Origin: a bacterium
GTDB taxonomy: Bacteria > Myxococcota_A > Polyangia > HGW-17 > JAJRWW01
Length of the DNA stretch: 64,000 nt
Direction of reading: 5' to 3'
NCBI GenBank assembly: GCA_043825095.1
Contig: JBDRSE010000156.1
Location: 125,309-189,308 of the forward strand
In this document: positions 1-64,000 of the stretch, piece after piece
How positions within the stretch are numbered: the stretch's first letter is position 1
How the letters are laid out: each line of letters opens with the position of its first letter
Translations under genes and position numbers: made by a program
Notes under the pieces: model-generated
What the model saw: the letters and a program-made list of their open reading frames with translations, nothing else
The model's database searches: none
Told to the model about the DNA's origin: nothing

Positions 1-1
1 C

Positions 2-163
2 ACGTATACCAACGACTGTGGCATCGGCGTAGGCTGCATGGGCAACCCAGGCGTCTGCACCGAGCTGTGCCACGGTGATGGCGACTGCACCACGGGCACC
101 TGCCAGGGCATCGGTCAGGTCGCCCCGGGCGCGAACAACGCCGACGTCGGCGCCTGCCAGTAG
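2..163 (+). CDS. C-terminal end of a Cys-rich secreted protein (partial, runs off window start)
   Basis: Open frame from window edge to TAG at 161-163; translation ...CTELCHGDGDCTTGTCQG... is Cys/Gly-rich like the downstream gene. Confidence 0.35.
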   Translation, partial: TYTNDCGIGVGCMGNPGVCTELCHGDGDCTTGTCQGIGQVAPGANNADVGACQ

Positions 164-259
164 GCTGGGGTCCCCCCGGCTCCCCTTCCCCACTCGATTG
201 CCTGCCGGCGGTCGCGTGGGAAGCTCGAACCACCCATTCTCGATACATTTTTCGCGCCG

Positions 260-1903
260 GTGCTTGACGGCGAGCCTGTTTCTTTTCTACGTTATGCCAC
301 GGAACCTGCGTACTTCAGGGAGTCAGACATGCAGCGGGCAATGAAGCGGTTCGGCAGCGCGACCCTCGCGGTCGTCTTTCTTTCAGTGGCGGGCGTGGGG
401 CTCCTGTCCTGCGCCAAGTCGAGCGGGACGAACTGTGGCAACGGCTTCCGAGACGGGGACGAGGCGTGCGACGGTCTCGATCTGTACGGAATGGACTGCC
501 AGTCCCTCGGGCTGGGGCTGGGCCCGCTCAAGTGCACGCAGAGCTGCACCTTCGACACCACGGCCTGCTCCGCCTCGTCCAACTGCGGCAACGGCTTCCG
601 GGAGGGAGCGGAGTTCTGCGACGGCGCAGACCTCGGCGGCCAGAGCTGCGAGTCGCTCAACCTGGGTCCCGGGCTCCTGGCGTGCGGCGCGAGCTGCGAG
701 TTCGACACGACCAACTGCCAGCAGGGCGCGGTGTGCGGCAATGGCGTGGTGGAGGGCGTGGAGCAGTGCGACGGGTTCAATCTGGACGGCAAGAACTGCG
801 CGAGCCCCGAGGTGGGGTTCGCGGGCGGCTCGCTGAGCTGTGTCGCGGCTTCGTGCACCTTCGACACCTCGGGCTGCACCACGGGCTCGGTGTGCGGCAA
901 CTCCCTGCAGGAGGGCACCGAGGAGTGTGACGGCGCGGATCTGCACGGCGTCACGTGTGTCTCCCTCGGCTACGCCGGCGGCCAGCTCAGCTGCAACGCG
1001 AACTGCACGCGAAACACGGCGGGCTGCACGCAGACCGCCGAGGTGTGTGACAACGGCGTGGATGACGATTCCGACGGCTTCGTGGACTGCAACGACGGCG
1101 ACTGCTTCTCCAGCCCGGCGTGCGGCGGGAGCCCGGAGAACTGCTCGAACGGCGTGGACGACGACCAGGACGGCCAGATCGATTGTGACGACCTGGACTG
1201 CAACGGGAGCCCCTCGTGCACCACCACCGGAGAGATCTGCGACAACGGCGTGGACGACGACGGGAACTTCCTGTGCGACTGCAACGACATCTTCGCGTGT
1301 CTGTTCGACTTTGCCTGCCTGCTCGCGCCCACCGTGGAGACCAACTGCACCGACGGCCAAGACGATGACCTGGACTGCGATGTGGACTGCGACGACTCGG
1401 ACTGCGCCGCGGATCCCGCCTGCGGCGGGCTGGCGGAGATCTGCGACAACGGCATCGACGACGACTCGGACGGGGACGTGGACTGCGCCGACGCCGACTG
1501 CGCAGGGCACGCGAGCTGCCCCACCTGCACCCCCCAGACGACCATCAGCTGTGGGGACACGTTGGGCGGCGACACGTCCTCGGGCCTGCCGAACATCACC
1601 GCGTACGGCTGCGGCGCCTATAACGATTCCGGCCCGGAGGCGTACTTCGTCTTCAGCCACACGAGCGGCGGCGCGGTGACCATCGATCTGGTCGGCACCG
1701 GCGGGGCAGACCTCGAGCTGTTGCTCGTGGGGGCGTCGGGCGGCGACTGCGACTATCAGAACAGCTGCCTGGAGTACAGCCAGCAGTCGGGCGGCACCGA
1801 GCAGATCCAGTTCACCGCCGCGGCGGGAAGCTCCTACTTCATCATCGTAGACGGCTACTCGAACGCCGCCGGCCCCTTCAACCTCACGGTGACCTGCCCG
1901 TAG
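260..1903 (+). CDS. Cys-rich repeat lipoprotein (Myxococcales-type CGNG..E.CDG repeats x5, DxDxDGxxDCxDxDC repeats) with C-terminal pre-peptidase (PPC)-like domain
   Basis: Signal peptide with lipobox LLSC; five ~45-aa Cys-rich repeats; five Asp-rich D-x-D-G-x-x-D-C repeats; C-terminal beta-sandwich-like segment; ORF track. Confidence 0.65.
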   Translation: MLDGEPVSFLRYATEPAYFRESDMQRAMKRFGSATLAVVFLSVAGVGLLSCAKSSGTNCGNGFRDGDEACDGLDLYGMDCQSLGLGLGPLKCTQSCTFDTTACSASSNCGNGFREGAEFCDGADLGGQSCESLNLGPGLLACGASCEFDTTNCQQGAVCGNGVVEGVEQCDGFNLDGKNCASPEVGFAGGSLSCVAASCTFDTSGCTTGSVCGNSLQEGTEECDGADLHGVTCVSLGYAGGQLSCNANCTRNTAGCTQTAEVCDNGVDDDSDGFVDCNDGDCFSSPACGGSPENCSNGVDDDQDGQIDCDDLDCNGSPSCTTTGEICDNGVDDDGNFLCDCNDIFACLFDFACLLAPTVETNCTDGQDDDLDCDVDCDDSDCAADPACGGLAEICDNGIDDDSDGDVDCADADCAGHASCPTCTPQTTISCGDTLGGDTSSGLPNITAYGCGAYNDSGPEAYFVFSHTSGGAVTIDLVGTGGADLELLLVGASGGDCDYQNSCLEYSQQSGGTEQIQFTAAAGSSYFIIVDGYSNAAGPFNLTVTCP

Positions 1904-1972
1904 CCCCGATGCCGGTCAGGCAAGAAACGCCGGACAAGATCTCTCCCTTGGTGCTGGTGCCGCCGGAAATTC

Positions 1973-2010
1973 GCAAAAAAAAGGCGCCTGGGTTCCGGGA
2001 ACCCAGACGC
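1973..2010 (-). terminator. Rho-independent terminator downstream of the tRNA-Pro/Arg/His cluster
   Basis: A8 run followed by inverted repeat gcgcctgggttcc/ggaacccagacgc on the + strand, i.e. hairpin + U-tract for the minus-strand transcript. Confidence 0.5.
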
Positions 2011-2014
2011 CGTG

Positions 2015-2091
2015 TGGGGTGAGCGAGGGGACTTGAACCCCCGACAACCGGGGCCACAACCCGGTGCTCTACCACCTGAGCTACGCCCACC
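2015..2091 (-). tRNA. tRNA-His (anticodon GTG), with G-1 and encoded CCA
   Basis: Cloverleaf read on reverse complement: acceptor GTGGGCG/CGCTCAC, anticodon loop ttGTGgc, T-arm GGTTCAAGTCC, extra 5' G paired with discriminator C. Confidence 0.85.
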
Positions 2092-2109
2092 ACATCAGGC
2101 CTTCTCCGT

Positions 2110-2183
2110 TACGCCCGGCAGGACTCGAACCTGCGTCCCACGGCTTAGAAGGCCGTTGCTCTATCCAACTGAGCTACGGGCGC
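2110..2183 (-). tRNA. tRNA-Arg (anticodon TCT)
   Basis: Reverse complement GCGCCCGTAGCTCAGTTGGATAGAGCAACGGCCTTCTAAGCCGT...GGTTCGAGTCC...; anticodon loop cTTCTaa. Confidence 0.85.
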
Positions 2184-2214
2184 TCGCGGTGCCGGTCGCG
2201 TCCTGGAGCACCAG

Positions 2215-2289
2215 TCGGGGCGAGAGGATTCGAACCTCCGACATCCTGCTCCCAAAGCAGGCGCGCTAACCAGACTGCGCTACGCCCCG
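2215..2289 (-). tRNA. tRNA-Pro (anticodon TGG)
   Basis: Reverse complement CGGGGCGTAGCGCAGTCTGGTTAGCGCGCCTGCTTTGGGAGCAGG...GGTTCGAATCC...; anticodon stem cctgc/gcagg, loop tTTGGga. Confidence 0.85.
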
Positions 2290-2406
2290 CTCGCCGAGAC
2301 GCCAGTCTATATGACAACCAGTGGGCTGCGATCAAGAGAAAAAGACGAAACCCTACGGGGTTGGCGACATCGCGTCCCCGCGCTGGGCTCCCAACAAAGC
2401 CTGCGC

Positions 2407-3015
2407 TCAGTGAAAGTATCGCTTCAGGAAGGACTGCATGAGCCGCATCGCCATCGCGCGGTGGCTGATGGTGTTTTTCACATCGGCCGGCAGCTCGGCA
2501 AACGTCTGGCCGCGCTCTGGGACCCAAAAAAGCGGGTCGTACCCGAATCCACCGGCGCCCTGCGGAGCCTCGGCAATGAGGCCGTTACACCGGCCCCGGG
2601 TGAGCTCCACGTGCTCGCCCAGGGTCCCATGGGGGTCGGCGAAGGCCATCACGCACACGAAATGCGCCTGCCGGCGCTCTGTCGGGACGTCTCGGAGCAG
2701 CTCCAGCAGGCGTTCGTTGTTGGCCCGGTCATCGGCGTCCGGCCCGGCAAACCGGGCCGAACGAACCCCTGGCGCGCCCCGCAGGGCCTCCACCACCAGC
2801 CCGCTGTCGTCTGCCAGGGACGGCTGACCCACGGCCGCACTGACCTCGAGCGCCTTCTTCGCGGCGTTGGCTTCGAAGGTGAGGCCGTCTTCCTCCACGT
2901 CCGGCGCCCCGAGGTCTGCGGCGGAAACCACCTCGAGCCCCAGGGGCTTCACCAGCGCCCTGAGCTCGGACAGCTTGCCGCGATTGCGGGTGGCGAAGAC
3001 CAGGGTAGAAGCCAT
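2407..3015 (-). CDS. rdgB: dITP/XTP pyrophosphatase (Ham1/RdgB family)
   Basis: MASTLVFATRNRGKLSEL... FGYDPLF motifs typical of Ham1; ATG at 3015 chosen over ORF-track start 3054 (the upstream in-frame ATG at 3054 overlaps the rph stop 3051-3053). Confidence 0.85.
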   Translation of the reverse strand: MASTLVFATRNRGKLSELRALVKPLGLEVVSAADLGAPDVEEDGLTFEANAAKKALEVSAAVGQPSLADDSGLVVEALRGAPGVRSARFAGPDADDRANNERLLELLRDVPTERRQAHFVCVMAFADPHGTLGEHVELTRGRCNGLIAEAPQGAGGFGYDPLFWVPERGQTFAELPADVKNTISHRAMAMRLMQSFLKRYFH

Positions 3016-3050
3016 CTCAGAACCCTTCGCTGTCATGCCTGTCCCGCGGA

Positions 3051-3789
3051 TCACGCCGGGGAGGAATCATCCAGCGCCTGTCGCTGCTTGTCCACGAGCG
3101 TCCGGATGCCTGCCAAGGCCAGGTCCAGCATGCGGTCCAGCTGTTCCCGGCTGAACGCCGCGCCCTCAGCCGTTCCCTGGAGCTCCACAAGCCGGCCCGA
3201 GCCGGTCATGGCGACGTTCAGATCCACGTCGGCGCGGCTGTCCTCTTCGTATCTGAGATCGAGCAGGGCTGCGTCCCCCAGGAGCCCGACGCTGACCGCG
3301 GCCACGGGCTCGCGCAGGGCCTCTGGTTTCACTTTCTGCTCCCGCACCAGCCCGGCGATCGCCAGGGCGAGGGCCACATATCCGCCGGTGATGGCCGCGG
3401 TGCGGGTGCCGCCGTCGGCCTGTAGTACGTCGCAGTCCACGGTGATCGCGTAGCCTTGGAGGGCTTGGAGATCCACGGCCTGCCGGAGGCAGCGCCCCAC
3501 GAGGCGGGAGATCTCCTTGGCGCGGCTGTTCTGCATCCGGCGGCCCCGGGTGTTCGTGGACCGGGGCAGCATGGCGTACTCGGCCGTGACCCAGCCCGTG
3601 CCGGCCTGCTCGGCGAAGGACGGGACGCTGGTCTCCACCGATGCGGTGCAGAGCACCCGGGTCCGGCCGAAGCTGATCTCAGCGGATCCCTCGGGGTGCA
3701 TCAGCACGCCGGTGGTCAGGGTGATCGGCCGCAGCTGATCCGGTTCGCGGTCGGTCCGGTGATAGGCGGGTCGGGGAGCAGAGGTCATG
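3051..3789 (-). CDS. rph: Ribonuclease PH
   Basis: 245-aa C-terminal part of the 3051..4352 ORF matches RNase PH ([12 protein letters not shown]..., [10 protein letters not shown]); ATG at 3789 preceded by the rest of the ORF, which has no homology. Confidence 0.88.
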
Positions 3790-4019
3790 GGTTCACCTTT
3801 TCGATCCGTTGATGGGCGGGCATCATGCCATAATCCTCGGCTGAGGCAAGGGCAATGGCGTGGATCGGGCGCTGTTCCCAGCAGGGTTAGGGACCGCGCC
3901 GGGATAGGGAGTGGTTTCCTCTGTTGACACGCGGGGCAGTCAGCGGTAAGAGAACGGCTCCTGCGGGATCCCCGGATCCCTGGGAGCCGTGTATTCAAGC
4001 TACGCAGGAAAGGAGATCG

Positions 4020-4253
4020 ATGTCGCAACACAATCCGGAACCGGTCCTTGGTCGGCCGCTTGAGGTCAAGGTGGATGAGCGGGGCGTTGAGCGCGCCATC
4101 CGCAAGCTGCGCCGACTCACGGCGGGCGAGGGTGTGCTTCGCGAGATGAAACGCAGACGGCACTACGAGAAGCCGAGCCAGCGGCGCAAGCGCAAGACCC
4201 GCGAGGCCGCCCGACGGCGCAAGCGCCGGATGCGTCGCCAGGAGACTCCCTGA
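4020..4253 (+). CDS. rpsU: 30S ribosomal protein S21
   Basis: [33 protein letters not shown]...[12 protein letters not shown]; RBS aggag at 4011-4015; internal start within the 3924 ORF. Confidence 0.85.
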
Positions 4254-4335
4254 CCCGCGACTCGTCTCTGGTAGCCCGCCGGCTCGCTCTCCCATTCGTT
4301 CCCTGTTTCCGCCGTTGTAGTATTCTGCCACGACC

Positions 4336-5295
4336 ATGCCCCGTCCCCCCAAGCTGCATGTAACGCTGGGCGATCCAGACGGGATCGGGCCCGAGGTGGT
4401 GCTGCGCGCGCTCCGCGGCTGGAGCGGCGTCGTCCCGGTGGTTCACGGACATCGCGCAGTGCTTGACCGGGCTGCGCGCCTGCTGGGGATCCCGGCGCCC
4501 GGCACGCGCGAAGGGCCGCCGCTGGAGCTCCGCGAACCGGAGGGCGCCGATCCCTTTGAGCAGCCGGGCCGGGCACAGGTGGCCATCCTGGAGCAGGCCG
4601 CCCGCTCGGTGGGGCAGGGCGAGGTCGACGCCCTGGTGACAGCGCCCATCAGCAAGGACACCATCTGCGGGGCGGGGTTCGCCTTTCCGGGGCACACCGA
4701 CTTTCTCGCCTCCCGGGCCGGGACGGACGCCGTGATGCTGTTCGCCGGGCCCCGACTCCGGGTGGCGCTGGCCACGGTGCACGTTCCGCTCCGGGAGGTG
4801 GCAGACCACCTGACCGCCGAGCGTCTCGTTGTCGTGCTCAAGCTCACGGCGAGCGCCCTCTGTCGGGATTTCGGGATTTCCCGGCCGCGCATCGCGGTCG
4901 CCGGGCTGAATCCCCATGCCGGAGAGGCGGGCCTCCTCGGCGACGAAGAGGAGCGGGTGATGGCTCCCGCGATCCGGGCCGCGCGGGCCTCGGTGGAGGG
5001 GCGAGGGATCAAGGGGAGCATCCACGGCCCGATCCCAGGGGATAGCGTCTTCCGGCGTGCCCTCGCCCAGGAGTTCGACGTGGTGGTGGCAGCCTATCAT
5101 GACCAGGCGCTCATCCCGGTAAAGCTGCTCGATTTCCAGCGCACGGTGAATGTCACCCTGGGTTTGCCCTACGTGCGGACGTCTCCGGCCCACGGAACGG
5201 CCAAGGACATCGCGTGGACCGGTCGGGCCGATCCGACGAGCATGGTCGCAGCGCTCGAGCTCGCGCTCAAGCTGGCGTCACGCCGTTGTCCCTGA
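4336..5295 (+). CDS. pdxA: 4-hydroxythreonine-4-phosphate dehydrogenase
   Basis: Full-length PdxA-like sequence ([38 protein letters not shown]). Confidence 0.85.
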
Positions 5296-5464
5296 CGTGG
5301 TCCGTTGTGCCCTGCTCAGGTCGATCACTACGGTTGACAAGCTGCGTCAAGTTGGTATTTTCCGTACTCTTCGGTAGTGGGCAAATGCAGAAGCAACGCA
5401 GTACGAGGCGCCGAGCGCGTAGGTGGAGCGAGGCGCGCGGGTAGAGCGGAGTAGGTGGATATCG

Positions 5465-8323
5465 GTGTCGGCGGCCAAGAACATCGTTATCAAGGGTGCT
5501 CGCACCCACAACCTCAAGAACATTGACGTTGTCCTCCCCCGGGACAAACTCGTCGTGATTACAGGTATATCCGGGTCTGGAAAGTCCAGCCTGGCCTTTG
5601 ATACGGTGTACGCGGAGGGGCAGCGGCGGTACGTGGAGAGCCTCTCGGCCTACGCCCGGCAGTTTCTGCCGCGAAATGCCAAGCCCGACGTGGACTCCAT
5701 CGACGGGCTCAGCCCGGCCGTGGCCATCGAGCAGCGGAACGCATCCAAGAATCCCCGCTCCACCGTGGGCACGGTCACTGAGATCTACGACTACATCCGA
5801 CTCCTCTACGCCCGTCTCGGCAAGCCCTATTGTCCGGAGTGCAAGCTGCCCATCAGCTCCCAGTCTGTGCAGCAGATTGTCGACGCGGTGCTCAAGTTTG
5901 AGAACGGGACGCGGTTTTCCGTGGTCGCGCCGGTGATCCGTCGCCAGATGGGGCAGTTCAAGACCGAGCTGAACGCGCTCCGACGGGAGGGCTTCACCCG
6001 AGTGGCCATCGACGGTGAGCTTTGCGATCTCGGGGACGAGGTCAAGCTGGATCGGCGCCGGCGCCACGACATCGATGTGTACGTCGACCGGCTCGTGATG
6101 AAAGAAGGCCTGCGCCGGCGGTTGACCGACTCGGTGGAGATCGCCCTCCGCTTGGCCGGGGGCCAGGTCAAGATCTCGCCCTTGGAAGGGGACAAGGACT
6201 TCCACTTCTCTCAGAGCTTCGCCTGCGTCGAGTGCGGCTTCAGCATTCCGGACCTCTCGCCGCGCATGTTCTCGTTCAACAATCCGCAGGGCGCCTGCAC
6301 GCGGTGCGACGGCCTGGGTCGGCTGTTCCAGTTTGACGACGAGCGCGTCGTGCACGAGCCGGACCTGTCGCTGCGGGAAGGCGCCATCGAGCCCTGGGCG
6401 CGTCGCTCTGCGGCGTACTTCCAGCAGATTCTGGAGGTGGTGGCCAAGCAGTACGGTTTCGACCTGTACACGCCCTACCGGCTGCTGACCAAGGAAGCGA
6501 AGGAGGTCCTGCTGCACGGCTCCGGCGAGGAGAAGCTCGTTTTCCCCACCGGACGCGGGAGCGACAAGGTGACCCGCCCCTTCGAGGGAGTGATTCCCAA
6601 CCTGGAGCGGCGGCTGCGCGAGATGGAGCGCCGCCGCCGTGACGGCGGTCATTCCGAGGACGGAGTGGACGACGCCTTCGAGGAGTTCCACCGCTACATG
6701 CGGGAGGTGATCTGCCCCGACTGCAAGGGCACCCGGCTGCGGAAGGAGTCCCGGCACGTCCTGCTGAACGACATGCCGATTCACAAGGTGACCCGGCTGA
6801 ACATCGGGGACTGCCTGGCCTTCTTCCGTGGACTGAAGCTCGAGAAGCAGGAGCAGGAGATCGGCGAGCGGGTCCTCCGGGAGGTCACGGACCGGCTCAG
6901 CTTCCTGGACGAAGTCGGGGTCGGTTACCTGACCGTGGACCGCTCCGTGGCCACGCTGTCGGGCGGCGAATCCCAGCGCATTCGACTGGCCACGCAGATC
7001 GGCTCCGCCCTCACTGGCGTGCTCTACATTCTCGACGAGCCGTCCATCGGCCTGCACCAGCGAGACAACCAGCGGCTGCTCAAGACGCTGGCACGACTGC
7101 GGGATCTCGGCAACACGGTGCTCATCGTGGAGCACGACGAGGACACCATCCGCGCGGCCGATTACGTGGTGGACATGGGCCCGGGCGCCGGTCAGGTGGG
7201 CGGCCGGGTGGTGGCCGCGGGTGCGCCCGAGGAGCTGGAAGGGAACGCCAACTCCCTGACCGGAGCCTACCTGTCCGGGCGGCGACGCATCGAAGTGCCG
7301 AAGCGACGGCGCAAGCCATCGCACGGCTTTCTGGTGGTCAAGGGCGCGACCAACAACAACCTGCGGAAGCTCACCGTCCGCTTCCCCATCGGCGTGTTCA
7401 CCTGCGTCACCGGTGTGTCGGGCTCGGGCAAATCGTCCCTCGTGGTCGACACCCTCCTCCGGGCGCTCCAGGAGCGGCTGTACCGCTCCAGTAAAATCGT
7501 CGGGCCCTACGAGGAGCTCACCGGTGTGCACCTCATCGACAAGGTGGTCGCCATCGACCAGAGCCCCATCGGACGCACCCCGCGCTCCAATCCGGCGACG
7601 TACACGGGGGTGTTCACGCACATCCGGGATCTCTTTGCGCAGCTCCCCGAAGCCAAGATGCGTGGCTACAAGGCCGGGCGCTTCTCCTTCAACGTCAAGG
7701 GGGGGCGCTGCGAGTCCTGTGAAGGGGACGGAGTGCTCCGCATCGAGATGAACTTCCTGCCGGACGTCTACGTCACCTGCGAGGTGTGCGAGGGGCGGCG
7801 GCTCAACCGGGAAACCCTCGAGGTGCGGTTCAAGGGGAAGAACATCGCCGATGTGCTGGACATGACCGTTCGGCAGGCGCACGTGTTCCTGGGGCACGTG
7901 CCCAAGATTCGCCAGAAGCTGGAAACGCTCATCGAGGTCGGCCTGGACTATCTGCGCCTGGGACAGCCGGCAAACACGCTGTCGGGGGGCGAGGCCCAGC
8001 GGATCAAGATCTCCCGGGAGCTCTCCAAGAAGTCCAACGGCATGACCCTTTACATCCTCGACGAGCCCACCACCGGGTTGCACTTCGAGGACATCAACCG
8101 TCTGCTGGACGTGCTGAATCGGCTCACGGATTCCGGAAACACCGTGGTCGTCATCGAGCACAACCTGGACGTGATCAAGTGTGCCGACTACATCATCGAT
8201 CTCGGCCCGGAAGGGGGAGACAAAGGCGGCGAGCTCGTTGCCGCCGGCTCGCCTCGCGACGTCGCCAAGGTGGCGCGTTCCTACACGGGGCAGTACCTGA
8301 AAGAGGCCCTCAAGGTCAAGTAG
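5465..8323 (+). CDS. uvrA: Excinuclease ABC subunit A
   Basis: Two ABC ATPase modules, zinc-finger Cys motifs, IVIKGARTHNLKNI N-terminus; GTG at 5465 with RBS aggtgga preferred over GTG at 5423 (start uncertain). Confidence 0.9.
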   Translation: MSAAKNIVIKGARTHNLKNIDVVLPRDKLVVITGISGSGKSSLAFDTVYAEGQRRYVESLSAYARQFLPRNAKPDVDSIDGLSPAVAIEQRNASKNPRSTVGTVTEIYDYIRLLYARLGKPYCPECKLPISSQSVQQIVDAVLKFENGTRFSVVAPVIRRQMGQFKTELNALRREGFTRVAIDGELCDLGDEVKLDRRRRHDIDVYVDRLVMKEGLRRRLTDSVEIALRLAGGQVKISPLEGDKDFHFSQSFACVECGFSIPDLSPRMFSFNNPQGACTRCDGLGRLFQFDDERVVHEPDLSLREGAIEPWARRSAAYFQQILEVVAKQYGFDLYTPYRLLTKEAKEVLLHGSGEEKLVFPTGRGSDKVTRPFEGVIPNLERRLREMERRRRDGGHSEDGVDDAFEEFHRYMREVICPDCKGTRLRKESRHVLLNDMPIHKVTRLNIGDCLAFFRGLKLEKQEQEIGERVLREVTDRLSFLDEVGVGYLTVDRSVATLSGGESQRIRLATQIGSALTGVLYILDEPSIGLHQRDNQRLLKTLARLRDLGNTVLIVEHDEDTIRAADYVVDMGPGAGQVGGRVVAAGAPEELEGNANSLTGAYLSGRRRIEVPKRRRKPSHGFLVVKGATNNNLRKLTVRFPIGVFTCVTGVSGSGKSSLVVDTLLRALQERLYRSSKIVGPYEELTGVHLIDKVVAIDQSPIGRTPRSNPATYTGVFTHIRDLFAQLPEAKMRGYKAGRFSFNVKGGRCESCEGDGVLRIEMNFLPDVYVTCEVCEGRRLNRETLEVRFKGKNIADVLDMTVRQAHVFLGHVPKIRQKLETLIEVGLDYLRLGQPANTLSGGEAQRIKISRELSKKSNGMTLYILDEPTTGLHFEDINRLLDVLNRLTDSGNTVVVIEHNLDVIKCADYIIDLGPEGGDKGGELVAAGSPRDVAKVARSYTGQYLKEALKVK

Positions 8324-8493
8324 TGGGCCTGCCGCTATTTCTACTACGACCGTTGTGATCTACCGAGCAACGCGTCCTGCCTGGACTGGCAAGCTGCCTG
8401 TCTGTCGAGAAACTGTAACGATGCTCGCGTTGGGGACCTACTTGAACCTCGGATAAGTGTATTTTCTCTTACTTTTTTATATCAATTTATGAT

Positions 8494-9243
8494 ATGTGTT
8501 ACCCATTGCAGACTGGGACATCCATGCTCTGCCCAGCTGCTCGGGAGGTCGAGGTGCAAGAAGAACGACGATTGCTCTGGTATCTGAAGAAATTACCAAT
8601 TCTCGAGGGGCTCCCGGGAAACGTGCTTCAGGAGCTCGTGGGCCGCGTGGAGATGCGAGAAGTTCGGCGACGTCAAGTGATCTACATTCCCGGTGATCCC
8701 GGGCAGTCGGTGTTCTTTCTGAACGGCGGCCGGGTGAAGATCTCCAAGGTCACCCGGGATGGTCGGGAGCTCACGTTGGCGTACCGCGTGCCCGGTCAGA
8801 TCTTTGGCGAGCTCTGCCTGGGCGAAGGCAGCCCTCGGGAGGAGATGGCCGAGGCCATGGAGAACGCGCTGATCACCGAGCTGGATCGCGAGGTGTTCGA
8901 GAAGCTCGTCGACCGGAATCCGCGGCTCGCCTTCGAGCTGATGCATGTCTCGAACCAGCGCCGGCAGGAGGTAGAGAACAAGGTCGCCCGTCTGATCTTC
9001 CGCGACGTGAACGCCAAGCTGGCCGACCTGCTGATCAGCTTGGGTCAAGAGTACGGGGTGGAGGATGCCCGCGGCACCCTCGTAGCCATCAAGATCACTC
9101 ACCAGGAGATGGCGAATCTGATCGGCTCCACCCGGGAAACGGTGAGCCTCACCTTGTCGCAGTTCAAGAAGCAGGGGCTCATCACCATGGACGGCCGCAA
9201 GGTCATCGTCACGGATTTCGACGGGCTCAAGGCGCTCGCCTAA
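8494..9243 (+). CDS. Crp/Fnr-family transcriptional regulator (cNMP-binding + C-terminal HTH)
   Basis: cNMP-binding beta-roll (IYIPGDPGQSVFFLNGGRVKISK...GELCL) and C-terminal HTH (RETVSLTLSQFKKQGLI); preceded by an AT-rich promoter region 8440-8493; start may be ATG at 8524. Confidence 0.8.
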   Translation: MCYPLQTGTSMLCPAAREVEVQEERRLLWYLKKLPILEGLPGNVLQELVGRVEMREVRRRQVIYIPGDPGQSVFFLNGGRVKISKVTRDGRELTLAYRVPGQIFGELCLGEGSPREEMAEAMENALITELDREVFEKLVDRNPRLAFELMHVSNQRRQEVENKVARLIFRDVNAKLADLLISLGQEYGVEDARGTLVAIKITHQEMANLIGSTRETVSLTLSQFKKQGLITMDGRKVIVTDFDGLKALA

Positions 9244-9273
9244 CCGCCCCGACCTTCGCGGTTTTCCTGACTT

Positions 9274-10911
9274 CTACTCACTCCATCCGGCCTGGTGGGT
9301 CTTGTCGGCGGCGGAGAAGGCCACCACGCGGTGGGTGCCCACGCCTGCGGCCAAGGGGATCGTGGTCACCAGAGTGAAGCCTCCCCTGGCGTTGCTCACG
9401 GTTTCCCCGAGGATGATCAAGTCCTTGTTTCCCGGCCTGCGGAGCAGCAGCTCCACCGGGCGGCCGGCGAGGGGCTCTCCCTGGGCGTTGGTCACCGTTC
9501 CGGTGATGGTCAACGGATCGCCGCGCAGCCCGGTGGTGTCGGCGCCGGCCACCGCAAGGCGCACCGCAACCCCGGGGGGTCTGGGTTGGCTCACGGCCGG
9601 GCTGCCGCTCGGCCCTGGAATGGGCTTGCCGCTCGGGTCGAACCGCCGTCGCGCCCCGTGACCGGTGCGGGGTTGGGGACCCTGACGCTGGCCCGGCGAG
9701 AGGCCGGTCACCGCGCCGTTGAGCCGGCTGTAGTTCTGGCTGTACTGGGGCGGTTTGGGAAACGGATCGTCCAGGGGACGGTGTACGGCGCGCCCCTTGG
9801 CGCCCGAGACGTTCAGCTCGTTCGCCGCGCCGCCGAGATCAATGCGAATCCAGCCCGTTCGTGGGACCCAAACCTCTACGAAGGCGTGAGCCTCGTTGGT
9901 CAGGTAGCGGGCCGGGAGCCCGATGGAGAGCGCCGTGATCACGAAGGCGTAGGAGCGGTGCCGGCAGACACCGCGTTGGCTCACCGTGAGGTCCTCATAG
10001 GTGTTTCCCGTGTTCACCGCCAGCGGTCCCTCCTCAAAGGCCCGGAAGTGCGCTACGAGCTTGTTCAGGACGTTTCCGAAGGTCTGTGAACGGTCGATTC
10101 CGAGCCGTCGGTGCATGCGTTCGGCGACGCGGGCCACGGCGGCGGGCACCACCGGTCGCCGCGCCTTGGGCACGTCGTCCAGGGAGAGGCCGGCCGGAAT
10201 CTCGTGGCTGAAGTACCGGTTGGGTGCGGACACCAGGAACCGCAGCCGCACCGAAGGCCGGGAGCGGGACGGAGCCACGGCAAAGTTGCCGGCGCCGTCC
10301 CGGTAGAAGGTGACGCCAATCCCCCGCGGCAAGGTTTCGTAGCCGTGGATCTGCATGTCCGGCGCCACGGAGGGCAGCGGGAGCTTCGAGTGCCGGCGGG
10401 CCCGCAGCAGCACCGAGCCCCAGAAGTAGGCGCGGTCGGGGGCCTGCTGGACCTTGGTGAGCCCGACTGTGCGATACACCGGATCGCGGTTGACGAGCAC
10501 GAAACGGCTGTTCACGCCGTCCAGCGCGGACACCCGCTTGAACGGCACCACCGAGGGGTTGAACACCGCCTGGTAGTGGAGCTGGCCCTCGTGCTTGGTT
10601 TCGCGATCCGGCGCGGCCTGCTTCTGCCGCTGGGTTTGCCGATCGGTGTCGCCGATCTTCTTCTCTCGAGGACGAGGTGTGAGGCCGTCTTTGGGCCGCT
10701 TCAGCAGGTCGCCGTCCTGCCGGAACCCCGGAGGCAGCTTGCCCGCGCCGGTCTGTTTGGCAAAGTCGATGAGGGCCTGCAGGTCCTTTTCGTCAGGGAC
10801 GTACTCGTGGAGTACGGGGCCGCTCGAGGAGGGTTCCGGAGTTTGACCCGTGGCGGGGCCCGAGGCGAACAGCGCGGCGCAGGCCAGCCAGACAGGAGCG
10901 AGTCGCAGCAT
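9274..10911 (-). CDS. Secreted transglutaminase-like protein with N-terminal carboxypeptidase-regulatory-like domain
   Basis: Signal peptide; transglutaminase core Cys motif GVCRHRSYAFVITALSIGLPARY...HAFVEVWV. Confidence 0.65.
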   Translation of the reverse strand: MLRLAPVWLACAALFASGPATGQTPEPSSSGPVLHEYVPDEKDLQALIDFAKQTGAGKLPPGFRQDGDLLKRPKDGLTPRPREKKIGDTDRQTQRQKQAAPDRETKHEGQLHYQAVFNPSVVPFKRVSALDGVNSRFVLVNRDPVYRTVGLTKVQQAPDRAYFWGSVLLRARRHSKLPLPSVAPDMQIHGYETLPRGIGVTFYRDGAGNFAVAPSRSRPSVRLRFLVSAPNRYFSHEIPAGLSLDDVPKARRPVVPAAVARVAERMHRRLGIDRSQTFGNVLNKLVAHFRAFEEGPLAVNTGNTYEDLTVSQRGVCRHRSYAFVITALSIGLPARYLTNEAHAFVEVWVPRTGWIRIDLGGAANELNVSGAKGRAVHRPLDDPFPKPPQYSQNYSRLNGAVTGLSPGQRQGPQPRTGHGARRRFDPSGKPIPGPSGSPAVSQPRPPGVAVRLAVAGADTTGLRGDPLTITGTVTNAQGEPLAGRPVELLLRRPGNKDLIILGETVSNARGGFTLVTTIPLAAGVGTHRVVAFSAADKTHQAGWSE

Positions 10912-10975
10912 ACCGGGTAGTATGCCACGGCGACGAGCTGTGGCAATGGGCGGCGAAAGAGTTAGAGAGTAAAGG

Positions 10976-12601
10976 CTAGGGCTGGACCTTGATCATGCCG
11001 AACCGGAAGGGGGGCGCGAAGCTCGCCTTGGGGAGCTTGCCGAGGGTGTGGATCCTGGCCTCGCCTTTGAGCGTCGGCTTGACCAACAGCCCGCAGGGAA
11101 CCTCCACCTTGGGCGGGTCTACAGACACCTGGGGCTGGCACATCACGGCGAGGAGGAGCTGTCCGTCCCCGGTGACCTGGATCGAAGAAAACAGGGCGGC
11201 CGCCTGATGGAACGGCGCGCCGGCGCCGAGGTGGTCCGTCTGGAGGATCGTCCCGAACTTGCCCAGCCGGCGCAGCAGCTCGGCTCCTTGCTGCAGTCCG
11301 GTCGGCGTGTTGAGGGGGTGTTTTGCGAGCAGGTGCATGTCGGGATGCATCATGCTGATCAGGAAGGACATCTTGCTGGGCTCCCGACGGATGACCGAGG
11401 CCGAGGCGATCTGGGTCATGGCGTAGGAGGTGTCTACCACCAGCGGCGTGCGCTGGCCGGGGAGCGCCAGGGTCGCCAGCGGTTTCAGCGAAGGCAGCAC
11501 GGTTGTGTCGACGGCAGAGACGACGCCGTACTTGCGCAGCATCGGCGGATGCTTGCCCACCAGCTGGCTGCGGGGGGTGTCCCCGGTCGCGATCCAGAGG
11601 ACCTGCTTGTAGCTGGAGCGAGGCTCGTAGGAGAAATGCATGGAGCGCACGAGAGGCTCCTTGGCCTCGGGGAGCAGCGGGATGAAGCTGGTGTTTCGGA
11701 CCTGGTTTGGGTCCGACACGTCGAAGAGCACCAAGGCGTTCTTGCCCTCGGTAAGCACGGCAAGGGTCTTGCCGTCCGGAGAGAGCTTGATGTCCACCAC
11801 ACCCGCCTTCAGCACGCCCGGCGGGAACCGCGCCGGCACGTACCGGCGGGGATTTCGGGGGTCGTCCAGATCGAACATCAGGATTGCCTTCTCGTGCACC
11901 ACGGCGGCCATCTTGGCCTCCGTCGCCACATCCAGGCCGATCACCTTCCACATCCCCAGCTTGCGTTGGGTCACCTCTTTGGGTCCCCCTGCGGCGGCGA
12001 GGTCGATCACCAGGAGCCGGGGTGCAGTGCCACCGGTGGTCACATAGGCCACGGAGCCGTAGCGGTCGAGGGCTACGAACTGCGGGGCGGTGGCCAGGAG
12101 CGGTTTTCCCACAACCTTCACGTCCGTGGCTCCGACGTCCAGCACCTGGACGCCCGGGAGCCCGGGGATGATGGCGAGGCCGTAACGCCGGAGCTCCAGC
12201 GGAACAGAGGCCGACCCTCGATCGTGGCTGATGGTGATGTTCAGCTTGCCGGGGGTGGTTCCGGCCGGGGCCCGGACGACGATGCCGCCGTCCTCGGTCC
12301 GCGCGATGACGGCCATCGGCTTGGAGCCGAAGCTCACCTGGGGCTGCTTGCCCAGATCCTTGCCGCGGATGACCAGGAGCTCTCCCACCACCGCGATGCC
12401 GTCGCTCTTGTCGTGTTTGAGCGGCTTGTTCATGATCAGGGGCACCGAGCCCAGATCCTGTACTCTCTCGATTTTGGGATCGCCGCTGGGGGACTCAAGG
12501 TCCATCTTGGTGACGAGCTTCCAGAGGTCCGGCGGCTTGCAGCCCGCCAACACGGATACGGCGCACACTGGGATGAGCCATCGGCGTAGCGTGGATACCA
12601 T
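10976..12601 (-). CDS. Lipoprotein with YVTN-type beta-propeller repeats
   Basis: Signal peptide + lipobox LAGC; repeated SPDGKTLAV-like propeller blades; ATG at 12601 (internal to the ORF-track ORF starting 12673). Confidence 0.5.
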   Translation of the reverse strand: MVSTLRRWLIPVCAVSVLAGCKPPDLWKLVTKMDLESPSGDPKIERVQDLGSVPLIMNKPLKHDKSDGIAVVGELLVIRGKDLGKQPQVSFGSKPMAVIARTEDGGIVVRAPAGTTPGKLNITISHDRGSASVPLELRRYGLAIIPGLPGVQVLDVGATDVKVVGKPLLATAPQFVALDRYGSVAYVTTGGTAPRLLVIDLAAAGGPKEVTQRKLGMWKVIGLDVATEAKMAAVVHEKAILMFDLDDPRNPRRYVPARFPPGVLKAGVVDIKLSPDGKTLAVLTEGKNALVLFDVSDPNQVRNTSFIPLLPEAKEPLVRSMHFSYEPRSSYKQVLWIATGDTPRSQLVGKHPPMLRKYGVVSAVDTTVLPSLKPLATLALPGQRTPLVVDTSYAMTQIASASVIRREPSKMSFLISMMHPDMHLLAKHPLNTPTGLQQGAELLRRLGKFGTILQTDHLGAGAPFHQAAALFSSIQVTGDGQLLLAVMCQPQVSVDPPKVEVPCGLLVKPTLKGEARIHTLGKLPKASFAPPFRFGMIKVQP

Positions 12602-12678
12602 TTGAGTCTCTCCTTCGACCGAAGTATGGGACGGGATTATCGGTATCTCCGCAGCCTTAGTCAACCATCCCACGGACG

Positions 12679-12796
12679 GATGTGTTCACGGGGGGGCTAT
12701 TTGCAGCACCTCACGAGCGCAGCGACTCCCGTCCCCCCAAGGGGTAGCCCGCGCTGCGTTGGGGGGCGCAATGCCGTCTGCCACGTGAACGGTTCA
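12679..12796. repeat. MITE-like intergenic repeat, copy A (related to 34620-34862)
   Basis: Shares GATGTGTTCACGG..CTATTTGC(A/G)GCACC..CCAAGGGGTAGCCCGC..GCCGTCT..ACGTGAACGGTT blocks with copy B; terminal inverted GTTCACG/CGTGAAC. Confidence 0.45.
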
Positions 12797-12881
12797 CCCT
12801 GGGACAAGGGTGTCGGAGACCCTCTTGACACTCGTCGAATGTTCAGTATACTGATTAAATGTTTAGATCTCGGAGGATCTC

Positions 12882-13493
12882 ATGGAGCCCTTGACGAAAC
12901 GACAGCGGCAGGTGCTGAATTTCATTACCCGCTCCATCGAGGAGCGTGGGTATCCCCCGACCATGCGTGAGATCGGCGAGCACATGGGCATCCGGTCCAC
13001 GAACGGAGTGAACGACCACCTCAAGGCCCTGGAACGCAAGGGGCACATCGTGCGGGAGGACCTCAAGTCCAGGACGCTCCGGCCGGTTTCAGCGTCGCCC
13101 CTGCCCGCGTCCATCCCCCTCGTGGGTCGGGTCGCCGCCGGTCAGCCGATCCTCGCCGTGGAGAACCTTGAGGAAACCATCAAGGTCGATCGCTATCTCG
13201 TGGGCGCCGGCGAAGACCTCTTCGGGCTGCGCGTGCAGGGCGAATCCATGATCGAAGACGGCATCCTGGACGGAGACATTGTCTTCGTGCGCCAGCAGCC
13301 CACTGCGAACCGGGGGGAGATCGTCGTCGCGCTCGTGGACGACGAAGCCACGGTCAAGCGCTACTACCCGGAGAAGAACGGCGTTCGTCTTCAGCCGGCG
13401 AACGCCTCCATGAAGCCGTTTCACATCCGCCCTGAGGACGGCACCGAGTTCAGCCTCGTCGGGGTGGTGGTCGGGGTGTACCGTCGCGTCTGA
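12882..13493 (+). CDS. lexA: LexA repressor
   Basis: N-terminal wHTH ([12 protein letters not shown]...[10 protein letters not shown]), Ala-Gly cleavage site, S24 peptidase Ser/Lys motifs; RBS ggagga 12872-12877. Confidence 0.9.
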
Positions 13494-13566
13494 GGTCCCC
13501 TCTCCAGGAGCGACGTCTCAGATCGACATTCCTGACCGTGCACATCCCCGCAGTATCCCGTACAAT

Positions 13567-15561
13567 GTGGACGTGAACGACGGCTCCTCCACTGACCAAG
13601 ACCGCCCGCTCGCCCTCCGGTGGAAGCTCCTCATCGGCCTGGCGATCTCACTGCTGGTGAACGTGCTGGCGGTGTGGCCGCTGTTCGGGCGGCTGGTCAC
13701 CGGCAACGGCAAGGCGCCCGAGATCGTGCGCCCCCGGGAGCTGGTGGTCGAGCTCCACCCGGCCAAGCCCGCGCCCGAGGAACAGAGGGTCCCCGAGCGG
13801 CAACCTCGGTCGCTGGCGCGGACGCTGGACCCGAAACAGCACAAGCTGCTGGCCCAGCGCACGCGCCCCCGCGTCCGGCCGGATCGGCTCCAACGCCCGA
13901 GGCGCCTGCTGCGCCGGCAACCGAAACCTCGACCCAGGCCGAAACCCAAGCGCCCAAAGCCGAAGGCGAAGCAGAAGCGGCAGAAGATCGAGCCCCTGAA
14001 GATGCGACTGAAGATGGTCGATCAGGACTATCAGAAAAACGAGCAGCCACCCAAGGACGCGCGCTTTCTGGCGGCCAAGAATCGTGATGTGAAGCGTGAG
14101 ACCCGGGCCCGGCACGTAAACCTGGATCGGCACAGCAACAAGACGCAGCTGAGCCCCAAGCCGAAGCAGCGGATCGGCTCGCTCACGCGTCAGACCAAGA
14201 CGGAGACCCGGCTGCCTCAGCGGGCCGTGCAGGAGCGGGCCGGCGCCGCTCGTCAGGGACCCAGACCCCGACCGAAGGTCGTGGCCCAGGAGCGGCCGCA
14301 GCCGGCCCAGGAGGCCCGCCGCCAGTCATTGCTCACCATGCGGGATCGACGGGTGAACCAGGACAAGGACGTGCTGAATCCTGACAAGCTGCCGCGCTCC
14401 AAAGAGGGGCTCCGGGTGGCGCGGCCGGATCGTCGTCGGCAGCGCATGACGGCGATGGGCCGCACGCCGATCACCGCCCGTCGCCGGCTCAAGCTGCGCC
14501 TGACACCGCAAGATGCGGACCGCATCTATGGGAAGCAGTGGGCTCAGCAGTGGAAGCAGCGGCACGCCCGGCGGGGCGCCCGGGGACCCAAGAGCCAGCG
14601 CTGGGCCAAGATCAAGGCGGCCCTGGCGAACTACATCCCGGAGGTGAAGGAGGGGAACCAGACGGCCCTCAAGACCCGGGCCCATCCCTTTGCGCGATAT
14701 ATCGCTTTCATGCATCGAAAGATCCACCCGCGGTGGGGAGACGGCTTCCTGGTGGATCTGGATCGGCTGCCGGCCGCGGACGGCTTCAATGATTACACGC
14801 GGTGGACCAAGCTCGAGATCGTGCTCAATCGACAGGGACAGGTGGTGAAGGTGGGGATCGTGAAGCCCTCGGGTTACCTGCCCTTCGACGTGGCCGCGCT
14901 GGACGTGGTGTTCTCGGCCGGACCCTTTGGCGCGCCCCCTCAGGCCATTGTCTCGCCCAATGGCAACGTGTACATGCACTGGGAGTTCTGGCGGAACCAC
15001 CGGCAGTGCGGGACCTTCGGGGTCAATCCGTTCATCCTGGCGGCGCCGAAGACCGGGCCGTCGGACCGGGGAGCCGGCAGCGCCGCCGCTGGCAAGCAGC
15101 GGCTCGGGCGTGCCTTGCGCAGGCGGGGTCCGGCCGTCAGGCAGCGGGTGGCCGCGGCCTCGCGTCGCGCGGCCCGGCAGCCCGACGGGGACCTGGATGC
15201 TCGAGCCCGGGGCCCGGCCGTCGCCTGGTTGATGGGCCTCATGCAGGGCCAGGTCGGGAAGATGCTCGCGGTGAGCAAGGTGCCCTTCACCGCGTCCGGC
15301 AAGGTGGTGGCCCGGACCAAGCCACGGCTGCAGCGAGTGCTCCAAGCCCTGATCGATGAGAACCCCAAGCTCCGGCTTCAGACCGAGGTGCAGCTGCTGA
15401 CCGCGTCCGGCCTGCGATCACGTCTCGGGACGCTGCCCCGGGGCGTGCGGCCGGGCACGCCGGACCTGTTCGTGGTCGCCCGGCTGGGACAGGCAGATGT
15501 CGTGCTGATCCTGGGCCGCGCAGCGGGCGCCCGCTGGCAAGTGGTCGGCCTCGCCCGCTAG
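13567..15561 (+). CDS. TonB-family energy transducer-like protein (N-terminal TM anchor, hyper-basic Pro/Arg/Lys-rich linker, TonB-C-like domain) with C-terminal extension
   Basis: TM helix LLIGLAISLLVNVLAVWPLF; PKPRPRPKPKRPKPK linker; TonB_C-like LEIVLNRQGQVVKVGIVKPSGYLPFDVAALDVVFSAGPFGAPP; GTG start. Confidence 0.5.
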   Translation: MDVNDGSSTDQDRPLALRWKLLIGLAISLLVNVLAVWPLFGRLVTGNGKAPEIVRPRELVVELHPAKPAPEEQRVPERQPRSLARTLDPKQHKLLAQRTRPRVRPDRLQRPRRLLRRQPKPRPRPKPKRPKPKAKQKRQKIEPLKMRLKMVDQDYQKNEQPPKDARFLAAKNRDVKRETRARHVNLDRHSNKTQLSPKPKQRIGSLTRQTKTETRLPQRAVQERAGAARQGPRPRPKVVAQERPQPAQEARRQSLLTMRDRRVNQDKDVLNPDKLPRSKEGLRVARPDRRRQRMTAMGRTPITARRRLKLRLTPQDADRIYGKQWAQQWKQRHARRGARGPKSQRWAKIKAALANYIPEVKEGNQTALKTRAHPFARYIAFMHRKIHPRWGDGFLVDLDRLPAADGFNDYTRWTKLEIVLNRQGQVVKVGIVKPSGYLPFDVAALDVVFSAGPFGAPPQAIVSPNGNVYMHWEFWRNHRQCGTFGVNPFILAAPKTGPSDRGAGSAAAGKQRLGRALRRRGPAVRQRVAAASRRAARQPDGDLDARARGPAVAWLMGLMQGQVGKMLAVSKVPFTASGKVVARTKPRLQRVLQALIDENPKLRLQTEVQLLTASGLRSRLGTLPRGVRPGTPDLFVVARLGQADVVLILGRAAGARWQVVGLAR

Positions 15562-17600
15562 CTCGGTTTTTCGTGATAGTGGCTCCAGACGGCCTCGGCC
15601 GCCTTGAGGTTCATGCCGGGCGCCGCGCGCAGGGCTTCCCGGGTGGCTTGTTCTACGTCCCGGACGCTCCCGAAGTGTTTCAGCAGCGTCGCCGCCCGCT
15701 TGGGACCCACCCCGGGGATGTCCAGCAGGGCACTGCGGAGCGTGGTGGCGCGGCGCAGCTTGCGGTGGTAGGTGATGGCAAAGCGGTGAGCCTCGTCCCG
15801 GAGCCGGGCCAGGAGGAAGAGCTCGGCCGTGTTGGGGCGCAGCCGGATGGGATCCTTCACGCCGGGGAGGAACACCCGGTCCACCACGTCTCCGCCCGCG
15901 GTCTGCTCTGCCGCGCCGGCCGATGCGGGAGGGGACGCCACCCCGGGCCACTGCTTGCGCGCCTTGGCCAGCGCGGCCACGTCCATCTCCCCGCCCCCGT
16001 GGGGCACGCCGAGGTCGGCGAGGACTGTGAGGGCGGTGTTGAGCTGCCCCTTGCCGCCGTCGATGACCAGGAGGTCGGGCGGCTCCCAGTCCTCCTCGCC
16101 CGCCTGGGCTCGGGCGAAGCGGCGGCCGAGCACCTCGCGGAGGGCGCCGTAATCATCCTGGCCGGTCGTGGTTTGCACCTTATAGTGACGGTAGCGCGCC
16201 TTGCACGGCTCTCCGTCCTCCATCACCACCAGGGATCCCACGATCTGCTCCCCCTGGAGGTTTGAGATGTCGTAGCCCTCGATCCGATGTGGAATCCGGC
16301 CGAGCCGGAGCCGCTTCTGAAGGCGCAAGAGCAGCTCCTCGGTGTCGGCGGCGCGGGTGGAGCGGGCTTCGAAGGAGGCCTCTGCCGTGCGCTCCGCCAT
16401 CTCCATCAGGCGCCGGCGGTAGCCGCGCCGGGGCTGGAGCACCCGGACCTTGCGTCCCCGTTTGTCGCTCAGCCATTCGGCGAGGACCGGGCCATCCTCG
16501 AGCGCCGCGCTAACCAGCACCTCGTCGGGAAGGGGGCGATCGCCCTCGTAGAGCAGCGCCAGGAACGAGCTGAGCATCTCAGCGTCCGGAAACTCCTGGT
16601 TTCGAAGCGGCACCTCTTCCGAGCCGATCATCCGCCCCTGGCGGATCGTCATCAGGCACAGCTCCACCCGATCTCCCTGCCGGTACTGGCCGATGACGTC
16701 CTGGTTCAACCCGACGGCCTCGACCACGTGCTGCTCCTGCATGATGCGGCGCAGGTCGGCCACGAGATCCCGGAGCCGCGCCGCCTCCTCGAAGGACTCC
16801 TGGGCCGCGGCGGTGTACATTCGCTGCTCCAGGCTGCGGACCAGCTCGTCCTCGCGACCCGATAGGAACAGCGCCACGTCGGCCACCCGCTCGGCGTACA
16901 CCACCGCGTCCACCGGCAAGGTGCAGGGCGCCAGGCAGCGGCCGATCTGGTACTGCAGGCACGGCCGGGTGCGGGACGCCATCACCCGGTCCGTGCAGAC
17001 CCGCAGCTGGAAATGCTTGTTCAGCAGCCGGGTGACCTGCCGGGCAGGCCGCGCCGACTGGTACGGCCCGAAGTAGTGCGCGCCGTCTTTACGAATGCGG
17101 CGTACGAGCTCGAGGCGGGGGTACGGCTTCCGGGTGTCCAGGCGCAGCGCCAGGTAGTTCTTGTCGTCCCGCAGCAGGACGTTGTAGCGGGGCTGGTGCT
17201 CCTTGATGAGATTGTTCTCCAGGAGCAGCGCCTCCTTCTCGTTGGCGGTGACCACGAACTCGATCTGATACAGGATGCGGTCGAGCAGCGCCACGAAGGT
17301 CCTCGTGTCACCGCTGGCACTGAAGTAGGAGCGCACGCGTGAGCGCAAGTTGGCCGCCTTGCCCACGTAGAACACGTTCCCCTGCCGTCCCTTCATCAGG
17401 TAGACGCCGGGCGCCCGCGGCAGCCGCGCCACCCGCCGCTGGATCCGCTCCTGCCGGGTGAGTTTCCGCGCCTTCTGAATCGGCTTCGCCTGGGAGTCGG
17501 TTTTCCGCTCGGCCTCCGGCTCGGCCTCTGGCTCGGCCTCCGGCTCGGCCTCTGGCTGAGCGTCCGGCAGGGCTTCGTCTTTCGTGTTCGTGTCCTTCAT
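15558..17600 (-). CDS. uvrC: Excinuclease ABC subunit C
   Basis: GIY-YIG (PGVYLMKGRQGNVFYVGKAANLRSRVRSYF), UvrBC-interaction and RNase H-like/HhH C-terminal domains; ATG 17600 chosen (ORF-track 17642 would overlap the upstream gene). Confidence 0.88.
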   Translation of the reverse strand: MKDTNTKDEALPDAQPEAEPEAEPEAEPEAERKTDSQAKPIQKARKLTRQERIQRRVARLPRAPGVYLMKGRQGNVFYVGKAANLRSRVRSYFSASGDTRTFVALLDRILYQIEFVVTANEKEALLLENNLIKEHQPRYNVLLRDDKNYLALRLDTRKPYPRLELVRRIRKDGAHYFGPYQSARPARQVTRLLNKHFQLRVCTDRVMASRTRPCLQYQIGRCLAPCTLPVDAVVYAERVADVALFLSGREDELVRSLEQRMYTAAAQESFEEAARLRDLVADLRRIMQEQHVVEAVGLNQDVIGQYRQGDRVELCLMTIRQGRMIGSEEVPLRNQEFPDAEMLSSFLALLYEGDRPLPDEVLVSAALEDGPVLAEWLSDKRGRKVRVLQPRRGYRRRLMEMAERTAEASFEARSTRAADTEELLLRLQKRLRLGRIPHRIEGYDISNLQGEQIVGSLVVMEDGEPCKARYRHYKVQTTTGQDDYGALREVLGRRFARAQAGEEDWEPPDLLVIDGGKGQLNTALTVLADLGVPHGGGEMDVAALAKARKQWPGVASPPASAGAAEQTAGGDVVDRVFLPGVKDPIRLRPNTAELFLLARLRDEAHRFAITYHRKLRRATTLRSALLDIPGVGPKRAATLLKHFGSVRDVEQATREALRAAPGMNLKAAEAVWSHYHEKPS
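17505..17563. repeat. In-frame 12-bp tandem repeat (ctcggcctcYgg x5) encoding (PEAE)n at the UvrC N-terminus
   Basis: Direct tandem repeat visible in sequence; translates to PEAEPEAEPEAEPEAE. Confidence 0.6.
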
Positions 17601-17619
17601 GGCAACGCGTTCCAGTGCA

Positions 17620-18927
17620 TCAACGTCTGCGGAGCTGGGCATCGAGCTGCGCTGCGCGGGGGGTCAGGTCCTCCTCCACCAGGCGGAACTCCCCGTTGCG
17701 TCCGTAGGTTTCCTGTAGCCGGAGCACGCGCAGCTTCACCCCGGGGCACGTCAGCACGTGGGAGACTTGAAAGGTGTTGCCGATCCGCCCGATCACGGCG
17801 AGGTTGGTATACCCGTGCTGTGCCTTCCAGAACTGACAGGCCAGACGGTGCGGCGCGGCCGGCCCAAGGCAGGCGTGGCGAGGGGTCCCGGCGTCGACCC
17901 TCCGGGTTCCCATGCCGCAGCTCGGGTACTTGAGCTCAAGCAGGATGGCGTGAAGCTGTTCGATCTGCTTGTGGTGGGTCAGCGGGGCGGCCTGTTTCAG
18001 CAGCTCTCCGAAGGGGATCGGCGTTGCCCTTCGGTGCTGCTGCCGTGTCAGATATCGACAGCTCACCCCCGGCGCTCCACCGCACGGCACCTCCAGCAGG
18101 TGCAGCCCGGGGAAGCGAGGCAGCGCGCTGGTCTGCAGGCTCAGCCGCCGGCTGCGAGGCCGGCTCGGAAACTGCGCGTCCGCGAGCTCCCAGACGCCCA
18201 GGATTGTTTTGACCGCCGGGACGCCCGACCGCCCCGCTCGGGGTTGCCCGGGTCGGCTGTCCAAGGTGTTTCGCGTAGGATCGAGCAGAAGCTGAATCCG
18301 CTCTCCCACGGGGATCGTCGGCTGCTGCTGCCGGGGAATCGATTGCCGCCCCTGGCCACGCCCTTGGGGCCACAGGCTCGTGGACGCCCGGCCCTTGGTC
18401 CGCGCGAGGCGGATTCGGATGCTGCTGCCTTGGATCACGTACTTCTGGGTTTGGCAGAGAGGAATGAACCGCAGCTGCAGGACCAGCTCCGGGCGCGCGC
18501 GCGCACGGTTCAGCCGTGGCGCATCCTCTGGGTGCATCCGGACGGTGAAGCTGAATCGCTGATAGGGCCGCCCGTCCAGGGTGATCAGGCTGGCCTCGTG
18601 AGGTTCGGCCACCAACTGCACGGCCTGTGCGAACTGGTCCTGAAAGTGGGAGCTGGTGATCCGTTGGCGCAGCTCCCGGCCGGGGTCGCAGGCCGCCCGG
18701 GCACGGGGCGGCGGCGGCGTGGTGGCGCCGGCGATCTGTCGGCGGTAGCGCTCGTGCCATCGCTGGCGGTGGGCCGCCCGGGCGCGCGCCAGGCGCGCGC
18801 GACGGAGCCGCTCCTCCCGGGTGATCCGCTGCTCCTCCTCCCGCTCCTGTAAAGCGCCCTGCCGACAACCGATCACCACCAGCGCCGCCAGCCAGAGCAC
18901 CCGCAGCGATGTCGCGAGTCGACGCAT
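17620..18927 (-). CDS. Hypothetical lipoprotein (Arg-rich)
   Basis: Signal peptide + lipobox VIGC; no recognisable domain; ORF track. Confidence 0.4.
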   Translation of the reverse strand: MRRLATSLRVLWLAALVVIGCRQGALQEREEEQRITREERLRRARLARARAAHRQRWHERYRRQIAGATTPPPPRARAACDPGRELRQRITSSHFQDQFAQAVQLVAEPHEASLITLDGRPYQRFSFTVRMHPEDAPRLNRARARPELVLQLRFIPLCQTQKYVIQGSSIRIRLARTKGRASTSLWPQGRGQGRQSIPRQQQPTIPVGERIQLLLDPTRNTLDSRPGQPRAGRSGVPAVKTILGVWELADAQFPSRPRSRRLSLQTSALPRFPGLHLLEVPCGGAPGVSCRYLTRQQHRRATPIPFGELLKQAAPLTHHKQIEQLHAILLELKYPSCGMGTRRVDAGTPRHACLGPAAPHRLACQFWKAQHGYTNLAVIGRIGNTFQVSHVLTCPGVKLRVLRLQETYGRNGEFRLVEEDLTPRAAQLDAQLRRR

Positions 18928-18990
18928 CCGACACAGGCTAGCAGCTATCCCCCAAAAGCTGAACGCCCTAAAGCAATTTGTGAGCGGGCC

Positions 18991-20619
<1,629 letters not shown>

Positions 20620-20887
20620 TCCGTGGCTCCTGTCACTCCGATGGCTCAGGGGCGGGCCGCATTTTCGATAGAAGATCGGCCGCTCCGGTGCGTCGGAGCA
20701 GATGAGAGTGCATCGCCTGGTGGATCCGAGCGGCGGGGGCCCGTCCCGCGAGTGCCCGGATCTGCCAAGCCGATCGCCCTCGGCCGAGCAACGGCCGGCC
20801 GAGAGGCTGCAGGCGTACTTAGCACAGTCGGGCCGAGCTAGACAAGCAGCTGGCGTCCTGTAATAATTCACGCCCCAAGGAGGAACC

Positions 20888-22126
20888 ATGCGCCTACGCC
20901 TCAGCTTCAGCCTGGTCACTGTCTCTCTGTTCTTGGGGTCCACTTCCGCCCTGGCCGCCCCCCCCGTGGAGTGTCTGCGAGTGCCGGATGGGACCATCAG
21001 CATCGACGGCCTGCGGAACGATTGGGGCGACGTCACGCCGCAGAAGCTGGGCGCAAAGCACGTGCTCAGCGGCAAGAGCGAGTGGCAGGGCGATCCGGAT
21101 CTGGCGGCCAAGCTCTTCTGCGCGCACGACAGCAAGGGCACCTACCTGTTGCTCGAGGTCAACGACGATCAGGTGGTCCGGACGGCCCGGGCCACGACCC
21201 GGGAGGATCGGGTGGAGCTGCTGTTCGACGGCGGCGGCAAGGTGGAGACCCTGCGGATCCACCCCCCCAACGCCCAGCATCGCCAGGCCTCGGTCAAGTG
21301 GGTCGGGGGCAGGCGCAGCCTCAAGGGGCTGTCCAAGTTCGTGTTCCGGCTCAAGCACGGGTATGCCATCGAGCTCAAGATCACCGACGGCGCCGTGCCC
21401 GGGTACGGCCTCGGATCCCCCAAGCTCAAGATGTCGGTGCGCATCGTCGATCACGATGGCGGACCCTCGCGCAAGGCCGACACGGTGATGGGAACCGGCG
21501 GGGACAAAACGTCCTCGCTGGGCACCGTGGAGTACGACACCGCCAAGCTGCTCCTGGCCACGTTCCTCAAGCAGAAGGGTTTGACCAAGAACAACATCCT
21601 GTACTACCAGGTGGGCAACTTCATCACCGGCCGGGCGCGGGAGCAGCTGGTCATCGCCGGCAACCAAGTGGCGCTGCTCGGGGAGGACGTGTCCAAGGGA
21701 GGCGCTTACTATGCCGTGCCCGCGCCGTGGGCCAAGACGCAGTCCGACCTGCTGCGCTTTCGGACGGTGGATCTCGACGGCAACGGCAACCTCGACATCG
21801 TCTACGTGGCGAGGCAGGCCGGGTCCCAGGGGCTGTCTCGAGACATCCTCGTGGTCCTGCGCTTCCTGGACTCGAACAAGTTCGATGTCTACTTCATGCA
21901 GGAGATCTCCAAGCGCTGGCAGGGCATGGTGCTCGAGAACAAGTACCGGTTCCTCAAGCGCGGAAAGAAGATCGACATCGAGATCTCCGTCGGCAAGAAC
22001 AGCGGCTGGACCAAACAGAACTACCGGCCCTCCCACGGCGGGCGACTGGAGGGAATCCTCACCCCCTGGGGCGTCGCCAAAAAGAAGCGCTACCAGTTCG
22101 CCCACGACGGCTACACGGAGAAGTAA
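20888..22126 (+). CDS. Secreted hypothetical protein
   Basis: Cleavable signal peptide (SALAAP); RBS aaggagga; no confident domain assignment. Confidence 0.5.
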   Translation: MRLRLSFSLVTVSLFLGSTSALAAPPVECLRVPDGTISIDGLRNDWGDVTPQKLGAKHVLSGKSEWQGDPDLAAKLFCAHDSKGTYLLLEVNDDQVVRTARATTREDRVELLFDGGGKVETLRIHPPNAQHRQASVKWVGGRRSLKGLSKFVFRLKHGYAIELKITDGAVPGYGLGSPKLKMSVRIVDHDGGPSRKADTVMGTGGDKTSSLGTVEYDTAKLLLATFLKQKGLTKNNILYYQVGNFITGRAREQLVIAGNQVALLGEDVSKGGAYYAVPAPWAKTQSDLLRFRTVDLDGNGNLDIVYVARQAGSQGLSRDILVVLRFLDSNKFDVYFMQEISKRWQGMVLENKYRFLKRGKKIDIEISVGKNSGWTKQNYRPSHGGRLEGILTPWGVAKKKRYQFAHDGYTEK

Positions 22127-22179
22127 GCGACAGCGCTGATACCGGCACGTCCCCGAAGCTGGCATTGCCCATTAGGGCT

Positions 22180-24777
22180 CTACTGGGCTGTGAGCCTCAC
22201 CAGGTGGTGCTGCAGCACCAACGGATCGGGGAGCTTGCCGAGGTAGACGACCTGGGCCCGACCCCGGCTGTCGAGCACGAGCAGGCGGGACAACGTTCCT
22301 GCCGGGAGTCCGGCTGCGGTGCGGAGCTGCGTGACGCCGACCAACCGTTGGGTCGGCTTGCTGGGGGTGACGATCAGGATCGACACCCCTCGGCGTTTCC
22401 AGCGTTGTCCGAGCTGGGAGAGCCTGCGCCCGTAGCCCGGACAATTCGGGCAGGGCGTCGGCGGGAAGAGCAGCACCGTGGCGGCCCGACCAAAGAATGC
22501 GCTCAACGGCTGGGGCGCGCTCGGCCCGCGGGGCGGAACCACGCGGAATCCACCGAGCTGTTCCAATGGAAGCCCGGCGAGCTCTCCGGGTTTTTGCGGT
22601 GGAGGCGGGCGCCGCGGCGGCGTGGTGCGTGGGGCCGCCGGCCGGCGTGCCGACAGGCCCGGAGTCGGATCCTCCACTCCCTTGAAGATCGTGTAGCTCG
22701 CGCCGGTATTCAGGTCCTGCACGAGCTGGCGCTGCCCGTCAGGCCAACGGATCTCCACCCTGTCAGCCCGGGACGCGCTGCCGAGGCCCAGGCGGACCTC
22801 GCCTGCCGGTCCGTCACCGTTTCCACCGTCCAGGTTGACCGAGACGCGGCGGCCCAGGCTCCAGGCGGTGACCGTGGCGCCGGCCGAAACCCCGGAGGTG
22901 AGGCGTAGCGTGAGGGAATTGCCGCGGCGCTGGCTCCAGCGCCAGATCCGCACCGATCCGTCTCGGAGACGCAGCAGCAGCTCCGGAGTGGTGTCGCGAT
23001 CGAGATCCGCCCAGACCGCGGCCCGGACGCCGGTGGGCACCTCCAGGCCCGCGGGAGTGCCGATGTCCGTCCACCCCCCGGCGTGACCCAGCAGCAGGGT
23101 CGCTCCCCGGGTGGCGCCCAAGGGCCCCGCGCGCGCAGCCAGCCGTGGCCAGCTTCGCCCCGTGAGCCGTTGGGGCAGCGCCACGGTGAAGAAGAGATCG
23201 TCCAGGGCGGCGCCTCGCGCGGCGTGATTCCCTCCTGCCAGGAGAACGTCTGCCCTGCCGTCGCCGTCGAGGTCTGTCACGGCCACGGTCACGTCCCAGC
23301 CCAAGGACGCGGTGTCGGCGAGCTCAGCGCGCGTGAATCCCGGGTTGGTGTTCCGCAGCCAGAAGGAGCCTTGGGTGGCCAGGCTCAGCCGGGCGGGCAA
23401 CCCGCGCGGTGGGCGGAAGGGTGAGCCGGGGAGCGGGAAGTCGGGCTGAGAGAACTTCCAGGCCTCGTGGGTGGCCACCGCGGCGATCACCACGTCCAGC
23501 GCACCGTCCCCATTCAGGTCGGCGATGGAGCAGGCGCGTCCCATCACGGTGCCGGTCGTGTGCGCGGGCCGGAGGCGGCCGTCGCGATTGAGCAGCACGC
23601 GGACCGGCCCGAGGGCGTCCACCAGCACCAGATCGGTTCGTCCGTCCCCGTTCAGATCGCCGGTACATGCCGCGACAACTCGGCCGCTCAGCTTGGGCAG
23701 CCGGCTGGCGTCGGCCTGGAATCCGGCCTTGCGGTTCATGAGCACCTGCGGCCGGGAGGTCTCCGATGGGGTGCCGGAAAAGAACAGATCCAGCCGGCCG
23801 TCCCCGTCGACGTCCAGCCAGGCGGCGGCGCTGCCGTTGCCCAGGGTCAATCCCCTGCCGCCGACCCGGAGCGTGCCGCCCTGGTTCAGGAGCAGGCGGG
23901 ATCCCCCGCGCTGGGCGACCACGAAGAGATCGGGATCGCCGTCGTTGTCCACGTCGCCGAACACGGCCGCACGGCCGATGGTGTGGCTCGCGTGTCCGGG
24001 AAGAATCGGTCCGGGAACAAAGCCGCCCTTCCCGTCCCCGTAATACAGCGCGCCCAGGTGCGGCCCGGGCAGAAAGACGTCGAGGCGACCGTCGCCGTTG
24101 ACGTCGGCCACGGCTAGGCCGGGGCCTTGGTCTGCGCCGATCTCGGCCGGGTCCTGCGCCGGGGCGGTCCGCCGGGTGTGCGGCGCCTTCCCCTTCGAAG
24201 CGTCCGAGAACAAAGGCGTTGTGGCGACGACCGTGCGCATGGAGCCGGGCGCGAAGCCATCGATCCGCCAGGTTTCGTCGGCGCTTTGGCGTAGCTCCAC
24301 GTCCAGGATCCCGCGATCGCTCCTCCTGGCGCCGTCGCGAAGAACGCCGTCCACGGCCACGGTGAGCCGAGCCGTCGCCCGCCGTTGTCCCTCGAAGCTC
24401 AAGGAATCGATGTGGACTTCTGCCCAGGACACGAGCTTGTAGATGTTCAGCTGTCCGTAGAGATCATCGGCCAGACTGCCGGCCGCGGTCCGCGCCGTCC
24501 ACCGGAAGCGGTGCAGCGCGCCGTCGCGGCCCACGGGTGAGAAGGTGAACCCTCGGCAGCTGGTCAGACACCGGTCGGTGAAGAGCCGCACCAGCTTCTC
24601 GCCCTGCTTTTTCCGCACGGCCGAGGCGAATTCACCGACCACTGTGCTGGCCCCTCGGCTGGCCACCAGGGAACCGTACGGCCGAGGCGTCGGACAGGCG
24701 GTGTTCGCCAGGGGGCTCGAGATCACGAAGGCATACAGAATAACCGTGTGTTTCCAATTATTTAAAAAAGTATCCAT
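22180..24777 (-). CDS. FG-GAP/VCBS repeat (ASPIC/UnbV-like) protein with C-terminal thioredoxin-like CPxC domain
   Basis: Six or more D-x-N/D-G-D-G-x-x-D repeats (ADVNGDGRLDVF, GDLNGDGRTDLVLV...); C-terminal LLFPPTPCPNCPGY...ILIVTPSKP redoxin-like segment. Confidence 0.55.
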   Translation of the reverse strand: MDTFLNNWKHTVILYAFVISSPLANTACPTPRPYGSLVASRGASTVVGEFASAVRKKQGEKLVRLFTDRCLTSCRGFTFSPVGRDGALHRFRWTARTAAGSLADDLYGQLNIYKLVSWAEVHIDSLSFEGQRRATARLTVAVDGVLRDGARRSDRGILDVELRQSADETWRIDGFAPGSMRTVVATTPLFSDASKGKAPHTRRTAPAQDPAEIGADQGPGLAVADVNGDGRLDVFLPGPHLGALYYGDGKGGFVPGPILPGHASHTIGRAAVFGDVDNDGDPDLFVVAQRGGSRLLLNQGGTLRVGGRGLTLGNGSAAAWLDVDGDGRLDLFFSGTPSETSRPQVLMNRKAGFQADASRLPKLSGRVVAACTGDLNGDGRTDLVLVDALGPVRVLLNRDGRLRPAHTTGTVMGRACSIADLNGDGALDVVIAAVATHEAWKFSQPDFPLPGSPFRPPRGLPARLSLATQGSFWLRNTNPGFTRAELADTASLGWDVTVAVTDLDGDGRADVLLAGGNHAARGAALDDLFFTVALPQRLTGRSWPRLAARAGPLGATRGATLLLGHAGGWTDIGTPAGLEVPTGVRAAVWADLDRDTTPELLLRLRDGSVRIWRWSQRRGNSLTLRLTSGVSAGATVTAWSLGRRVSVNLDGGNGDGPAGEVRLGLGSASRADRVEIRWPDGQRQLVQDLNTGASYTIFKGVEDPTPGLSARRPAAPRTTPPRRPPPPQKPGELAGLPLEQLGGFRVVPPRGPSAPQPLSAFFGRAATVLLFPPTPCPNCPGYGRRLSQLGQRWKRRGVSILIVTPSKPTQRLVGVTQLRTAAGLPAGTLSRLLVLDSRGRAQVVYLGKLPDPLVLQHHLVRLTAQ

Positions 24778-24884
24778 GCTGCTCCAGGTGGCGTGATTCC
24801 GCGGCGTTGACGCCTCTTGACATCCCTAGGGTGGACCTCTATTGTACCTGTCGAATTCAGGCAATCAACCGGCTGAGGCTAAGC

Positions 24885-25247
24885 ATGCCAGCAGACACGT
24901 ATCTGCCCTTAATCGTCTTCATTTTTGTGGGGTTGATCGTCGCCGCGATGTTCTACATCCCGGCCATTATCCTGGGCCCCAGCAACAAGACGGCCGTGAA
25001 GCTCGAACCCTTCGAATGCGGGAACGATCCCGTGGGTGAGCCGACGGTTCCCTTCAACCCCCGTTTCTACCAGGTGGCGATCCTGTTCCTGGTCTTCGAC
25101 GTGGAGGTCGCCTTCCTCTATCCATGGGCGATGATCTACGCCGAGAAGCAGACCTTCGCCGGGCTGGTGATCATGGGACTCTTCGTGACGGTCCTGTTGG
25201 CCGCGTTGATCTTCGTGGTCAGAAAGGGAGTCCTGAAATGGGTATAG
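24885..25247 (+). CDS. nuoA: NADH-quinone oxidoreductase subunit A
   Basis: MPADTYLPLIVFIFVGL...EPFECGN...YPWA; internal ATG 24885 of the ORF-track ORF. Confidence 0.85.
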   Translation: MPADTYLPLIVFIFVGLIVAAMFYIPAIILGPSNKTAVKLEPFECGNDPVGEPTVPFNPRFYQVAILFLVFDVEVAFLYPWAMIYAEKQTFAGLVIMGLFVTVLLAALIFVVRKGVLKWV

Positions 25248-25744
25248 AGCTCTACAGCTCCGACAAGCTCCAGGACCTGCTCAGCTGGGCGCGCAAGTTC
25301 TCCATGTTCAAGCAGCCGTACGTCACGGCCTGCTGCGGCATGGAGTACATGTCCACCATGGGTCCCCGGTACGACCTCTCCCGGTTCGGCTGTGAGTTTG
25401 TGCAGTTCACGCCGCGCCACACCGACTTGCTGTTCGTGGTGGGTACCATCTCGGAGCGGCAGGCACCGGTGCTCCGCCGGATCTACGACCAGATGGCGGA
25501 TCCCAAGTTCGTGGTCGCCTTCGGCGTGTGCGCGAGCTCGGGCGGCTTCTACCAGAACTACTCCGTGGTTCCGGGCATTGACCAGATCCTCCCGGTGGAC
25601 GTCTATATCCCGGGCTGCCCGCCCCGCCCCGAGCAGGTCATCGACGGCATCGTGCGACTTCAGGAGATCATCCAGGCCGGGAAGACCCACAGCCAGCAAG
25701 AGCTGCGCCAGCTCGCCGCCCAGCGGCAGGCGGCGAGGGGGTAG
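25238..25744 (+). CDS. nuoB: NADH-quinone oxidoreductase subunit B
   Basis: CCGMEYM, GTISERQ, CASSGG, PGCPPRP motifs; RBS aagggag; 10-nt overlap with nuoA. Confidence 0.9.
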
Positions 25745-25746
25745 CC

Positions 25747-26316
25747 ATGAGCAAAGCGGCACTGGAAGCGACCAAGAAGAAGTTCTCCGGCGAGGTGATC
25801 TCGGACCACGCCGCCCACGGCGACGAAACCCTCGTGCTCAAGCCGGGCAAGCTGCAGCAGATCTGTGAATCCCTGCGGGACGACGCTGCCCTGCAGTTCG
25901 ACATGCTCACCGACCTGACCGCGGTGGACTATCTCATGCAGGGCCGGGACCCCCGGTTCGAGGTGGTGTACCACCTCTACTCCACCGTCAAGCGGCACCG
26001 GTTGCGGCTCAAGGTTCCGGTGGCGCTCGGCAGCGGCGTGCCCAGCCTGACCGGGCTGTGGAAATCGGCCAACTGGTTGGAGCGAGAGGTCTGGGACATG
26101 TATGGGATCTCCTTCGACGGTCATCCCGATCTCCGACGGATCCTGCTGTACGAAGAGTTCGAGGGGCATCCGCTGCGCAAGGACTACCCCATGGCCAAGC
26201 GGCAGCCGCTGACCCGGCGTGAGGAACGGACCGAAGAGATCTGGCAGCAGAAGCACATTCTGACGGGGCCGAACGCGGGCGCCCACTTCAAGGGAAGCTA
26301 TGACATCGATCAGTGA
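25747..26316 (+). CDS. nuoC: NADH-quinone oxidoreductase subunit C
   Basis: 30-kDa subunit signature (ERE.WDM.GI.F.GHP.LRRIL). Confidence 0.88.
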
Positions 26317-27517
26317 ACAGCTCGCGGTCCAGGGAGGCGTCGAGCTCCCCACGGAAACCATGACCATCATGATGGGACCGGTGCATCCCGCGATGCACGG
26401 CACCGTGCGGATCGTGGTCACCGTGGACGGAGAACGCATCGTGCACGCCGACGTGCAGGTCGGCTACCTTCACCGCGGCTTCGAAAAAGAGTGCGAGAAT
26501 GTCACCTGGGCGCAGATCTTCCCCTACACGGACCGGCTCAACTACGTCTCGCCGATTCTGTGCAACACCGGCTACGCCATGGCCGTGGAGAAGCTGCTCG
26601 ACCTGAAGGTGCCCGATCGGGCCGAATACCTCCGGGTGATCACCGGGGAGCTCTCCCGGATCGGAGACCACCTCACCTGCGTGGCGGCCATCGCCATGGA
26701 GATGGGTGCCTTCTCGATCTTCCTGTACTGCATCCGGGCGCGAGACGTGGTGTACGACCTGCTCGAAGAGATCAGCGGGGCCCGCGTCACCCACGCCTAC
26801 TGTCGGGTCGGCGGCGTGAAGTTCGACGCGCCCGACGGCTGGCTCGAGCGGGTCCGGGGCGGCTTCGACGAGATCCACGGCGTGATCGACGACATCGACG
26901 GCCTGCTCTCCCAGAACCGGATCTTCCTGGATCGGACCCAGGGCGTCGGCGTGGTCTCCCGGGAGGACGCCATCTCCGTCGGCTTTACCGGGCCGGTGGG
27001 GCGCGCTTCGGGCATCGACTACGACGTACGGAAAGACCACCCGTACAGCGTCTACAACCGGTTCGACTTCGACGTGCCGATCATGGAGAGCGGCGACTGC
27101 TTCGCTCGCTACTATGTGCGGATGGAGGAGATGCGCCAGTCGATGCGGATCATCGAGCAGGCGATCCAGCAGATCGAGCCCGGCCCGGTGCTGGCCCCGG
27201 ACGCCCACCGCGTGGTGCTGCCCTCGAAGAACGAGACCTACAACACGATCGAGGGCATGATCCGCCACTTCAAGCTGGTGGTGGACGGCATCCCGGTCCC
27301 TGCGGGCGAGGCCTACGCCTACTCCGAAGGGGGCAACGGGGAGCTCGGCTTCTACGTGGTGTCCGACGGCTCGGGCGTTCCGGTGAAGGTGCGCTGCCGG
27401 CCGCCGTGTTTCATCATCACCTCGCATCTGGGCAACATGCTGGTGGGTCACGCCATCGCGGATGTGGTGCCCATTTTCGGCTCGCTGAACATGATCGGCG
27501 GGGAGTGTGACCGATGA
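26300..27517 (+). CDS. nuoD: NADH-quinone oxidoreductase subunit D
   Basis: 49-kDa subunit ([24 protein letters not shown]). Confidence 0.9.
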
Positions 27518-29091
27518 GCGATGAAGAGAAAGTCGTGGACGAGAACCGGGTCAACCTCACGATCAACGGACAGGAGGTGTCCGTCGACAAAGGGACCAAC
27601 CTGATCGAGGCCGCCAAGGCCGTCGGGATCGAGGTCCCGCACTTCTGCTACCACCCCGGGCTGTCCATCGTGGCCGTGTGCCGCCAGTGCCTGGTGGAGG
27701 TCAAAGGGTTTCCGAAGCTGGTGCCCGGCTGCCAGACCTTCGTCAACGAAGGCATGGAGGTGTTCACGGATTCGGACCTCGCCAAGGACGCCCAGCGCCA
27801 GGCCCTCGAGTTCACGTTGCTCAACCACCCCATCGATTGCCCCATCTGCGATCAGGTGGGCGAGTGCGACCTGCAGCGGCTGTATTTCGACTACGACCAT
27901 CAGCCGGCGCGGCACGACCTGAAGCGGCGGAGCAAGGGCAAGCGGGTGGACATCGGCCCCCGGGTCCTCATGGACGAGGAGCGCTGCATCCTGTGCTGGC
28001 GCTGCATCCGGGTCTGTGACGAGGTCGCCAAGTCCCATGACATCGACCTCAAGGACCGCGGGCTCAAGACGTCGGTCGCTGCGGCGCCGGGTCGGGCCCT
28101 GGACAACGACTACTCGCTGTGCACCGTGGACCAGTGCCCGGTGGGGGCGCTTACGGAGAAGGCGTTCCGGTTCGACACCCGGGTGTACCGCCTGAGCACG
28201 GTGGACTCCATTTGCCCGGGCTGTGCCACGGGCTGTCATATCGAGCTGCACACCTACGGCGGCCAGATTCGCCGCACCAAGCCGCGGTACTGCGAGTCGG
28301 TGAACAAGTGGTGGATGTGTGACGAGGGGCGCGACATCTTCCAGGAGTACGCCGCCGACGCGCGCCTTACCACGGCCCGGCTCAAGGGCGCCGAGGTGGC
28401 GCTGGAGGAGGCTGTTGCTGCGGCGGGCAAGGCGCTCGAGGGCGTGTCCGGGGACGAGGTGATCGTCCTGATCTCAGCGCGGCTCGCCACGGAAACCATG
28501 TTCGCGGTCAAGCGGCTCGTGGACAACCTGGGAGGGGCGCAGGTCTTTGGCACCGGTCGTCCCAACTGGGAGGCCGATGAGATCCTGAAGGTGGCGGATC
28601 GCAATGCGAACTCGGCCGGCCTGGCGGCGGTGTTCGGGGAAGATCTGGGCTCCCCGGCCGATCTCGAGCAGCGGCTGAGCAGCGGCACGGTGAAGGTTGC
28701 GCTCTGCCTGGACGAGAAGACCACCGATCCCAAGTCTCTGGAGGACATCGAGACGGTTATCGCCCTGGTTCACCGCGCCGCCGGAATCGGCAAACAGGCG
28801 GACGTGGTGCTGCCCCTGGCGGCCTGGTGCGAGATCGATGGCTCCTTCGTGAACAAGGACGGCAAGGTGGGCCGGTTCCATCCGGCGGTGGAGCCGCCGG
28901 GAGCCGCCCTTTCAGGCTGGGTGCTGGTGGATCGGATCGCCGAGGCGGCCGGTCGGGCGCTGAAGCTGGGAGAGACGGCGCAGCAGGTGTACGCCGCCGC
29001 GGCGGGGGCCCTGGGAGAGGCGCTGCCGGCGGAGGAGTTCGGTCCGACGCGTCCGGCGGTGCTCCTGCGCTTTGCCAACTCGCGCGGATAG
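27514..29091 (+). CDS. nuoG: NADH-quinone oxidoreductase subunit G (short form, 2Fe-2S + 4Fe-4S N-terminal domains)
   Basis: CYHPGLSIVAVCRQC, HPIDCPICDQVGEC, CILCWRCIRVC cluster motifs; follows nuoD directly (no nuoE/F). Confidence 0.8.
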   Translation: MSDEEKVVDENRVNLTINGQEVSVDKGTNLIEAAKAVGIEVPHFCYHPGLSIVAVCRQCLVEVKGFPKLVPGCQTFVNEGMEVFTDSDLAKDAQRQALEFTLLNHPIDCPICDQVGECDLQRLYFDYDHQPARHDLKRRSKGKRVDIGPRVLMDEERCILCWRCIRVCDEVAKSHDIDLKDRGLKTSVAAAPGRALDNDYSLCTVDQCPVGALTEKAFRFDTRVYRLSTVDSICPGCATGCHIELHTYGGQIRRTKPRYCESVNKWWMCDEGRDIFQEYAADARLTTARLKGAEVALEEAVAAAGKALEGVSGDEVIVLISARLATETMFAVKRLVDNLGGAQVFGTGRPNWEADEILKVADRNANSAGLAAVFGEDLGSPADLEQRLSSGTVKVALCLDEKTTDPKSLEDIETVIALVHRAAGIGKQADVVLPLAAWCEIDGSFVNKDGKVGRFHPAVEPPGAALSGWVLVDRIAEAAGRALKLGETAQQVYAAAAGALGEALPAEEFGPTRPAVLLRFANSRG

Positions 29092-29124
29092 TACGGCGAA
29101 CGAGCAGACGACGAGGCGAAACTG

Positions 29125-30426
29125 ATGGCAGACATACAACAGCTCTACGCGATTACCTGGAACGCCGGCTGGGGCGAGCTCATTGCGACGCTCATCCGGG
29201 CGGTGCTGGTGATCCTCCCGGTGATTCTCCTCATGGCGATCTACACCTGGATGGAGCGCCGGCAGGCGTCCTTCATGCAGGATCGCATCGGTCCCACCCG
29301 GGCGAACATCCCCATCGCGGGCAAGAACATCACGCTCTGGGGCCTGGTGCACATCGCTGCGGACGGCCTGAAGTTCAGCTTCAAAGAGGACGTGGTCCCG
29401 AACAAGGTCCACCGGTTCCTGTTCGCCCTGGCGCCCATCCTGTCGCTGGCGCCGGTGGTGATCGTCTTCGTGGTCATCCCCTTTGGCGGGTACTTCGCCT
29501 ACCACCAGTGGGACCAGGTCGTAACGGCGGAAACCGTGCGCCTCGCGGCGGAGCAGGGCCGCTCGTTCCGGCTGCAGGCCACCAACCTCGACATCGGCCT
29601 GCTGCTGGTCTTCGCCTTCTCCGGGCTGGGCGTGTTCGGCGCCTCGCTGGCGGGCTACGGCTCCCACAACAAGTGGGCCCTCATCGGCGGGCTCCGGGCC
29701 GCGGCGCAGATGGTTTCCTACGAGGTCACCCTGGGCCTGACGGTCGTCGGCGCGCTGCTGCTCTACGGCACCCTGGAGCCCATGGCCATCGTCCAGTGGC
29801 AGGGCCCGAACCCCAGCAAGTGGGGCCTGGTGATCCAGCCCATCGGAGCGCTCCTCTTCCTCGCGGCGTCCATCGCCGAGTCCAAGCGCATCCCCTTCGA
29901 CCTCCCGGAGGGCGAGTCGGAGATCATCGGCTTCAACCTCGAGTACTCCGGCATGCGCTGGGGCATCTTCTTCATGGGCGAGTACATGGAGCTGGTGTTC
30001 GTGGGCGCGATGTTCACGACCCTGTTCCTCGGCGGCTTCAACGTCCCGTGGCTCTACGCCGACGGATTCCACTTCGGCGGCGCCCACCTGGCGCTGCCGC
30101 ACCTGGCCGTGGTGCTTCTGCAGATGCTCGCCTTCTGGATGAAGGTCGTCGCCATCGGGTTCCTCCAGGTCGCCATCCGTTGGACCCTGCCGCGGCTGCG
30201 GTACGACCAGCTGATGAAGCTCGGCTGGGTCGGCATGCTGCCGGTGTCCCTGGCCAACGTGATGATCACGGCCGTGCTGCTGCTGGTCTACAAAAAGCTC
30301 GGCTGGAAGATCGAGAACTTCTGGATCGCCTCCGTTGCCATGTTGCTGCTCACCTTCGCCTGCGTCACCATGCTGCCGCACTCCGGGGCCGCCGCAGGGG
30401 ATGAGAGCCACAGCGAAAGTCACTAG
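29125..30426 (+). CDS. nuoH: NADH-quinone oxidoreductase subunit H (with insertions)
   Basis: NuoH/ND1 motifs (MERRQASFMQDRIGP, RIPFDLPEGESE, RLRYDQLM). Confidence 0.88.
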   Translation: MADIQQLYAITWNAGWGELIATLIRAVLVILPVILLMAIYTWMERRQASFMQDRIGPTRANIPIAGKNITLWGLVHIAADGLKFSFKEDVVPNKVHRFLFALAPILSLAPVVIVFVVIPFGGYFAYHQWDQVVTAETVRLAAEQGRSFRLQATNLDIGLLLVFAFSGLGVFGASLAGYGSHNKWALIGGLRAAAQMVSYEVTLGLTVVGALLLYGTLEPMAIVQWQGPNPSKWGLVIQPIGALLFLAASIAESKRIPFDLPEGESEIIGFNLEYSGMRWGIFFMGEYMELVFVGAMFTTLFLGGFNVPWLYADGFHFGGAHLALPHLAVVLLQMLAFWMKVVAIGFLQVAIRWTLPRLRYDQLMKLGWVGMLPVSLANVMITAVLLLVYKKLGWKIENFWIASVAMLLLTFACVTMLPHSGAAAGDESHSESH

Positions 30427-30435
30427 GAGTCTTCT

Positions 30436-31209
30436 ATGCCCGCTCGCACTGTGAAACTCGACGCTCCCCAACGGACGGTTGCCGTGCAGTCCTACGTGGT
30501 GGAGATCGGCAAGGGGCTCTCCATTACGCTGCGCCACTTCTTCGTGAACTGGCCATCCCGGGTTCCCTGGATTCTCTTTGGCATCCTGGGCCTGGTGGGG
30601 GCCGGTCTCGGCGCCGGCGTGGTGGCGGGATTGAGCGCGGTATCTGGCAAACTCCAGGGTTACAACGGCGCCATGGTGATGTTCGCCGGCGTGCCGGCCG
30701 GCCTGGGACTGCTCTCCCTGGTGGCCGGTGTGGCCCAGCGCAAGTGGCTCACCCAGGACAAGACGTACCTGCGGCTCGTGCCGTATCCCGACGTGCCCGC
30801 GGACTACTACCCCCCCCGATACCGGGGAGAGCATCGGCTGATGCACCGGGAGGACGGCTCGGTGCGCTGCGTGTCGTGCATGATGTGCGCCACCGTCTGT
30901 CCGGCGGACTGTATCAACATCGTAGCCGCAGACGCGGCCGACCCGCCCGCGAACAAGACCGCGGTCCCGGACGCGAACGCCGAAAAGTTCCCCATCCGGT
31001 TCGAGATCGACCAGCTGCGCTGCGTGGTGTGCGGTCTGTGCGTGGAGGCGTGCCCCTGCGATGCCATCCGCATGGACTCCAATGTGCATGTGACCGCCTA
31101 TGCGAAGCGCGAAGATTTTCTCTTCGACCGGGCGCGTCTCATGAAGCGCGGCGCGCCTTCGAATGCGCTGCAGGGCGGTCATGGCCCTGGCTGGCGCGAG
31201 CTCGAGTAG
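30436..31209 (+). CDS. nuoI: NADH-quinone oxidoreductase subunit I with an N-terminal two-helix membrane extension
   Basis: Two 4Fe-4S motifs CVSCMMCATVCP / CVVCGLCVEACP; ~100-aa N-terminal extension with two hydrophobic helices. Confidence 0.78.
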   Translation: MPARTVKLDAPQRTVAVQSYVVEIGKGLSITLRHFFVNWPSRVPWILFGILGLVGAGLGAGVVAGLSAVSGKLQGYNGAMVMFAGVPAGLGLLSLVAGVAQRKWLTQDKTYLRLVPYPDVPADYYPPRYRGEHRLMHREDGSVRCVSCMMCATVCPADCINIVAADAADPPANKTAVPDANAEKFPIRFEIDQLRCVVCGLCVEACPCDAIRMDSNVHVTAYAKREDFLFDRARLMKRGAPSNALQGGHGPGWRELE

Positions 31210-31485
31210 CGCCGCCAGCGGATCTCTCACTCCTTCGGTCCCACATTCCGTCGTGATTCGCCCCCGCAGAGGCCGGCGCCTTTGTGCGGCGGGCGCTTGG
31301 TTTCGGACCCGAAGTCTCCTCAGGGTCGCGAAAAGGCGAAGGCGGACCCCGCAAACGGCGAAAAATCGGCCTGAAAACGTAAGAACCGGTCTTGAAACTC
31401 GGATCCAGGCGTGGGAAACTTTTTTCGGCTCTCGCCGCATGCGCGGGGGCTGTGACAACGGAAGGAACTGCAGCTGAGCGGGGCA

Positions 31486-32298
31486 ATGTCCCAACGAAAA
31501 TGGCGATTTCACCTGGTGCGCGGTGCCCGCTGTCTCGAGGTGGGCGACTTCGTGGGTGCGCACCGTCACTTCGAGACGGCCCATCGGGAGGCTCCCGGGG
31601 AGGCCATCGTGTGCCTGGCCTGGGGCCGGGAACTTCTCAGAACCGGTGAGCTCGAGGGGGCCGAGCGCCTCCTGCGGCAGGCGTGGAGCCTCGACTCCTC
31701 TCTGGACTCCGCGGCCTTTGCGCTGGCCCGCCTGCTGGGCCTACACGCCGACCGGCGGCAGGAAGCGCTCGACGTGCTGGACGAGGTGGAACGGCAGCGC
31801 GGGGTGGACGCGCCGTCGGTGCTGCTCCGGGGAGAGATTGCCGTGGCCGATCCGAGCTGTTTCGCAGAGGCGATCACCTGCTTTGCCCGGGCGAGGCAGC
31901 TGGGTGCAGACGAGGAGCTCGTCCGGCTCGGGCTGGCCAAGGCGCACAACGCCGAGGGAATCGTCCGGGGCCGGGAGGGAGATCATCACCAGGCGCTGTT
32001 CGCGCTGAAGCGCGCCGCAGATCTCGATCCGGAGTGGTCTGGTCCACGCGTGAACAGCGGCGCGATATTCGAACGGCTCGGACAGCTCCGCAAGGCGCGG
32101 GCGCACTATCATGAAGCCCTGCGGCTCGACCCGGTGAACCCGGTGGCGCTGTACAACCTCGCCGAGTCGCTCCGGCGGGAGGGCTCCTATTCGGGCGCGG
32201 CACGGTTCTACCGCCGCTTGCTGGCCGTGCAGCCCGACTATCCGGGTGGTGAGGATGGGTTGCGACTTACCCTCGCGGCTCATCGCCCGCAGTCGTGA
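31486..32298 (+). CDS. TPR-repeat protein
   Basis: Multiple 34-aa TPR-like units (A..A..LGQLRKARAHYHEALRLDP). Confidence 0.6.
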   Translation: MSQRKWRFHLVRGARCLEVGDFVGAHRHFETAHREAPGEAIVCLAWGRELLRTGELEGAERLLRQAWSLDSSLDSAAFALARLLGLHADRRQEALDVLDEVERQRGVDAPSVLLRGEIAVADPSCFAEAITCFARARQLGADEELVRLGLAKAHNAEGIVRGREGDHHQALFALKRAADLDPEWSGPRVNSGAIFERLGQLRKARAHYHEALRLDPVNPVALYNLAESLRREGSYSGAARFYRRLLAVQPDYPGGEDGLRLTLAAHRPQS

Positions 32299-32409
32299 AA
32301 TCGCCAGAAGCCCGGCCTTTGACGGGCCTGTGAGTCGCTTTTCTGCGTGGTTACCCTTGATTTGAAGATCTGGCTTGGATAAGATCGGTCGAACTTCGGA
32401 GGAATTGTC

Positions 32410-33312
32410 TTGGCCGACGAAGAAGTCACGAGGATCACGTCGTTTGATCTCAGCGAGTTGACCGGACCCAAGGATCTGACTCAGGCGTATCTGATCGTCC
32501 TAGCCGGCAGCAACGTCGGCGAGATGTACAAAGTCGAAGGCGAGATGTTCATCGGCCGGAGCGCAACGGCGGAGATCCAGCTCCTCGATGAAGGGATCAG
32601 CCGGAAGCACTGTAGGATCCGGCGGACCCCCACCGGGGACGTGGCAATCGAAGATCTGGCGAGCACCAACGGCACCTTTGCCAATGGGGAACGGATCGGC
32701 CTGCACCAGCTCGCCGACGGCGACAAGATCCAGGTGGGCTCCACCACGATCCTCAAGTTCACATATCACGACAATCTGGAGGAGAACTTCCAGCGGCAGA
32801 TGTACGACTCCGCCCTACGAGACGGGCTCACGAAAGCGTTCAACAAGCGCTACTTCACGGATCGTCTGCACGCCGAGTTCGCGTTCGCGCACCGGCACCA
32901 GAGCCCGCTGGCCCTGTGTATGATGGATCTGGACCACTTCAAGTCGGTCAATGACACCTACGGTCATCTGGCCGGCGACTATGTGCTTCAGAACCTGGCG
33001 CTGCAGATTCAGCAATCGGTGCGAGCGGAAGACGTTTTCAGCCGCTATGGGGGCGAGGAGTTCGCGGTCATCAGCCGTGGCATTTCGGTCGAGAGCGCCA
33101 TCATCATGGCCGAGCGGATTCGTCAAGGGGTGGAGTCGTTCGCCTTCCAGTGGAACGGCAAGCGCATGCCGGTCACGATCAGCATCGGCCTCGCCGGGCT
33201 TCCCGACCCCAGAATCACCGAGCCCATGAGGCTGATCGCCGCGGCCGACGAGGCGCTCTACAGCGCGAAGCACGGCGGACGGAACCAGGTGAAGATCTAC
33301 CGACCACGCTAG
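32410..33312 (+). CDS. FHA-domain diguanylate cyclase (FHA + GGDEF)
   Basis: FHA (FIGRSATAEIQL...RKHCRI...STNGTFANG); GGDEF domain with intact RYGGEEF and RxxD-like segments. Confidence 0.8.
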   Translation: MADEEVTRITSFDLSELTGPKDLTQAYLIVLAGSNVGEMYKVEGEMFIGRSATAEIQLLDEGISRKHCRIRRTPTGDVAIEDLASTNGTFANGERIGLHQLADGDKIQVGSTTILKFTYHDNLEENFQRQMYDSALRDGLTKAFNKRYFTDRLHAEFAFAHRHQSPLALCMMDLDHFKSVNDTYGHLAGDYVLQNLALQIQQSVRAEDVFSRYGGEEFAVISRGISVESAIIMAERIRQGVESFAFQWNGKRMPVTISIGLAGLPDPRITEPMRLIAAADEALYSAKHGGRNQVKIYRPR

Positions 33313-33333
33313 TCGAAGCTTAGGGGACGCGAG

Positions 33334-34575
33334 ATGATCATACCGGCGATGGAGCTATGCGGGGGTAGGGTGGTGGTTGCGCAGGCGGACGAAACGACGC
33401 TCGAACGCGCAGAGGATCCCGTAGAGCTTGCCAAGGTCTTGTATCGCTACGGCGAAATCGCCCTGATCGATCTGGACGCCGCACGGGGCGAGGGGGACAA
33501 CCTGGAGCTCATCCGCGAGATCTGTCGCGTCTGCGAGTGTCGCGTCGGCGGGGGGATTCGAGACGAGAAGCGGGGAGATGCGCTGCTTCGCGCCGGCGCC
33601 ACCCAGCTGATTGTGGGCACCGGCGCCGACGAGGAGCTCCTGGCGCGTTTTCCGCGGAAGAAGGTGCTCGTCGGGATCGACGTCAAGGACGGAAAGATGG
33701 TCCACGGGGGGTGGATCGAGGCCACGGACATAGATCCCGTGCAGCTCGCTGTGCGGCTCCAGGAGTACTGTGCGGGCTTCGTTTATACGCCCGTTGGACA
33801 TCGCGACCGATTGGAGCCGGCCGAGGTTCAACGCTTCGAGGAGCTCCAGACCGCCTTGCCCAGGCATCGGTTCATCTTCAACGGCGGATTCTCCTCGTTG
33901 GACGAGCTCCGCGAGCTGGACCGCATCGGCGTCGACACCCAGGTGAGCTACGGCTTGATCCCGGAGGGGGTGGATCTCGCCGAGGCCTTCGTGGCGGTGA
34001 TCGACTTCGAGAAGAGCAGCGGGCTCGTTCCGGTGATCGTGCAAGACCAGGCAGGGCAGGTACTGACCCTCGTCTACGCCAACGAGGACGCGGTGCACAA
34101 GAGCCTGCAGACCGGCAAGGCGACCTACTGGAGCCCCGGGCGCGGCGAGATGTACACGAAAGGCCAGACCTCGGGGAATACCCATGAGGTGATTACGGTG
34201 CGGCCGGACTGCGATCGGGACGCGTTGCTGTTCGTCGTCGAGCCCCACGGCGCGTCCTGCCACGTGGGCCGTTACGCTTGCTTTGACGATATCTCGTACA
34301 ACCTGCAGCGCATCGAGCAGATGATGCGCTCCCGTCAGGCGGCTGCGGACGCCCGCAAGAGCTACACGTCGCTCATGCTGGCGGATCGCCAGGCGGTGAA
34401 GGATCGGGTCCGCGACGAGGCCGAAGCCCTGGTCGCCGCGAAGAGTCGCGACGAGGTCCTTTGGGAAACGGCGGATCTCCTCTATTTCGTGTTGCTCCAT
34501 CTCGTAGGGGAAGGCATCACCTTGGACGAAGTCCTCAAAGAGCTGCGCGGGAGGGCCGGGCGTCGGAGGTCCTGA
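33334..34575 (+). CDS. hisIE: Fusion protein: HisA-like (beta/alpha)8 domain + phosphoribosyl-AMP cyclohydrolase (HisI) + phosphoribosyl-ATP pyrophosphatase (HisE)
   Basis: N-term IIPAMELCGGRVV...VGGGIR...NGGFSSLDEL (HisA/HisF fold); middle DCDRDALLFVVEPHGASCHVGRYACF (HisI); C-term ETADLLYFVLLHLVGEGITLDEVLKEL (HisE). Confidence 0.7.
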   Translation: MIIPAMELCGGRVVVAQADETTLERAEDPVELAKVLYRYGEIALIDLDAARGEGDNLELIREICRVCECRVGGGIRDEKRGDALLRAGATQLIVGTGADEELLARFPRKKVLVGIDVKDGKMVHGGWIEATDIDPVQLAVRLQEYCAGFVYTPVGHRDRLEPAEVQRFEELQTALPRHRFIFNGGFSSLDELRELDRIGVDTQVSYGLIPEGVDLAEAFVAVIDFEKSSGLVPVIVQDQAGQVLTLVYANEDAVHKSLQTGKATYWSPGRGEMYTKGQTSGNTHEVITVRPDCDRDALLFVVEPHGASCHVGRYACFDDISYNLQRIEQMMRSRQAAADARKSYTSLMLADRQAVKDRVRDEAEALVAAKSRDEVLWETADLLYFVLLHLVGEGITLDEVLKELRGRAGRRRS

Positions 34576-34619
34576 CTTATCCTGAGCACGAGGGGGTGGG
34601 GCGCTCGAAAAGTACAGCG

Positions 34620-34862
34620 TATGTGTTCACGGGGTGAGCTATTTGCGGCACCCAGAGCGTAGCGAGGGCCACCCCCGGAGGGGGCGGAGGGGGAGATCTG
34701 AGCCGCGAAGTGGCGGATCGATCTCCGGCAGGTGCCAGCCTTCGCACCGCGCCGAAACCAGCCCGACAGCGCCGCCGCTGCGGCGGAGCACACCCCTGTC
34801 GGCCCCTCAAGGGGTAGCCCGCTAGCGCGGGCGTGCTGTGCCGTCTAATACGTGAACGGTTG
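34620..34862. repeat. MITE-like intergenic repeat, copy B (longer; flanked by direct repeat AGTACAGC)
   Basis: Same conserved blocks as 12679-12796 plus ~130-bp internal insertion with palindrome ggagatc..gatctcc; AGTACAGC at 34611-34618 and 34864-34871. Confidence 0.45.
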
Positions 34863-34925
34863 CAGTACAGCTTTGTGCCCATTCCTGGTAGGTTGAACCT
34901 CAGAGGACAGGCCATAGGAGGCGCC

Positions 34926-36164
34926 GTGAAAATCGTCAAGGGTGGTCCGCTTCCCGAGCGCCGACGACGAGGGAGCGCCCAGGATCGCGAGGCCGTGCGA
35001 GCCGCGTGTGAGGAGGTTCGGCGGTTCGGGGATCGCGCGTTGCGTCGCAGAGTGAAAGCCCTCGCCGTGCCGGGTGCGGAGCTGCGGCGAGCTTTCAGCC
35101 GCTTGACGCCCCAGGCGCGGAGTGCGCTCGAGCTGGCTTGTCGCCACGTCGGCCTGCTGGCTCGGCGCGAGCTGGCGGCGCTCAAGGAGTTCAACGTCAA
35201 GCCCACGGCAGGGGTGAGCTTGTACCAGCGTCTGCTTCCGGTACGCTCGGTCGGGATCCTCGCGCCGTCACGACAGATTGTGGCCGTGCTCATGGGGGCC
35301 ATACCAGCCGCAGTGGCCGGAGTGGAGCGGCGCGTGCTCTGCGCTGCCAGCGCAGACGGCGAGCTGGATCCCCATGTCCTCGCTGCGGCCTACATGTGTG
35401 ATATTACGGAGGTCTACCGCGTCGGCGGGGTGCTCGCCGCGGCAGCCCTCGCCTACGGGACCAAGACCATCCTGGCAGTGGATCTGATCGTCGGCGCCGG
35501 GGACTCGGCGGTGGCGATCGCCAAACAGGAGCTGGCCTCGGTCTGCGGCGTCGATCTGGCCACCGGCCCCCATGAGCTGCTCGTGCTGGCCGATTCCACG
35601 GCCCCACCGGAGTTCGTGGCCGCAGATCTGCTGGCCCAGGCGGAGCTGGATCCCGAGGCGGTGTGCCTGCTCGTCACCACCTCTGCCGACGTGGCCCAGC
35701 GTACCCGCGACGAGCTACGGAGGCTTGGGGGCTCGTTGCCCAAGGGACATCCGGCCCGGGGACCACTCAGCCGGGCTCGGGCCGTGGTGGTGGAGAGTCT
35801 CGACGAGGCCGTCGGGCTGGTCAATGCACGGGCTCCCCAGCGGCTCGCCCTGTTGGTCAAGCGTCCCGACGACCTGGCAGGTCGACTTCGAAGCTACGGC
35901 TCGCTGCTGGTCGGTCCGCAGTCGCCCGCGGCCCTGGGTGAGCTGGTGACCGGGGCCAACGCGCTGCTGCCCGCGGCGGGTGCAGCCGGGCAGTGGGGCG
36001 CCTTTGGTGTCGGCTCTCTGCTCCGGCGGGTGACCGTGCAGCAGGTCGACCCGTCCGCGTACCACCGGCTGTCCAGGGCAGCCGCCACCCTGGCCGAGCT
36101 GCAGGGACGAACCCTCACGACCCACGCCTTGACGGCCCGGCTCACCTCGGTCGAAGACGACTGA
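34926..36164 (+). CDS. Histidinol dehydrogenase-like protein (divergent; signature His replaced)
   Basis: HisD-like blocks GAGDSAVAIAKQELASVCGVDLATGPHELLVLAD and VAADLLAQAELDPEA (consensus ..SQAEHDP..); GTG start with RBS aggagg at 34916-34921 preferred over GTG 34833 lying inside the repeat. Confidence 0.6.
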   Translation: MKIVKGGPLPERRRRGSAQDREAVRAACEEVRRFGDRALRRRVKALAVPGAELRRAFSRLTPQARSALELACRHVGLLARRELAALKEFNVKPTAGVSLYQRLLPVRSVGILAPSRQIVAVLMGAIPAAVAGVERRVLCAASADGELDPHVLAAAYMCDITEVYRVGGVLAAAALAYGTKTILAVDLIVGAGDSAVAIAKQELASVCGVDLATGPHELLVLADSTAPPEFVAADLLAQAELDPEAVCLLVTTSADVAQRTRDELRRLGGSLPKGHPARGPLSRARAVVVESLDEAVGLVNARAPQRLALLVKRPDDLAGRLRSYGSLLVGPQSPAALGELVTGANALLPAAGAAGQWGAFGVGSLLRRVTVQQVDPSAYHRLSRAAATLAELQGRTLTTHALTARLTSVEDD

Positions 36165-36327
36165 TCCAATCGCGTGAAAATAGCTCGTGGCCGCCGTCTG
36201 CGGCGCCTTGCGCGCTTCGCGCGGCGGCTTTGCGCAATCATCCCCCAAGGTTTCAAACGCACCGTGAGCGGTCGTTTCTCCACGAATTTTCCGACCCATC
36301 AGGTCGGGAGCGGGACTGAACAGGGAC

Positions 36328-36362
36328 AAAAAAAGCGGGCCGTCCATGTGGACGACCCGCTG
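36328..36362 (-). terminator. Rho-independent terminator downstream of tRNA-Lys
   Basis: A7 run then imperfect hairpin gcgggccgtcca/tggacgacccgc on + strand (U-tract for minus transcript). Confidence 0.4.
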
Positions 36363-36367
36363 AATCG

Positions 36368-36440
36368 TGAGCCCAGAAGGAATCGAACCTTCAACCTCCG
36401 GATTAAGAGTCCGCTGCTCTGCCAATTGAGCTATGGGCCC
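36368..36440 (-). tRNA. tRNA-Lys (anticodon CTT)
   Basis: Reverse complement GGGCCCATAGCTCAATTGGCAGAGCAGCGGACTCTTAATCCG...GGTTCGATTCC; loop cTCTTaa. Confidence 0.85.
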
Positions 36441-36457
36441 AGAGCAAGTTTTTAGTG

Positions 36458-36531
36458 CGCGCCCGGGGTGACTCGAACACCCGACCTGCGGATTCGAAGT
36501 CCGACGCTCTATCCAACTGAGCTACGGGCGC
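36458..36531 (-). tRNA. tRNA-Arg (anticodon TCG)
   Basis: Reverse complement GCGCCCGTAGCTCAGTTGGATAGAGCGTCGGACTTCGAATCCG...GGTGTTCGAGTCACC; loop cTTCGaa. Confidence 0.85.
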
Positions 36532-36748
36532 GCAAGTCAAGGCGGGGATGTAACCGGTTCGGAGATTTCTGTCAAGGCACATTTCTGAATGGGTCTGGGC
36601 CAAGGCGAAGCGGCTGGCCGGTTGTCGTCCTGTAGGGACGTTTTTCTCTTTCCTCCACCTCCTAACTCCTCGATATTGGACTGTAAGCCAGCACGCGTTG
36701 ACTTTGTTCTAGTCCTCTGGTTAACTCTTAGCTAGAATCGGGAGTCGT

Positions 36749-39700
36749 ATGAACACTGTTTACTTGAGCACTCAGAGGTCTAACATGCGGAGAAATAAAG
36801 CCCTGAAGTGGGCAATCAGCGTTGTTTTCATCTTTGCCGTGGGCGCGAGCTGCAACTCGTCGGGCTGCGAGATCCTGCAGCCGATGCCGGACGGCAACGA
36901 GGTGCCGCCGAATCAGACCATCGAAGGCGGCATGCAGGTGCGTGTCACGGCCGACGGGTTTGACAAGATCTCGTCGATCATCCCCGGGATCCTGGAGAAC
37001 TCCGGGCTGGGTGCCATCGAGCTCATCGCGCCCGGAACGCCGTTTGAGGTCGGCTCCTGCGGCACGATCGATTGGGCGTGCATCCGCTTCCAGTACTGCC
37101 CCACGGGTTGCGGCATCGATGTGTCCATCCCGCAGGGAGGGGTGGACATGTACGTCGACACGGCCTCCAACATGCTGATGTTGGATCTCACCATCGACGT
37201 CGCCTTTGTGCTGGATGCGCACCTCGAAATCGACATCATGAACTTCAGCGTCCTCGACATTACCTGTGGGCTCGGGCTGACGACCTTGGACGGCCCCCTC
37301 CACGTGACCGTGGGCATCGAGCCCTATATCCGCCCCGAGGACGGCGAGCTGCGGATTCGGCTTGGTCACCTCTCCAACCTGGACATCAGCGGCTTCAACC
37401 TCAGTCTCCAAGGTTGCGGCATCGTCGGGGACTACCTCAACACGTACCTCGACTACGTCAACGACATCATCGACATCATCGATTCCATCCTCGGGAACGC
37501 CATCACCGACTTCATCATGAACCAGTTCCTCCTGCCGATGGTGGGCGATATGATCGACGGCTTCGTGCCCGACCCCCTGGGGCTCGAGGGACAGTTCGAC
37601 GTCGGCTCGCTGCTGGCGGGCTTCTCGCCCGGCGCCGAGGGCGTTTTGGAGCTGCGCCTCACCCCGGGAGGCTACGTCAACCTGCTCGGCAACGGCATGA
37701 GCCTGGGGGTGATCACCGGTGTCAACAGCGACGCTGATCCCACCACCCGCAGCGCGACCCTGGATCCGGCCACAGGTGTGCGGATGCACTCCGAGCCGCA
37801 CCGCAAGATGCCGCCCATGCCCACTCCGGACTTCACCGGTGTGCTGGCCTCGGCGCCGGCGCGCAGCGCCCTGTCGGGGACGCCGTTCAAGCTGGACGCC
37901 GCGAGCGAGCTGGGCGGCTTCAACGACAGCCAGTACCTGCGGTACAAGGACCCCAACAGCCCGCTCAACAACCAGATCGCTGACCTCGCCATCGGCACGC
38001 CCGAGACGTTCCTCGACCTCCTGGGCTTCCACCTGCTCAACTCCGGCGCGCTGTGCCTGGAGATCGGGACCCAGGAGGTGGACATGCTCACCGTCGGGCT
38101 GTTCAGCATCATGGTCAGCTCCCTGGGCGATCTCGTGGATCCCCTGGTGGGGGACGCGCCCATGCGGCTGGTGATCCGGCCGCAGACGCCCATGGACTTC
38201 TGGATCGGCAACCCGTTGGACCAGGCCAACCCCACCCCGCTTTTGAACCTGTATCTGCAGGACTTCCAGATCGACATGTACGCGTGGTCCGAGGAGCGGT
38301 ACACCCGCGCGTTCACCATGGCGGTGGACATGGAGCTCGGCCTGAACCTATTGAGCGAGGTGGACCCGAACGACGGGACCCTCTATCTCAAGCCGGTTCT
38401 GGAGGACGTAAACGCCTCGGACCTGACCGTGCGGATCCACAACAGCGAGCTCATCGGCGACAGCCCGGAGGAGCTCGAGGCGCTCTTCCCGAGCGTGCTG
38501 TCGATGCTCATGCCGATGATCACCGGGATGCTGCCCGACATCGCCATGCCGGAGCTCATGGGGCTCTCCATGGAGTACCTGGAGTTCCGCCCCAACGACG
38601 CCCAGAACATGATGTTGATCCTCGCGAACATCAAGCTGCCGTCGAACCCGGTTCCCCCGGCGCCGGTGCCCGTGCTGCCGGTGCGCACCAGCGCCGAGCT
38701 GGTGGACGTCTACGTGCCCACACCGGCCGAGTGGCGCCGCTCCCAGCTGGACGAGAGCGTGCCGGCCGCGGAGAAGGACGTCCCCACGGTGCGCATCGCC
38801 GTGAACACCCGGACCGCCGATTCGAGCCTTGTGGAGTGGCAGTACCGGCTGAACGCCGGCGCCTGGCGCGGGTTCCGCCCCGGACCGGAGCTGGTGCTCA
38901 CGGACCAGACCTTCACTTTCCAGGGCTGGCACCACATCGAGGTGCGCGGTCGGGTGCGCGGAGAGCCCCGCTCCCTGGAACGGCAGCCGGTGAGCTTCGA
39001 CGTGCTGATCGACTCCACGCCGCCCCTGCAGAAGGCCACCGTGGAGGACGACACCCTGATCTTCAACGGCTTCGACCTGGTGACCGCGCGGACCGAGCTT
39101 CGGTACTCCTACGAGTTCGAGCCGGGGAACTACTCGTCCTGGTCTGATCGGGGGTCGATGCCCCTGTCCCGGGCGCGGACCCTGGCCAAGGCCCACGGCG
39201 GCGTGCTTCGGGTGCGGGTGATGGACGAGGCGGGCAACGTCTCTGAGGCCGAAATCGACGAGTCCTTGATGGGCGCGGTGAACGTGGATCCCAAGGTGGG
39301 CGGGTGCGGCTGCGCCACGTCCGGCAACGGTGAGGTGCCCTTCGCGGTGCTGTTCCTTGGACTTCTGGGGGTGCTGTTTTTTCGGCGCGGCCGGTCGGCG
39401 AGGCCGGCCGGCGCGCTCCTCGTAGTCGGTGTGGCCGCGCTGCTCGCCCTCGGCGGCTGCGCGAAAAAGGCGGGCGCCGGGGACCCGGACGCCACGGTGA
39501 CCGTGCCCTGCACCGATGATGACGAGTGCGTGGCCCTGCAGTGCGAGGACGATCAGATCCCGCTCTGCATCGACGGTGAGTGTCAGTGCATGGACGATCT
39601 GTTGTTCGGCAAGACCGGCCCGTACACGTCGCTGTCCGTGTCGTACAGCGACGTGATGGTGGCGGCGTACAACACCCGGTACGGCGACCTGATGTACGGC

Positions 39701-40975
39701 CACATCAGCAAGAACGACATCGGCTCGAACCCCATCATCACCAACTGGGAGTTCGTCGACGGTGTGCCGTGGGACCAGGATCCCGACGTGCCGACCTCGG
39801 AGATCCGGGGCGGCATCCGGACCAAGGGCGACAACGTGGGGCGGTTCACGTCCATCGGCACCGACGACAGCGGCCAGCCCGTGATCGCCTACTACGACGT
39901 CACCCACGGCGCGCTCAAGATCGCCCGCCACGACGGCACCAACTGGCAGATCTTCGTGGTGGATGACGGAGGGAACTCCGAGTCGGCCGAGGGCGGCGAC
40001 GCGGGTCGGTACACGTCGATGTCCATGCGGCCCTCTGACCGGGCGCCGGGAGTGGCGTATCTGGTGCAGGATCTGCCGTCGAACGACACCAGCGCCACCA
40101 TCACCCAGGTGCGCTTCGCCCAGGCCATCACGGCCAGCCCCATGAGCGGCGCGGACTGGATGATCTACATCGTGGACGAGCTGGCGGTGCCCGTTCTGGC
40201 CGACGACGCTCCGCTGCCCGACCTGCCCATGGGCGTCGGCGTCACCACGTCCGTGGATCGCACCTCGGACGGCCGGCCGGTGGTGGTGTACTACGACTCC
40301 TACAACGGCAACCTCAAGGGCGCGGAGTTCGACGACGCCAGCCAGCAGTTCTTCCCGCCCATCATCCTCGACGGCGACGACGGCGCGGGCACCGACACCG
40401 GCAACGTCGGCCTGTCCCCGTCGGTCCGGATCCGGGGCGACGACACGGTGTGGCACGTGAGCTACATGGACGCCGCGCTCAAGCAGCTGCTCTACCTGCG
40501 CACGGGCGCCGACTCCATTATCGAGGTGGTGGACGATGGCCTGCGCGAGGAGGTCAACGATCTCACCGGGCTCCCCATGCCGATCTCCCACTTCGTGGGC
40601 TACGACTCCAAGATCACCGTGGCGGGCAGCAGCCCCGATCCGGCCCAGAACAAGGTCTTCATCGCCTACAGCGACTCCACGACCCACGAGCTGCTCTGGG
40701 CCGTGCGGGACCCGGCCGCGCCCACGCCGTGGATCACCAGCTCGATCATCGGCGGCGACCCGGCCATCTGGAACTCCTCCCTCGCGCGGTTCGAGGACAG
40801 CTATGGCGAGCCCTGGCAGGGCGCCTACGGCTTCTACGTCGGCCTCGTCGACGACCAGACCACCGCGTACCTCTGCTCCTACGCCATCAACGAGTGGGCC
40901 GAGTCGGACCTCTTCGGCAACGCACCCCTCAACTACTGGGTGCAGATCTTCGCCAAGGCGCTGTCCGAAGGCTAA
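36749..40975 (+). CDS. Giant (1408 aa) secreted/surface protein: N-terminal extracellular part ending in a MYXO-CTERM-like motif, continuing in-frame into a lipoprotein-signal-like segment and a C-terminal repeat (YYD..G.LK) beta-propeller-like region
   Basis: ATG with RBS gggag; signal-like N-terminus; internal GGCGCATSGNGEVPFAVLFLGLLGVLFFRRGR (MYXO-CTERM pattern) at ~39300-39400 followed without stop by SARPAGALLVVGVAALLALGGC (lipobox). Confidence 0.55.
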   Translation: MNTVYLSTQRSNMRRNKALKWAISVVFIFAVGASCNSSGCEILQPMPDGNEVPPNQTIEGGMQVRVTADGFDKISSIIPGILENSGLGAIELIAPGTPFEVGSCGTIDWACIRFQYCPTGCGIDVSIPQGGVDMYVDTASNMLMLDLTIDVAFVLDAHLEIDIMNFSVLDITCGLGLTTLDGPLHVTVGIEPYIRPEDGELRIRLGHLSNLDISGFNLSLQGCGIVGDYLNTYLDYVNDIIDIIDSILGNAITDFIMNQFLLPMVGDMIDGFVPDPLGLEGQFDVGSLLAGFSPGAEGVLELRLTPGGYVNLLGNGMSLGVITGVNSDADPTTRSATLDPATGVRMHSEPHRKMPPMPTPDFTGVLASAPARSALSGTPFKLDAASELGGFNDSQYLRYKDPNSPLNNQIADLAIGTPETFLDLLGFHLLNSGALCLEIGTQEVDMLTVGLFSIMVSSLGDLVDPLVGDAPMRLVIRPQTPMDFWIGNPLDQANPTPLLNLYLQDFQIDMYAWSEERYTRAFTMAVDMELGLNLLSEVDPNDGTLYLKPVLEDVNASDLTVRIHNSELIGDSPEELEALFPSVLSMLMPMITGMLPDIAMPELMGLSMEYLEFRPNDAQNMMLILANIKLPSNPVPPAPVPVLPVRTSAELVDVYVPTPAEWRRSQLDESVPAAEKDVPTVRIAVNTRTADSSLVEWQYRLNAGAWRGFRPGPELVLTDQTFTFQGWHHIEVRGRVRGEPRSLERQPVSFDVLIDSTPPLQKATVEDDTLIFNGFDLVTARTELRYSYEFEPGNYSSWSDRGSMPLSRARTLAKAHGGVLRVRVMDEAGNVSEAEIDESLMGAVNVDPKVGGCGCATSGNGEVPFAVLFLGLLGVLFFRRGRSARPAGALLVVGVAALLALGGCAKKAGAGDPDATVTVPCTDDDECVALQCEDDQIPLCIDGECQCMDDLLFGKTGPYTSLSVSYSDVMVAAYNTRYGDLMYGHISKNDIGSNPIITNWEFVDGVPWDQDPDVPTSEIRGGIRTKGDNVGRFTSIGTDDSGQPVIAYYDVTHGALKIARHDGTNWQIFVVDDGGNSESAEGGDAGRYTSMSMRPSDRAPGVAYLVQDLPSNDTSATITQVRFAQAITASPMSGADWMIYIVDELAVPVLADDAPLPDLPMGVGVTTSVDRTSDGRPVVVYYDSYNGNLKGAEFDDASQQFFPPIILDGDDGAGTDTGNVGLSPSVRIRGDDTVWHVSYMDAALKQLLYLRTGADSIIEVVDDGLREEVNDLTGLPMPISHFVGYDSKITVAGSSPDPAQNKVFIAYSDSTTHELLWAVRDPAAPTPWITSSIIGGDPAIWNSSLARFEDSYGEPWQGAYGFYVGLVDDQTTAYLCSYAINEWAESDLFGNAPLNYWVQIFAKALSEG

Positions 40976-41071
40976 CCGCCCCAGGACCCTCAAGCACAAT
41001 CAGGAAGGGTCGAGGAGAGCAGCAGCTCTGCGAGGAAGAGACTCCCGGCAATGCCTCCGGCGTGACTGGCG

Positions 41072-41089
41072 TGTCAAGTTTACTTGACA
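41072..41089. promoter_or_regulatory. 18-bp palindrome TGTCAAGTT|TACTTGACA (candidate operator overlapping a TTGACA -35) upstream of the HTH gene
   Basis: Inverted repeat (mismatch only at the 2 central bases), 34 nt upstream of ATG 41123. Confidence 0.4.
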
Positions 41090-41122
41090 TCAGGCGCGAA
41101 CAGCCTACCCTGTCAGTTGAGA

Positions 41123-41595
41123 TGAACACACGCACGCTCAGAGCCCATTTGAAGGCAAGAGGATGGTCGCAAAACGAGCTGGCAAGCCGCATCGGCGTGA
41201 GTCGTCAGGCGGTTTCACTCTGGCTCAAACGCCCAGAAATATCGGTCCGCAGCAACCACCTGTTGAGCGTGAGCAAGGCCCTCGGTATCCCGGTGGAGTC
41301 GCTGGTGCAGCCGCTTCCCGCGCTTGGAGACGAGGGCGATCACGAACTGCTCCGCGCCACGTATCTGTGGGACCGCCTGTATCCGGATCTCGATGATTTC
41401 GCGATTGCCGTCAACCGGTGGGAGCCTTCCGCCGTGGGCCGCCTGGTGCAGGTCAGCGGACTGTTCGTGGCGGAGCGACTCCTGGGACGCGCGGTGTGGA
41501 AGAAGTTCGACCTGTACAAGCACCACATTCATTCCGCGCGCCGGCAGCAGCTGGAAGGCCTGGTCAAATGGCACGAGCACCCGACGCGCGACTAG
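41123..41595 (+). CDS. XRE-family (Cro/C1-type HTH) transcriptional regulator, putative antitoxin
   Basis: N-terminal HTH LKARGWSQNELASRIGVSRQAVSLWLKR; overlaps the downstream toxin-like gene. Confidence 0.65.
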
Positions 41596-42305
41596 CCCAA
41601 CGGGTGCTTTCGCCGCCGCTCTATCGCGCTCTCCGGCACGTGTTTGCGCAGGAGCCGGCCGGGTGTATGCTCGTCGGCGGAACAGCTCTAGCCGGCTACT
41701 ACGCGGGCCACCGTCGTTCCGATGATCTGGACCTGTTCGTCCGCGACCAGTCCGCGCTCCGGGCGGCCGTCGGCGCGGTCGAAGCACTGACCCGGCTCGG
41801 CGCTGTGCTCCACCCCCGACAACGCACTCCCCAGTTCTACGACGCAACTTGTGAGCTTTCCGATCACGCCTTCACAGTGCAGGTGGTTGTCGACGCACCT
41901 CTGCACCAGGTCGGTCAGCTCAGCCGCGCCAAAGACGGCGTGTCCGTCGCCACCCTCGAAACCCTGCTCAAGCAAAAGGCCGCCACGCTGGTCAGTCGCT
42001 GCTCCGAAAAGGACCTCTACGATCTGCAGTGGCTCCTGCAGGCCCATTCCGATCTGAAGCTCGATGCTCTCGTGGCGCTGGGTTCTCAAATCGACGGTGG
42101 GATGACTGCCGAGTCCGCGGTTGTCAGCCTGGTCGGCGCCACGCTCCGGCGGGCCGCGTGCGACTTCTCAATCGCCCAGGACAGCGCCGCCGTCTACCAG
42201 GACATCACCACCCTCAGAAAGTCCCTGGTGCAGGCATTCGAAAAGCTCGCCCGCAAAGAGCCCATCGGCGCCTTCGGCGACCTCGTCCGCAGCCTCAAGA
42301 CCTGA
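41568..42305 (+). CDS. Nucleotidyltransferase AbiEii/DUF1814-family toxin-like protein
   Basis: GGTALAGYYAGHRRSDDLDLFV motif typical of AbiEii-type NTases; ATG at 41568 overlaps the upstream HTH gene by 28 nt. Confidence 0.55.
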   Translation: MARAPDARLAQRVLSPPLYRALRHVFAQEPAGCMLVGGTALAGYYAGHRRSDDLDLFVRDQSALRAAVGAVEALTRLGAVLHPRQRTPQFYDATCELSDHAFTVQVVVDAPLHQVGQLSRAKDGVSVATLETLLKQKAATLVSRCSEKDLYDLQWLLQAHSDLKLDALVALGSQIDGGMTAESAVVSLVGATLRRAACDFSIAQDSAAVYQDITTLRKSLVQAFEKLARKEPIGAFGDLVRSLKT

Positions 42306-42365
42306 AACAGGCCTCGACCCTGAAACAGACCGAACGCAGAACCGCCGGAGCCTAGGCAATTCTCC

Positions 42366-43124
42366 CTAGGGATAGACGTTGTCGATGCACAGGGCGGTGT
42401 CGTCCGTGGCCAGGGTGCACCAGTAGTCCACGCCCTGTCCTTCGTCGGTGCACCAGGGGTGGAGATCCTGCAGGCTCACGGTCTCCGACCCGGCGAGGGT
42501 GTCGGTGACGCAGCCGCTGTGACTGACCCCGTCAGACTGGCAGAACAGGCAGTAGATCGCGTCGGCCACCGTGTTGGAGACTACGCCCTCGATCAGGCTG
42601 CCGCCCGTGCCGCAGGCGCCCCCGGCGATCGCGCTCACGGCGGGGACGCGGTAGTTGCAGTCGTCCGAGCAGTAGTCGACATAGGGGCTGCCCACGGGCG
42701 CGCAGGCCCGGTCCCATCCCCCGAGGCTCACGCAGCACAGGCTGTCGCACGTGCTGTCATCGATGCAGCTGGGCGAGCAGGTGGCGGGATAGTTCGGCGG
42801 ATCGCCGATACACAGCTCGTCGCTCTCACAGGTCTCGCTGCCGCAAGTCCCGGGCTGTCCGAACTCGGCACAGGAGTGCGCAGTGCACCAGCTCGCCTCG
42901 ACGCAGACGCCGGCCCCGCCGTTGTCGGCGCACACCTCGGTGGGTCCACAGTCGCCGCTGTCGTCACAGTCGGCCCCCTGGACGCAGTCGCCGAGCAGGC
43001 AGATCTCGGACGTGCCGTCAGACTCCGGACAGCCGCCGAGGCTCAACACGGCCACCAGGCCGACCGCCCCGAGCGCCGTCCGCAGGCCCGCGCCCCTGGC
43101 CCGCGCTGTTTTCGAAATGCTCAT
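42366..43124 (-). CDS. Cys-rich secreted lipoprotein
   Basis: Signal peptide + lipobox LGGC; ~40 Cys in 250 aa. Confidence 0.5.
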   Translation of the reverse strand: MSISKTARARGAGLRTALGAVGLVAVLSLGGCPESDGTSEICLLGDCVQGADCDDSGDCGPTEVCADNGGAGVCVEASWCTAHSCAEFGQPGTCGSETCESDELCIGDPPNYPATCSPSCIDDSTCDSLCCVSLGGWDRACAPVGSPYVDYCSDDCNYRVPAVSAIAGGACGTGGSLIEGVVSNTVADAIYCLFCQSDGVSHSGCVTDTLAGSETVSLQDLHPWCTDEGQGVDYWCTLATDDTALCIDNVYP

Positions 43125-43282
43125 CTCGTGCCTCCCCGGGGCGCCTACGCCGCGCTACGGTGTCGCCGCTGGGCGCCTCATTGATCCAGACGATCGAAGC
43201 GGACGAAACCCAATCTGACCCGCTCCAAGCCAGAGTGACATTGTCGTGCGAACGCCCGGACGGGTCAAGGAGCGCCGAAGCG

Positions 43283-43330
43283 TTGGTGAGCGCCGGTGAG
43301 CGCCGGAGCGCCGGTGAGCGCCGGGAGGGT
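43283..43330. repeat. Short tandem repeat (GGTGAGCGCC x3-4) in the WD40 gene upstream region
   Basis: gttggtgagcgccggtgagcgccggagcgccggtgagcgccggg. Confidence 0.5.
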
Positions 43331-43495
43331 GTTCCGCAAAGGCGGGGGCGGGAGCCTGCGATGGGCCTGCGTTTTGCTCATTTGAGGAAGTATCGGATTT
43401 GGCGGCCTGAGGGTCGAGGACGGGCTGGCAGATTTTTTTGGGAATACCCATCGATCTTTGCACATCGTGTTTCTGGGATGGGATACGGTACTGGT

Positions 43496-44635
43496 ATGCA
43501 CCTGAAAATCAACGCCATGACCCGTGGGTTGAAACGTCTGAATGCGTGGGTCTGCGCTTGGCGCGCGCCGCTGTTGGCGGGCCTGCTCGTGGCTTGCGCG
43601 GGTGGAGCGGGGAAACCCGATCAAGTTGTGCGGCACCGCTCACCTCCCCCGGACGTACGACACCGACTGTTTTCCACCGGCCCGGCCCGGCCTTCCGCGG
43701 GTGACGTTCCGCCGGCGGCTGGAACGTCTACTCAAAAATTCACGCCCCGGGGCAAGTTCGTCAACTGTGGGGATGGAGGTCCCCATGCGTTGGTTATCAG
43801 TGGAGACGGGCGCTGGTTGGTCACAACCGAGGATCGGTATCAGGTAGTGCGCCGCGAGCTGCCCTCAGGGCGAAAGGTCTGGACGCATCGGCAGGGATCA
43901 AAGGCATTTTGCCTGGCGATCTCAGGCGACGGTCGCACCGTGGCGTCAGCGGGGCTCGACAGAGAGGTGCATCTCCTCGACGCCGCCACGGGCCGGCAGC
44001 GTCGCAAGGTGCGAAATAAAGGAGCGGCATCCGGGGTCGCCCTCGGCCCTGCGGGTCGCTGGATTGCGTTGGCAGACCAGGAGCAGTCTGGACTGCTCCT
44101 GATGCCCCTTCCATCCGGCAAGGGTCGGCGCCTCAAGGCGGCTGGGGCAGCCATGGCCGTCGCGTTTTCCCGAGGCGGTCACCTGGCGGTCGGCGACGAA
44201 GCTGGAGTGGTGAGGTTGATTGCGCCTTCATTGCGCAGTGTCACCGCAACGCACCGTGGTTTCAAACCCTACATCACCGTCGTGGGATTTTCCCCAGATG
44301 GCAAGCAACTCGCCGGCGCCGGAATCAAGGGTGAGATTCGGGTGTGGAAGACCTCCTCGGGCCGCTTGCTACGGTCCGTTTCCCTCCCTGCACCTTGGTC
44401 CGTCTCCTTCAGCCATGATGGCAAGCTCTTGGCCTCTGGTGGAGTACAAGGCCTGCGGATTTGGGAACTGGCGACGGGACGCGTTCTATTCGAGCGCAAG
44501 GGCGGTGACTACCTGTTAGCGGCCTTCAGCCCGAAGGGTCGTCAATTGATCGTCATCGGCAGCCGCAATCAGTACTCCCCCCGGATGCGCCGGACAGGGC
44601 GTACGCGCTGCCAACTGGCGATCTGGAGCTACTAG
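43496..44635 (+). CDS. WD40-repeat lipoprotein
   Basis: Lipobox LVAC; multiple WD40-like blades (VASAGLDREVHLLDAATGR, LAGAGIKGEIRVWKTSSGR, LASGGVQGLRIWELATGR). Confidence 0.65.
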   Translation: MHLKINAMTRGLKRLNAWVCAWRAPLLAGLLVACAGGAGKPDQVVRHRSPPPDVRHRLFSTGPARPSAGDVPPAAGTSTQKFTPRGKFVNCGDGGPHALVISGDGRWLVTTEDRYQVVRRELPSGRKVWTHRQGSKAFCLAISGDGRTVASAGLDREVHLLDAATGRQRRKVRNKGAASGVALGPAGRWIALADQEQSGLLLMPLPSGKGRRLKAAGAAMAVAFSRGGHLAVGDEAGVVRLIAPSLRSVTATHRGFKPYITVVGFSPDGKQLAGAGIKGEIRVWKTSSGRLLRSVSLPAPWSVSFSHDGKLLASGGVQGLRIWELATGRVLFERKGGDYLLAAFSPKGRQLIVIGSRNQYSPRMRRTGRTRCQLAIWSY

Positions 44636-44819
44636 ACCCTGCTGGCTCGGTCGAGTCACTTTGGAGACGCATGTGCAGCGTCCGGCCACGGTCCGCATGA
44701 TGGCCTGATCCCGGAATGATCGTCGTCCTTCAAGGAATAGCGGAATACGGTACACTCAGCGCGGCTCATCACTGGAGCCCTCCGTCGCCAAATCGCTCGA
44801 TCAAAGGAAAGGGATTTCC

Positions 44820-45863
44820 GTGATGTGTGCTCAAGCTTTCCGCTCCGCTTTTTTTGTCGTGACCGTACTGGTACTGACCAGCTCGGGTTGCACCAAGAAG
44901 CCGAAGGGAGAGGCCTCGAAAGGTGCTGACGACAGCCTATCCGCCATGAAATCCGTCCCCTTGGCAAAGCCCAGGCCCGAGGGTTCCGCCACGACTGTCC
45001 CACGCCCGCGAGAGGTCCCACGCCCGCGAAAGGCATCGACGGACAAGGCGTACACCATCCTGTTCCACCGCCCCCTGCGGGTGGGGCTGCGGTATCGGTT
45101 GTTGGTCAAGGCTCGCAATGACACGCGGACCACTGCAGACGGCAAGGTGCTGCCCGTGCAGACCGTCAAGTTCAGCTATGTCTACGAAGCGGTGGTCACG
45201 GTCCTGGCCGTGGATCCCAAGGGCTGGCCCACCCGAGAAGACCACAAGGTGGTCCAGCTCAAGGCGACCAAGGCCGGGAAGACCTGGGATGTCTTGGCGC
45301 GAGATGTTGTGGTGTCGGCGTCAGCCACGACTGAGAGGAAGTTCTACAAGGTGGCTGGCAAACCCGTGTCCAAGGAGGTCCTGTTCTATCTGGCCAGGGC
45401 GATCGATCTGAACGAGCGCGCTGACCCGAGCAACGACGATGTGTACGGCCCCGGAGGTCCGAAAAAACCGGGCGACCAATGGAAGGTCAATCGCGAAAAG
45501 CTGCTCGAACAGCTCCATAAAAACCTCAAGAATCAGGTCGTGCTGCCAAAGGCAAGCGACGTCATAAGCCGTGTGCGTCTGGTGGGCGCCAGGAAGAGAA
45601 AAGGCATCGATGAGCTGCTCGTCCTGGCCGTGGTCAGAGTCGAAAATCTCATCCCCAACTTCCCAAACGTCAAGGGCACCGCTGGGACCCTGAAAATGGA
45701 GCAAGGATCGATGCTTCCGCAAAACACCCGGTCCATTGCCGTCGAGCAGGCGCAAAATATTGTCATACACTTCGAGGGTCTGGTCAAAAAAGGCGACCAG
45801 CGAATCAAGCTGGTGCTCCACGGCACAGCGATCACGGAAGTGAAGCGGTCTCCCATCCCCTAG
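44820..45863 (+). CDS. Hypothetical lipoprotein
   Basis: Lipobox SSGC; RBS aaaggaaaggga; no recognisable domain. Confidence 0.45.
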   Translation: MMCAQAFRSAFFVVTVLVLTSSGCTKKPKGEASKGADDSLSAMKSVPLAKPRPEGSATTVPRPREVPRPRKASTDKAYTILFHRPLRVGLRYRLLVKARNDTRTTADGKVLPVQTVKFSYVYEAVVTVLAVDPKGWPTREDHKVVQLKATKAGKTWDVLARDVVVSASATTERKFYKVAGKPVSKEVLFYLARAIDLNERADPSNDDVYGPGGPKKPGDQWKVNREKLLEQLHKNLKNQVVLPKASDVISRVRLVGARKRKGIDELLVLAVVRVENLIPNFPNVKGTAGTLKMEQGSMLPQNTRSIAVEQAQNIVIHFEGLVKKGDQRIKLVLHGTAITEVKRSPIP

Positions 45864-45961
45864 CAGCCGCGTTAATGCCGGTGTGTTCGGCCAACTGGGC
45901 GGCACACCAGCTGGACAGTGATTCGCGTTCTGGAGACGAAATCCGGACGCGAGAGCTGGGG

Positions 45962-46031
45962 GAGCTTCATGTACGTCGGTCCCCAGGGCATCGTGCGCGG
46001 GACCGCGGCCACGCTGCTGGGCGCGGCGGCA
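45962..46031 (+). pseudogene. Orphan fragment of urocanate hydratase gene (duplicate of hutU 47648-47715)
   Basis: ~68 bp with ~85-90% identity to the internal hutU segment encoding SFMYIGPQGIVHGTTITLLGAG; no flanking hutU sequence. Confidence 0.45.
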
Positions 46032-46078
46032 AAAGATTTCTTACGCATCTGATCTTACTGGTATGATGCGTACGCGCG

Positions 46079-46891
46079 ATGCATCGGAGGCAGGCAATGG
46101 GAAAGTGGAAGCCTGAGAAATGTCGCAGGAGGACGCCCAACCTCCAAAACCAGCGATCTCAATGGGCAACGCTTGCCCTGCTCGCTGTAGGTGCCTGCAT
46201 GCAGGCCGCTTGCGGTAGCGGAACGCGGCGCCGAGGCTCCGGAAACGTGCCCGCTCCGCCCCTCAGACCCTCCGCAGCCCACAGGTCCTCCGCGACGCCC
46301 AAGCCCTCCGCGACGCCCAGGCCCTCCACGACGCCCAGATCCTCGGCGGCCCACAGGCCCACTCCGACCTCCAAGCCACCTCGACCTCGGGCAGCCGACA
46401 AGGGTCTCCCTGGGTGGAATGGTTTCGGTGGGAAGCAACCATCGCGCCCTGCCGGGCGGAGCCGCGACACCGCTGTGCTCTCGGACGGCGAGCAACCCCT
46501 GGGCGCCCTGGTCGGCCACTCTGTCGGCCCCTACGGTGCAGGGAAGTACCGCAGTTCTGTTCCCAGGGTCTTCATGAGTCGTGCGAAAGTGATTGGCCCC
46601 CTGGACGCCAGCGCGATCCGCAAGGTCGCCCGGCACCACCTGGCCGAGGTCAGGCACTGCTACGTCAGCGTGGGCATTGCCGCGAACCGCAACCTGAAAG
46701 GAAGGGTCGAAGTCAGATTCACGATCAAGCCAACCGGATCGGTAGGCACATTGCGGATTGCTCGTTCCACGCTTCACCATGCCAGGACAGAGAGCTGTAT
46801 CAAGAGCGCCATGCGTCGCTGGCGCTTTCCCAAATCCGCGAGAGGCAGCACCACCGTCAATTACCCCTTCACCTTTGTGTCCAAGGGGTAG
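46079..46891 (+). CDS. Lipoprotein with Pro/Ser/Thr-rich repeat linker and C-terminal AgmX/PglI (TonB-C-like) domain
   Basis: Lipobox AVGAC; in-frame 21-bp tandem repeat (46286-46348) encoding PSATPKPSATPRPSTTPRSS; C-terminal block HHLAEVRHCY...GRVEVRFTIKPTGSV...CIKSAMRRWRFP. Confidence 0.5.
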   Translation: MHRRQAMGKWKPEKCRRRTPNLQNQRSQWATLALLAVGACMQAACGSGTRRRGSGNVPAPPLRPSAAHRSSATPKPSATPRPSTTPRSSAAHRPTPTSKPPRPRAADKGLPGWNGFGGKQPSRPAGRSRDTAVLSDGEQPLGALVGHSVGPYGAGKYRSSVPRVFMSRAKVIGPLDASAIRKVARHHLAEVRHCYVSVGIAANRNLKGRVEVRFTIKPTGSVGTLRIARSTLHHARTESCIKSAMRRWRFPKSARGSTTVNYPFTFVSKG

Positions 46892-46972
46892 TGAGCGCCA
46901 GGGCAATCCTGCGCCTTGCCGAAGGGGTTTGAACTACGGGGTCGAAGGAGCGAGCCGCGAGGAGAGCCGACC

Positions 46973-49036
46973 ATGAATGACAGGACCGACAGGACCGACG
47001 TGAAGGACGCCGAGTTCCAGCAGGCCGTTCGCGCGGGGATTCCGCAGGAGCTGCCGGAGCTGCGGCCCGTAGACGATACGGTGGACCATGCGCCGCCGCG
47101 GCCGCAGGTGCTCAAAGGGCCGGAGCGCAGGCGGGCGTTGGAGAACGCGCTGCGGTATTTTCCGGAGTCGATGCACCGGGAGCTGGCGCCGGAGTTTGCG
47201 CGGGAGCTGGCCAAGGACGGGCGGATCTACATGCGGCGGTTCCGGCCGCGCTACGAGATGTACGCGCGGCCCATCGACGAGTATCCGGCGCGATGTCGGC
47301 AGGCGGCGGCGGTGATGGTGATGATCCAGAACAACCTGGACCCACGGGTGGCGCAGCATCCGCACGAGCTGGTGACCTACGGCGGGAACGGTACGGTGTT
47401 CCAGAACTGGGCGCAGTACCTGCTTACGATGGAGTATTTGTCGGAGATGAGCGAAGAGCAGACCCTGGTGCTCTATTCGGGGCATCCGCTAGGGCTGTTC
47501 CCTTCGCACGCCGACGCGCCGCGGCTGGTGGTCACCAACGGGATGGTGGTGCCGAACTACAGCTCTGGGGACGACTACAACCGCATGGCGGCGCTGGGGG
47601 TGACGTCCTATGGGCAGATGACCGCGGGGAGCTTCATGTACATCGGTCCCCAGGGCATCGTGCACGGCACCACGATCACGCTGCTGGGTGCGGGGCGGGT
47701 GTTTTTGGGGCTGGAGAACGACCAGGACCTTCGGGGCAAGGTGTACGTGACGTCGGGGTTGGGGGGGATGAGCGGCGCCCAGGGCAAGGCGTCGGTGATC
47801 TGCGGGGCGGTGGGGGTGATCGCGGAGATCAACCCTCTGGCGGCCAAGAAGCGCCACGAGCAGGGGTGGGTGGACGAGGTGGAGTCGGACCTGGACAAGG
47901 TGCTCCGGCGCATGGACGCGGCCCGGAAGGCGAAGGAGCCCCTGGCCCTGGCGTACGTGGGCAACGTGGTGGACCTCTGGGAGCGGTTCGTGAAAGCGGA
48001 TGTGGAGGTGGAGCTGGGCTCGGATCAGACCTCGCTGCACATTCCGTATACGGGCGGGTACTACCCGGCGGGGCTGAGCTTGGAGCAGTCCCGGGAGCTG
48101 ATGGGTCGGGACCCGGAGGGGTTCAAAGAGCGGGTGCACGCGTCGCTGCGGCGGCAGCTGGACGCCATCAACACCCTGGCGGAGCGCGGGATGGCCTTCT
48201 GGGACTACGGCAACGCGTTCCTGCTCGAGGCGTCGCGCGCCGGGGCGGCGGTGGCCGGGGATCGGCCGTCCGGCTTCCGGTACGCGTCCTACGTGGAGAA
48301 CATCATGGGGCCGCTGTGCTTCGACTACGGCTTCGGGCCCTTCCGCTGGGTGTGTACCAGCGGTGAGCCGGCGGACCTGCGGGTCACGGATCAGCTGGCC
48401 GCCGAGGTGCTCGCCGAGCTGATGGAGACGGCGCCCTGCGAGATCCGCGGCCAGCTGGGAGACAACCTGCGCTGGATCCGGCGGGCGGAGGAGCACCGGC
48501 TGGTGGTGGGCTCCCAGGCGCGGATCCTCTACGCCAACGAGGAGGGCCGCGTGAGGATCGCCCGGGCCTTCAACCGGGCCATCCGGGACGGCCGGGTGCA
48601 GGGGCCGGTGGTGCTCGGCCGGGACCACCACGACGTGTCGGGCACGGATTCTCCTTATCGCGAGACGGCCAATATCTACGACGGGAGCCAGTTTTGCGCC
48701 GATATGTCCGTGCACAACGTGATCGGCGATGCGTTCCGGGGCGCGACCTGGGTGAGCCTGCACAACGGCGGCGGCGTGGGCTGGGGCGAAGTGATGAACG
48801 GCGGGTTCGGGCTCGTGCTCGACGGCAGCGACGACGCGGATCGACGGCTGGCGGCCATGCTCTTCTGGGACGTGAACAATGGCATCGCGCGCCGGGCCTG
48901 GGCCCAGAACCCCGGCGCCGAGCACGCGGCCCGGGCCGTGATGGAGCGCGAGCAACGGATTCGGGTCACCCTGCCGAGCCATGCCGATCAGGACCTGCTC
49001 CAAGAAGCGCTGCGGGCGGCATTCTCAGAGAGCTGA
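46973..49036 (+). CDS. hutU: Urocanate hydratase
   Basis: Full-length urocanase; RBS gaggagag; ATG 46973. Confidence 0.9.
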   Translation: MNDRTDRTDVKDAEFQQAVRAGIPQELPELRPVDDTVDHAPPRPQVLKGPERRRALENALRYFPESMHRELAPEFARELAKDGRIYMRRFRPRYEMYARPIDEYPARCRQAAAVMVMIQNNLDPRVAQHPHELVTYGGNGTVFQNWAQYLLTMEYLSEMSEEQTLVLYSGHPLGLFPSHADAPRLVVTNGMVVPNYSSGDDYNRMAALGVTSYGQMTAGSFMYIGPQGIVHGTTITLLGAGRVFLGLENDQDLRGKVYVTSGLGGMSGAQGKASVICGAVGVIAEINPLAAKKRHEQGWVDEVESDLDKVLRRMDAARKAKEPLALAYVGNVVDLWERFVKADVEVELGSDQTSLHIPYTGGYYPAGLSLEQSRELMGRDPEGFKERVHASLRRQLDAINTLAERGMAFWDYGNAFLLEASRAGAAVAGDRPSGFRYASYVENIMGPLCFDYGFGPFRWVCTSGEPADLRVTDQLAAEVLAELMETAPCEIRGQLGDNLRWIRRAEEHRLVVGSQARILYANEEGRVRIARAFNRAIRDGRVQGPVVLGRDHHDVSGTDSPYRETANIYDGSQFCADMSVHNVIGDAFRGATWVSLHNGGGVGWGEVMNGGFGLVLDGSDDADRRLAAMLFWDVNNGIARRAWAQNPGAEHAARAVMEREQRIRVTLPSHADQDLLQEALRAAFSES

Positions 49037-49280
49037 GCGCCCGCGCCCGGCGGCGCAGAGATCATCAGATCTCCCCGCAAACCAGCCCCCAATCAGAGCC
49101 TCGATTAGTCATCCCTAACTTGTCGAATTGTTGTCCCATCATTATATAATCATGGGCTAAAACTATTATTATAGGATTATAGTTTAAACAAATAAGCAAA
49201 TATTCTTTCTGGGTGTTAAACTTCTGTTTGTTTTAGCATAATATGTTGAAATTCTAGTCCATTTCCCCGCCAACTTTTCC

Positions 49281-49309
49281 TTGACACACTGCGACGTGCT
49301 TGCTACCAA
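49281..49309 (+). promoter_or_regulatory. Sigma70-like promoter TTGACA-N17-TACCAA upstream of the dsrMKJOP operon
   Basis: ccTTGACAcactgcgacgtgcttgcTACCAAcc; nearly identical element at 55841-55869. Confidence 0.4.
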
Positions 49310-49417
49310 CCGGCTGAATATCGGTTTGATTTTTTGTTCTACGCTCAGGGCAAGCGCTCTGAGACGCCGCTTTCTCCCCGCTGTGCGAGGGTGAGCGCGG
49401 CGCGGAGGAACCGCATC

Positions 49418-49948
49418 GTGAGTCTGGAGGAGATCCTTCAGGGCAAGAGGCAGACCATCCTGCAGCGGTGGCTCGACCTCGTGCTCGAGAGCTACTCCCC
49501 TGACACCTCCAAGTTCCTCAAACGCAAGAAGGACCAGTTCGGCAACCCGGTCGGCCATGCGCTCACCCAGGGGCTCGGGGGGCTCTGCGACGCCGTGCTC
49601 GACGGGCGCGACCTGGACGAGGTGCAGGCCCTGCTCGAAGACGTGATCCGGATTCGCGCGGTGCAGGAGCTCCCGCCCTCGGTCGGCGTCGGCTTTGTCT
49701 TCGGGCTGAAGCAGGCCTTGGACGACGTGCTGCGCGACGCTCAGGTGAGCGCCGAGGAGCGGCGGGAGCTGGATCGTCGCGTGGACGCCCTCGCCCTGCG
49801 GGCCTTCGACCACTACGTGGCCTGTCGCCACAAGATCTACGAGCTGAGAATCTACGAGCTGAAGAGTCAGACCATGGACGTGCGGGAGCTGGTGGCCCGC
49901 CGCAAGGCTCAGCAGAAGGACAAACCATCGGACAACAACGGGGCGTAG
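49418..49948 (+). CDS. Hypothetical protein, first gene of the dsrMKJOP operon
   Basis: GTG start with RBS ggaggaa (49404-49410); no confidently recognised domain. Confidence 0.4.
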   Translation: MSLEEILQGKRQTILQRWLDLVLESYSPDTSKFLKRKKDQFGNPVGHALTQGLGGLCDAVLDGRDLDEVQALLEDVIRIRAVQELPPSVGVGFVFGLKQALDDVLRDAQVSAEERRELDRRVDALALRAFDHYVACRHKIYELRIYELKSQTMDVRELVARRKAQQKDKPSDNNGA

Positions 49949-49972
49949 CAGTACGCCAGGCAAGGTAGCTCC

Positions 49973-50986
49973 ATGAGTGTATTCGTTGCTTTCGTCGCAT
50001 TTCTGGTCGTCCTGGGCCTGGGATACGTCGGCGGGAAAGTGACCGGGCTGCACATGCTCTTCGGGATGGTCATCCCGTACGCGGCCTTCTTCATTTTCCT
50101 CGTCGGGGTGATCCTGCGCATCTACAAGTGGGCGCGGTCTCCGGTCCCCTTCCGGATTCCCACCACGAGTGGACAGCAGAAATCCCTGGACTGGATCAAG
50201 TCGAACAAGTTCGACAATCCGAGCTCCACCTGGGGCGTCATCGGGCGGATGCTCGCCGAGGTGCTGCTGTTCCGGTCGCTGTTTCGGAACACCAAGGCCG
50301 AGGTGCACGACGGGCCGCACGTGGCCTACGGATCGTCCAAGTGGCTCTGGATCGGCGCCATGGCGTTTCACTGGTGCTTCCTGATCATCTACCTGCGCCA
50401 CTTCCGGTTCTTCCTGGAGCCGGTCCCGCTGTTCGCGAGCTACATGGCCGACGTGGACGGCTGGCTGACCATCGGGATCCCGGCGATCTACCTCACCAAC
50501 ATCCTGATCGTGCTGGCCCTGTCCTATCTGCTGGTGCGGCGGCTGCTGAATCCCCAGGTCCGCATCATCTCGCTCCCGGCGGACTACTTCCCGCTGCTGC
50601 TCATCCTCGGGATCGTGCTCAGCGGCATGGCGATGCGGTACCTGGAGTGGTTCCGGGTGGACCTCATCAAGGTGAAGGAGTTGGCGCTGGGCCTCGTCGC
50701 CTTCAGCCCCACGGTGCCCAAGGGCATCGGGACGCCCTTCTACGTGCACCTGTTCCTGATCTCCGTGCTGCTGGTCTACTTCCCCTTCTCCAAGCTGATG
50801 CACGCCGGGGGCGTGTTCCTGAGTCCCACCCGGAACCTGGCGAACAACAACCGGTTCGTGCGGCACGTAAACCCCTGGAACCCGGCGGTGGAAGTGCACG
50901 AGTACGACCACTGGGAGCACGAGTACAAGGACAAGATCGTGGCCTGCGGCTTGCCGCTCGACAAACCGGCTGACGAGGAAGCATAA
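49973..50986 (+). CDS. dsrM: DsrM-type membrane cytochrome b (NarI/HdrE family)
   Basis: Five TM helices with conserved His; NarI-like. Confidence 0.75.
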   Translation: MSVFVAFVAFLVVLGLGYVGGKVTGLHMLFGMVIPYAAFFIFLVGVILRIYKWARSPVPFRIPTTSGQQKSLDWIKSNKFDNPSSTWGVIGRMLAEVLLFRSLFRNTKAEVHDGPHVAYGSSKWLWIGAMAFHWCFLIIYLRHFRFFLEPVPLFASYMADVDGWLTIGIPAIYLTNILIVLALSYLLVRRLLNPQVRIISLPADYFPLLLILGIVLSGMAMRYLEWFRVDLIKVKELALGLVAFSPTVPKGIGTPFYVHLFLISVLLVYFPFSKLMHAGGVFLSPTRNLANNNRFVRHVNPWNPAVEVHEYDHWEHEYKDKIVACGLPLDKPADEEA

Positions 50987-50989
50987 GCA

Positions 50990-52663
50990 ATGTCATCTGG
51001 ATTCCCCAAGAATTTCCCGGCGCCCGAAGATCTGGCGGCGGTGGATTTGGAAAAAAAGCACCTCAAGAACTGGATGGACCCGTCCGTCAACTTCGAGGGT
51101 CGGCGCGGCACCTGGTCCTACCCGGCCGCCGCCAAGAACCTCAGGTACCTGGGTCTGCCGAACCCGCGGGAGTGGTCCCCCACCGACGACGACTGGAAGC
51201 TGCCCGACAGGTGGCAAGACACCGTGCTCGACGGCATGGCCGACCGGCTCGAGCGGTTCCGCTCCTTCCAGGTGATGATGGACATCTGCGTGCGCTGCGG
51301 CGCCTGCGCGGACAAGTGCCACTTCTTCATCGGCTCCGGCGACCCGAAGAACATGCCGGTGCTCCGGGCGGAGCTGCTCCGGTCCATCTACCGGCGACAC
51401 TTCACCACCACGGGCAAGATCCTGAAGTCCCTGGCGGGTGGGCGGGAGCTCACCGCCGAGGTGATGAAGGAGTGGTACTACTACTTCTTCCAGTGCACCG
51501 AGTGCCGCCGCTGCTCGGTGTTCTGTCCCTACGGCATCGACACCGCCGAGGTGACGATGATCGCCCGAGAGCTGATGAACCTCATCGGGCTGAACATCAA
51601 CTGGGTGCTCGAGCCGGCGGCCAACTGCCAGCGCACGGGCAACCACCTCGGCATCGAGCCCCACGCCTTCGTGGACAACATCGACTTCTTCTTGGACGAG
51701 ATCGAGGAGAACACCGGGTTTCGCCCCGAGGTGCCCATCAACAAAAAGGGCGCCGACGTGCTCTTCGTCACGCCTTCGGGCGACATCTTTGCCGATCCGG
51801 CGATCTACACCCTCATGGGCTACTTCCTGCTCTTCGACTTCCTGAAAAAGGAGCACGGGTTCAACTGGACCATGAGCGCCTACGCGTCCGAGGGCGGCAA
51901 CTTCGGCCTGTTCACCTCCAACGAGATGATCAAGCGGCTCAACGCCAAGATGTACCGCGAGGCGGACCGGCTCGGCGTGAAGTGGATCCTGGGCGGCGAG
52001 TGTGGCCACATGTGGCGGGTGGTCAACCAGTACATGGACACCATGAACGGCCCGGCCCCGTCGAAGATGATCGTCCCGAAGTCGCCCTTCACGCCGACCA
52101 TCTTCGAAAACGCCGCGTCCACGAAGATGGTGCACATCACCGAGTTCACCGCGGACCTGATCAAGCACAACATGCTGCCGCTGGACCCGTCCCGGAACGA
52201 CCGGTACCGGGTCACCTTCCACGACTCCTGTAACCCGGCCCGCGGCATGGGCCTGTTCGAGGAGCCGCGGTACATCCTGCGGAACGTCTGCAACAACTAC
52301 TGGGACATGCCGGAGTCCACCATCCGCGAGAACACCTTCTGCTGCGGGGGCGGCGCCGGCCTGGGCAACGACGAGAACTTCGAGATGCGCATGCGGGGTG
52401 GCCTGCCCCGGGGCAACGCCGTCAAGTACGTGCGGGACAAGCACGGCGTGAACCTGCTCACCTGCGTCTGCGCCATCGACAAGGCCACGCTGGTGCCGGT
52501 GTGCGACTACTGGGCCGAGGGCGTGGGCGTGGCCGGGATCCACGAGCTGGTGGCCAACGCCCTGGTGTTCAAGAAGGGCGAAGAGCGGAAGCTGAACCTG
52601 CGCGGCGAGCCCCTCAAGGACGAGGAAGAGGCAGCAGCAGAGACGGAGGGCAATGATGCCTGA
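50990..52663 (+). CDS. dsrK: DsrK-type iron-sulfur protein (HdrD family, CCG domain)
   Basis: CVRCGACADKCHF and CTECRRCSVFCPYGI 4Fe-4S motifs, C-terminal CCGGGAG CCG domain. Confidence 0.8.
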   Translation: MSSGFPKNFPAPEDLAAVDLEKKHLKNWMDPSVNFEGRRGTWSYPAAAKNLRYLGLPNPREWSPTDDDWKLPDRWQDTVLDGMADRLERFRSFQVMMDICVRCGACADKCHFFIGSGDPKNMPVLRAELLRSIYRRHFTTTGKILKSLAGGRELTAEVMKEWYYYFFQCTECRRCSVFCPYGIDTAEVTMIARELMNLIGLNINWVLEPAANCQRTGNHLGIEPHAFVDNIDFFLDEIEENTGFRPEVPINKKGADVLFVTPSGDIFADPAIYTLMGYFLLFDFLKKEHGFNWTMSAYASEGGNFGLFTSNEMIKRLNAKMYREADRLGVKWILGGECGHMWRVVNQYMDTMNGPAPSKMIVPKSPFTPTIFENAASTKMVHITEFTADLIKHNMLPLDPSRNDRYRVTFHDSCNPARGMGLFEEPRYILRNVCNNYWDMPESTIRENTFCCGGGAGLGNDENFEMRMRGGLPRGNAVKYVRDKHGVNLLTCVCAIDKATLVPVCDYWAEGVGVAGIHELVANALVFKKGEERKLNLRGEPLKDEEEAAAETEGNDA

Positions 52664-53234
52664 AGACAAGAAGTCGGAGACGGCGGAGAAGCCGGAGACG
52701 GCGGAGAAGACCGAGAAGGCGAAGAAGGCGGCGGAGTACAAGCCGCACGTCTACAAGTATCCGCCCACGGAGCAGGCCAGGTCCGACATGCCCATGGTCT
52801 TTTTCGGGCTGCTGGTCTTCGTCGGGCTGATGCTGGCGGCCACCGTTGGCAATCGGGTCCTCCACAAGTTCAAGCAAAAGCCCGTGCTGGAGCTGCCCAA
52901 GCACGAGAAGAACTGCGTCCGGGACGTCCAGTTCATGCGCGAGAACCACATGAAGCTGCTCAACGACTGGCGGGACCAGGTGGTGCGCACGGGCGTCCGG
53001 TTCGAGCAGATCCCCCGGCGGGACGACCACGGCAAGGTCCTCAAGGACGGCCAAGGCAAGATCGTGCACCAGAAGATCGAGCGGAGCCTGACCAAGACCT
53101 GCCTGCGGTGCCACGACAACCCCCGGGCGTTCTGCGACCGGTGTCACGAGTACGCCGGCGTCACGAAGAAGGGCGGCCTGCTGGGTTGTTTTTCCTGCCA
53201 CATCCAGCCGAACCCCAAACCCGCGCGGAGATAA
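52653..53234 (+). CDS. dsrJ: DsrJ-type triheme cytochrome c
   Basis: Three CxxCH motifs (CLRCH, CDRCH, CFSCH); N-terminal TM/signal; RBS gacggaggg. Confidence 0.7.
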   Translation: MMPEDKKSETAEKPETAEKTEKAKKAAEYKPHVYKYPPTEQARSDMPMVFFGLLVFVGLMLAATVGNRVLHKFKQKPVLELPKHEKNCVRDVQFMRENHMKLLNDWRDQVVRTGVRFEQIPRRDDHGKVLKDGQGKIVHQKIERSLTKTCLRCHDNPRAFCDRCHEYAGVTKKGGLLGCFSCHIQPNPKPARR

Positions 53235-53237
53235 CCC

Positions 53238-54005
53238 ATGGACAGTGGAAAGAGAAATTTCCTGAAGATCGCCGGGCTGACCGCGGTGGGCGGGTACGTG
53301 GGCGTCAGGGCCGTGGGGGCCATCGCCGCGGGGCCCCAGAAGGCCAAGCAGACGCTGGCGCTCGTCATCGACACGCGCAAGTGCAAGGGCGACTGCCCGG
53401 ACTGCATCACGGCGTGCCACCGCGAGCACAACGTGCCCGAGCGGCACAACCCCAATTTCAAGCCCCCGGGGCCGTCTGCCAAGCAGGCCATCAAGTGGAT
53501 CTGGGTGGACACCTTTGCCGGCGCCTTCCACGAGCAGATCCACCAGCGTACGGGCAGGCGCAAGGACCCCTTGCTCGTGCTGTGCAACCACTGCGACGAT
53601 CCTCCCTGCACCCGGGTCTGTCCCACCAAGGCGACCTGGAAGCGGGAGCAGGACGGCATCATCACCATCGACATGCACCGCTGCATCGGCTGCCGGTTCT
53701 GCATGGCGGCGTGCCCCTACGGCTCCCGGTCCTTCAACTTCCACGACCCCCGCAAGTCGCTCAAGAGCGTCACGCCGGGGTTCCCCACCCGCACCCTCGG
53801 GGTGGTGGAGAAGTGCAACTTCTGCGAGGAGCGGCTCGAACGGGGTCTGCAGCCGGCCTGCGTGGAAGCCTGTGAGAAGAAGGCGATGTCCTTCGGTGAT
53901 CTGAACGACGACAAGTCGCCGGCTTCGGTGGCCCTCAAGGGCAACTTCACCATAACCCGCAAACCGCACCTCGGGACCGGTCCCGAGGTGTACTACATTC
54001 TGTGA
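53238..54005 (+). CDS. dsrO: DsrO-type periplasmic 4x[4Fe-4S] ferredoxin (Tat-like signal)
   Basis: KRNFLKIAGLTAVGG Tat-like signal; four Cys clusters typical of PsrB/DsrO. Confidence 0.75.
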   Translation: MDSGKRNFLKIAGLTAVGGYVGVRAVGAIAAGPQKAKQTLALVIDTRKCKGDCPDCITACHREHNVPERHNPNFKPPGPSAKQAIKWIWVDTFAGAFHEQIHQRTGRRKDPLLVLCNHCDDPPCTRVCPTKATWKREQDGIITIDMHRCIGCRFCMAACPYGSRSFNFHDPRKSLKSVTPGFPTRTLGVVEKCNFCEERLERGLQPACVEACEKKAMSFGDLNDDKSPASVALKGNFTITRKPHLGTGPEVYYIL

Positions 54006-54012
54006 GGCGCCA

Positions 54013-55164
54013 ATGCTCGAGAAAGCGTTAACCGGTAGCAAGCGGTATTGGGCCTGGATCTTCCTGCTGCTCTGCCTGTGCGGCATGGGCGGCGGCCTGT
54101 GGCTGTATCAGCTCAACGAAGGGCTGGGCGTCACGGGCCTGAACCGGGACGTGTCCTGGGGCCTGTACATCGCCCAGTTCACCTTCCTGGTCGGAGTGGC
54201 CGCCTCGGCGGTGATGGTGGTCCTGCCCTACTACCTCCACGACTACAAGGAGTTCGGGAAGATCACCATTCTGGGTGAGTTCCTGGCCATCCCGGCCTGC
54301 ATCATGTGCATGGCGTTCATCGTCGTGGACATGGGCCGGCCCGACCGCGTCGTGTACATGTTCATGCACGCCTCGCCCAACTCGGTCATGTTCTGGGACA
54401 CCGTGGTGCTCAGCGGCTACCTGGGCCTGAACATCGTGATCGGCTGGACCATGCTCACCTCGGAGCGCAAGGGCGTGCCCGCGCCGAAGTGGGTCAAGCC
54501 CCTGATTTACCTGTCCATCCCCTGGGCCGTCTCGATCCACACGGTGACGGCGTTCCTGTATCAGGGCCTGCCCGGCCGGGGCTTCTGGATGACCGCCATC
54601 ATGGCGCCGCGCTTCCTGGCCTCGGCCTTTGCCGCGGGTCCGTCCTTTTTGATCCTGATGTGTCTGCTGGTGCGGCGCTTCACCAAGTTCGATCCGGGTG
54701 ACAACGCCCTGCGCAAGCTCGGCCAGATCGTGACCTACGCCATGTTCATCAGCGTGTTCTTCTTCCTGATGGAGGTGTTCACGACCTACTACTCGAACAT
54801 CCCGGAGCACAAGCACCACTTCTACTACCTGTTCCGGGCCGGCCCCTGGTGGCTGCTCGCCGCGATGTGGGGCTTTGCCGCGCTGGCGGTGATCGGGCTG
54901 GTGATCATGGTCAATCCCCGCACCCGCAACCACATCCCCACCCTCGCGGTGGGCGCGGGCTGCGTTTTCGCGGCCAGCTGGTTGGAGAAGGGCCTCGGGC
55001 TCGTCATCGGCGGGCTCACGCCGAACCCCATGGGAAAATACACGGTCTACACGCCCACCCTCGTGGAGATCGGCATCGCCGTGGCCGTGTGGTCCTTTGG
55101 GATGCTCATCCTGACCGTGCTGTACAAGGTCGCCACCGGCGTCAAGGAAGAGCAGGCCGCGTAG
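54013..55164 (+). CDS. dsrP: DsrP-type NrfD/PsrC-family integral membrane protein
   Basis: ~10 TM helices, NrfD-family. Confidence 0.75.
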   Translation: MLEKALTGSKRYWAWIFLLLCLCGMGGGLWLYQLNEGLGVTGLNRDVSWGLYIAQFTFLVGVAASAVMVVLPYYLHDYKEFGKITILGEFLAIPACIMCMAFIVVDMGRPDRVVYMFMHASPNSVMFWDTVVLSGYLGLNIVIGWTMLTSERKGVPAPKWVKPLIYLSIPWAVSIHTVTAFLYQGLPGRGFWMTAIMAPRFLASAFAAGPSFLILMCLLVRRFTKFDPGDNALRKLGQIVTYAMFISVFFFLMEVFTTYYSNIPEHKHHFYYLFRAGPWWLLAAMWGFAALAVIGLVIMVNPRTRNHIPTLAVGAGCVFAASWLEKGLGLVIGGLTPNPMGKYTVYTPTLVEIGIAVAVWSFGMLILTVLYKVATGVKEEQAA

Positions 55165-55840
55165 CCTGGGCGCTCAAAACCACCCGCTCCCTCCTCTCTC
55201 TCTGTTTCAGTCTGTCCAGGGCGCCGCCGTCGATGCGGTGGATCGTCCAGTCGACCAGGGGCTTGGCGGGCTCGCGTAGAAGTTGATGGCCGGCTGGTTC
55301 CAGTCGAGCACCGCGAGCTCCAAAAACGGATCGGATCCACACAACTCGGGACCTGTGAGATCCCCTGGAACGCGTGGGAGCACCGGTGGCGGATCCGCGG
55401 GGGCCCCGCCCGATGACCCGGGCTGACCTACGGATGGGCGCGAGAGATGATCCTTTCGAATCACTGAGCTTGCGGAGCAATAGCTTCGGGAATCTGACTA
55501 TGAGAAACAGGTGTTTATCACGATGCAATCATCGGAATATTTGCGCATGGCAGATGGTAGACATCCCTGGAAAACACCGATGCCGGAATTGGCTGAGCAG
55601 GCCCCTCTCAGGCCCGATCCTGGCCGCTGTTCCCAGGTCGTGAGTTGCAGATTTTCACTGAGAATGGAACGCAAAAAGCGTGGTTTCGAGCCTCGATTTT
55701 CAGGGCACAATCCTGCGATTTTCCAGGTGATTGCCAGGATCTTCGTCAGTGGCTGGGCGCAAAGAAAACACCTGTTTTTATAGAGTATTTTCTCTGTTAG
55801 GCGCGACTCATTAAACTGCTCTTCGGAGAGCAAGTTTCTC

Positions 55841-55869
55841 TTGACACGCTGCATTGCGCTTGTTACCAA
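55841..55869 (+). promoter_or_regulatory. Sigma70-like promoter TTGACA-N17-TACCAA upstream of dsrC
   Basis: tcTTGACAcgctgcattgcgcttgtTACCAAgc; same architecture as 49281-49309. Confidence 0.4.
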
Positions 55870-56013
55870 GCAGTACACAAGTTGAAAAGACAATCGGTTT
55901 GCCCGTGAAGACAGTCACGACCTTTCGGTGCGGCGCGACTGGGTGGTAGCGCGGCGGACTAGAATTCAGCACCGGGTGGAAAAACGTTTCGGAGAATTCT
56001 GGAGGCCTTTCAC

Positions 56014-56331
56014 ATGCCTATGTTCGAGCAGGGTGACGTCAAGATCGAAGTCGATGAAGATGGATTCATCGTCAACCCCGACGATTGGAGCGAAGCAGTT
56101 GCAGCCGCGCTCGCCGGTGGCGAGGGCGTCGACGAGCTCACCGAAGAGCACTGGAAGGTGATGAACTACCTCCGTGACTACTATCAGAAGTTCGGTGTGG
56201 CTCCTATGATCCGCAAGCTCTGTAAGGAAACCGGTTTCCCGCTCAAGAGGATCTATGATCTGTTCCCCAGCGGGCCTGCGAAGGGTGCCTGCAAGCTGGC
56301 TGGACTTCCCAAGCCCACCGGTTGCGTCTGA
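56014..56331 (+). CDS. dsrC: DsrC (TusE/DsrC/DsvC family) with both C-terminal arm cysteines
   Basis: ...KGACKLAGLPKPTGCV C-terminus; RBS ctggagg. Confidence 0.85.
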   Translation: MPMFEQGDVKIEVDEDGFIVNPDDWSEAVAAALAGGEGVDELTEEHWKVMNYLRDYYQKFGVAPMIRKLCKETGFPLKRIYDLFPSGPAKGACKLAGLPKPTGCV

Positions 56332-56515
56332 TCCGGAGACCCGGTTGTACTCCTTCGCGGCGATCGGGCGACCGCATCGCCATCACCGTCGCTTTTCCCC
56401 TTTGCCCGTAACGAAACGCTGCGGCGGCGATTTGTCGCGCCGAGGGGCGTGGTGCGCGTGGAGTGTCACCTGAGCCAAGTTATCAACCACTGGGAGTCCC
56501 CCTAAGGAGTAGCCT

Positions 56516-57751
56516 GTGATGAGCCAAGCCGAGAGCAAACCGATTCTGGTTGTTGGCGGCGGAGTGAGCGGCATCAGCACCGCGCTGGAGCTGAGCGAGT
56601 TCGGCCGGCCGGTGATTCTCGTCGAGAAGGAGCCCTTTCTCGGCGGGAAGGTGGCCGCCTTCAACAAGTACTTTCCCAAGCTCTGTCCGCCCACCTGCGG
56701 GCTGGAGATCAACTACAAGCGTCTCCGGAAAAACGCGAATGTCACCGTGCACACCATGGCGCAGGTGACGCAGGTCAAAGGCGAGGCGGGCAGCTACGAG
56801 GTCACGATCGAGGTGCAGCCGCGCTTCGTAAACGACCGCTGCACCGCCTGCGGCGACTGCGCCGAGGCGTGCGCGGCGGAGCGCGAGGACACCTTCAATC
56901 AGGGCCTCGGCAAGACCAAGGCGATCTACACCGCGGGGAACATGGCGTACCCGAACCGGTTCGTGCTGGACCGGGCCGCCTGCGCCGAGGGGGATCTGGC
57001 CAAGATCAAGGACGCGTGCAAGTTCGGCGCGGTGGACCTAGACCAGACTGCGCAGACCCTGACCGAGCAGGTGGGGGCCATCGTCTGGGCCACGGGGTGG
57101 AGCTCCTACGACGTGTCCAAGGTGGAGTACCTCGGCTTCGGCAGGCTCCCCGACGTGATCACGAACCTGATGATGGAGCGGCTGGCCGACAACAGCGGGC
57201 CCACGGGAGGGAAGCTGTTACGGCCGTCGGACGGCAAGGAGGTCGAGAGCGTGGCCTTCGTGCAGTGCGCCGGCTCCCGGGACGTCAACCACCTGGCCTA
57301 TTGCTCCGGTGTCTGCTGCCTGGCCTCGCTCAAGCAGATCAACTATGTGCGGCAGGCGGCTCCGAACGCGAAGATCTACATGTTCCACATCGACGTGCGG
57401 GCCGGCAAGTACGAGGAGTTCTACACTCGGGTGTGTGGCGAACAGAACGTGGAGATCATCAAGGGCAAGGTCGCGGGCATCTTCCCCGAGGGCGACAAGC
57501 TGCGGCTGCAGGTGGAGAACATCGAGTCCGGGGAGTCGCTCAAGGTCGACGTGGACCTGGCGGTGCTGGCCACCGGCATCGTGCCCAACACGGCCGAGCT
57601 GCCTTTTGAGGGCACCAGGGACGACTACGGCTTTCTGATGCTCGACCCGACGAGCGGGATGATCCCCACCGGGTGCGTGCGTCGGCCGGCCGACGTCTCC
57701 ACCGTGGTGCAGGACGCAACCGGAGCCGCCATGCGGGCTCTCAGCCTTTGA
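56516..57751 (+). CDS. qmoA: QmoA-like FAD flavoprotein (HdrA family)
   Basis: FAD-binding ILVVGGGVSGISTALEL; RBS aaggagt; possible ATG at 56519. Confidence 0.75.
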   Translation: MMSQAESKPILVVGGGVSGISTALELSEFGRPVILVEKEPFLGGKVAAFNKYFPKLCPPTCGLEINYKRLRKNANVTVHTMAQVTQVKGEAGSYEVTIEVQPRFVNDRCTACGDCAEACAAEREDTFNQGLGKTKAIYTAGNMAYPNRFVLDRAACAEGDLAKIKDACKFGAVDLDQTAQTLTEQVGAIVWATGWSSYDVSKVEYLGFGRLPDVITNLMMERLADNSGPTGGKLLRPSDGKEVESVAFVQCAGSRDVNHLAYCSGVCCLASLKQINYVRQAAPNAKIYMFHIDVRAGKYEEFYTRVCGEQNVEIIKGKVAGIFPEGDKLRLQVENIESGESLKVDVDLAVLATGIVPNTAELPFEGTRDDYGFLMLDPTSGMIPTGCVRRPADVSTVVQDATGAAMRALSL

Positions 57752-57765
57752 GTAGAGGTACCCCA

Positions 57766-59961
57766 ATGGACAAAAAGCTAGGAGTGTACATCTGCACCGG
57801 ATGCGGCATCGGCGACGCCCTCGACATCGAGGCGGTGGCCAAGATCGCGACCAGCGATGGCAAGGCCGCGCTCTGTAAAAACCATGAATACCTGTGCGGC
57901 GAGGAGGGCCGCGCGCTCATCCAGGGGGACTTAGACAGCGAGTCCCTGGACGTGGTCGCCGTGGCTGCGTGCTCCATGCGCGAGAAGCAGCGGGAGTTCC
58001 AGTTCGGCAACGCCTGGGTGGAGCGGATCAACTTCCGTGAGCACCTGGCCTGGTGTCACGAGCCCAACGACGAGGACACCCAGTGGCTGGCCGAGGACTA
58101 CCTGCGGATGCTCGGCGCCCGGGTGGCCGTGACGTCGAAACCGGAGCCGCACGTCGAGGAGATGACGGATCGGCTGCTCGTGGTCGGCGGCGGAGTCAGC
58201 GGCCTGAATGCGGCCCTTTTCGCGGCCGAGGCGGGCCGCGAGGTGGTGCTGGTGGAGAAGGAGGACGCCCTGGGCGGCTTCCTCAGGCGCGTGCACAAGA
58301 AGTTTCCGGTCTCGCCACCCTACGAGGAACTCGAGGACAACGACATCGCGGACACCGTGGCCGCCGTGGAGGGCCACGGCAAGATCACGGTCTACAAGTC
58401 TTCCACTCTGGGCAAAGTCAACGGAGCTCCGGGCCGCTTCGAGGTGACCATCGAGGGCGCCGGCGCCAGCGAAACGGTGGGCTCCATCGTCGTGGCGGCC
58501 GGGTTCCAGCCCTACGACGTGTCCAAGGTCGCCAACCTGGGCTACGGCACCGTCAAGGACGTCGTGACCTCGGTAGAGCTGGAGGACATGGCCCGGGAGG
58601 GCAAGCTCACCCGGCCCTCGGACGACGGCGACCTCGAGACCGTGGTGTTCATCCAGTGCGCCGGCTCCCGGGACGCGGATCACCTGCCCTACTGCTCCAC
58701 GACCTGCTGCGCCGTGTCGCTCAAGCAGACGCAGTACATCCGGGACGCCAACGACGAGGCCAAGACCTACGTCCTGTACAAGGACATCCGGACCCCGGGA
58801 CAGTGGGAGACTTTCTATCAGAGCGTGCAGAAGAAGGGCACGCTCTTCGTGAAGGCCGAGATCACGTCCGTGGAGGCCGGGGACGACGGCGGCGCGGTGG
58901 TCCTGGCCCGCGATCTGCTGCTGGGCGAGGACATCGAGATCGAGTGCGACCTGGTGGTCCTGGCCGTGGGCCAGCAGACCACGGTGCTGGATCAGAAGGT
59001 CCTGAACCTGGGATATCGGCAGGGCCCCGAGCTGCCGGCGCTGGGCGAGAAGGTCCAGCTCACCGAGGGCGAGGGCGAAGCTGCGCAGGAGGTGGCCCGG
59101 GTGGACCAGCCCACGGGCGGCTTCCCCAATTCCCACTTCATCTGCTTCCCCTACGAGAGTCGGCGCACGGGCATCTACGCCGCCGGCTCGGTGCGTCAGC
59201 CCATGGACACCGCCTCCGCGGCGGACGACGCGGCGGGCGCCGCCTTCCAGGCCCTCAAGTCAGTGAAGCTGGGCGGTGAGGGCAAAGCCGTGCACCCGCG
59301 GGTGGGCGACGTCTCGTGGCCCGACTTCGCGCTGCAGCGGTGCACCCAGTGCAAGCGCTGCACCGAGGAGTGCCCCTTCGGCGCGCTGGACGAGGACGAG
59401 AAGGGCACGCCGAAGCCGAACCCGACCCGCTGTCGGCGGTGCGGCGTCTGCATGGGCGCGTGCCCGGAGCGGATCGTCAACTTTGCCGACTACTCCGTGC
59501 AGTCCATCAACTCGATGATCAAGGGCATCAACGTGCCCGAGGAGTGGGAGGAGAAGCCCTGCGTGCTGTGCCTGATGTGCGAGAACGACGCCTACCCGGC
59601 GCTGGACATCGTGGGCACCCAGCGGCTGAAGTACTCACCCTTCGTGCGCTTCGTCCAGATGCGCTGCCTCGGCGGGCTGAACCTCCAGTGGATCGCCGAC
59701 TCCATGGCCAAGGGCTTCGACGGCGTGCTGCTGCTGGGGTGCAAGGCCGGGGACGACTACCAGTGCCACTTCATCCAGGGGAGCGAGCTGGCCCAGATCC
59801 GGCTCAGCAAGGTGGCCGAGACCCTGGATCGGCTGATGCTGGAGTCGGACCGCGTGGAGTACCACGAGGTGGAGATTGACAACTACGGGGCCATGCCGAA
59901 GATCATCGATGACTTCTTGGCGAAGCTCGAGGCGCTCGGTCCCAACCCGTTCAAGGATTAG
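57766..59961 (+). CDS. qmoB: QmoB-like flavoprotein (HdrA family with 2x[4Fe-4S] and C-terminal MvhD-like domain)
   Basis: LLVVGGGVSGLNAA FAD site; CTQCKRCTEECPFG and CRRCGVCMGACPER clusters; C-terminal MRCLGGLNLQWIADSMAKGFDGVLLLGC MvhD-like. Confidence 0.75.
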   Translation: MDKKLGVYICTGCGIGDALDIEAVAKIATSDGKAALCKNHEYLCGEEGRALIQGDLDSESLDVVAVAACSMREKQREFQFGNAWVERINFREHLAWCHEPNDEDTQWLAEDYLRMLGARVAVTSKPEPHVEEMTDRLLVVGGGVSGLNAALFAAEAGREVVLVEKEDALGGFLRRVHKKFPVSPPYEELEDNDIADTVAAVEGHGKITVYKSSTLGKVNGAPGRFEVTIEGAGASETVGSIVVAAGFQPYDVSKVANLGYGTVKDVVTSVELEDMAREGKLTRPSDDGDLETVVFIQCAGSRDADHLPYCSTTCCAVSLKQTQYIRDANDEAKTYVLYKDIRTPGQWETFYQSVQKKGTLFVKAEITSVEAGDDGGAVVLARDLLLGEDIEIECDLVVLAVGQQTTVLDQKVLNLGYRQGPELPALGEKVQLTEGEGEAAQEVARVDQPTGGFPNSHFICFPYESRRTGIYAAGSVRQPMDTASAADDAAGAAFQALKSVKLGGEGKAVHPRVGDVSWPDFALQRCTQCKRCTEECPFGALDEDEKGTPKPNPTRCRRCGVCMGACPERIVNFADYSVQSINSMIKGINVPEEWEEKPCVLCLMCENDAYPALDIVGTQRLKYSPFVRFVQMRCLGGLNLQWIADSMAKGFDGVLLLGCKAGDDYQCHFIQGSELAQIRLSKVAETLDRLMLESDRVEYHEVEIDNYGAMPKIIDDFLAKLEALGPNPFKD

Positions 59962-59995
59962 GATTCCCTAACCCTAGGAACCATCGAGGTCGAAC

Positions 59996-61162
59996 ATGTC
60001 GGATGCACAGAATCCGGAACCCGAACTAGGCGCAGCCATCGCGGAGATGGGCGGTGAGACCCTCTACTGGTGCATGCAGTGTGGACTCTGCACGGGGGGC
60101 TGCCCCTGGCGATTGACCGACGGCGAGATCAACCGGGAGTTCAACGCCCGCAAGCTCCAGCACATGGGTCAGCTGGGGCTGGAGGGCTATGAGTCGGACA
60201 ACAACCTCTTCGCGTGCACCACCTGCGGCCTCTGCGTCAAGCGGTGCCCGCGGGAGGTGAACGCCATCGACAACATCCGGTCCATGCGGATGATGCTGGC
60301 CGAGGGGGGCGGGGTTCCACAGAACTACCGCTCCATCGTGGGCAGCCTGACCGACAACGGCAACCCGTGGATGGAGGGCCGTGAGAAGCGGAAGTCCTGG
60401 ATCAAGGACCTGGACGTGCCCACCTTCACCGAGGACACGGAGTACCTGCTCTTCGTCTGCTGCACGTCGTGCTACGACGCGCGCTCTCAGCACATCGCCC
60501 GGGCCATCGCCACGCTGCTCAACAAGGCCGGAGTGAGCTGGGGCATTCTCGGCGAGCAGGAGAGCTGCTGCGGCGAGTCGATCCGCAAGATCGGCCAGGA
60601 GGAGCTCTTCGGAACCCTCGCCGAGGCCAACATCGAGCTGTTCAATGGCAGGGGCGTCAAGAAGATCATCGTCACCTCGCCCCACTGCATGTTCACGTTC
60701 TTGAACGAGTACCCCGAGCGGGGCGGCGAGTTCCAGGTGCAGCACTACACCCAGCTCCTGGCGGACCTGATTCGCGAAGGCAAGCTGAAGCTGGACAAGG
60801 ACCTCGGCGTAGTGGTCGCCTTCCACGACCCGTGCTACCTGGGGCGACACTGCGACGTCTACCAGGACCCCAGGGAGGTCCTCGCGGCGCTCCCGGGCAC
60901 GCAGGTGATGGAGCTCACGCGGAATCGCGAGAGCAGCATCTGCTGTGGCGGCGGCGGCGGGCGGGTGTGGATGGAGACCCCTCCGGGAGAGCGTTTCGGT
61001 GACCTGCGGGTCAATGACGCCTTGGCCCACGAGGCGTCGGTGCTGGTCACTTCCTGTCCTTACTGCACGATCATGATGGAGGCGTCGGTGCTCGGGCTGG
61101 ACAAAGAGGAGGAGATCAAGGTCAAGGACGTAGCTGAGCTCGTGCTGGACGCCCTCGCGTAG
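59996..61162 (+). CDS. HdrD-like (HdrC+HdrB fusion) iron-sulfur protein with two CCG domains, soluble
   Basis: CMQCGLCTGGCPW / CTTCGLCVKRCPR 4Fe-4S motifs; two CCG motifs (ESCCGES, SICCGGGG); no TM helices. Confidence 0.7.
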   Translation: MSDAQNPEPELGAAIAEMGGETLYWCMQCGLCTGGCPWRLTDGEINREFNARKLQHMGQLGLEGYESDNNLFACTTCGLCVKRCPREVNAIDNIRSMRMMLAEGGGVPQNYRSIVGSLTDNGNPWMEGREKRKSWIKDLDVPTFTEDTEYLLFVCCTSCYDARSQHIARAIATLLNKAGVSWGILGEQESCCGESIRKIGQEELFGTLAEANIELFNGRGVKKIIVTSPHCMFTFLNEYPERGGEFQVQHYTQLLADLIREGKLKLDKDLGVVVAFHDPCYLGRHCDVYQDPREVLAALPGTQVMELTRNRESSICCGGGGGRVWMETPPGERFGDLRVNDALAHEASVLVTSCPYCTIMMEASVLGLDKEEEIKVKDVAELVLDALA

Positions 61163-61192
61163 CGCGGCGGCGCAGACGCACCGCTGCACCGC

Positions 61193-61858
61193 ATGTCGAA
61201 ACCGCTGTATCCCGTCGCCCTGCGACTTCGAGACAAACCCGTGCTGGTGGTGGGCGGCGGCCCTGTGGCCGCACGCAAGGTCGCACGCCTGCTCGACTGC
61301 GGCGCCCGCGTCACCCTGGTCGCCCTCGCTGCTGCCCAGGAGCTGGAGGACGCAGCCGTCCGAGGGACGATCGTCTGGCATCGGCGGCCCTTCACTCCCA
61401 CGGACGTGGAGGGCGCGGCGCTCGTGTTCACCGCCACCGGCGACGAGGCCGTGGATGCGTCCGTCGCCGCGGCTGCCCAGGGCCTGTCCATCTGGGTCAA
61501 CGTCGCCGATTCCGCGGCGGCCGGGGACGTGCAGCTGCCCGCGCTCCTGCGGGCCGGTGCCGTGACGGTGGCGGTCTCCACCGCCGGGGCCGCGCCCGGG
61601 TTTGCGGCCCGGCTCGCGCGGGAGCTGGAGCCGCGGCTGTCGCATGTGGGCCCCTACGTGGAGCTGCTCGGCGCGCTGCGGCAGGATCTGCGGCAGCGAT
61701 TCCCGGACGCGCCGGCCCGGCGGCAGCGTGCCTTTGCGGCGGCGCTCGACTGCGCTGCCGCCCGCGAGCACGCTGAGCAGGGTCGCCTGGACGAGGCCGG
61801 ACTGGCGCTGCGATCGGCCGCGGAGGCTGCGCTGGACGCGGAAGGGGACCAAGGATGA
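61193..61858 (+). CDS. sirC: Precorrin-2 dehydrogenase / sirohydrochlorin ferrochelatase (SirC/CysG N-terminal-like)
   Basis: Rossmann LVVGGGPVAARKVARLL; CysG N-domain-like. Confidence 0.65.
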   Translation: MSKPLYPVALRLRDKPVLVVGGGPVAARKVARLLDCGARVTLVALAAAQELEDAAVRGTIVWHRRPFTPTDVEGAALVFTATGDEAVDASVAAAAQGLSIWVNVADSAAAGDVQLPALLRAGAVTVAVSTAGAAPGFAARLARELEPRLSHVGPYVELLGALRQDLRQRFPDAPARRQRAFAAALDCAAAREHAEQGRLDEAGLALRSAAEAALDAEGDQG

Positions 61859-61864
61859 AGCCTC

Positions 61865-63454
61865 ATGCGAGCAGGTGACCACGTGCCCGCCGCAGGGGAC
61901 GGGCTGTTTAACGGCGCGTCCACCGCCGCGGACGAGTCGGCAGGCGGTCCGGGGAAGATCTACCTCGTCGGTGCGGGCCCCGGGGACCCGGATCTGATCA
62001 CCGTCCGCGGCGCCCAGCTCTGCCAGAGCTGCGATGCGTTGGTCTACGACAGCCTGGTCCCCGCCGAGCTCGTGGCGAACAGCCCGGCCCTGCGCAAAAT
62101 CTACGTGGGCAAGACCGAGGGCGGCCACACCATGACCCAGGACGAGATCACCCGGCTGTTGGTGGATCTGGCCCACGAGCCCGGGGGACCGCGTCGAATC
62201 GTCAGGCTGAAAGGTGGCGATCCCTACGTCTTCGGCCGCGGGGGCGAGGAGGCGCTGGCCTGCCGCGAGGCAGGCGTTCCGCTGGAGGTCGTGCCCGGCG
62301 TGACCGCCGGGGTGGCCGCGCCGGCCTATGCCGGCGTGCCGGTGACGCACCGACGCACCAGCCGCGGGGTCATCTTTTTTACGGGCCATCTGGCGCACGG
62401 AAACCTGGATCACCTGCCCTGGGCCCAGCTGGCGACCAGCGGATTCACCCTGGTGAGCTACATGGGGGTGTCGACCCTGGAGCAGATCGCCGCCCGTCTC
62501 GTGGAGGCGGGTTTGGCTCCCGACACTCCGGCCATGGTCGTTCAGGAGGGCACCACCCCGGGCCAGCGAAGCGTGTGCGCGCCTCTTTCGCAGCTCGCGG
62601 AGCGCGCCCGGGCGGTTGGCATTCGGCCGCCCGCCGTGACCGTGATCGGGCAGGTGGTTTCCCTTGCCGAGACGCTCGGGCCCCAGCGCCCTCGGCCGCT
62701 GGCCGGCAAGACCGTGGTGCTGCTCAAGGCCGAAGAGAGCAGCTACTCCGAGCTGGCGCCGCTGCGCCGGGCGGGAGCGCGGGTCATCGAGGTTTCGGTG
62801 GTGCGCTGCGTGCAGAGCCCCCATCCCGAGGAAGTGGAGACCGGGCTCTTGGCCATGCGTGGGGAGCATGTGGTGTTCTTCCGATCCGCCGCTGCCGCGC
62901 GGTTCTTCGGCGACGCCTGGCGAAAGCTGTCCGGGCGACCGCAGCCGCGGCTGATTGCGGGCAGCCCCACCGTGCGGGATGCGCTGCTGCGCCAGGGATT
63001 CGACGTGGTCTACACCGAGCAAGGGCGCGTCGGGGCGTTGGAGACGCTGCGCGGGGCCGCGGTGGCGCCGGGGACCACGGTCTGGATGCCTCGGAGCACG
63101 GGCGCAGGGACCGAGACCCCGCGCGAGCTCGAGGCTGCCGGCTTCAGTCCGCGCCTCCTCCGCGTGTACGAAACCAAGCACGTCCCAGTGCCCAACGACG
63201 TCCGCTCCATCCTCTCCTCAGGGCGCGTGGACGCAGTGTTGTTCCTGTCTGGAAGCTGCGCTCGCGCGGCGGCAGTGGCCGCTCCTCACCTCGGGCGGCA
63301 GCAGGACCGGCCCGTGCTGTTCGGCGCCGTGGGGCCCCTCACCGCGCGCGCTGCGAGCGAGGTAGGGATCCACTGTGAGGTCGTACCGGATCTACCGCGT
63401 GTTGCGGATCTGGTGGACGCGGTCCTCACCCAAATGATCCCCGGATCCCGGTAG
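61865..63454 (+). CDS. cobA-hemD: Uroporphyrinogen-III C-methyltransferase fused to uroporphyrinogen-III synthase (CobA/HemD)
   Basis: IYLVGAGPGDPDLITVRG, VVRLKGGDPYVFGRGGEE SAM-MTase motifs; C-terminal ~250 aa HemD-like. Confidence 0.75.
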   Translation: MRAGDHVPAAGDGLFNGASTAADESAGGPGKIYLVGAGPGDPDLITVRGAQLCQSCDALVYDSLVPAELVANSPALRKIYVGKTEGGHTMTQDEITRLLVDLAHEPGGPRRIVRLKGGDPYVFGRGGEEALACREAGVPLEVVPGVTAGVAAPAYAGVPVTHRRTSRGVIFFTGHLAHGNLDHLPWAQLATSGFTLVSYMGVSTLEQIAARLVEAGLAPDTPAMVVQEGTTPGQRSVCAPLSQLAERARAVGIRPPAVTVIGQVVSLAETLGPQRPRPLAGKTVVLLKAEESSYSELAPLRRAGARVIEVSVVRCVQSPHPEEVETGLLAMRGEHVVFFRSAAAARFFGDAWRKLSGRPQPRLIAGSPTVRDALLRQGFDVVYTEQGRVGALETLRGAAVAPGTTVWMPRSTGAGTETPRELEAAGFSPRLLRVYETKHVPVPNDVRSILSSGRVDAVLFLSGSCARAAAVAAPHLGRQQDRPVLFGAVGPLTARAASEVGIHCEVVPDLPRVADLVDAVLTQMIPGSR

Positions 63455-63689
63455 CGCCTGCCCGCTATTTCCGGCGTAGTTAATGAGTACTCAATAACGA
63501 ATGGTTAGTGGGGGCTCATTATCGAGCCCGAATCCGTGCCTTTCCGAGGGGAATTGAAGCACTTTTACCATTGGGACTGACAATGGATATAATGCAATTA
63601 TTTCAGAAGGTTAAATAGCAGTCAAACTGGATGAGATTAGGCCGGAACTACCACTATCGGAAAATCGAAAATCAGCGTGACGAATATGC

Positions 63690-63718
63690 TTGACAGCCCC
63701 CCGGCGACGGGGTAGCAC
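63690..63718 (+). promoter_or_regulatory. Sigma70-like promoter TTGACA-N17-TAGCAC upstream of aprB (long 5' UTR)
   Basis: gcTTGACAgccccccggcgacggggTAGCACaa in a low-GC leader ~190 nt before ATG 63907. Confidence 0.35.
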
Positions 63719-63906
63719 AACCCGGTATAAACAAGGAGAAGTGTGTCGGATATTCCGTGTTTTTCCCTCCCAGGGATCCTGGAAAATCCGGTACCAAGAA
63801 ATCGAGTTTTGAGCACCTTTTTTGTTCAATTCGGAGTTCTGGACGGGAGACCGTCCACCAGATCCGCCCGGAGAAGCGAAAGCCTCCGGGCCACAGGAGG
63901 GCATTC

Positions 63907-64000
63907 ATGCCGAGCTATGTGATCACTGAGAAATGTGATGGATGTAAAGGCCAGGACAAGACTGCCTGCATGTACATCTGTCCCAACGACCTGATGCTGC
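63907..64000 (+). CDS. aprB: Adenylylsulfate reductase beta subunit (N-terminal fragment, continues past window)
   Basis: MPSYVITEKCDGCKGQDKTACMYICPNDLM matches the characteristic AprB N-terminus; RBS acaggaggg. Confidence 0.75.
   Translation, partial: MPSYVITEKCDGCKGQDKTACMYICPNDLML

Follow-up and report, generated by a model that had tools for sequence, protein, structure and literature searches.

Bacterial MITEs, among them the Correia elements of Neisseria, are small non-coding elements found between genes and by promoters, and their inverted termini are typically of roughly 15-40 bp. ERIC elements come in shorter and longer versions, distinguished by an internal insert, and REP/REPIN families normally number tens to hundreds of members built on a palindromic unit of at least 20 nt (about 20-35 nt) that is highly conserved and arranged in inverted pairs. 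The insertion sequences of the IS256, ISL3, IS66, IS6 and IS1595 families generate duplications of 8-9 bp. Nothing pertinent to MITEs in myxobacteria was found in the literature. The DNA analyzed here, a stretch of 64 kb referred to as the window, includes two copies of a short sequence, one preceding lexA (copy A, the short form, 119 nt) and the other preceding hisD (copy B, the long form, 245 nt). We consider it moderately probable that both copies are a small, non-coding and non-autonomous mobile element of the MITE type that was moved in trans. As an insertion the element is ordinary, MITE-like and restricted to its lineage; with both sites empty in relatives, it has the look of a small transposon relic and not that of regulatory DNA under conservation. 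Its membership among the MITEs is demonstrated only in part.

Copies A (12678-12796) and B (34619-34863), both read on the plus strand, were delimited by alignment with each other and by their absence from the orthologous spacers of five and three relatives, respectively. A preliminary description of this DNA had located them correctly at 12679-12796 and 34620-34862, but the best boundaries differ slightly from those extents. It had also proposed a family of two copies with ordered common blocks, and every block was found in the same order in both copies: (G/T)ATGTGTTCACGGGG, GCTATTTGC(A/G)GCACC, GAGCG(C/T)AGCGA, CCCC(C/T)CAAGGGGTAGCCCGC, TGCCGTCT and ACGTGAACGGTT. The ends of the element read G-N-ATGTGTTCACGG and ACGTGAACGGTT. 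Once the large indel is left out, the copies are identical at 90 of 114 aligned columns (79%), with the best conservation at the ends (identity at 30 of the 33 leftmost bases and at 12 of the 14 rightmost) and a variable interior. When copy B was compared by blastn with the whole 64-kb window, two collinear matches to copy A were obtained (E=4.7e-8 and 5.7e-7), and the similarity was also recovered by nhmmer. Chance similarity was excluded by the alignment and these searches. The similarity extends to CG-N-ATGTG at the left end and to GGTT at the right end, beyond which the flanks of A and B are unrelated and are orthologous to different loci in the relatives. Since the flanks are not shared, a segmental duplication, which could have explained the pair, was excluded. 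Neither blastn nor nhmmer detected a third copy within the window; a candidate degenerate copy at 46876-46896 lies at the 3′ end of an ORF (46079-46891) and was rejected as a chance match.

The two forms differ by an internal segment of copy B (34667-34797, plus strand), which appears as an alignment gap with respect to copy A. The preliminary description had noticed an extra palindromic insert here, and the segment of about 131 nt is indeed strongly self-complementary, with 75% G+C. Inverted arms of 41 nt at 34666-34706 and 34780-34820, matching at 71%, form a long imperfect hairpin in this region. No other copy of the segment was found in the 64-kb window, and it represents either a loss from copy A or a gain in copy B. 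Repeats of other kinds are also present in the window. Two clusters of tRNA genes lie on the minus strand, three genes at 2018-2289 and two at 36368-36531, and two of the tRNAs, those at 2110-2183 and 36458-36531, show 81% identity over 72 nt. A direct repeat of 68 nt, 90% identical, occupies 45959-46026 and 47626-47693, and further direct repeats of 87-149 nt, 71-72% identical, are found at 57070-57357 and 58476-58748. The members of both pairs are about 1.4-1.7 kb apart and are unrelated to the element; the pairs are probably inside ORFs and may represent tandem paralogous genes. At 400-1500, repeats spaced by 96 nt (TGC...GACAACGGCGTGGACGACGA) occur inside a long ORF (260-1903), and from their sequence they look like cysteine-containing modules of a secreted or surface protein.

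Both copies have the inverted core GTTCACG/CGTGAAC, as was initially reported. In copy A the 5′ arm GTTCACGGGG (12684-12693, plus strand), 10 nt in length and 90% complementary to the 3′ arm CCACGTGAAC (12781-12790, plus strand) with which it pairs, includes the perfect core. In copy B the cores at 34625-34631 (GTTCACG) and 34851-34857 (CGTGAAC), both listed on the plus strand, are 100% complementary. The terminal inverted repeat is thus perfect over 7 bp, with 9 of 13 end positions complementary and nothing convincing further in. Copy B is flanked by the direct repeat AGTACAGC, found at 34611-34618 and again at 34864-34871. This putative target-site duplication, which the preliminary description had also noted, is exact over 8 bp and directly abuts the element on both sides; an exact repeat as long as this occurred in about 0.14% of shuffled flanks (p about 0.0014). 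The situation at copy A is different. There, the longest exact flanking repeat is 4 bp (p=0.63), and the best candidate for a duplication is the pair formed by the left flank CCCACGGAC (12669-12677) and the right flank CCCTGGGAC (12797-12805), which agree at 7 of 9 positions, a marginal match that by itself is without significance. Target-site duplications at each copy had been put forward as a check on mobility; copy B has one and copy A has, at best, this imperfect pair. Both flanks of A resemble CCACTGGC, the empty site in relatives, and as sequences they are compatible with an old, decayed duplication.

The surroundings of both copies were compared with eight syntenic loci from distant relatives, five at site A and three at site B. 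The nearest relatives have LexA proteins 81-84% identical and HisD proteins 64-65% identical to those of the window, and those with names are MAGs assigned to Polyangia, Kofleriaceae or 'Deltaproteobacteria'. Because the next-best HisD and LexA matches are this distant, the source of the DNA is, judging from its sequence, a sparsely sampled Myxococcota-like lineage. The orthologous sites were empty at all of these loci, and the flanking promoter blocks align across the gap. With respect to the eight loci, the element is present as discrete insertions.

Copy B is preceded by a hisF/hisIE fusion gene (33334-34575) and followed by hisD (34926-36164); the two genes are on the plus strand. The product of the fusion gene, 413 aa, includes a His_biosynth domain (hisF/hisA-like) followed by PRA-CH and PRA-PH domains, and it is preceded by a gene for an FHA-GGDEF protein, an arrangement that is kept in relatives. 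The same gene order, FHA-GGDEF, hisF/hisIE fusion, hisD, was observed in the three loci with an empty site B (L026, L030 and L031), where the hisFIE-hisD spacers are 146, 120 and 65 bp versus 350 in the window. Without copy B and one AGTACAGC, the window sequence becomes GAAAAGTACAGCTTTGTGCCCATT-CCTGGTAG. L026 reads GAAAAATTCGGGTTTTCTGTGGAT-CCTGGTAG and L030 is equivalent, and both align with the reconstructed site without gaps. This ungapped reconstruction is the outcome that would be expected of an insertion that duplicated 8 bp of its target. The hisD-proximal block is conserved in relatives that do not have the element.

Copy A occupies a spacer of 280 bp between lexA (12882-13493, plus strand) and a minus-strand gene of about 542 codons, which has its start codon at 12599-12601 and a product (~542 aa) with no Pfam match. 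A promoter scan of the spacer identified two strong divergent promoters versus 0.1 expected in shuffles: TTGACA-16-TATACT (12825-12852, plus strand, 11/12), which serves lexA and is conserved in relatives without the element, and TTGACT-17-GATAAT (12636-12664, minus strand, 10/12), which serves the ~542-aa gene. Copy A lies exactly between the two divergent -35 hexamers and is therefore upstream of both transcription units. The preliminary description had placed both copies immediately upstream of genes. They are intergenic, but copy A is not inside the lexA promoter; it precedes the promoters of both neighbors. The distance from the element to the start codon is 86 nt for copy A (lexA) and 63 nt for copy B (hisD), and both copies are oriented like the downstream gene.

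Site A was empty in five distinct relatives (L032, L033, L034, L037 and L038), with spacers of 119-152 bp versus 280 in the window; L039 and L040 were obtained together with L038, L040 having an identical spacer, and five loci were counted as distinct. In four of the five, the empty site reads GAGTCAACCACTG(G/C)CTTGACAC, also given as GAGTCAACCACTG(G/C)CTTGACACTC. These four have the arrangement AGTCAA-CCACTGSC-TTGACA, in which the divergent -35 hexamers are 8 bp apart, and in L032 the distance is 15 bp. At about 3925-3945 of L032, which is orthologous to window positions 12665-12825, CACTGGC is tandemly duplicated (AACCACTGGCCACTGGCTTGAC) at the point where copy A resides in the window. The extra CACTGGC could be the excision footprint of a similar element or the product of simple slippage. 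Compared to the relatives, the window includes at site A the element plus about 35 further bases, an excess that was counted against a MITE. Copy A is separated from the lexA -35 hexamer by roughly 28 bases (12797-12824) that occur in no relative examined and include a small hairpin, CACCCT-GGGACA-AGGGTG. Positions 12803-12819 are 71% complementary to 12646-12662 across the element.

All relatives have nearly the same lexA -35 and -10 hexamers and operator-like block (TTGACACTCGTCGAATGTTCAGTATACTGATTAAATGTTTAGAT). The region upstream of lexA (12825-12875) also shows a perfect palindrome, TCAGTATACTGA, over the -10 hexamer, and direct repeats, ATGTTCAG and ATGTTTAG. From its sequence, the near-invariant block probably serves this lineage as LexA operator. 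It includes GTTCAG, a motif shared with the LexA box of Myxococcus xanthus, a consensus that the block does not fully fit. The preliminary description had suggested that the element may donate promoter or operator sequences. This was not borne out at lexA, where the element lies upstream of the promoter and the operator-like block; because both are conserved in relatives without the element, the element donates neither of them.

Searches for other members of the family covered a wide range of collections. An exact pattern scan for the 5′ blocks in GTDB species representatives (185,579 genomes) detected no homologue and gave a single match, due to chance. That match (L002, positions 3412-3443, in the Verrucomicrobiota MAG contig CAZFAP010000157.1) is inside a coding gene, has a different block spacing and was rejected. 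It encodes the IVHGGLRYLQH motif of an FAD-dependent dehydrogenase, presumably GlpD-like, and demonstrates that coding DNA can contain the blocks TGTTCACGG...CTATTTGCAGCACC by chance. Matches to the 3′ blocks in JGI metagenomes (20) and IMG/VR (3) were also discarded as chance, all of them being unaccompanied by the other blocks. Comparison with PLSDB plasmids and phage records by blastn in 'distant' mode gave no match, and nhmmer, run with a profile of A and B over syntenic regions of relatives that total about 130 kb, gave nothing below E=1. When a six-frame pseudo-protein of both copies was compared to a database of 5.8 billion proteins, no relative was found, nor were there mis-called ORFs over other copies. 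The plasmid and phage records, and likewise the pattern scans, yielded no autonomous element with a similar sequence. Neither copy has coding capacity, and at 119 and 245 nt they agree in size (below about 600 bp) and non-coding nature with MITEs.

The Logan assemblies of two sequencing runs (SRR26275509 and SRR10569040) match the window at 100% identity, and each is interrupted within the element: one contig (L001) starts at 12696 and another (L036) ends at 34651. These contigs are 4-11 kb in length and, by a rough estimate of our own, the probability that both ends fall by chance inside targets of 119 and 245 nt is about 1e-3. The breaks could have been produced by near-identical further copies that branch the k=31 graph or, equally, by a drop in coverage at the G-run or the GC-rich hairpin. 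Breaks inside the element are expected if near-identical copies branch the graph, and for this reason they were counted in favor of a MITE, of which further copies may exist elsewhere in the genome.

The element could be a structured RNA, either a gene or a cis-acting module, with two paralogous copies that act on the lexA and hisD messages or in trans, an explanation that we judge unlikely. Conservation is blockwise, and the variable region and the large indel fall inside a predicted hairpin, as they would in an RNA with a closing stem GUUCACG/CGUGAAC, the proposed single-stranded blocks CUAUUUGC, UGCCGUCU and CAAGGGGUAGCCCGC, and an inner hairpin of variable length. On both strands, copy B folds much better than shuffled sequences (z=-3.96 on the plus strand, and -3.16), but copy A does not (z=-1.35 and -0.40). 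RNAalifold retains four features in the two copies, namely the closing stem, a small AUUUGC hairpin, an inner stem and a CCCC-N4-GGGG hairpin, with a single double change, which affects the outermost pair. As judged by eye, one compensatory C-G to U-A exchange with a bulge may be present in the inner stem, which is CGCAGCG/CGCUGCG in copy A and (G)CGUAGCG/CGCUA(G)CG in copy B. That both copies are oriented like the downstream gene was also counted in favor of an RNA. With two sequences, constraint on an RNA is inseparable from the palindromic nature of a transposon. Several observations are hard to accommodate by an RNA: no sigma-70-type promoter or intrinsic terminator was detected in or beside either copy by a scan limited to these signal types, copy A resides in DNA that neither flanking promoter transcribes, and the element is missing from the orthologous sites of all relatives and from every collection searched. 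A search of the window against Rfam 15 gave no match at gathering thresholds and, at E<=10, both regions produced only noise of 13-17 bits. Of the attributes of an independent sRNA gene, neither a sigma-70-type promoter and intrinsic terminator of its own nor conservation in relatives was found, and an RNA leaves the exact duplication around copy B without explanation. The preliminary suggestion of a structured RNA accordingly found neither a known Rfam family nor usable covariation between the two sequences. Also very unlikely is that the element is retained as a donor of regulatory DNA, a promoter or an operator, to the downstream genes, a role compatible with a mobile origin. A sigma-54-like GG-N10-GC is found in GGGG..GCTATTTGC, within the conserved 5′ block, followed by TTGC(A/G); ATGTGTTCAC has some likeness to ATGTTCAG of lexA, and GTTCA is common to the element and the operator-like block; and both copies face the downstream gene at the short distances given above. 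However, the conservation of the lexA promoter, its operator-like block and the hisD-proximal block where the element is missing indicates that the element is not needed for them, the sigma-54 resemblance does not include the TGGCAC part while GG-N10-GC is poor in information, and two insertions provide no statistics on preference for site or orientation. Other functional assignments were dropped. The R″/R′ core motifs of an integron attC site do not fit; a retron msr/msd or a TnpB/IscB guide RNA was discarded with lexA and hisD immediately downstream and no reverse-transcriptase or nuclease gene there; and a LexA box within the element was discarded when its GTTCAC was compared to the GTTCAG of the conserved lexA block.

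Among mobile or repetitive sequences, the element could be a palindromic repeat of the REP/REPIN or ERIC type, whose spread would depend on an enzyme of the RAYT type (IS200/IS605-like), on recombination or on repair and not on a transposase of the cut-and-paste kind, with AGTACAGC being coincidental or the result of microhomology. The imperfect intergenic hairpin, the short and long forms differing by an internal insert, the very short inverted-repeat core, the absence of a clean duplication at copy A and the small palindromes at both target sites (GTCAA-N-TTGAC and AAAG-TACAG-CTTT) would all suit such a repeat. Nonetheless, we regard this origin as improbable. The 8-bp repeat that abuts copy B is exact and infrequent among shuffled flanks, the empty site B reconstruction stays in register with the relatives, and two copies in 64 kb with a core of 7 bp, or 7-10 nt at most, are far from what characterizes REP/REPIN families. 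A more unusual possibility is that of a mobile structured module, an RNA or single-stranded DNA hairpin with conserved loop blocks, that inserts near -35 regions and, in this uncultured lineage, rewires the expression of genes for stress and biosynthesis (lexA and hisD), possibly by means of an undescribed mobilizing enzyme; we consider it highly improbable. The MITE-like insertion proposed by the preliminary description fares better, although not in every respect. The empty orthologous sites, the duplication at copy B and the unshared flanks agree with it; the short terminal inverted repeat (7 bp perfect), the lack of an exact duplication at copy A, the finding of two copies in 64 kb and the absence of an autonomous partner from the records searched speak against it.

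A pathway can be outlined for a MITE-type element. The element would have short imperfect terminal inverted repeats, G-N-A-TGT-GTTCACG ... CGTGAAC-GGTT-NN, and a body that folds into an extended, imperfect hairpin. Its movement would depend on a transposase whose gene is located elsewhere in the genome and which would recognize the conserved ends; staggered cuts at the target would lead to the duplication of 8 bp, or possibly 8-9 bp. Both insertions would have taken place after the lineage split from the sampled relatives. The copies would survive because their positions, between back-to-back -35 hexamers in the case of A and in the hisFIE-hisD spacer in the case of B, are tolerated and do not disrupt the promoters nearby, and at site B the duplicated AGTACAGC would rebuild the sequence upstream of hisD. 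Both insertions would be neutral. If this pathway is correct, the element is a further example of a lineage-specific MITE-like family, in this case from a GC-rich, Myxococcota-related organism that is poorly sampled, which would not surprise specialists. Its value would be in annotation, as it accounts for two unusually long spacers and for the assembly breaks within them, and it may serve as a strain marker. The picture of the control of lexA and the histidine operon would be unchanged, because the native promoter and operator-like blocks are kept whether the element is present or not. The finding would acquire greater weight only if additional copies proved to favor -35-proximal sites systematically or if a new mechanism of mobilization were involved.

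The element matches no described family among those tested. With the ERIC/IRU and REP/REPIN sequences it shares imperfect intergenic palindromes and size variants that originate from internal inserts, and its transcripts, like theirs, would be strongly structured; those families have no regular target duplication, many copies and a well conserved palindrome, whereas the element has an exact duplication of 8 bp at copy B and was seen in two copies. It differs from MITEs in that its termini are perfect over only 7 bp, the copy number seen here is very low, and there is neither a known parent insertion sequence nor similarity to anything in the collections searched. The Correia elements and those derived from IS630 duplicate TA, unlike the 8 bp found here. 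In length, the duplication (8 bp at copy B and possibly 9 at copy A) is like those of IS256, ISL3, IS66, IS6 and IS1595, although the ends of the element appear unlike the termini of these families. The closest likeness is to bacterial MITEs, such as the Correia elements and other IS-derived sequences: a non-coding element in the range of 100-250 bp, located in intergenic DNA by promoters, with inverted termini, a hairpin-prone body, short and long variants, empty orthologous sites and, at one of its copies, a target duplication.

Follow-up and report, generated by a model that had tools for sequence, protein, structure and literature searches.

A HisA-HisI-HisE fusion and a HisD-like protein of uncultured Myxococcota have lost catalytic residues and are probably kept as a non-catalytic pair

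Yeast HIS4 carries HisI, HisE, and HisD in one chain, and all three are oligomeric enzymes. HisZ is a catalytically inactive paralogue of HisRS that regulates HisG. In eukaryotic signalling, pseudoenzymes are a familiar phenomenon; to our knowledge, few bacterial ones are derived from core amino-acid biosynthesis, HisZ being the classic case. In the reviews consulted, hisA is absent from the list of fusing his genes. The tri-domain HisA-HisI-HisE fusion was found in the literature as a passing mention, for four archaeal assemblies only, and no description of dead HisD or HisA paralogues was found there. In HisA, the acidic residue on β6 has a catalytic role (PMC9088769). In the HisD family, roles have been assigned to a catalytic Glu-His pair, a substrate-binding His, and Zn, and HisD is an obligate dimer (PMC11382572). 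HpsN (DHPS-3-dehydrogenase) uses the HisD fold for a changed substrate while keeping Zn and the Glu-His pair, and its single mutants at the equivalent residues have activity that is decreased 240–580 fold or abolished (PMC11382572).

The window, that is, the whole 64,000-nucleotide stretch of DNA that was analyzed, belongs to a small group of uncultured Myxococcota labelled Polyangia (hereafter the clade), and all the sequences compared were metagenome assemblies. It encodes a tri-domain protein of 413 aa (MFH2007351.1; 33334..34575, + strand) and a HisD-like protein of 412 aa (MFH2007352.1; 34926..36164, + strand), and both reading frames were present where they had been placed beforehand. 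Pfam assigned His_biosynth (residues 1–201), PRA-CH (246–317), and PRA-PH (326–405) to the former and Histidinol_dh to the latter. Translation of the HisD-like protein most likely begins with GTG 34926 and not at 34833, as first proposed; AGGAGG lies 6 nt upstream of this GTG, the start is that of the NCBI product, and it is also backed by P0121. The ribosome-binding sites of both genes are good. Directly upstream of the fusion, Pfam identified the FHA-GGDEF diguanylate cyclase that the earlier note had placed next to the pair (32410..33312, + strand); a GGEEF motif and an RxxD site can be recognised in its sequence, and this gene is preceded by a TPR protein (PknG_TPR-like by Pfam; 31486..32298, + strand). 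A 1408-aa protein with an internal MYXO-CTERM-like motif and no Pfam domain is encoded downstream (36749..40975, + strand); its function may be unrelated to that of the pair. Urocanate hydratase (hutU; 46916..49036, + strand), an enzyme of histidine catabolism, lies about 6 kb beyond it. An RNA element before the HisD-like gene was considered and rejected, as Rfam gave tRNAs only when riboswitches and other RNA elements were sought in the 350-bp gap and nearby, and no promoter or terminator signals were found at the gene junctions. An anti-phage defence system was also rejected (0 PADLOC matches for the five syntenic proteins).

The fusion had been regarded as unusual but turned out to be common. 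In 44 of the 78 genome loci outside the clade, it is flanked by hisG, hisB, hisH, and hisF upstream and hisD downstream, and the conserved operon order is hisG-C-B-H-F-[fusion]-hisD. The trifunctional fusion and its operon are widespread across phyla, and in many of them the standard arrangement at the 3' end of the his operon is this fusion and then hisD. At locus L008, the barrel next to the fusion scores as a true HisF (342 bits against a cutoff of 295), and the gene after the fusion as a true HisD (477 bits); thus, the fusion is the sole HisA, HisI, and HisE at this locus. Natural AIE-HisD and AIE-HisD-HisC super-fusions were also found. The active-type (Group A) fusions are invariant (94/94) at D7, D116, E157, and G158 of the barrel, at D292, C293, D294, D296, C309, H310, and C316 of HisI, and at E361, E362, E365, E378, and D381 of HisE. 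Of these 16 invariant functional sites, five differ in the window and 11 in P0019. Databases label the active fusions as bifunctional HisIE. These fusions have Glu (E157) in place of the HisA catalytic Asp176.

The HisA-like (β/α)8 barrel of the window (residues 1–215; 33334..33978, + strand) matched PF00977 over residues 1–201 with 114 bits, and its best structural match by Foldseek was HisA (TM 0.82 to S. enterica HisA, SeHisA). The changes at the catalytic Asp positions that had been claimed from the motifs IIPAMEL and YTPVGHRD are real and in register on the alignments with 5A5W and 1QO2. E7 occupies the position of the β1 catalytic Asp (TmHisA D8, SeHisA D7), and R157 that of the β6 catalytic Asp (the 'RDG' Asp, SeHisA D176); D176 was located directly on chain 5A5W (D176A) and equated with T. 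maritima D169 by counting along the 1QO2 alignment. Among the 24 clade sequences, position 7 is Glu, Gln, or His and never Asp (0/24, versus 94/94 of the active fusions), position 157 is Arg in 21, and the VGHR motif is present in 21–24. VGHR is missing from P0025, the basal member, and from two sister lineages, P0247 and P0257, in which even the loop itself is deleted. Gly205 and Tyr209 of β8, both invariant in the active fusions, are lost from the barrel. The HisA equivalog scores were far below the cutoffs (TIGR00007, 104 versus 229; PRK13585, 96 versus 243), and the fusion also scored under the NCBIfam HisIE equivalog cutoff. The barrel retains D46, D48, and D116, the GGG, GT, and GG phosphate loops, and W127.

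The HisI (PRA-CH) domain (33979..34293, + strand) reads DCDRD...SCH...ACF in the window; all the Zn ligands (Cys, Cys-His, and Cys) and the Mg-binding DxDxD are kept, and its score is 111 versus a cutoff of 126. With these metal and catalytic residues in place, the HisI domain of the window could still be active. Across the clade, DxDxD is complete in 4/24 sequences and the Cys/His set in 15/24. The EExxE motif of the HisE (PRA-PH) domain (34294..34575, + strand) has Ala at position 365, where Glu is found in 0/24 clade sequences versus 94/94 active fusions, and E361 is replaced by Asp, while E362, E378, and D381 are unchanged. The domain passes TIGR03188 (49 versus a cutoff of 43). The description of HisI and HisE as intact therefore holds for the HisI motifs of the window and not for HisE.

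The HisD-like protein matched PF00815 (310 bits), passed TIGR00069 (294 versus a cutoff of 244), and had HisD as its best Foldseek match (TM 0.72 to E. coli HisD, 1K75). The reading of AQAELDP for QAEHDP (H262L) was confirmed on the alignment with 1K75, and the damage is larger than this one residue. Three of the four Zn ligands are lost and Gln259 alone is kept; D360 is Glu, and at the His419 position a Thr is aligned, with a His two residues on. The catalytic pair is replaced (E326Q and H327R, in the motif APQRL), as is the substrate-binding His367 (Ala). All 21 clade clusters are without His262, the Glu326-His327 pair, Asp360, and His367, which the 99 canonical matches keep. APQRL is found in most of the 21, the Zn-site replacements vary between members, and the Rossmann-type loop GGxDAxxALAHGT is retained.

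These residues bear on whether the two are ordinary his genes with tolerated substitutions, as annotated. The database names ('phosphoribosyl-ATP diphosphatase' and 'histidinol dehydrogenase'), the equivalog cutoffs passed by the HisD-like protein and HisE, and the intact HisI motifs of the window speak for this reading. It is nevertheless highly improbable, because the HisD-like protein has kept only one of the four Zn ligands and neither catalytic residue, losses that singly disable HpsN to the extent given above (PMC11382572), because the HisA catalytic acid is Arg with scores of 96–104 against cutoffs of 229–243, and because the remaining operon genes are absent from the locus in 8/8 clade members. 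The suggestion of a HisA with non-canonical chemistry fares no better. With the β1 residue varying between Glu, Gln, and His, Arg at the catalytic acid, and HisE, HisI, and HisD residues lost in the clade, the pathway chemistry appears to be lost and not varied, and judged from their residues the enzymes are probably dead.

Both genes are under purifying selection comparable to that of their neighbours. In unsaturated pairs (dS of 0.16–0.65), dN/dS was 0.09–0.13 for the fusion, 0.27–0.29 for the HisD-like gene, and 0.09–0.23 for flanking-gene controls; a HisI domain without any metal ligand gave 0.07. AF2 predicted both structures with good confidence (pLDDT of 80 for the fusion and 84 for the HisD-like protein). 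Their gene trees are congruent, and the two have co-diverged. Loss of catalytic or metal residues within a conserved fold and purifying selection are two of the marks of a pseudoenzyme, and both were observed here. Slow decay of functionless pseudogenes after pathway loss would explain the variable replacements at catalytic positions, a 14-residue deletion in the NAD loop of the HisD-like proteins of L006 and L007, and a possible in-frame stop in the HisD-like gene of L097. We find this hardly credible given that the reading frames are intact at 8/8 clade loci at identities down to 41–51%, that dN/dS equals that of the flanking genes, that there are many newly invariant columns, and that structure predictions are confident and ribosome-binding sites good.

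The clade has kept only the last two operon genes. No hisG, hisC, hisB, hisH, or hisF was found within 10 kb at any of the eight clade loci, and no other his biosynthesis gene was found in the 64-kb window, in agreement with the earlier note. In NJ trees, midpoint rooting places the clade on a long branch at the root, and long-branch attraction may explain why other degenerate fusions group with it. No flanking gene is common to the clade and the active-type loci of Myxococcota; thus, a relic and a duplicate origin cannot be told apart by synteny, which was dropped as proof of an in-situ hisG-F deletion. A further, active fusion alongside the degenerate one was also considered; one fusion locus was found in each of two clade genomes, which is weak evidence against it because the scan used a single peptide pattern. 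This matters for the idea that the pair are duplicated non-catalytic partner subunits that would modulate active his enzymes encoded elsewhere, by analogy with HisZ. The catalytic residues are gone while the fold and interfaces are conserved, and inactive copies could become part of heteromers, given that HisD, HisI, and HisE form oligomers. We consider this idea quite unlikely, as the window has no second his locus, the scan with one peptide pattern gave a single locus in each of the two clade genomes, and the operon neighbour is a signalling gene and not a his gene.

At 8/8 clade loci, the genes run in the order TPR, FHA-GGDEF, fusion, HisD-like, and large protein; at the five loci with a long enough contig, hutU comes next, directly after the large protein in the relatives. 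The gap between the GGDEF gene and the fusion is −4 to 31 bp at all eight loci (21 bp in the window), and no terminator-like site was found at this junction. Only the window's clade shows the FHA-GGDEF link; in the sister lineages, an FGE-sulfatase-like gene lies upstream instead. More distant degenerate fusions, too, have a dead-type HisD-like gene after them. At L001, an opposite-strand Kazal-domain gene lies between the fusion and the HisD-like gene. The region is collinear at a larger scale (nuo ... dsr), and the gene adjacency may therefore partly reflect shared ancestry.

The conserved replacements could mark new enzymes, which would convert a related phosphoribosyl or imidazole compound by novel reactions in a short new pathway, perhaps tied to the syntenic urocanase. 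The barrel with E/Q7, D116, H156, and R157 and the VGHR motif in nearly all the clade sequences, the Zn-free HisD-like protein with Gln-Arg for Glu-His, the retained phosphate loops, W127, D46/D48, and Rossmann-type loop, and the purifying selection on both genes are consistent with such a change, and HpsN is a precedent for a HisD fold that can switch substrate (PMC11382572). G155-H156-R157 and the Gln-Arg of APQRL could likewise belong to a new catalytic site and not to mere binding. New catalysis is still unlikely in our view. No common new catalytic constellation is seen across the degenerate lineages. The β1 residue varies within the clade, P0025, P0247, and P0257 are without VGHR, the Zn-site replacements of HisD differ between members, and the HisI metal sites decay differently between subclades while dN/dS stays low. 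Moreover, Zn and Glu-His are both still present in HpsN, the relative known to have been repurposed (PMC11382572).

We therefore prefer, with a probability of roughly 60%, the reading that the pair is a relic of the his operon 3' end exapted as a non-catalytic unit. In an uncultured Myxococcota/Polyangia lineage, the AIE fusion and hisD of this operon remain at a locus where hisG-C-B-H-F are missing. Residues on which ProFAR isomerisation, PR-ATP hydrolysis, and histidinol oxidation depend have been lost, along with those for PR-AMP cyclohydrolysis in most members, and from these losses we infer that the proteins no longer make histidine. Purifying selection has retained the folded proteins as a co-diverging pair, with the phosphate-binding loops and other ligand-contact motifs kept and some replacements (VGHR and APQRL) themselves conserved. 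Most likely, the two proteins would work jointly, without catalysis, to bind a ligand, to regulate, or to serve as a scaffold. The term repurposed, used in the earlier note, pointed in the right direction; its residue changes and the lack of neighbouring his genes were borne out as well. In the window's clade, the fusion is predicted to be co-transcribed with the FHA-GGDEF gene, and translationally coupled to it in some members; thus, the output of the pair may feed c-di-GMP signalling. A more specific version, which we regard as doubtful, is a hitherto unrecognised two-protein metabolite receptor, in which the former enzymes would still bind a phosphoribosyl-nucleotide, an NAD(H)-type ligand, or both and, in this Polyangia lineage, control c-di-GMP synthesis via the translationally coupled FHA-GGDEF protein. 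If this were true, a fragment of a biosynthetic operon would have been exapted wholesale into a signalling module.

Four enzyme modules on two adjoining genes that lose predicted catalysis together, stay paired, and remain under selection provide a clean natural example of operon-fragment exaptation and a system in which the purpose of retaining former active sites can be tested. Public records name the pair like any other his enzymes, and metabolic reconstructions based on them would assign four steps of histidine synthesis to these genomes in error.

Compared with E. coli HisD (1K75), the HisD-like protein shares the whole-chain fold, the TIGR00069 pass, the Rossmann-type loop, and Gln259, but has His262, Asp360, His419, Glu326/His327, and His367 replaced. 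HpsN changed its substrate yet kept the Zn and Glu-His that the HisD-like protein has lost (PMC11382572). The Group A fusions have the same three domains in the same order, a similar length (about 407–421 aa), 38–46% identity, and a HisD-family gene next to them, and differ in having all the catalytic and metal residues (94/94) and a full his operon, both lost in the clade. HisA and PriA (5A5W, T. maritima 1QO2, and M. tuberculosis PriA 3ZS4) share with the barrel the (β/α)8 fold (TM of 0.77–0.82), the GGG, G-T/S, and GG phosphate loops, the β5 Asp, and the stacking Trp, whereas the barrel has Glu for the β1 Asp, Arg for the β6 Asp176, no β8 Gly205/Tyr209, and scores far under the cutoffs. Within histidine biosynthesis, HisZ offers a precedent, as it descends from an enzyme and has been retained without catalysis; it originated from a tRNA synthetase and serves an active his pathway, while the present pair comes from two biosynthetic enzymes with no active pathway seen at the locus. 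In yeast HIS4 and the bacterial AIE-HisD super-fusions, IE or AIE is functionally coupled to HisD; these are active multifunctional enzymes, and their coupling fits a pair that has stayed together after the loss of catalysis.

An ORF check of the window recovered both genes. The 413-aa fusion (33334–34575, + strand; MFH2007351.1) was resolved by domain search into His_biosynth (1–201), PRA-CH (246–317), and PRA-PH (326–405), and its ATG, with AGGGGA ahead of it, lies 21 bp downstream of the FHA-GGDEF stop. Against NCBI curated models, the barrel scored 96–104 bits where a HisA equivalog requires 229–243, and the HisIE part scored 166 bits, below the cutoff of 187. The earlier note had read altered catalytic positions in the barrel, and these were found to be real and in register, as fixed in three ways: alignment with T. 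maritima HisA (1QO2; D127 in 'SLD' and D169 in 'KDG', by counting on the alignment), a peptide search of S. enterica HisA 5A5W (D176A is the Ala of 'SRAGT', chain position 176), and the published assignment of D176/D175 as the protonated catalytic Asp in HisA/PriA, with R83, S103, and W145 contacting the substrate (PMC9088769). In the window barrel, the β1 Asp is replaced by Glu7 and the β6 catalytic Asp by Arg157; the β5 Asp (D116), R76, W127, and the phosphate loops (GGG 72–74, G95–T96, and G184–G185) are retained. The HisE domain had been described as intact; this was incorrect, because Glu365 of EExxE is Ala and E361 is Asp.

The ORF after the fusion encodes a full-length Histidinol_dh protein (34926–36164, + strand; 294 bits, above the TIGR00069 cutoff of 244). 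Its start is most likely GTG at 34926: AGGAGG lies 6 nt upstream, relatives align from this codon onward, and the NCBI product MFH2007352.1 is identical to the resulting 412-aa protein. Alignment with E. coli HisD (1K75) confirmed the reported loss of the signature histidine (H262L) and revealed E326Q, H327R, D360E, and H367A; Gln259 is retained, and the alignment places Thr at the His419 position, with a His two residues further on. In HisD, Zn is coordinated by two His, an Asp, and a Gln, Glu326 activates water, and His327 serves as the general base; equivalent mutations in the HisD relative HpsN lowered activity 240–580 fold or abolished it (PMC11382572). The spacer between the two genes (34576–34925) is GC-rich and 350 bp long, compared with 7–150 bp in most relatives, and in one clade locus (L001) this position holds an oppositely oriented Kazal-domain gene (11475–12449, −).

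Both proteins belong to a small clade comprising approximately 25 clusters of the fusion (sharing 51% identity or more with the window copy) and 21 of the HisD-like protein (48–65% identical), all from metagenome assemblies; source names ('Deltaproteobacteria bacterium', 'Myxococcales', and 'Polyangia bacterium') place the clade in Myxococcota. At 50% clustering, a single representative stands for the whole clade among 1.8 billion proteins. Among 24 fusion sequences, position 7 is Glu (15), Gln (8), or His (1) and never Asp; Glu365 is absent from all, the HisI DxDxD is kept in only 4, and the HisI Cys/His Zn set is kept in 15, with the window copy among the most conservative at the HisI sites. 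None of the 21 HisD-like clusters has His262, the Glu326–His327 pair, Asp360, or His367, all retained by 99 canonical HisD matches from the same search, and L006/L007 lack 14 residues of the NAD loop. The fusion and HisD-like trees have an identical internal topology, and thus the pair co-diverged; these neighbor-joining trees leave the clade unrooted and are open to long-branch attraction. The main rival to a non-catalytic role, a new enzymatic activity of the pair, is favored by the conservation of Arg157 within V-G-H-R (21 of 24 fusions) and of APQRL at the Glu326–His327 position (most HisD-like clusters), but both motifs are missing from basal and sister lineages, and the replacements at β1, the HisI sites, and the lost HisD sites vary among members.

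A pseudogene reading was rejected on the basis of low dN/dS, intact reading frames in all eight clade loci, and confident AlphaFold2 models. From unsaturated pairs (dS 0.16–0.65), dN/dS was 0.09–0.13 for the fusion and 0.27–0.29 for the HisD-like gene, with flanking controls of 0.09 (FHA-GGDEF), 0.14 (TPR), and 0.23 (large protein); the L003/L014 HisI domain, which has lost all metal ligands, gave 0.07. Passive decay is poorly supported. The models of the fusion and HisD-like protein (pLDDT 80 and 84; pTM 0.70 and 0.83) were closest to S. enterica HisA (TM 0.82) and E. coli HisD (TM 0.72), respectively, and the low-confidence regions were the former HisI Zn loop/linker (309–326) and the former NHVLPT loop (346–364).

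The architecture itself, previously considered unusual, was found to be common and ancestral. A search with the fusion returned 1234 matches at E ≤ 1e-10, and all three domains were present in the best 120. A scan of species-representative genomes gave 80 loci from Myxococcota, Phycisphaerae and other Planctomycetota, Melainabacteria/Obscuribacterales, Acidobacteriota, Spirochaetes, Krumholzibacteriia, and one Heimdallarchaeote. Outside the clade, hisG, hisB, hisH, and hisF lay upstream and hisD directly downstream in 44 of 78 loci, and a further 28, mostly on short contigs, had a partial operon. In locus L008, a true HisF (342 bits; cutoff 295) is encoded upstream as a single-domain barrel and a true HisD (477 bits) downstream, and thus the fusion is the sole HisA, HisI, and HisE of the operon. 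In these active-type fusions, none of the 16 tracked functional positions varied across the 94 sequences, and a Glu ('KEG') serves as the catalytic acid in place of the Asp176 of stand-alone HisA.

In the clade, the gene order is nuoA–I, an outer-membrane protein, TPR, FHA-GGDEF, the fusion, the HisD-like gene, a protein of ~1400 aa, hutU, RsbRD_N, and DsrM/K-like genes, except on short contigs and at a few local insertions. As the earlier note had stated for the surroundings of the pair, no hisG, hisC, hisB, hisH, or hisF was found anywhere in the 64-kb window, and no clade locus has one of these genes within 10 kb; the view that the pair performs ordinary histidine biosynthesis is poorly supported. 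The FHA-GGDEF protein strongly matches GGDEF models and reads GGEEF, with RxxD five residues upstream. Its gap to the fusion is −4 to 31 bp in all eight clade loci, with an ATGA overlap in three, and no terminator-like site was found at this junction. Such tight coupling suggests a possible input to c-di-GMP signalling in the clade of the window; the adjacency partly reflects shared descent because the collinear block is long.

More distant degenerate fusions further weaken the GGDEF link. P0247 and P0257 still have a HisD-like gene downstream but an FGE-sulfatase-like gene upstream, and hence the pair, not the cyclase, is the constant feature; P0267 stands alone. The downstream HisD-like proteins were closer to the dead HisD of the window than to canonical HisD (E 1e-15 vs. 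4e-5 in L097; 3e-7 vs. 0.07 in L095). Other representatives with degenerate catalytic sites are P0247, P0257, P0265–P0267, P0291, P0293–P0295, P0303, P0325, P0334, and P0359 (loci of the group, L095–L099). Some of this whole set cluster with the clade in the NJ tree, and two precede dead-type HisD-like genes; either an older, wider dead clade or repeated loss may be represented.

The best-supported reading of these sequences is that the hisAIE–hisD end of the operon would have outlived the loss of the remaining genes and been retained for a non-catalytic purpose; alternatively, the two genes may have been duplicated from an operon elsewhere. Continued ligand binding and joint action of both proteins are argued for by the kept phosphate loops and stacking Trp, HisI Q237–D238 and K276–G277..S280–G281, HisE E362/E378/D381, and the Rossmann-type loop of the HisD-like protein, as well as by co-divergence and the AIE–HisD super-fusions of active relatives.

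Between the HisD-like gene and the large protein are tRNA-Lys(CTT) and tRNA-Arg(TCG) (36367–36531, −) with a terminator-like hairpin (36334–36361); a tRNA-His/Arg/Pro cluster lies at 2015–2289 (−). The 1408-aa protein (36749–40975, +), syntenic in all clade loci, has no Pfam domain. With its lipoprotein-like N-terminus, an internal MYXO-CTERM-like motif (residues 851–882; 20.2 bits, cutoff 20), and a second apparent lipoprotein signal after it, it resembles a pair of secreted proteins run together in a single frame. A ~6-kb insertion found only in the window, between the large protein and hutU (40450–46906), carries an HTH protein and AbiEii-type toxin (41418–42305), a WD40 β-propeller protein (43160–44635), and a TonB_C protein (46079–46891). 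The following hutU (urocanate hydratase; 46916–49036, +; TIGR01228, 416 bits, cutoff 375) has an N-terminal extension of ~115 residues. As hutU directly follows the large protein in L003, L013, L093, and L094, a gene for histidine degradation accompanies the dead histidine-synthesis pair; hutH, hutI, and hutG were not seen near it. DsrMKJOP-like (Nitrate_red_gam, Fer4_8, a small protein, Fer4_11, and NrfD) and Qmo/Hdr-like sets (FAD oxidoreductases, FlpD, and CCG) follow (49973–55164 and 56516–61162, +), then a CobA/HemD fusion (61865–63454). L094 has DsrC (20900–21217). These sets represent dissimilatory sulfur-metabolism machinery in a Polyangia-labelled lineage.

The operon hisG–hisC(+HAD)–hisB–hisH–hisF–(AIE)–hisD is conserved across six or more bacterial phyla and in one Heimdallarchaeote, L029 (loci L008 and L015–L092; proteins P0026–P0120). 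The fusion is not always operon-bound: on a 207-kb human-gut metagenome contig (L010/L011), active-type P0096 is not part of a his operon and neighbors panD, PRK-family kinase, nucleotidyltransferase, HD, NUDIX, and ispF genes. Several MAG records (L015, L020, L024, L027, L033, L047, and L084) carry the title 'uncultured Enterobacteriaceae' or 'Klebsiella pneumoniae'; this taxonomy looks wrong because their his operons are GC-rich, Myxococcota-like, and 55–75% identical to those of Myxococcales MAGs. In some representatives, the tri-domain unit is part of a still larger natural fusion, of the types AIE–HisD, AIE–HisD–HisC(+HAD), AIE–HisG, and HisF–AIE (860/862 aa in P0244 and P0264; 1501/1586 aa in P0263 and P0283; ~630–780 aa in P0254, P0329, P0345, and others), and P0349 (933 aa) joins HisH–barrel–HisF–IE in one chain. 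Databases name the trifunctional protein 'bifunctional HisIE'. The consulted reviews of his fusions name hisD, N, B, H, F, I, and E as fusing genes, hisA not being among them, and one 2024 paper noted HisA/F–HisIE fusions for four archaeal assemblies.

Follow-up and report, generated by a model that had tools for sequence, protein, structure and literature searches.

How can one open reading frame carry at its centre a sorting tag of the kind that ends a protein and, directly after it, a secretion signal of the kind that begins one, and what becomes of such a chain? This question is raised by a 1408-aa protein encoded within a 64,000-nucleotide stretch of DNA, which was analysed as a whole and is referred to here as the window. 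We describe the two signals and the modules that they join, follow the junction through related genomes in which the modules occur fused or as separate genes, and weigh the ways in which the chain could be handled by the cell. The protein is probably a precursor of two separately anchored envelope proteins.

Organisation of the reading frame

The features of the reading frame are given below; the boundaries of the TULIP and Ig-like domains are approximate, with the TULIP ones taken from model secondary structure.

36749..40975, + strand: whole open reading frame, 1408 aa from the first ATG (codon-position GC 0.62/0.44/0.92)
36785..36853, + strand: N-terminal lipoprotein-type signal, MRRNKALKWAISVVFIFAVGAS followed by C, which as Cys35 is predicted to be lipidated and to start the mature N-module
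36908..38650, + strand: predicted BPI/LBP/CETP-like double TULIP fold, ~aa 54-329 and 409-634 (AF2 and Foldseek)
38687..39280, + strand: two predicted Ig/FN3-like beta-sandwich domains, ~aa 647-744 and 748-844 (AF2 secondary structure)
39299..39394, + strand: internal MYXO-CTERM tag GGCGCATSGNGEVPFAVLFLGLLGVLFFRRGR, aa 851-882 (TIGR03901 match)
39395..39460, + strand: internal lipoprotein signal peptide SARPAGALLVVGVAALLALGGC, aa 883-904, with lipobox Cys904 at 39458-39460
39509..39589, + strand: small Cys-rich domain CTDDDECVALQCEDDQIPLCIDGECQC, aa 921-947, with six Cys, each at least 90% conserved
39590..40960, + strand: predicted beta-propeller with a Y-x-D...L-K/R-x-A type repeat per blade (AF2 and Foldseek)

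The pair of motifs reported in the initial annotation was thus recovered in place, with the tag and the signal adjoining in a single frame. The NCBI CDS for the same frame starts at Met13 (36785) and encodes MFH2007353.1, a 1396-aa 'MYXO-CTERM sorting domain-containing protein'. There are no in-frame stops at the junction and stops are present in both other frames; GC3 is 0.86 at the junction and 0.91 and 0.95 in its flanks. A terminator-like hairpin at 39354-39371 was judged to be a chance match (five such hairpins found, against 2.4 ± 1.7 expected).

Conservation of the junction in Myxococcota

Related genome loci were found with a 14-sequence alignment as the query, and 80 of them, from 170 matching Myxococcota genomes, were examined. 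In all 80 the two halves share a frame that no stop interrupts, and the stop codon or frameshift near the junction for which homologs were to be inspected was found in none. The N-module yielded 858 cluster representatives at E ≤ 1e-3; every relative traced to a genome belongs to Myxococcota, and the genome loci come from Myxococcota MAGs. A regular expression for the junction, run in six frames over 1.1 Mb of retrieved sequence, matched within this gene family only. The two-part junction is therefore more than a chance arrangement, since it is present in 80/80 loci, retains the conserved residues Cys904, Cys855 and Arg879, and is confined to the family.

Linker statistics from 66 of 81 sequences show which parts of the junction are free to vary. 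The loop between its two helices ranges from 4 to 41 aa and in every case carries a net positive charge (+3 to +14), which suits a location in the cytoplasm, and the uncharged run ahead of the lipobox Cys measures 13-23 aa, the length of a signal peptide.

The internal MYXO-CTERM tag

The tag consists of a GGCGC signature (Cys853 and Cys855), a hydrophobic helix (TM1, aa 863-878) and a basic cluster, RRGR (aa 879-882). TIGR03901 matches it at 20.2 bits in the whole protein and at 23.4-24.6 bits in short fragments, with an NCBIfam cutoff of 20, and by its whole-protein score the tag is a marginal member of the family. The proposal of a MYXO-CTERM-like motif in mid-protein stands on this match, which just reaches the profile's own cutoff, and on a complete Cys-helix-Arg layout. 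Relatives score up to 35.7 bits, with E ≤ 0.01 in 35 of 51 junction fragments. Cys855 and Arg879 are each at least 90% conserved among 50 aligned homologs of 23-72% identity, and the Cys, the helix and the Arg cluster are kept in all family members inspected.

In its location the tag departs from what defines a MYXO-CTERM: it is followed by 526 residues, and it is likewise non-terminal in the 80 genome loci. It is C-terminal in relatives in which the two halves are split or in which only the N-half is present. The N-terminal signal peptide expected of a MYXO-CTERM protein was recognised, by eye and with a PROSITE-type pattern, in MRRNKALKWAISVVFIFAVGAS and the Cys that follows it. At least 90% of 50 homologs share this residue, Cys35, and the N-module genes of split relatives start with the same kind of signal. 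The orthologs are single proteins of ~1300-1400 aa with the same internal segment, which the initial annotation had counted against its own reading if it went together with a lack of MYXO-CTERM homology on profile search; the first was found, but the profile does detect that homology.

The internal lipoprotein signal

The segment that follows the tag was also described correctly as an in-frame lipoprotein signal. Its n-region extends the basic cluster of the tag (RRGR-SAR-P), its h/c region is AGALLVVGVAALLALGG (17 aa) and its lipobox is L-G-G-C. Cys904 is invariant, both in the 50 aligned homologs (23-72% identity) and in 51 of 51 junction fragments, and we infer from the sequence that it would be lipidated and that LspA would cleave before it. 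The lipobox core of PS00013 (PS00013/PS51257 type: [LVI]-x-[GAS]-C behind a basic n-region and an uncharged h-region) is matched in the 1408-aa protein and in 52 of the 80 genome loci. The other 28 read L-V/A-P-G-C, and the Pro at -2 takes them out of the strict PROSITE core. This misfit is not counted against the lipobox, because the stand-alone homolog P0093 shares the Pro at -2.

Lipoprotein signals are expected to place their Cys within ~35 residues of the N-terminus. Here the Cys is residue 904, and the internal signal occupies the position of the N-terminal lipoprotein signal of four stand-alone C-module proteins (P0093, P0098, P0100 and P0101), in which the signal is indeed N-terminal.

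Predicted structures of the two modules

The AF2 model of the N-module (md92a968fa3ed; pLDDT 86, pTM 0.80) is predicted to contain two tandem TULIP barrels, each a curved sheet around a long helix. Foldseek matches in the PDB include BPI (1bp1; E 1.2e-17, TM 0.60 on target), LBP (4m4d), CETP (2obd) and botulinum P47/OrfX. The likeness is one of structure: the N-module gave no matches to Pfam and NCBIfam profiles, including the Pfam LBP/BPI/CETP families, and a family profile run against PDB sequences found nothing beyond a weak match of the Cys-rich domain to an NCR peptide. The Ig/FN3-like region that follows gave FN3-type Foldseek matches at E ~1e-3 to 1e-4.

The C-module had been described as a 530-aa repeat domain; it in fact extends 504 aa past Cys904 and comprises the small Cys-rich domain and then the beta-propeller. 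The former has weak NCR/nodulin-like matches only (Pfam PF07127, 15-17 bits; PDB 7th8, E 0.003). The AF2 model of the C-module (m1e0856d15b12) has a pLDDT of 88 overall and above 90 within the propeller, which probably has seven blades as read from its repeats. Its best Foldseek matches in the PDB are the Photorhabdus lectins PHL/PLL (E 2e-10, TM up to 0.69 on target), followed by sialidase-like propellers. The two helices of the junction are modelled at aa 866-879 and 890-901, with low confidence (pLDDT ~50-65).

Fused, split and N-half-only relatives

The question of whether orthologs form one gene or two has a mixed answer. They form one gene in all 80 genome loci, and among the best 150 cluster representatives the fused state is the commoner one (76 fused, 44 N-half-only). 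Two overlapping genes are nevertheless found in three further relatives. L008 and L009 come from two independent samples. In both, the N-module gene (885 aa) closes with a GGCGC-TM-RRRR tail and shares 8 nt with a second gene of 482 aa, whose product opens with MRSTFVLLCALALGGALCPGC and has 39% identity to the C-module of the 1408-aa protein. In L010, two separate genes share an ATGA overlap. These split forms divide precisely where the MYXO-CTERM tag ends and the lipoprotein signal begins, which fits the suggestion in the initial annotation of a fusion of two adjacent surface-protein genes. In P0101, the upstream reading frame terminates at the P0101 start codon. JGI contigs of P0087, P0078 and P0101 each hold an adjacent gene, downstream or upstream, that by its size is a candidate for the other module.

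Other candidates for the split state were set aside. The MYXO-CTERM of P0077/L007 can be read in another frame between two compensating frameshifts in a long-read assembly, and P0075/L005 and P0079/L006 have no C-module homolog on their short contigs and were classed as N-half-only.

Fused, split and N-half-only forms are intermingled on a rough NJ tree, which suggests that the boundary has been crossed more than once. Such repeated crossing would be expected if the mature products were identical either way.

A probable precursor of two lipid-anchored proteins

From topology rules and published pathways, the chances are somewhat better than even that the chain is a precursor, cut at both sites to give two lipid-anchored envelope proteins and a discarded two-helix hairpin. 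It would be an envelope 'polyprotein', in which two proteins that come from overlapping genes in some relatives are made as one chain. Led to Sec by its N-terminal lipoprotein signal, the chain would be translocated through the TULIP module and the pair of Ig-like domains, until the MYXO-CTERM helix (aa 863-878) acted as a stop-transfer sequence and held the Arg-rich loop in the cytoplasm. The hydrophobic stretch aa 887-903 would then re-insert in an N-in/C-out orientation, like a signal peptide, and the propeller module would be translocated in turn. Lgt would lipidate Cys904 and LspA would cut before it, freeing the propeller as an ordinary lipoprotein, and Cys35 would be handled by the same route. 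On the other side of the hairpin, Cys855 and/or Cys853 would be modified and the myxosortase (MrtX) would cut after the modified Cys, leaving the TULIP module with a C-terminal anchor and ready for surface delivery as for TraA. The hairpin that remains, ~48 aa (TM1, the basic loop and the h-region of the signal), would stay behind in the inner membrane for degradation. A lipid-binding module and its probable propeller partner would in this way be made in equimolar amounts and in the same place.

The fuller form of this reading, in which a natural envelope polyprotein passes as one Sec substrate through Lgt/LspA and a CPBP-type myxosortase to yield a 1:1 lipid-anchored pair and an excised two-helix peptide, is one to which we give an even chance. 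Its first product would be a BPI-like lipid-binding protein with an anchor at either end and a probable place on the cell surface; its second would be the propeller partner. Several observations count against processing: a MYXO-CTERM score just at the cutoff, the non-terminal position of the tag, the lipobox Pro in 28 of 80 relatives (which P0093 shares), a window in which no sorting or lipoprotein-processing gene was recognised, and the low AF2 confidence for the two helices.

Alternative readings

The chain might instead stay uncut in the inner membrane, anchored there by a hairpin of two helices (TM1, basic loop, TM2), while its two modules lie in the periplasm and its motifs survive as relics of fusion. 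This is unlikely, even though its topology is identical to that of the proposed precursor and the AF2 helices at the junction agree with it. Sub-threshold matches to NF058595 (invert_tail, 'lipo-invert putative C-terminal anchoring domain') cover exactly TM1, the loop and TM2, and hint that similar hairpins are regarded as anchors elsewhere; they reach 14.5 bits in the 1408-aa protein and 25.1 bits in the best relative (model positions ~24-85 of 113), below the cutoff of 37. An uncut hairpin has, however, no evident need for an invariant Cys at the lipobox position or for a conserved Cys before TM1, and relic motifs should decay over a divergence of 23-72% identity. Repeated interchange with two exported genes is also more easily explained by identical mature products. 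Processing is favoured over the uncut hairpin for these two reasons, the strict conservation of both Cys and the interchange with separate genes. The hairpin-anchored two-module protein offered as an alternative in the initial annotation is thus likely to be right as the topology of the precursor and accounts less well for the rest.

No better placed is a single cut, for example by LspA, which would free the propeller and leave the TULIP module on an inner-membrane hairpin, or the converse. Conservation of Cys904 is strict, against 'only' 90% or more for the tag Cys, 16 of the 51 junction fragments miss E ≤ 0.01 for TIGR03901, and processing of an internal MYXO-CTERM has so far been a proposal only. 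Against this, the Cys, helix and Arg cluster persist in all inspected members. Many members clear the cutoff comfortably (up to 35.7 bits), and for other systems PMC11980579 cites experimental precedents of sorting tags, LPXTG and PGF-CTERM-like, that lie within the chain.

There is only a slight chance that the C-module is made, at least in part, by internal initiation, in which case the fusion would matter little. The GTG at 39371, to which attention had been drawn as lying near the internal signal, is there and encodes Val875 of the 1408-aa frame; initiation at it would yield M-LFFRRGRSARPAGALLVVGVAALLALGGC, a plausible lipoprotein signal, and in split relatives the start of the second gene falls within the first or at its end. 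The sequence upstream of this GTG (TTCCTTGGACTTCTGGGG) contains no convincing Shine-Dalgarno motif, however, and the open frame between the modules in 80/80 loci would be left unexplained. Internal initiation may supplement the proposed double cleavage but could not replace it.

An artefact of metagenome assembly (a missed stop or frameshift) or a recent stop-loss in the source lineage, which the initial annotation had placed near 39380-39400, can be dismissed for practical purposes: although the source sequence appears to be a MAG and the apparently split L007 has assembly frameshifts, 80/80 independent genomes share the whole fused frame, as do dozens of proteins from metagenomes with identities as low as 23%, GC3 is continuous and the other frames are closed.

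Sorting machinery and genomic surroundings

Among the genes of the 64-kb window, none was recognised as mrtX, lgt, lspA or a type II secretion gene, and no second, terminal MYXO-CTERM tag was found within it. Nor was a sorting enzyme found as a conserved neighbour of the family genes. The presence of the machinery in the source genome is assumed from its apparent phylum, Myxococcota, to which the relatives belong. An Rce1-like gene lies ~3.5 kb away in one split relative, and an MltA-like neighbour gene is restricted to one clade.

Comparison with known systems

Cleavage of MYXO-CTERM proteins by MrtX depends on the Cys (Guo, Haft & Wall 2025, PMC11980579). The 1408-aa protein resembles its substrates, such as TraA of Myxococcus xanthus (PMC11980579; 10.1101/2023.06.07.544157), in having a tripartite tag and an N-terminal signal and in coming from Myxococcota; unlike theirs, its tag is followed by 526 residues rather than by a stop codon, and its cleavage and surface delivery are predictions from sequence. 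One internal MYXO-CTERM protein has been published, MXAN_5598, for which Guo, Haft & Wall proposed processing (PMC11980579). It is unrelated to the 1408-aa protein, being an adhesin with an outer-membrane beta-barrel/OmpA part, and its account in PMC11980579 is silent on a lipoprotein signal directly after the tag, on family-wide conservation and on interchange with split forms. A Tat substrate of Haloferax volcanii with a non-C-terminal PGF-CTERM-like structure is cited there as processed by ArtA (Abdul Halim et al. 2017, ref. 46 of PMC11980579); as cited, it is alike in having a sortase-type tag that works away from the C-terminus and differs in its enzyme and tag.

The internal signal has the basic n-region, 17-aa hydrophobic region and L-G-G-C of signals handled by Lgt/LspA/Lnt. 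Ordinary lipoprotein signals are N-terminal, whereas this one comes after 880 residues and is joined to a transmembrane helix ahead of it; no paper on natural internal lipoboxes was found in the literature searched.

Precursors in which one gene gives two proteins through a cut at an internal signal peptide include bunyavirus Gn-Gc, the flavivirus polyproteins and FbcH of Bradyrhizobium (cytochrome b/c1). All place a membrane anchor, a cytoplasmic loop and an internal signal peptide ahead of a cut by a membrane protease, which in these cases is signal peptidase I. The 1408-aa protein differs in that LspA and a CPBP-family myxosortase are predicted to act, and that both products would be lipid-anchored.

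Among NCBIfam models, NF033207 ('midcut-by-XrtH') also matched over TM1, the basic loop and TM2, at no more than 15 bits against a cutoff of 45. The names of this model and of NF058595 suggest that hairpin-type or mid-protein sorting signals have been recognised by NCBI curators, and a search for a published description of either model found none.

The N-module may be compared, in fold class, with the BPI-like double TULIP of the predatory bacterium Bdellovibrio, which is encoded beside its binding partner (TipA/TipB; 10.1101/2025.09.09.675085). TipB is a small C2-like beta-sandwich and not a propeller as in the C-module, and the words 'lipoprotein' and 'lipobox' are absent from the text of that preprint (10.1101/2025.09.09.675085).

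Implications

An internal MYXO-CTERM has been noted once in print (MXAN_5598), and what appears to be new here is the junction of tag and lipoprotein signal and its conservation throughout a family; no description of this type of junction or of such conservation was found in the literature searched. If the chain stays uncut, it is merely a hairpin-anchored two-domain membrane protein of modest interest. If it is processed, mid-chain function would hold for both kinds of signal, the C-terminal sorting tag and the N-terminal lipoprotein signal, and the family would point to a protein pair, widespread and so far uncharacterised, that consists of a BPI-like double TULIP and a propeller. A role in envelope lipid binding or lipid transfer would be relevant in Myxococcota, a phylum that includes predatory and membrane-exchanging bacteria. 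Processing would also make the fused and split relatives natural pairs for questions about the myxosortase, such as which enzyme lipidates the tag, where cleavage falls and whether a free C-terminus is needed, and a true polyprotein would be a natural substrate with which to ask whether LspA accepts tethered signals.

With both signals working in mid-chain, fusion and fission at such boundaries would be nearly neutral, and counts of 'surface protein' and 'lipoprotein' genes in Myxococcota would therefore be blurred by annotation. The NCBI name of the 1396-aa protein reflects its tag only.

The junction in the window

The family gene encodes a protein of 1408 amino acids in which a MYXO-CTERM tag in the middle of the chain is followed directly by a second hydrophobic segment ending in a lipobox, so that an N-module before the tag and a C-module after the lipobox cysteine share one reading frame (the fused form).

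Features of the family gene, with the basis of each assignment
36749-40975, plus strand: family gene ORF, 1408 aa
36908-38650, plus strand: BPI/LBP/CETP-like TULIP part of the N-module (model; no Pfam match)
39299-39394, plus strand: MYXO-CTERM tag, aa 851-882 (sequence)
39395-39460, plus strand: second hydrophobic segment and lipobox, aa 883-904 (sequence)
39458-39460, plus strand: lipobox Cys904 (sequence)
39590-40960, plus strand: lectin/sialidase-like beta-propeller of the C-module (model)

The junction reads ...VDPKVGGCGCATSGNGEVPFAVLFLGLLGVLFFRRGR-SARPAGALLVVGVAALLALGGC-AKKAG..., and an identical protein in NCBI that starts at Met13 (MFH2007353.1, 1396 aa) is named 'MYXO-CTERM sorting domain-containing protein'. 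The in-frame joining of the tag to a lipoprotein signal, as described in the initial annotation, was confirmed: the frame runs through without a stop, the other two plus-strand frames are closed, and GC3 at the junction is 0.86 as against 0.91 and 0.95 in the flanks.

Against TIGR03901, the NCBIfam MYXO-CTERM model, the tag reaches 20.2 bits within the full protein, marginally passing the curated cutoff of 20, and 23.4-24.6 bits in short fragments; 35 of 51 junction fragments from relatives match at E <= 0.01, the best with 35.7 bits. The tag has the motif and score of a MYXO-CTERM, but not its C-terminal position. Similarly, RRGRSAR forms the basic n-region of the second segment, and an uncharged stretch of 17 residues leads to the lipobox L-G-G-C, but this signal does not stand at the N-terminus; in split relatives, both the tag and the signal are found at a terminus. 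The lipobox agrees with the core of PROSITE PS00013.

Neither half gave a match in a Pfam scan. The NCBIfam model NF058595 ('invert_tail / lipo-invert putative C-terminal anchoring domain') matches below threshold over the tag helix, basic loop and second segment (aa 866-916, nt 39344-39496), with 14.5 bits in the window and 25.1 in the best relative against a cutoff of 37, and NF033207 ('midcut-by-XrtH') matches weakly in one relative. A literature search found no paper describing either model.

The tag helix ends in a run of six T (39377-39382, coding Phe-Phe) in a genome of 66% GC. Removal of one T would give ...LGVLFFGAAGRRGRPARSS*, a terminal MYXO-CTERM-like tail with its stop at 39423, and would leave the C-module without a good start codon; the run is a curiosity that shows how little separates the fused form from the terminal one.

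Conservation of the fused form

A word-indexed protein search returned 90 homologs, of which about 73 are single proteins of 1250-1440 aa (query coverage 87-99%); those aligned share 23-72% identity with the window protein. Across 50 aligned members Cys904 is invariant; conservation is at least 90% for Cys855, Arg879 and Cys35, the last being the lipobox cysteine at the N-terminus. By inspection, the arrangement is constant in all full-length members: a Cys motif precedes a hydrophobic helix and an Arg cluster, and a basic linker then leads to a second hydrophobic stretch and the lipobox Cys, which are followed by a Cys-rich domain and the repeat domain.

A species-level scan found a relative encoded in 170 genomes. 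The best 80 loci, all from MAGs labelled Kofleriaceae, Haliangiales, Polyangia, Myxococcales or broader, were compared, and all 80 read from one half into the other in a single frame that no stop interrupts. An artefact or a stop-loss mutation at the fusion is not borne out by these loci, and is extremely improbable.

Linker properties at the 66 parsable junctions
Length after the tag helix: 4-41 aa, median 16
Net charge: +3 to +14, median +7
Uncharged stretch preceding the lipobox Cys: 13-23 aa, median 19

Free length combined with strictly kept positive charge and cysteines would be expected of a cytoplasmic loop that joins a stop-transfer helix to a lipoprotein signal re-initiating export.

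Split and N-half-only forms

The initial annotation had allowed for one gene or two among orthologs, and both occur: the single gene prevails in the homologs and loci described, and two overlapping genes are present in relatives' contigs L008/L009 and L010. In L008 and L009, contigs of two independent read sets, the N-module gene (885 aa, with an N-terminal lipoprotein-type signal) ends in ...GGCGCEVAARRGGGDEALGWLSALALGGLVVTRRRRWAQGRGAARGREAGLA* and shares 8 nt with P0093, a gene of 482 aa whose product starts MRSTFVLLCALALGGALCPGCNC... and is 39% identical to the window C-module across 486 residues. In L010 (GCA_041309385.1), a 969-aa N-module gene ending in a Cys-helix-Arg tail shares an ATGA overlap with the lipoprotein gene P0100, whose 586-aa product has 27% identity with the C-module. 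P0098 and P0101 are stand-alone C-module proteins with a lipoprotein signal at their start, the start codon of P0101 coinciding with the end of an upstream ORF. In L001, L002 and L003, the N-module gene ends in the tag and the C-module is absent next door.

An exhaustive phmmer search of 1.84 billion cluster representatives with the N-module gave 858 matches at E <= 1e-3 (203 at E <= 1e-30).

Forms among the best 150 of the 858 matches, classified by script
Fused: 76
N-module with terminal Cys-helix-Arg tail: 44
Truncated fused: 4
Fragments or unclear: 26

A rough, approximate neighbour-joining tree built on the N-modules places split and N-half-only members in among the fused ones, which suggests more than one fusion or fission event at the same boundary.

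A split form in contig L007 (ENA ERZ25039521 contig_38895) was rejected, as this long-read assembly has two compensating frameshifts around the tag (5400-5900), which make gene callers break the protein in two and miss the MYXO-CTERM.

Predicted structures of the modules

The AlphaFold2 model of the N-module (pLDDT 86, pTM 0.80) shows a tandem pair of TULIP barrels and, after it, two sandwiches of Ig/FN3 type. Its best Foldseek match in the PDB is human BPI (1bp1, E 1.2e-17, TM 0.60 on target), with LBP, CETP and clostridial P47/OrfX also among the leading matches. The C-module model (pLDDT 88) consists of a six-Cys mini-domain and a beta-propeller, whose nearest solved folds, alike at fold level only, are Photorhabdus PHL/PLL lectins and sialidase-type propellers. 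The two modules could plausibly serve to handle lipids at the envelope.

Bdellovibrio TipA is likewise a BPI-like double TULIP, which its operon partner TipB binds and opens (preprint 10.1101/2025.09.09.675085, 2025-26). TipB is a small sandwich, whereas the C-module is a predicted propeller, and TipA/TipB is best regarded as a functional parallel, not an established homology.

The mini-domain (39509-39589), directly after the internal lipobox, weakly matches plant nodule Cys-rich peptides (NCR; Pfam PF07127, 15-17 bits; PDB 7th8, E 0.003), which most likely reflects no more than a shared cysteine spacing.

Proposed processing of the fused protein

The closest published case is MXAN_5598, whose internal MYXO-CTERM is discussed in one paragraph as a probable gene fusion with an N-part expected to be processed; the same paper (PMC11980579) cites earlier experiments as precedents for LPXTG and PGF-CTERM-like tags in an internal position. 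Neither a junction of tag and lipoprotein signal nor the family of the window gene was found described in a literature search; a closer precedent may lie in NCBI's unpublished curation, via NF058595.

The following course is proposed from the rules of membrane topology, the lipoprotein pathway and the MYXO-CTERM model as published (PMC11980579). Sec export would be begun by the N-terminal lipoprotein signal and stopped by the tag helix, leaving the Arg cluster and linker in the cytoplasm, and the second hydrophobic segment would re-initiate export of the propeller. Cys904, like Cys35, would be processed by Lgt and LspA, while the tag cysteine would be modified and a myxosortase would cut after it, so that a hairpin of about 48 aa remains.

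Evolutionary arguments are the strongest for such processing. Two cuts are favoured, and reasonably probable, because both cysteines are kept while the intervening loop drifts, and because relatives encode the same two polypeptides in separate, translationally coupled genes. An uncut hairpin serving as anchor appears unlikely, and a cut at one site only is just as doubtful; internal initiation as the main route to the C-module is more improbable still.

Gene neighbourhood

The family gene appears to be transcribed alone, since tRNA-Lys(CTT) and tRNA-Arg(TCG) lie just upstream on the opposite strand (36367-36531, minus), and a strong hairpin resembling a terminator (36361-36334, minus) comes after them. 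Genes for the sorting enzymes were not seen within the 64 kb of the window. About 1.4 kb downstream of the family gene lies a further gene:

42366-43124, minus strand: Cys-rich predicted lipoprotein, 252 aa, signal ...AVLSLGGC

On the JGI 3300047160 contig of P0078, a split-looking relative in which the 813-aa N-module is directly followed by a gene of 474 aa, a gene for an Rce1-like CPBP protease (PF02517) lies about 3.5 kb downstream, and its product could be a myxosortase; this neighbour is not conserved among the 80 genome loci. The window also lacks the MltA-like lytic transglycosylase gene that lies 3' of the family gene in one Kofleriaceae-type clade (about 23 loci: L024 and some 22 others) and at 7220-8446 in L007, an arrangement that is probably clade-level synteny.

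Follow-up and report, generated by a model that had tools for sequence, protein, structure and literature searches.

A putative autoregulated toxin-antitoxin cassette pairing a DUF1814 (AbiEii/MenT) nucleotidyltransferase with an XRE-type protein

DUF1814 toxins (AbiEii, MenT) are widespread tRNA-modifying growth inhibitors tied to phage defense and to the physiology of M. tuberculosis, and their usual antitoxin is of the AbiEi/COG5340 type. It was recently proposed that very different antitoxins all make the DUF1814 toxin phosphorylate itself. In the window analyzed here, which is the whole 64,000-nucleotide stretch of a Myxococcota_A contig (JBDRSE010000156.1), a gene resembling such toxins (ORF2) is preceded by a gene for an XRE-type helix-turn-helix (HTH) protein (ORF1). 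The locus thus raises the question of whether the two genes form a toxin-antitoxin module and, if so, how a partner of this kind might hold the toxin in check. The two genes probably form a self-contained toxin-antitoxin cassette of the DUF1814 (AbiEii/MenT) superfamily that regulates itself. The ORF1 family would be yet another antitoxin type, and the generality of the auto-phosphorylation model is directly testable with so small a cassette.

The two genes and their products

41122 to 41595, + strand: ORF1, putative antitoxin and autorepressor, 157 aa (HTH_3 match, homologs of like layout)
41329 to 41577, + strand: C-terminal domain of ORF1, residues ~70-152, proposed to neutralize the toxin (invariant columns)
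41568 to 42305, + strand: ORF2, putative toxin, DUF1814/AbiEii-MenT nucleotidyltransferase, 245 aa (PF08843, PADLOC, fold)
41676 to 41732, + strand: catalytic motifs I and II of ORF2, G37-G38 ... R49-R50-S51-D52-D53-L54-D55 (homolog alignment A2)
41976 to 42023, + strand: motifs III and IV of ORF2, K137-x6-R144 and K148-D149-L-Y-D152 (+DxxD) (alignment A2)

An earlier note on this DNA had described a 246-aa protein at 41568-42305 carrying a nucleotidyltransferase (NTase) motif of AbiEii/DUF1814 toxins. The coordinates are correct, the length is 245 aa plus the stop codon, and the translation does contain the motif stretch GGTALAGYYAGHRRSDDLDLF. The note had proposed a profile search for AbiEii, in which PF08843 (AbiEii/DUF1814) matched ORF2 residues 20-177 with 43.9 bits against a curated cutoff of 22.5. 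The AbiEii models of PADLOC match ORF2 at 5e-12, and nearly all of its listed homologs carry a precomputed PF08843 match. All four published NTase motifs are present, as defined for DUF1814 proteins (I/II hG[GS]-x(n)-DhD with a family-specific Arg, III K-x6-R and IV +DxxD; PMC3985639), and among 29 homologs V36-G37-G38, R49, D53-L-D55, K137...R144 and K148-D149-L-Y-D152 are invariant or nearly so. The AlphaFold2 model of ORF2 (pLDDT 93.5) found its best PDB matches with Foldseek in the DUF1814 structures of JHP933 (4ok0 and 4o8s; 5.5e-8), MenT4 (6y56; 1.8e-5) and MenT1 (8an5 and 8an4; 1.9e-4), with a probability of 1.00 but TM-scores of only about 0.5. Profile and single-sequence searches of the PDB gave no sequence-level match to solved DUF1814 proteins, and no family was found for ORF2 in NCBIfam or PHROGs. 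The profile, PADLOC and fold matches make ORF2 an NTase of the DUF1814 fold, and its catalytic motifs are intact.

Public gene calls start ORF2 at Met34, which would give a protein of 212 aa. Since the alignment with homologs of 245-255 aa begins at residue 1 and conservation extends over these first 33 residues, the start at 41568 and the resulting 28-nt overlap with ORF1 are right, and the overlap survives the doubt that the real start might lie far downstream.

ORF1 had been placed at 41123-41595 as a 157-aa XRE-type HTH protein. Its length and family hold, but the start must be moved to an ATG at 41122, because the frame of 41123-41595 has 5 stops and 41122-41595 translates cleanly to 157 aa. 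The XRE/Cro-C1 HTH occupies residues 6-59 (HTH_3, E=1.7e-9, Pfam). A profile search of the PDB matched the P22 C2 repressor at 2.7e-6 and included HipB, PezA and an Xre/MbcA-like antitoxin among the HTH-level matches, and the HTH domains of C.BclI, SinR and P22 C2 superpose on the AlphaFold2 model of ORF1 (pLDDT 92.4) with an rmsd of 1.5-2 A (Foldseek). ORF1 thus has the Cro/C1 HTH expected of an XRE-family autorepressor. That the partner is XRE rather than AbiEi, as had been suggested, agrees with Pfam, in which the matches listed for ORF1 at E<=1 are to HTH_3 and further generic HTH families, with no AbiEi family among them. Likewise, the PDB matches listed for the ORF1 profile are HTH proteins only, without AbiEi (6Y8Q), and the Pfam annotation of ORF1 homologs consists of XRE-type matches only. 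ORF1 therefore falls outside the AbiEi/COG5340 antitoxins, which are defined by a winged HTH and an AbiEi C-terminal domain.

Behind the HTH lies a family-specific domain of ~90 aa, all-helical in the predicted model, in which W83, D84, R107 and G113 are invariant in two homolog alignments (A1 and A3). This domain has no Pfam match at E<=10 and no convincing structural relative in the PDB or BFVD, where Foldseek matched the HTH part alone. For SinR, Stl, DdrO and phage repressors the Foldseek alignments were long, but with an rmsd exceeding 10 A these proteins were not accepted as its relatives. The toxin-binding domains of HigA, HipB, Xre-RES/MbcA-like proteins and PezA did not match it either (PDB profile, Foldseek, Pfam). 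The same length and layout were seen in 102 ORF1 homologs and, among 1.84 billion proteins, in 109 clusters at 50% identity; in that search the C-terminal domain occurred only behind an XRE HTH in the same architecture. An apparent second antitoxin copy consisting of the C-terminal domain only, in one related locus (L131), was discarded as an assembly artifact because it repeats the sequence exactly and contains ambiguous bases. ORF1 thus joins an XRE HTH to a helical C-terminal domain that is conserved but unclassified. Annotation pipelines now call such a protein a 'helix-turn-helix protein', and a new antitoxin domain without known relatives would be added to toxin-antitoxin and defense annotation.

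Pairing of the genes and the putative operator

41553 to 41558, + strand: Shine-Dalgarno-like GGAAGG inside ORF1, 9 nt before the ORF2 start (read from sequence)
41568 to 41595, + strand: overlap of ORF1 and ORF2, 28 nt (28 or 34 nt in most related loci)

The overlap of the two genes, already pointed out in the earlier note, measures 28 nt and is conserved in relatives: it is 28 nt long in 24 and 34 nt long in 34 of 65 related loci (together 58/65), and these relatives have GGAG/GAGA-like strings ahead of the toxin start. The overlap suggests translational coupling. The same antitoxin precedes the toxin relative in 75/75 metagenome loci with enough upstream DNA, and the pair is present in all eight loci from assembled genomes and long contigs. 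A scan of genome contigs with the full antitoxin profile returned mostly generic HTH matches, the true relatives being four loci alone (L001-L004). Pairwise distances of the two proteins are correlated with r=0.91, a value reached by 0 of 2000 Mantel permutations. Decay is one-sided: two genomes retain the antitoxin and the operator but carry a truncated or internally deleted toxin, and no intact toxin without an antitoxin gene was seen among related loci. The antitoxin gene comes first in the bicistronic order, as in AbiE and MenAT3.

These patterns bear on whether the pair is a toxin-antitoxin system at all. ORF1 could instead be a dedicated repressor of a non-toxic nucleotidyltransferase that modifies small molecules or RNA, induced by a signal sensed by its C-terminal domain. 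Many non-toxic enzymes belong to the pol-beta NTase superfamily, the toxicity of ORF2 is itself a prediction by analogy, and the C-terminal domain could sense a ligand or dimerize, as in SinR or DdrO, to which it gave weak long Foldseek alignments. However, ORF2 belongs to PF08843, whose tested members are growth inhibitors, and a strict two-gene unit in unrelated neighborhoods, with a kept overlap and toxin-only decay, is typical of toxin-antitoxin cassettes. We regard a non-toxic enzyme with its repressor as improbable.

41072 to 41089, strand not assigned: putative operator, 18-bp inverted repeat TGTCAAGT-TT-ACTTGACA (perfect 8+8 arms, conservation)
41084 to 41089, + strand: candidate -35 hexamer TTGACA, formed by the right arm of the palindrome (sequence; same hexamer in related loci)
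41106 to 41111, + strand: candidate -10 hexamer TACCCT (TAnnnT), 16 nt past the -35 and 10 nt before the ATG

An 18-bp palindrome had been noted upstream of ORF1, and it is indeed present, but the halves of 9+9 nt given for it are not complementary at the center. Its arms are perfect, each of 8 nt (41072-41079 and 41082-41089), with TT between them. In the window alone the motif GTCAA-N6-TTGAC with <=1 mismatch is not beyond chance (1 match versus 1.07 expected), so that the significance of the palindrome derives from its conservation in relatives and not from window statistics. The motif is perfect in 53/68 non-redundant related loci from several phyla, at the same place before the antitoxin start, and the intergenic DNA flanking it has no evident conservation in these loci. 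The family consensus of the putative operator is TGTCAAGTATACTTGACA. The palindrome also covaries with the recognition helix, since the loci of a subclade encoding SRAAVxKW (versus SRQAVSxW) carry a different palindrome, and this covariation offers a ready-made specificity pair for repressor engineering.

That the palindrome overlaps a TTGACA -35 box was correctly observed, and the hexamer is kept in related loci. A TAnnnT hexamer lies 15-19 nt past the palindrome in 37/53 loci, and the distance from palindrome to start codon is 27-32 nt in 32/53. This spacing predicts a leaderless or near-leaderless ORF1 mRNA, which would start at 41117-41122 and have a leader of 0-5 nt. A strict sigma-70 scan reported no promoter at ORF1 because the -10 TACCCT is weak and fails the rules of the scan, the -35 being perfect; the promoter is therefore argued from conservation in relatives. 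No terminator was detected after ORF2, and the only terminator-like match, at 41059-41075, was rejected, as it precedes the operator and is no better than chance.

Genomic setting and proposed mechanism

The pair had been described as embedded in an accessory stretch next to tRNA genes. Genes for tRNA-Lys and tRNA-Arg do lie at 36367-36531, but this is about 4.6 kb upstream and beyond a 1408-aa ORF; the only Rfam matches in the window are tRNAs. The accessory character is weakly supported: Pfam found no integrase or transposase in most large ORFs within about 13 kb of the pair, the GC content around it has no anomaly, and the neighbors examined are housekeeping or unclassified genes, with no defense-island context. 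The related two-gene units sit in unrelated neighborhoods. The family spans several phyla (about 109 clusters at 50% identity), mostly of uncultured bacteria, and the named full-length relatives all come from environmental MAGs, none of them from Pseudomonas. An origin from a mobile element or phage is not supported, because no toxin relatives were found on plasmids and phages (tblastn) or on viral contigs (scan).

The same observations speak to abortive-infection phage defense as in lactococcal AbiE, a role in which the toxin would be freed or activated upon infection. On the one hand, phages grow less well in the presence of lactococcal AbiE and of some DUF1814 pairs (RlegTA, SanaTA; PMC3985639), and ORF2 matches the PADLOC models for AbiEii. 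On the other hand, S. agalactiae AbiE failed to protect against 32 coliphages, the neighbors examined give no sign of a defense island, and relatives were not found on phages, plasmids or viral contigs. A defense role, which would fit either neutralization mechanism discussed below, seems to us rather unlikely.

For the toxin-antitoxin cassette, we propose that an ORF1 dimer would bind the palindrome through its HTH and thereby repress its own promoter. The transcript would start at the ORF1 start codon or a few nt before it, making it leaderless or nearly so, and translation of ORF2 would be initiated by coupling inside the end of ORF1. By analogy with MenT1, MenT3 and S. agalactiae AbiEii, the ORF2 toxin may extend tRNA 3' ends with nucleotides and so block translation. 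The C-terminal domain of ORF1 would then bind the toxin and switch it off, the likeliest route being auto-phosphorylation of the invariant Ser51 beside the catalytic aspartates, as with the unrelated MenA1, MenA3 and AbiEi.

S51 is invariant across ORF2 homologs and precedes the first catalytic Asp by two residues. The spacing R49-x-S51-x-D53-x-D55 matches that of AbiEii R63/T65/D67/D69 (PMC3985639; bioRxiv 10.64898/2026.01.19.700257) and of MenT3 R76/S78 (PMC11375011). Unrelated antitoxins induce auto-phosphorylation at T39, S78 and T65, which stand at this same distance from the first catalytic Asp (PMC11375011; bioRxiv 10.64898/2026.01.19.700257), and by motif spacing ORF2 has the Ser/Thr that characterizes type VII toxins at this position. 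S51 is thus a candidate phospho-acceptor, its equivalence to the known sites being judged from the spacing of the motifs. Auto-phosphorylation of Ser51 as the neutralization step is put forward tentatively, at clearly less than an even chance. That the XRE and helical-domain protein constitutes a further, structurally unrelated class of DUF1814 antitoxin, whose C-terminal domain triggers this reaction, is a more doubtful extension drawn by analogy. If true, induced auto-phosphorylation would be intrinsic to the toxin fold, and several unrelated partner folds would independently have learned to trigger it; the ORF1 family, with about 155 aa, a conserved operator and a leaderless transcript, would be a compact model for this question.

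The toxin could also be neutralized unmodified, as in classical type II systems, with the C-terminal domain of ORF1 blocking the NTase active site in a stable complex that would act as the repressor (conditional cooperativity). An antitoxin made of an HTH and a toxin-binding domain is the commonest layout of that type, MenA1-MenT1 was first interpreted in this manner (PMC10435456; PMC11375011), and the tight co-divergence of ORF1 and ORF2 fits a direct protein-protein interface. However, in all DUF1814 systems studied biochemically so far (MenAT1, MenAT3, S. agalactiae AbiE) the antitoxin finally brings about auto-phosphorylation of a Ser/Thr whose counterpart in ORF2 is invariant, and we consider a purely blocking antitoxin possible but less likely than not. 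Far less probable is a type IV mechanism as first proposed for AbiE, in which the antitoxin makes no contact with the toxin and acts by protecting or repairing the toxin's target. This was the original interpretation of AbiE, drawn from failed pull-downs (PMC3985639), but it has since been revised for AbiE itself, and ORF1 has no resemblance in Pfam to an RNA-repair or tRNA-binding module. The 'type IV-like' label of the earlier note follows this older classification; AbiE has been reclassified as type VII, defined as antitoxin-induced toxin auto-phosphorylation (bioRxiv 10.64898/2026.01.19.700257, 2026 preprint). The type of the ORF1-ORF2 module is not decidable from sequence.

Comparison with known systems

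The autoregulated cassette preferred here most resembles AbiEi-AbiEii (Lactococcus lactis, Streptococcus agalactiae) and MenA3-MenT3 (M. tuberculosis), which are likewise bicistronic with the antitoxin gene first. Their toxins are, like ORF2, DUF1814 pol-beta NTases that carry motifs I-IV and have a Ser/Thr two positions ahead of the first catalytic Asp, and their antitoxins combine an N-terminal DNA-binding domain with a C-terminal antitoxicity domain, as proposed for ORF1. AbiE is autoregulated via inverted repeats in its promoter. The differences lie mostly in the partner: ORF1 is unrelated to AbiEi and MenA3, with a Cro/C1-type HTH in place of a winged helix, and its C-terminal domain is predicted to be all-helical, whereas AbiEi-type C-termini are described with beta-sheet elements. 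In addition, ORF2 is too divergent for a sequence match to solved members of the toxin family, and in the ORF1-ORF2 pair a single 18-bp putative operator covers the -35 box and the transcript is predicted to be leaderless.

MenA1-MenT1 (Rv0078B-Rv0078A) likewise joins a DUF1814 toxin to a non-COG5340 partner, and MenT1 is one of the structures that ORF2 matches best. Helical elements of MenA1 suffice to induce toxin auto-phosphorylation (PMC11375011), but the sequence of MenA1 does not resemble the C-terminal domain of ORF1, the matches listed by the PDB profile search being HTH proteins only. HigA, HipB, Xre-RES/MbcA-like antitoxins and PezA share with ORF1 the Cro/C1 HTH, which in these systems represses the operon at a promoter-overlapping palindrome, and handle the toxin through a separate region; their toxins, however, are RelE-like, kinase, RES or zeta proteins and not DUF1814. 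An XRE-type partner of AbiEii is not wholly unprecedented, because abiEii-HTH_XRE and abiEii-higA pairs have been counted computationally in Pseudomonas aeruginosa genomes, uncharacterized and with their category left unresolved (PMC9424990); the likeness of the abiEii-HTH_XRE pairs to ORF1-ORF2 is at the level of domains. Since the swapping of antitoxin partners is well known, the general picture is unchanged. The ORF1-ORF2 pair is a variant of the known DUF1814 toxin system and not a fundamentally new one: where an AbiEi/COG5340 antitoxin would usually stand, it has another repressor-type protein, so far undescribed, whose putative operator is strictly conserved.

The overlapping ORF1 and ORF2 genes

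Translation of the region yielded two overlapping genes downstream of a palindrome.

Features of the cassette and its immediate neighbours in the window
36749-40975, + strand: 1408-aa ORF, immediate neighbour; hydrophobic stretch near the N-terminus, no Pfam match
41072-41089: palindrome (putative operator), perfect 8-nt arms TGTCAAGT and ACTTGACA with TT between
41106-41111: candidate -10 TACCCT, 10 nt ahead of the ORF1 ATG
41122-41595: ORF1, putative antitoxin, 157 aa, ATG at 41122
9 nt ahead of the ORF2 ATG: GGAAGG
41568-42305: ORF2, putative toxin, 245 aa, contains VGGTALAGYYAGHRRSDDLDLF
42366-43124, - strand: 252-aa ORF, immediate neighbour; cysteine-rich, no Pfam match

ORF2 is a member of a known toxin family. 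The AbiEii/DUF1814 identity proposed in the earlier note was confirmed by HMM search, as ORF2 scored 43.9 bits with PF08843 (AbiEii) in Pfam, above the cutoff of 22.5. The PADLOC AbiEii model matched at 5e-12, and no matching family was found in NCBIfam or PHROG. Among 29 aligned homologues (49-81% identity to the window protein), G37-G38, R49, S51, D53, D55, K137, R144, K148, D149, and D152 were invariant or nearly so, and these residues correspond to AbiEii motifs I-IV, i.e., hG[GS]...R-x-x-x-D-h-D, K-x6-R, and +DxxD (PMC3985639). The best structural matches of the AlphaFold2 model (pLDDT 93.5) were all DUF1814 nucleotidyltransferases, namely JHP933 (5.5e-8), MenT4 (1.8e-5), and MenT1 (1.9e-4). 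Since PDB sequence searches gave nothing relevant, the clade is a divergent one.

The ORF1 gene reported earlier is present, but the start given for it (41123) is one base out of frame. Its claimed overlap with ORF2 holds and measures 28 nt. Public gene calls begin the toxin at Met34 (212 aa; L081:5166-5804, L082:1949-2587), which drops 33 N-terminal residues (window 41568-41666) and masks the overlap. Because these residues are conserved in the alignment of homologues, the Met34 calls miss the true start and the overlap is genuine.

ORF1 matched HTH_3 at 1.7e-9 over residues 6-59 and no AbiEi family was listed at E<=1 in Pfam, which agrees with the initial reading of an XRE-type rather than AbiEi partner. 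Residues ~70-152 are strongly conserved (LWDxLYPDLDDFAIA...A..RLV...GL...G..VW..F..Y...I.P.RR) and matched no Pfam family even at E<=10. The ORF1 model (pLDDT 92.4) has an HTH of five helices, with seven further helices after it. Good Foldseek superposition against PDB and BFVD was confined to the HTH, longer alignments being rejected at rmsd above 10 A. A search of 1.84 billion representative proteins with the C-terminal domain only retrieved 109 clusters, whose full-length members (~150-175 aa) carry the domain in the same position; shorter matches look like fragments. The N-terminal SRQAVS.W helix was kept in 25 aligned divergent representatives.

Operator and promoter

The palindrome first described upstream of ORF1 is present, and it has two perfect 8-nt arms. 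GTCAA-N6-TTGAC with up to one mismatch occurs once in the window against 1.07 expected, so the window palindrome alone is not statistically remarkable. The perfect pattern precedes the antitoxin gene in 53 of 68 non-redundant loci (consensus of related loci, TGTCAAGTATACTTGACA), and by our estimate chance alone would yield this ten-base pattern in a 200-nt stretch about 2e-4 times per locus; no conservation was evident in the remaining intergenic DNA.

The right arm reads TTGACA, and a strict sigma-70 scan of the window region returned no promoter. A TAnnnT hexamer follows 15-19 nt downstream in 37 of the 53 loci, and the gap from palindrome to start codon is 27-32 nt in 32 of them, which together place the start codon at or beside the expected transcription start. 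TACCCT in the window would leave a leader of a few nucleotides, from which we infer that the mRNA may be leaderless or nearly so. The lambda cI mRNA from PRM is leaderless.

A divergent subclade (30-37% identity; L150, L154, L157, L158, L161, L162, L167, L168) has the recognition helix SRAAV(T/S)KW as opposed to SRQAVSxW. Its palindrome differs as well: it has an ACTATAGT core, is about 34 nt ahead of the antitoxin start codon, and sits on the -10 and not the -35 box. No other evidence speaks as strongly for the putative binding of the palindrome by the HTH as this covariation of helix and palindrome.

The pair across genomes

Scanning metagenomes with a profile of the toxin recovered 80 loci. 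Of these, 75 had about 95 nt or more of sequence ahead of the toxin; each carried an XRE-plus-C-terminal-domain gene immediately upstream in the same orientation, and none had an intact toxin without an antitoxin gene. The pair was also found in assembled genomes or long contigs of Acidobacteriota, Planctomycetes, Latescibacterota, Elusimicrobia, Spirochaetia, Bdellovibrionales, and unclassified bacteria, with varying gene neighbours where these were called. The genes overlap by 28 nt (24/65 loci) or 34 nt (34/65), and a GGAG/GAGA-like string usually lies ahead of the overlap. Across 54 loci the pairwise distances of one protein correlated with those of the other at r=0.91, a value reached by 0 of 2000 Mantel permutations. 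Decay is one-sided, the toxin being degraded and the antitoxin kept: antitoxin gene and operator are intact in a Latescibacterota MAG (L086:5001-5821), where the toxin is cut to residues ~10-80, and in a Spirochaetia MAG (L004:3995-4746), where it lacks residues ~43-173.

Individual loci showed further peculiarities. In a Bdellovibrionales MAG (L003:3886-5043) the operator GTCAATCTTTGTTGAC is present and the antitoxin ORF starts MSAQTLRALCQLRRINQSEL, after which a deletion or frameshift takes out the recognition helix. Toxin and C-terminal domain frame are intact, so that the antitoxin either lacks its HTH naturally or has been misread in sequencing. Further toxin-antitoxin genes were located within a few kb of some cassettes, namely YoeB/Phd and TacA1 (L083:6705-8878) and a PIN-domain gene preceded by a small ORF (L086:2573-3198), which hints that toxin-antitoxin modules may cluster locally. 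An exact tandem repeat of the antitoxin gene 3' part with ambiguous bases (L131:17-761) is probably an assembly artefact; its exactness and those bases speak against a second, C-terminal-domain-only copy.

In the window, the tRNA genes described as adjacent (tRNA-Lys and tRNA-Arg, 36367-36531) are about 4.6 kb upstream, on the far side of the 1408-aa ORF. By Pfam, the neighbours comprise two large ORFs without match, a WD40 protein, a GGDEF protein, nuoG/H/I, histidine biosynthesis genes, and urocanase. One 413-aa ORF (33334-34575, +) is a three-domain histidine-biosynthesis fusion, with His_biosynth (HisF/HisA-like), PRA-CH (HisI), and PRA-PH (HisE) domains. The earlier label of accessory stretch is weakly supported: a Pfam search covering most large ORFs within about 13 kb turned up no integrase or transposase, and GC content is without anomaly. 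Toxin relatives were absent from sequenced plasmids, phages, and IMG/VR contigs, and antitoxin relatives from sequenced plasmids.

Proposed mechanism and known systems

Two DUF1814 toxins, MenT1 and MenT3, lengthen the acceptor stems of tRNAs and block translation (PMC10435456, PMC11375011). They are neutralised by auto-phosphorylation, at T39 and S78, induced by the unrelated antitoxins MenA1 and MenA3 (PMC11375011). AbiEi likewise acts through toxin auto-phosphorylation at T65, for which reason AbiE was moved from type IV to type VII (2026 preprint, bioRxiv 10.64898/2026.01.19.700257). T65 of AbiEii lies two residues after R63 and two before catalytic D67 (PMC3985639), a spacing equalled by R49-x-S51-x-D53-x-D55 of ORF2, in which S51 is invariant (29 homologues). 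Together with the auto-phosphorylation of these relatives, this leads us to propose three steps. An ORF1 dimer would repress its own leaderless bicistronic transcript; ORF2 would be translated by coupling from inside ORF1; and the ORF1 C-terminal domain might bind ORF2 and trigger Ser51 auto-phosphorylation, a last step that we put forward tentatively, as rather less than an even prospect. Its main rival is plain sequestration of the toxin (type II).

Known partners of DUF1814 toxins are COG5340 (AbiEi, MenA3, MenA4), COG4861 (MenA2), and small MenA1 (PMC3968373, PMC3632139, PMC11375011), and our search yielded neither a described family nor an experiment for an ORF1-type antitoxin. Pairs of abiEii with HTH_XRE and of abiEii with higA were tallied, but not assigned to a category, in a survey of P. 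aeruginosa (PMC9424990). The available excerpts of the TASmania most-enriched-pairs table include AbiEi_4.AbiEii and lack HTH_3.AbiEii. Partner swapping is familiar among toxin-antitoxin modules. Membership of AbiE failed on ORF1; the toxin family is already known, and it is on the antitoxin side that the cassette departs from AbiE.
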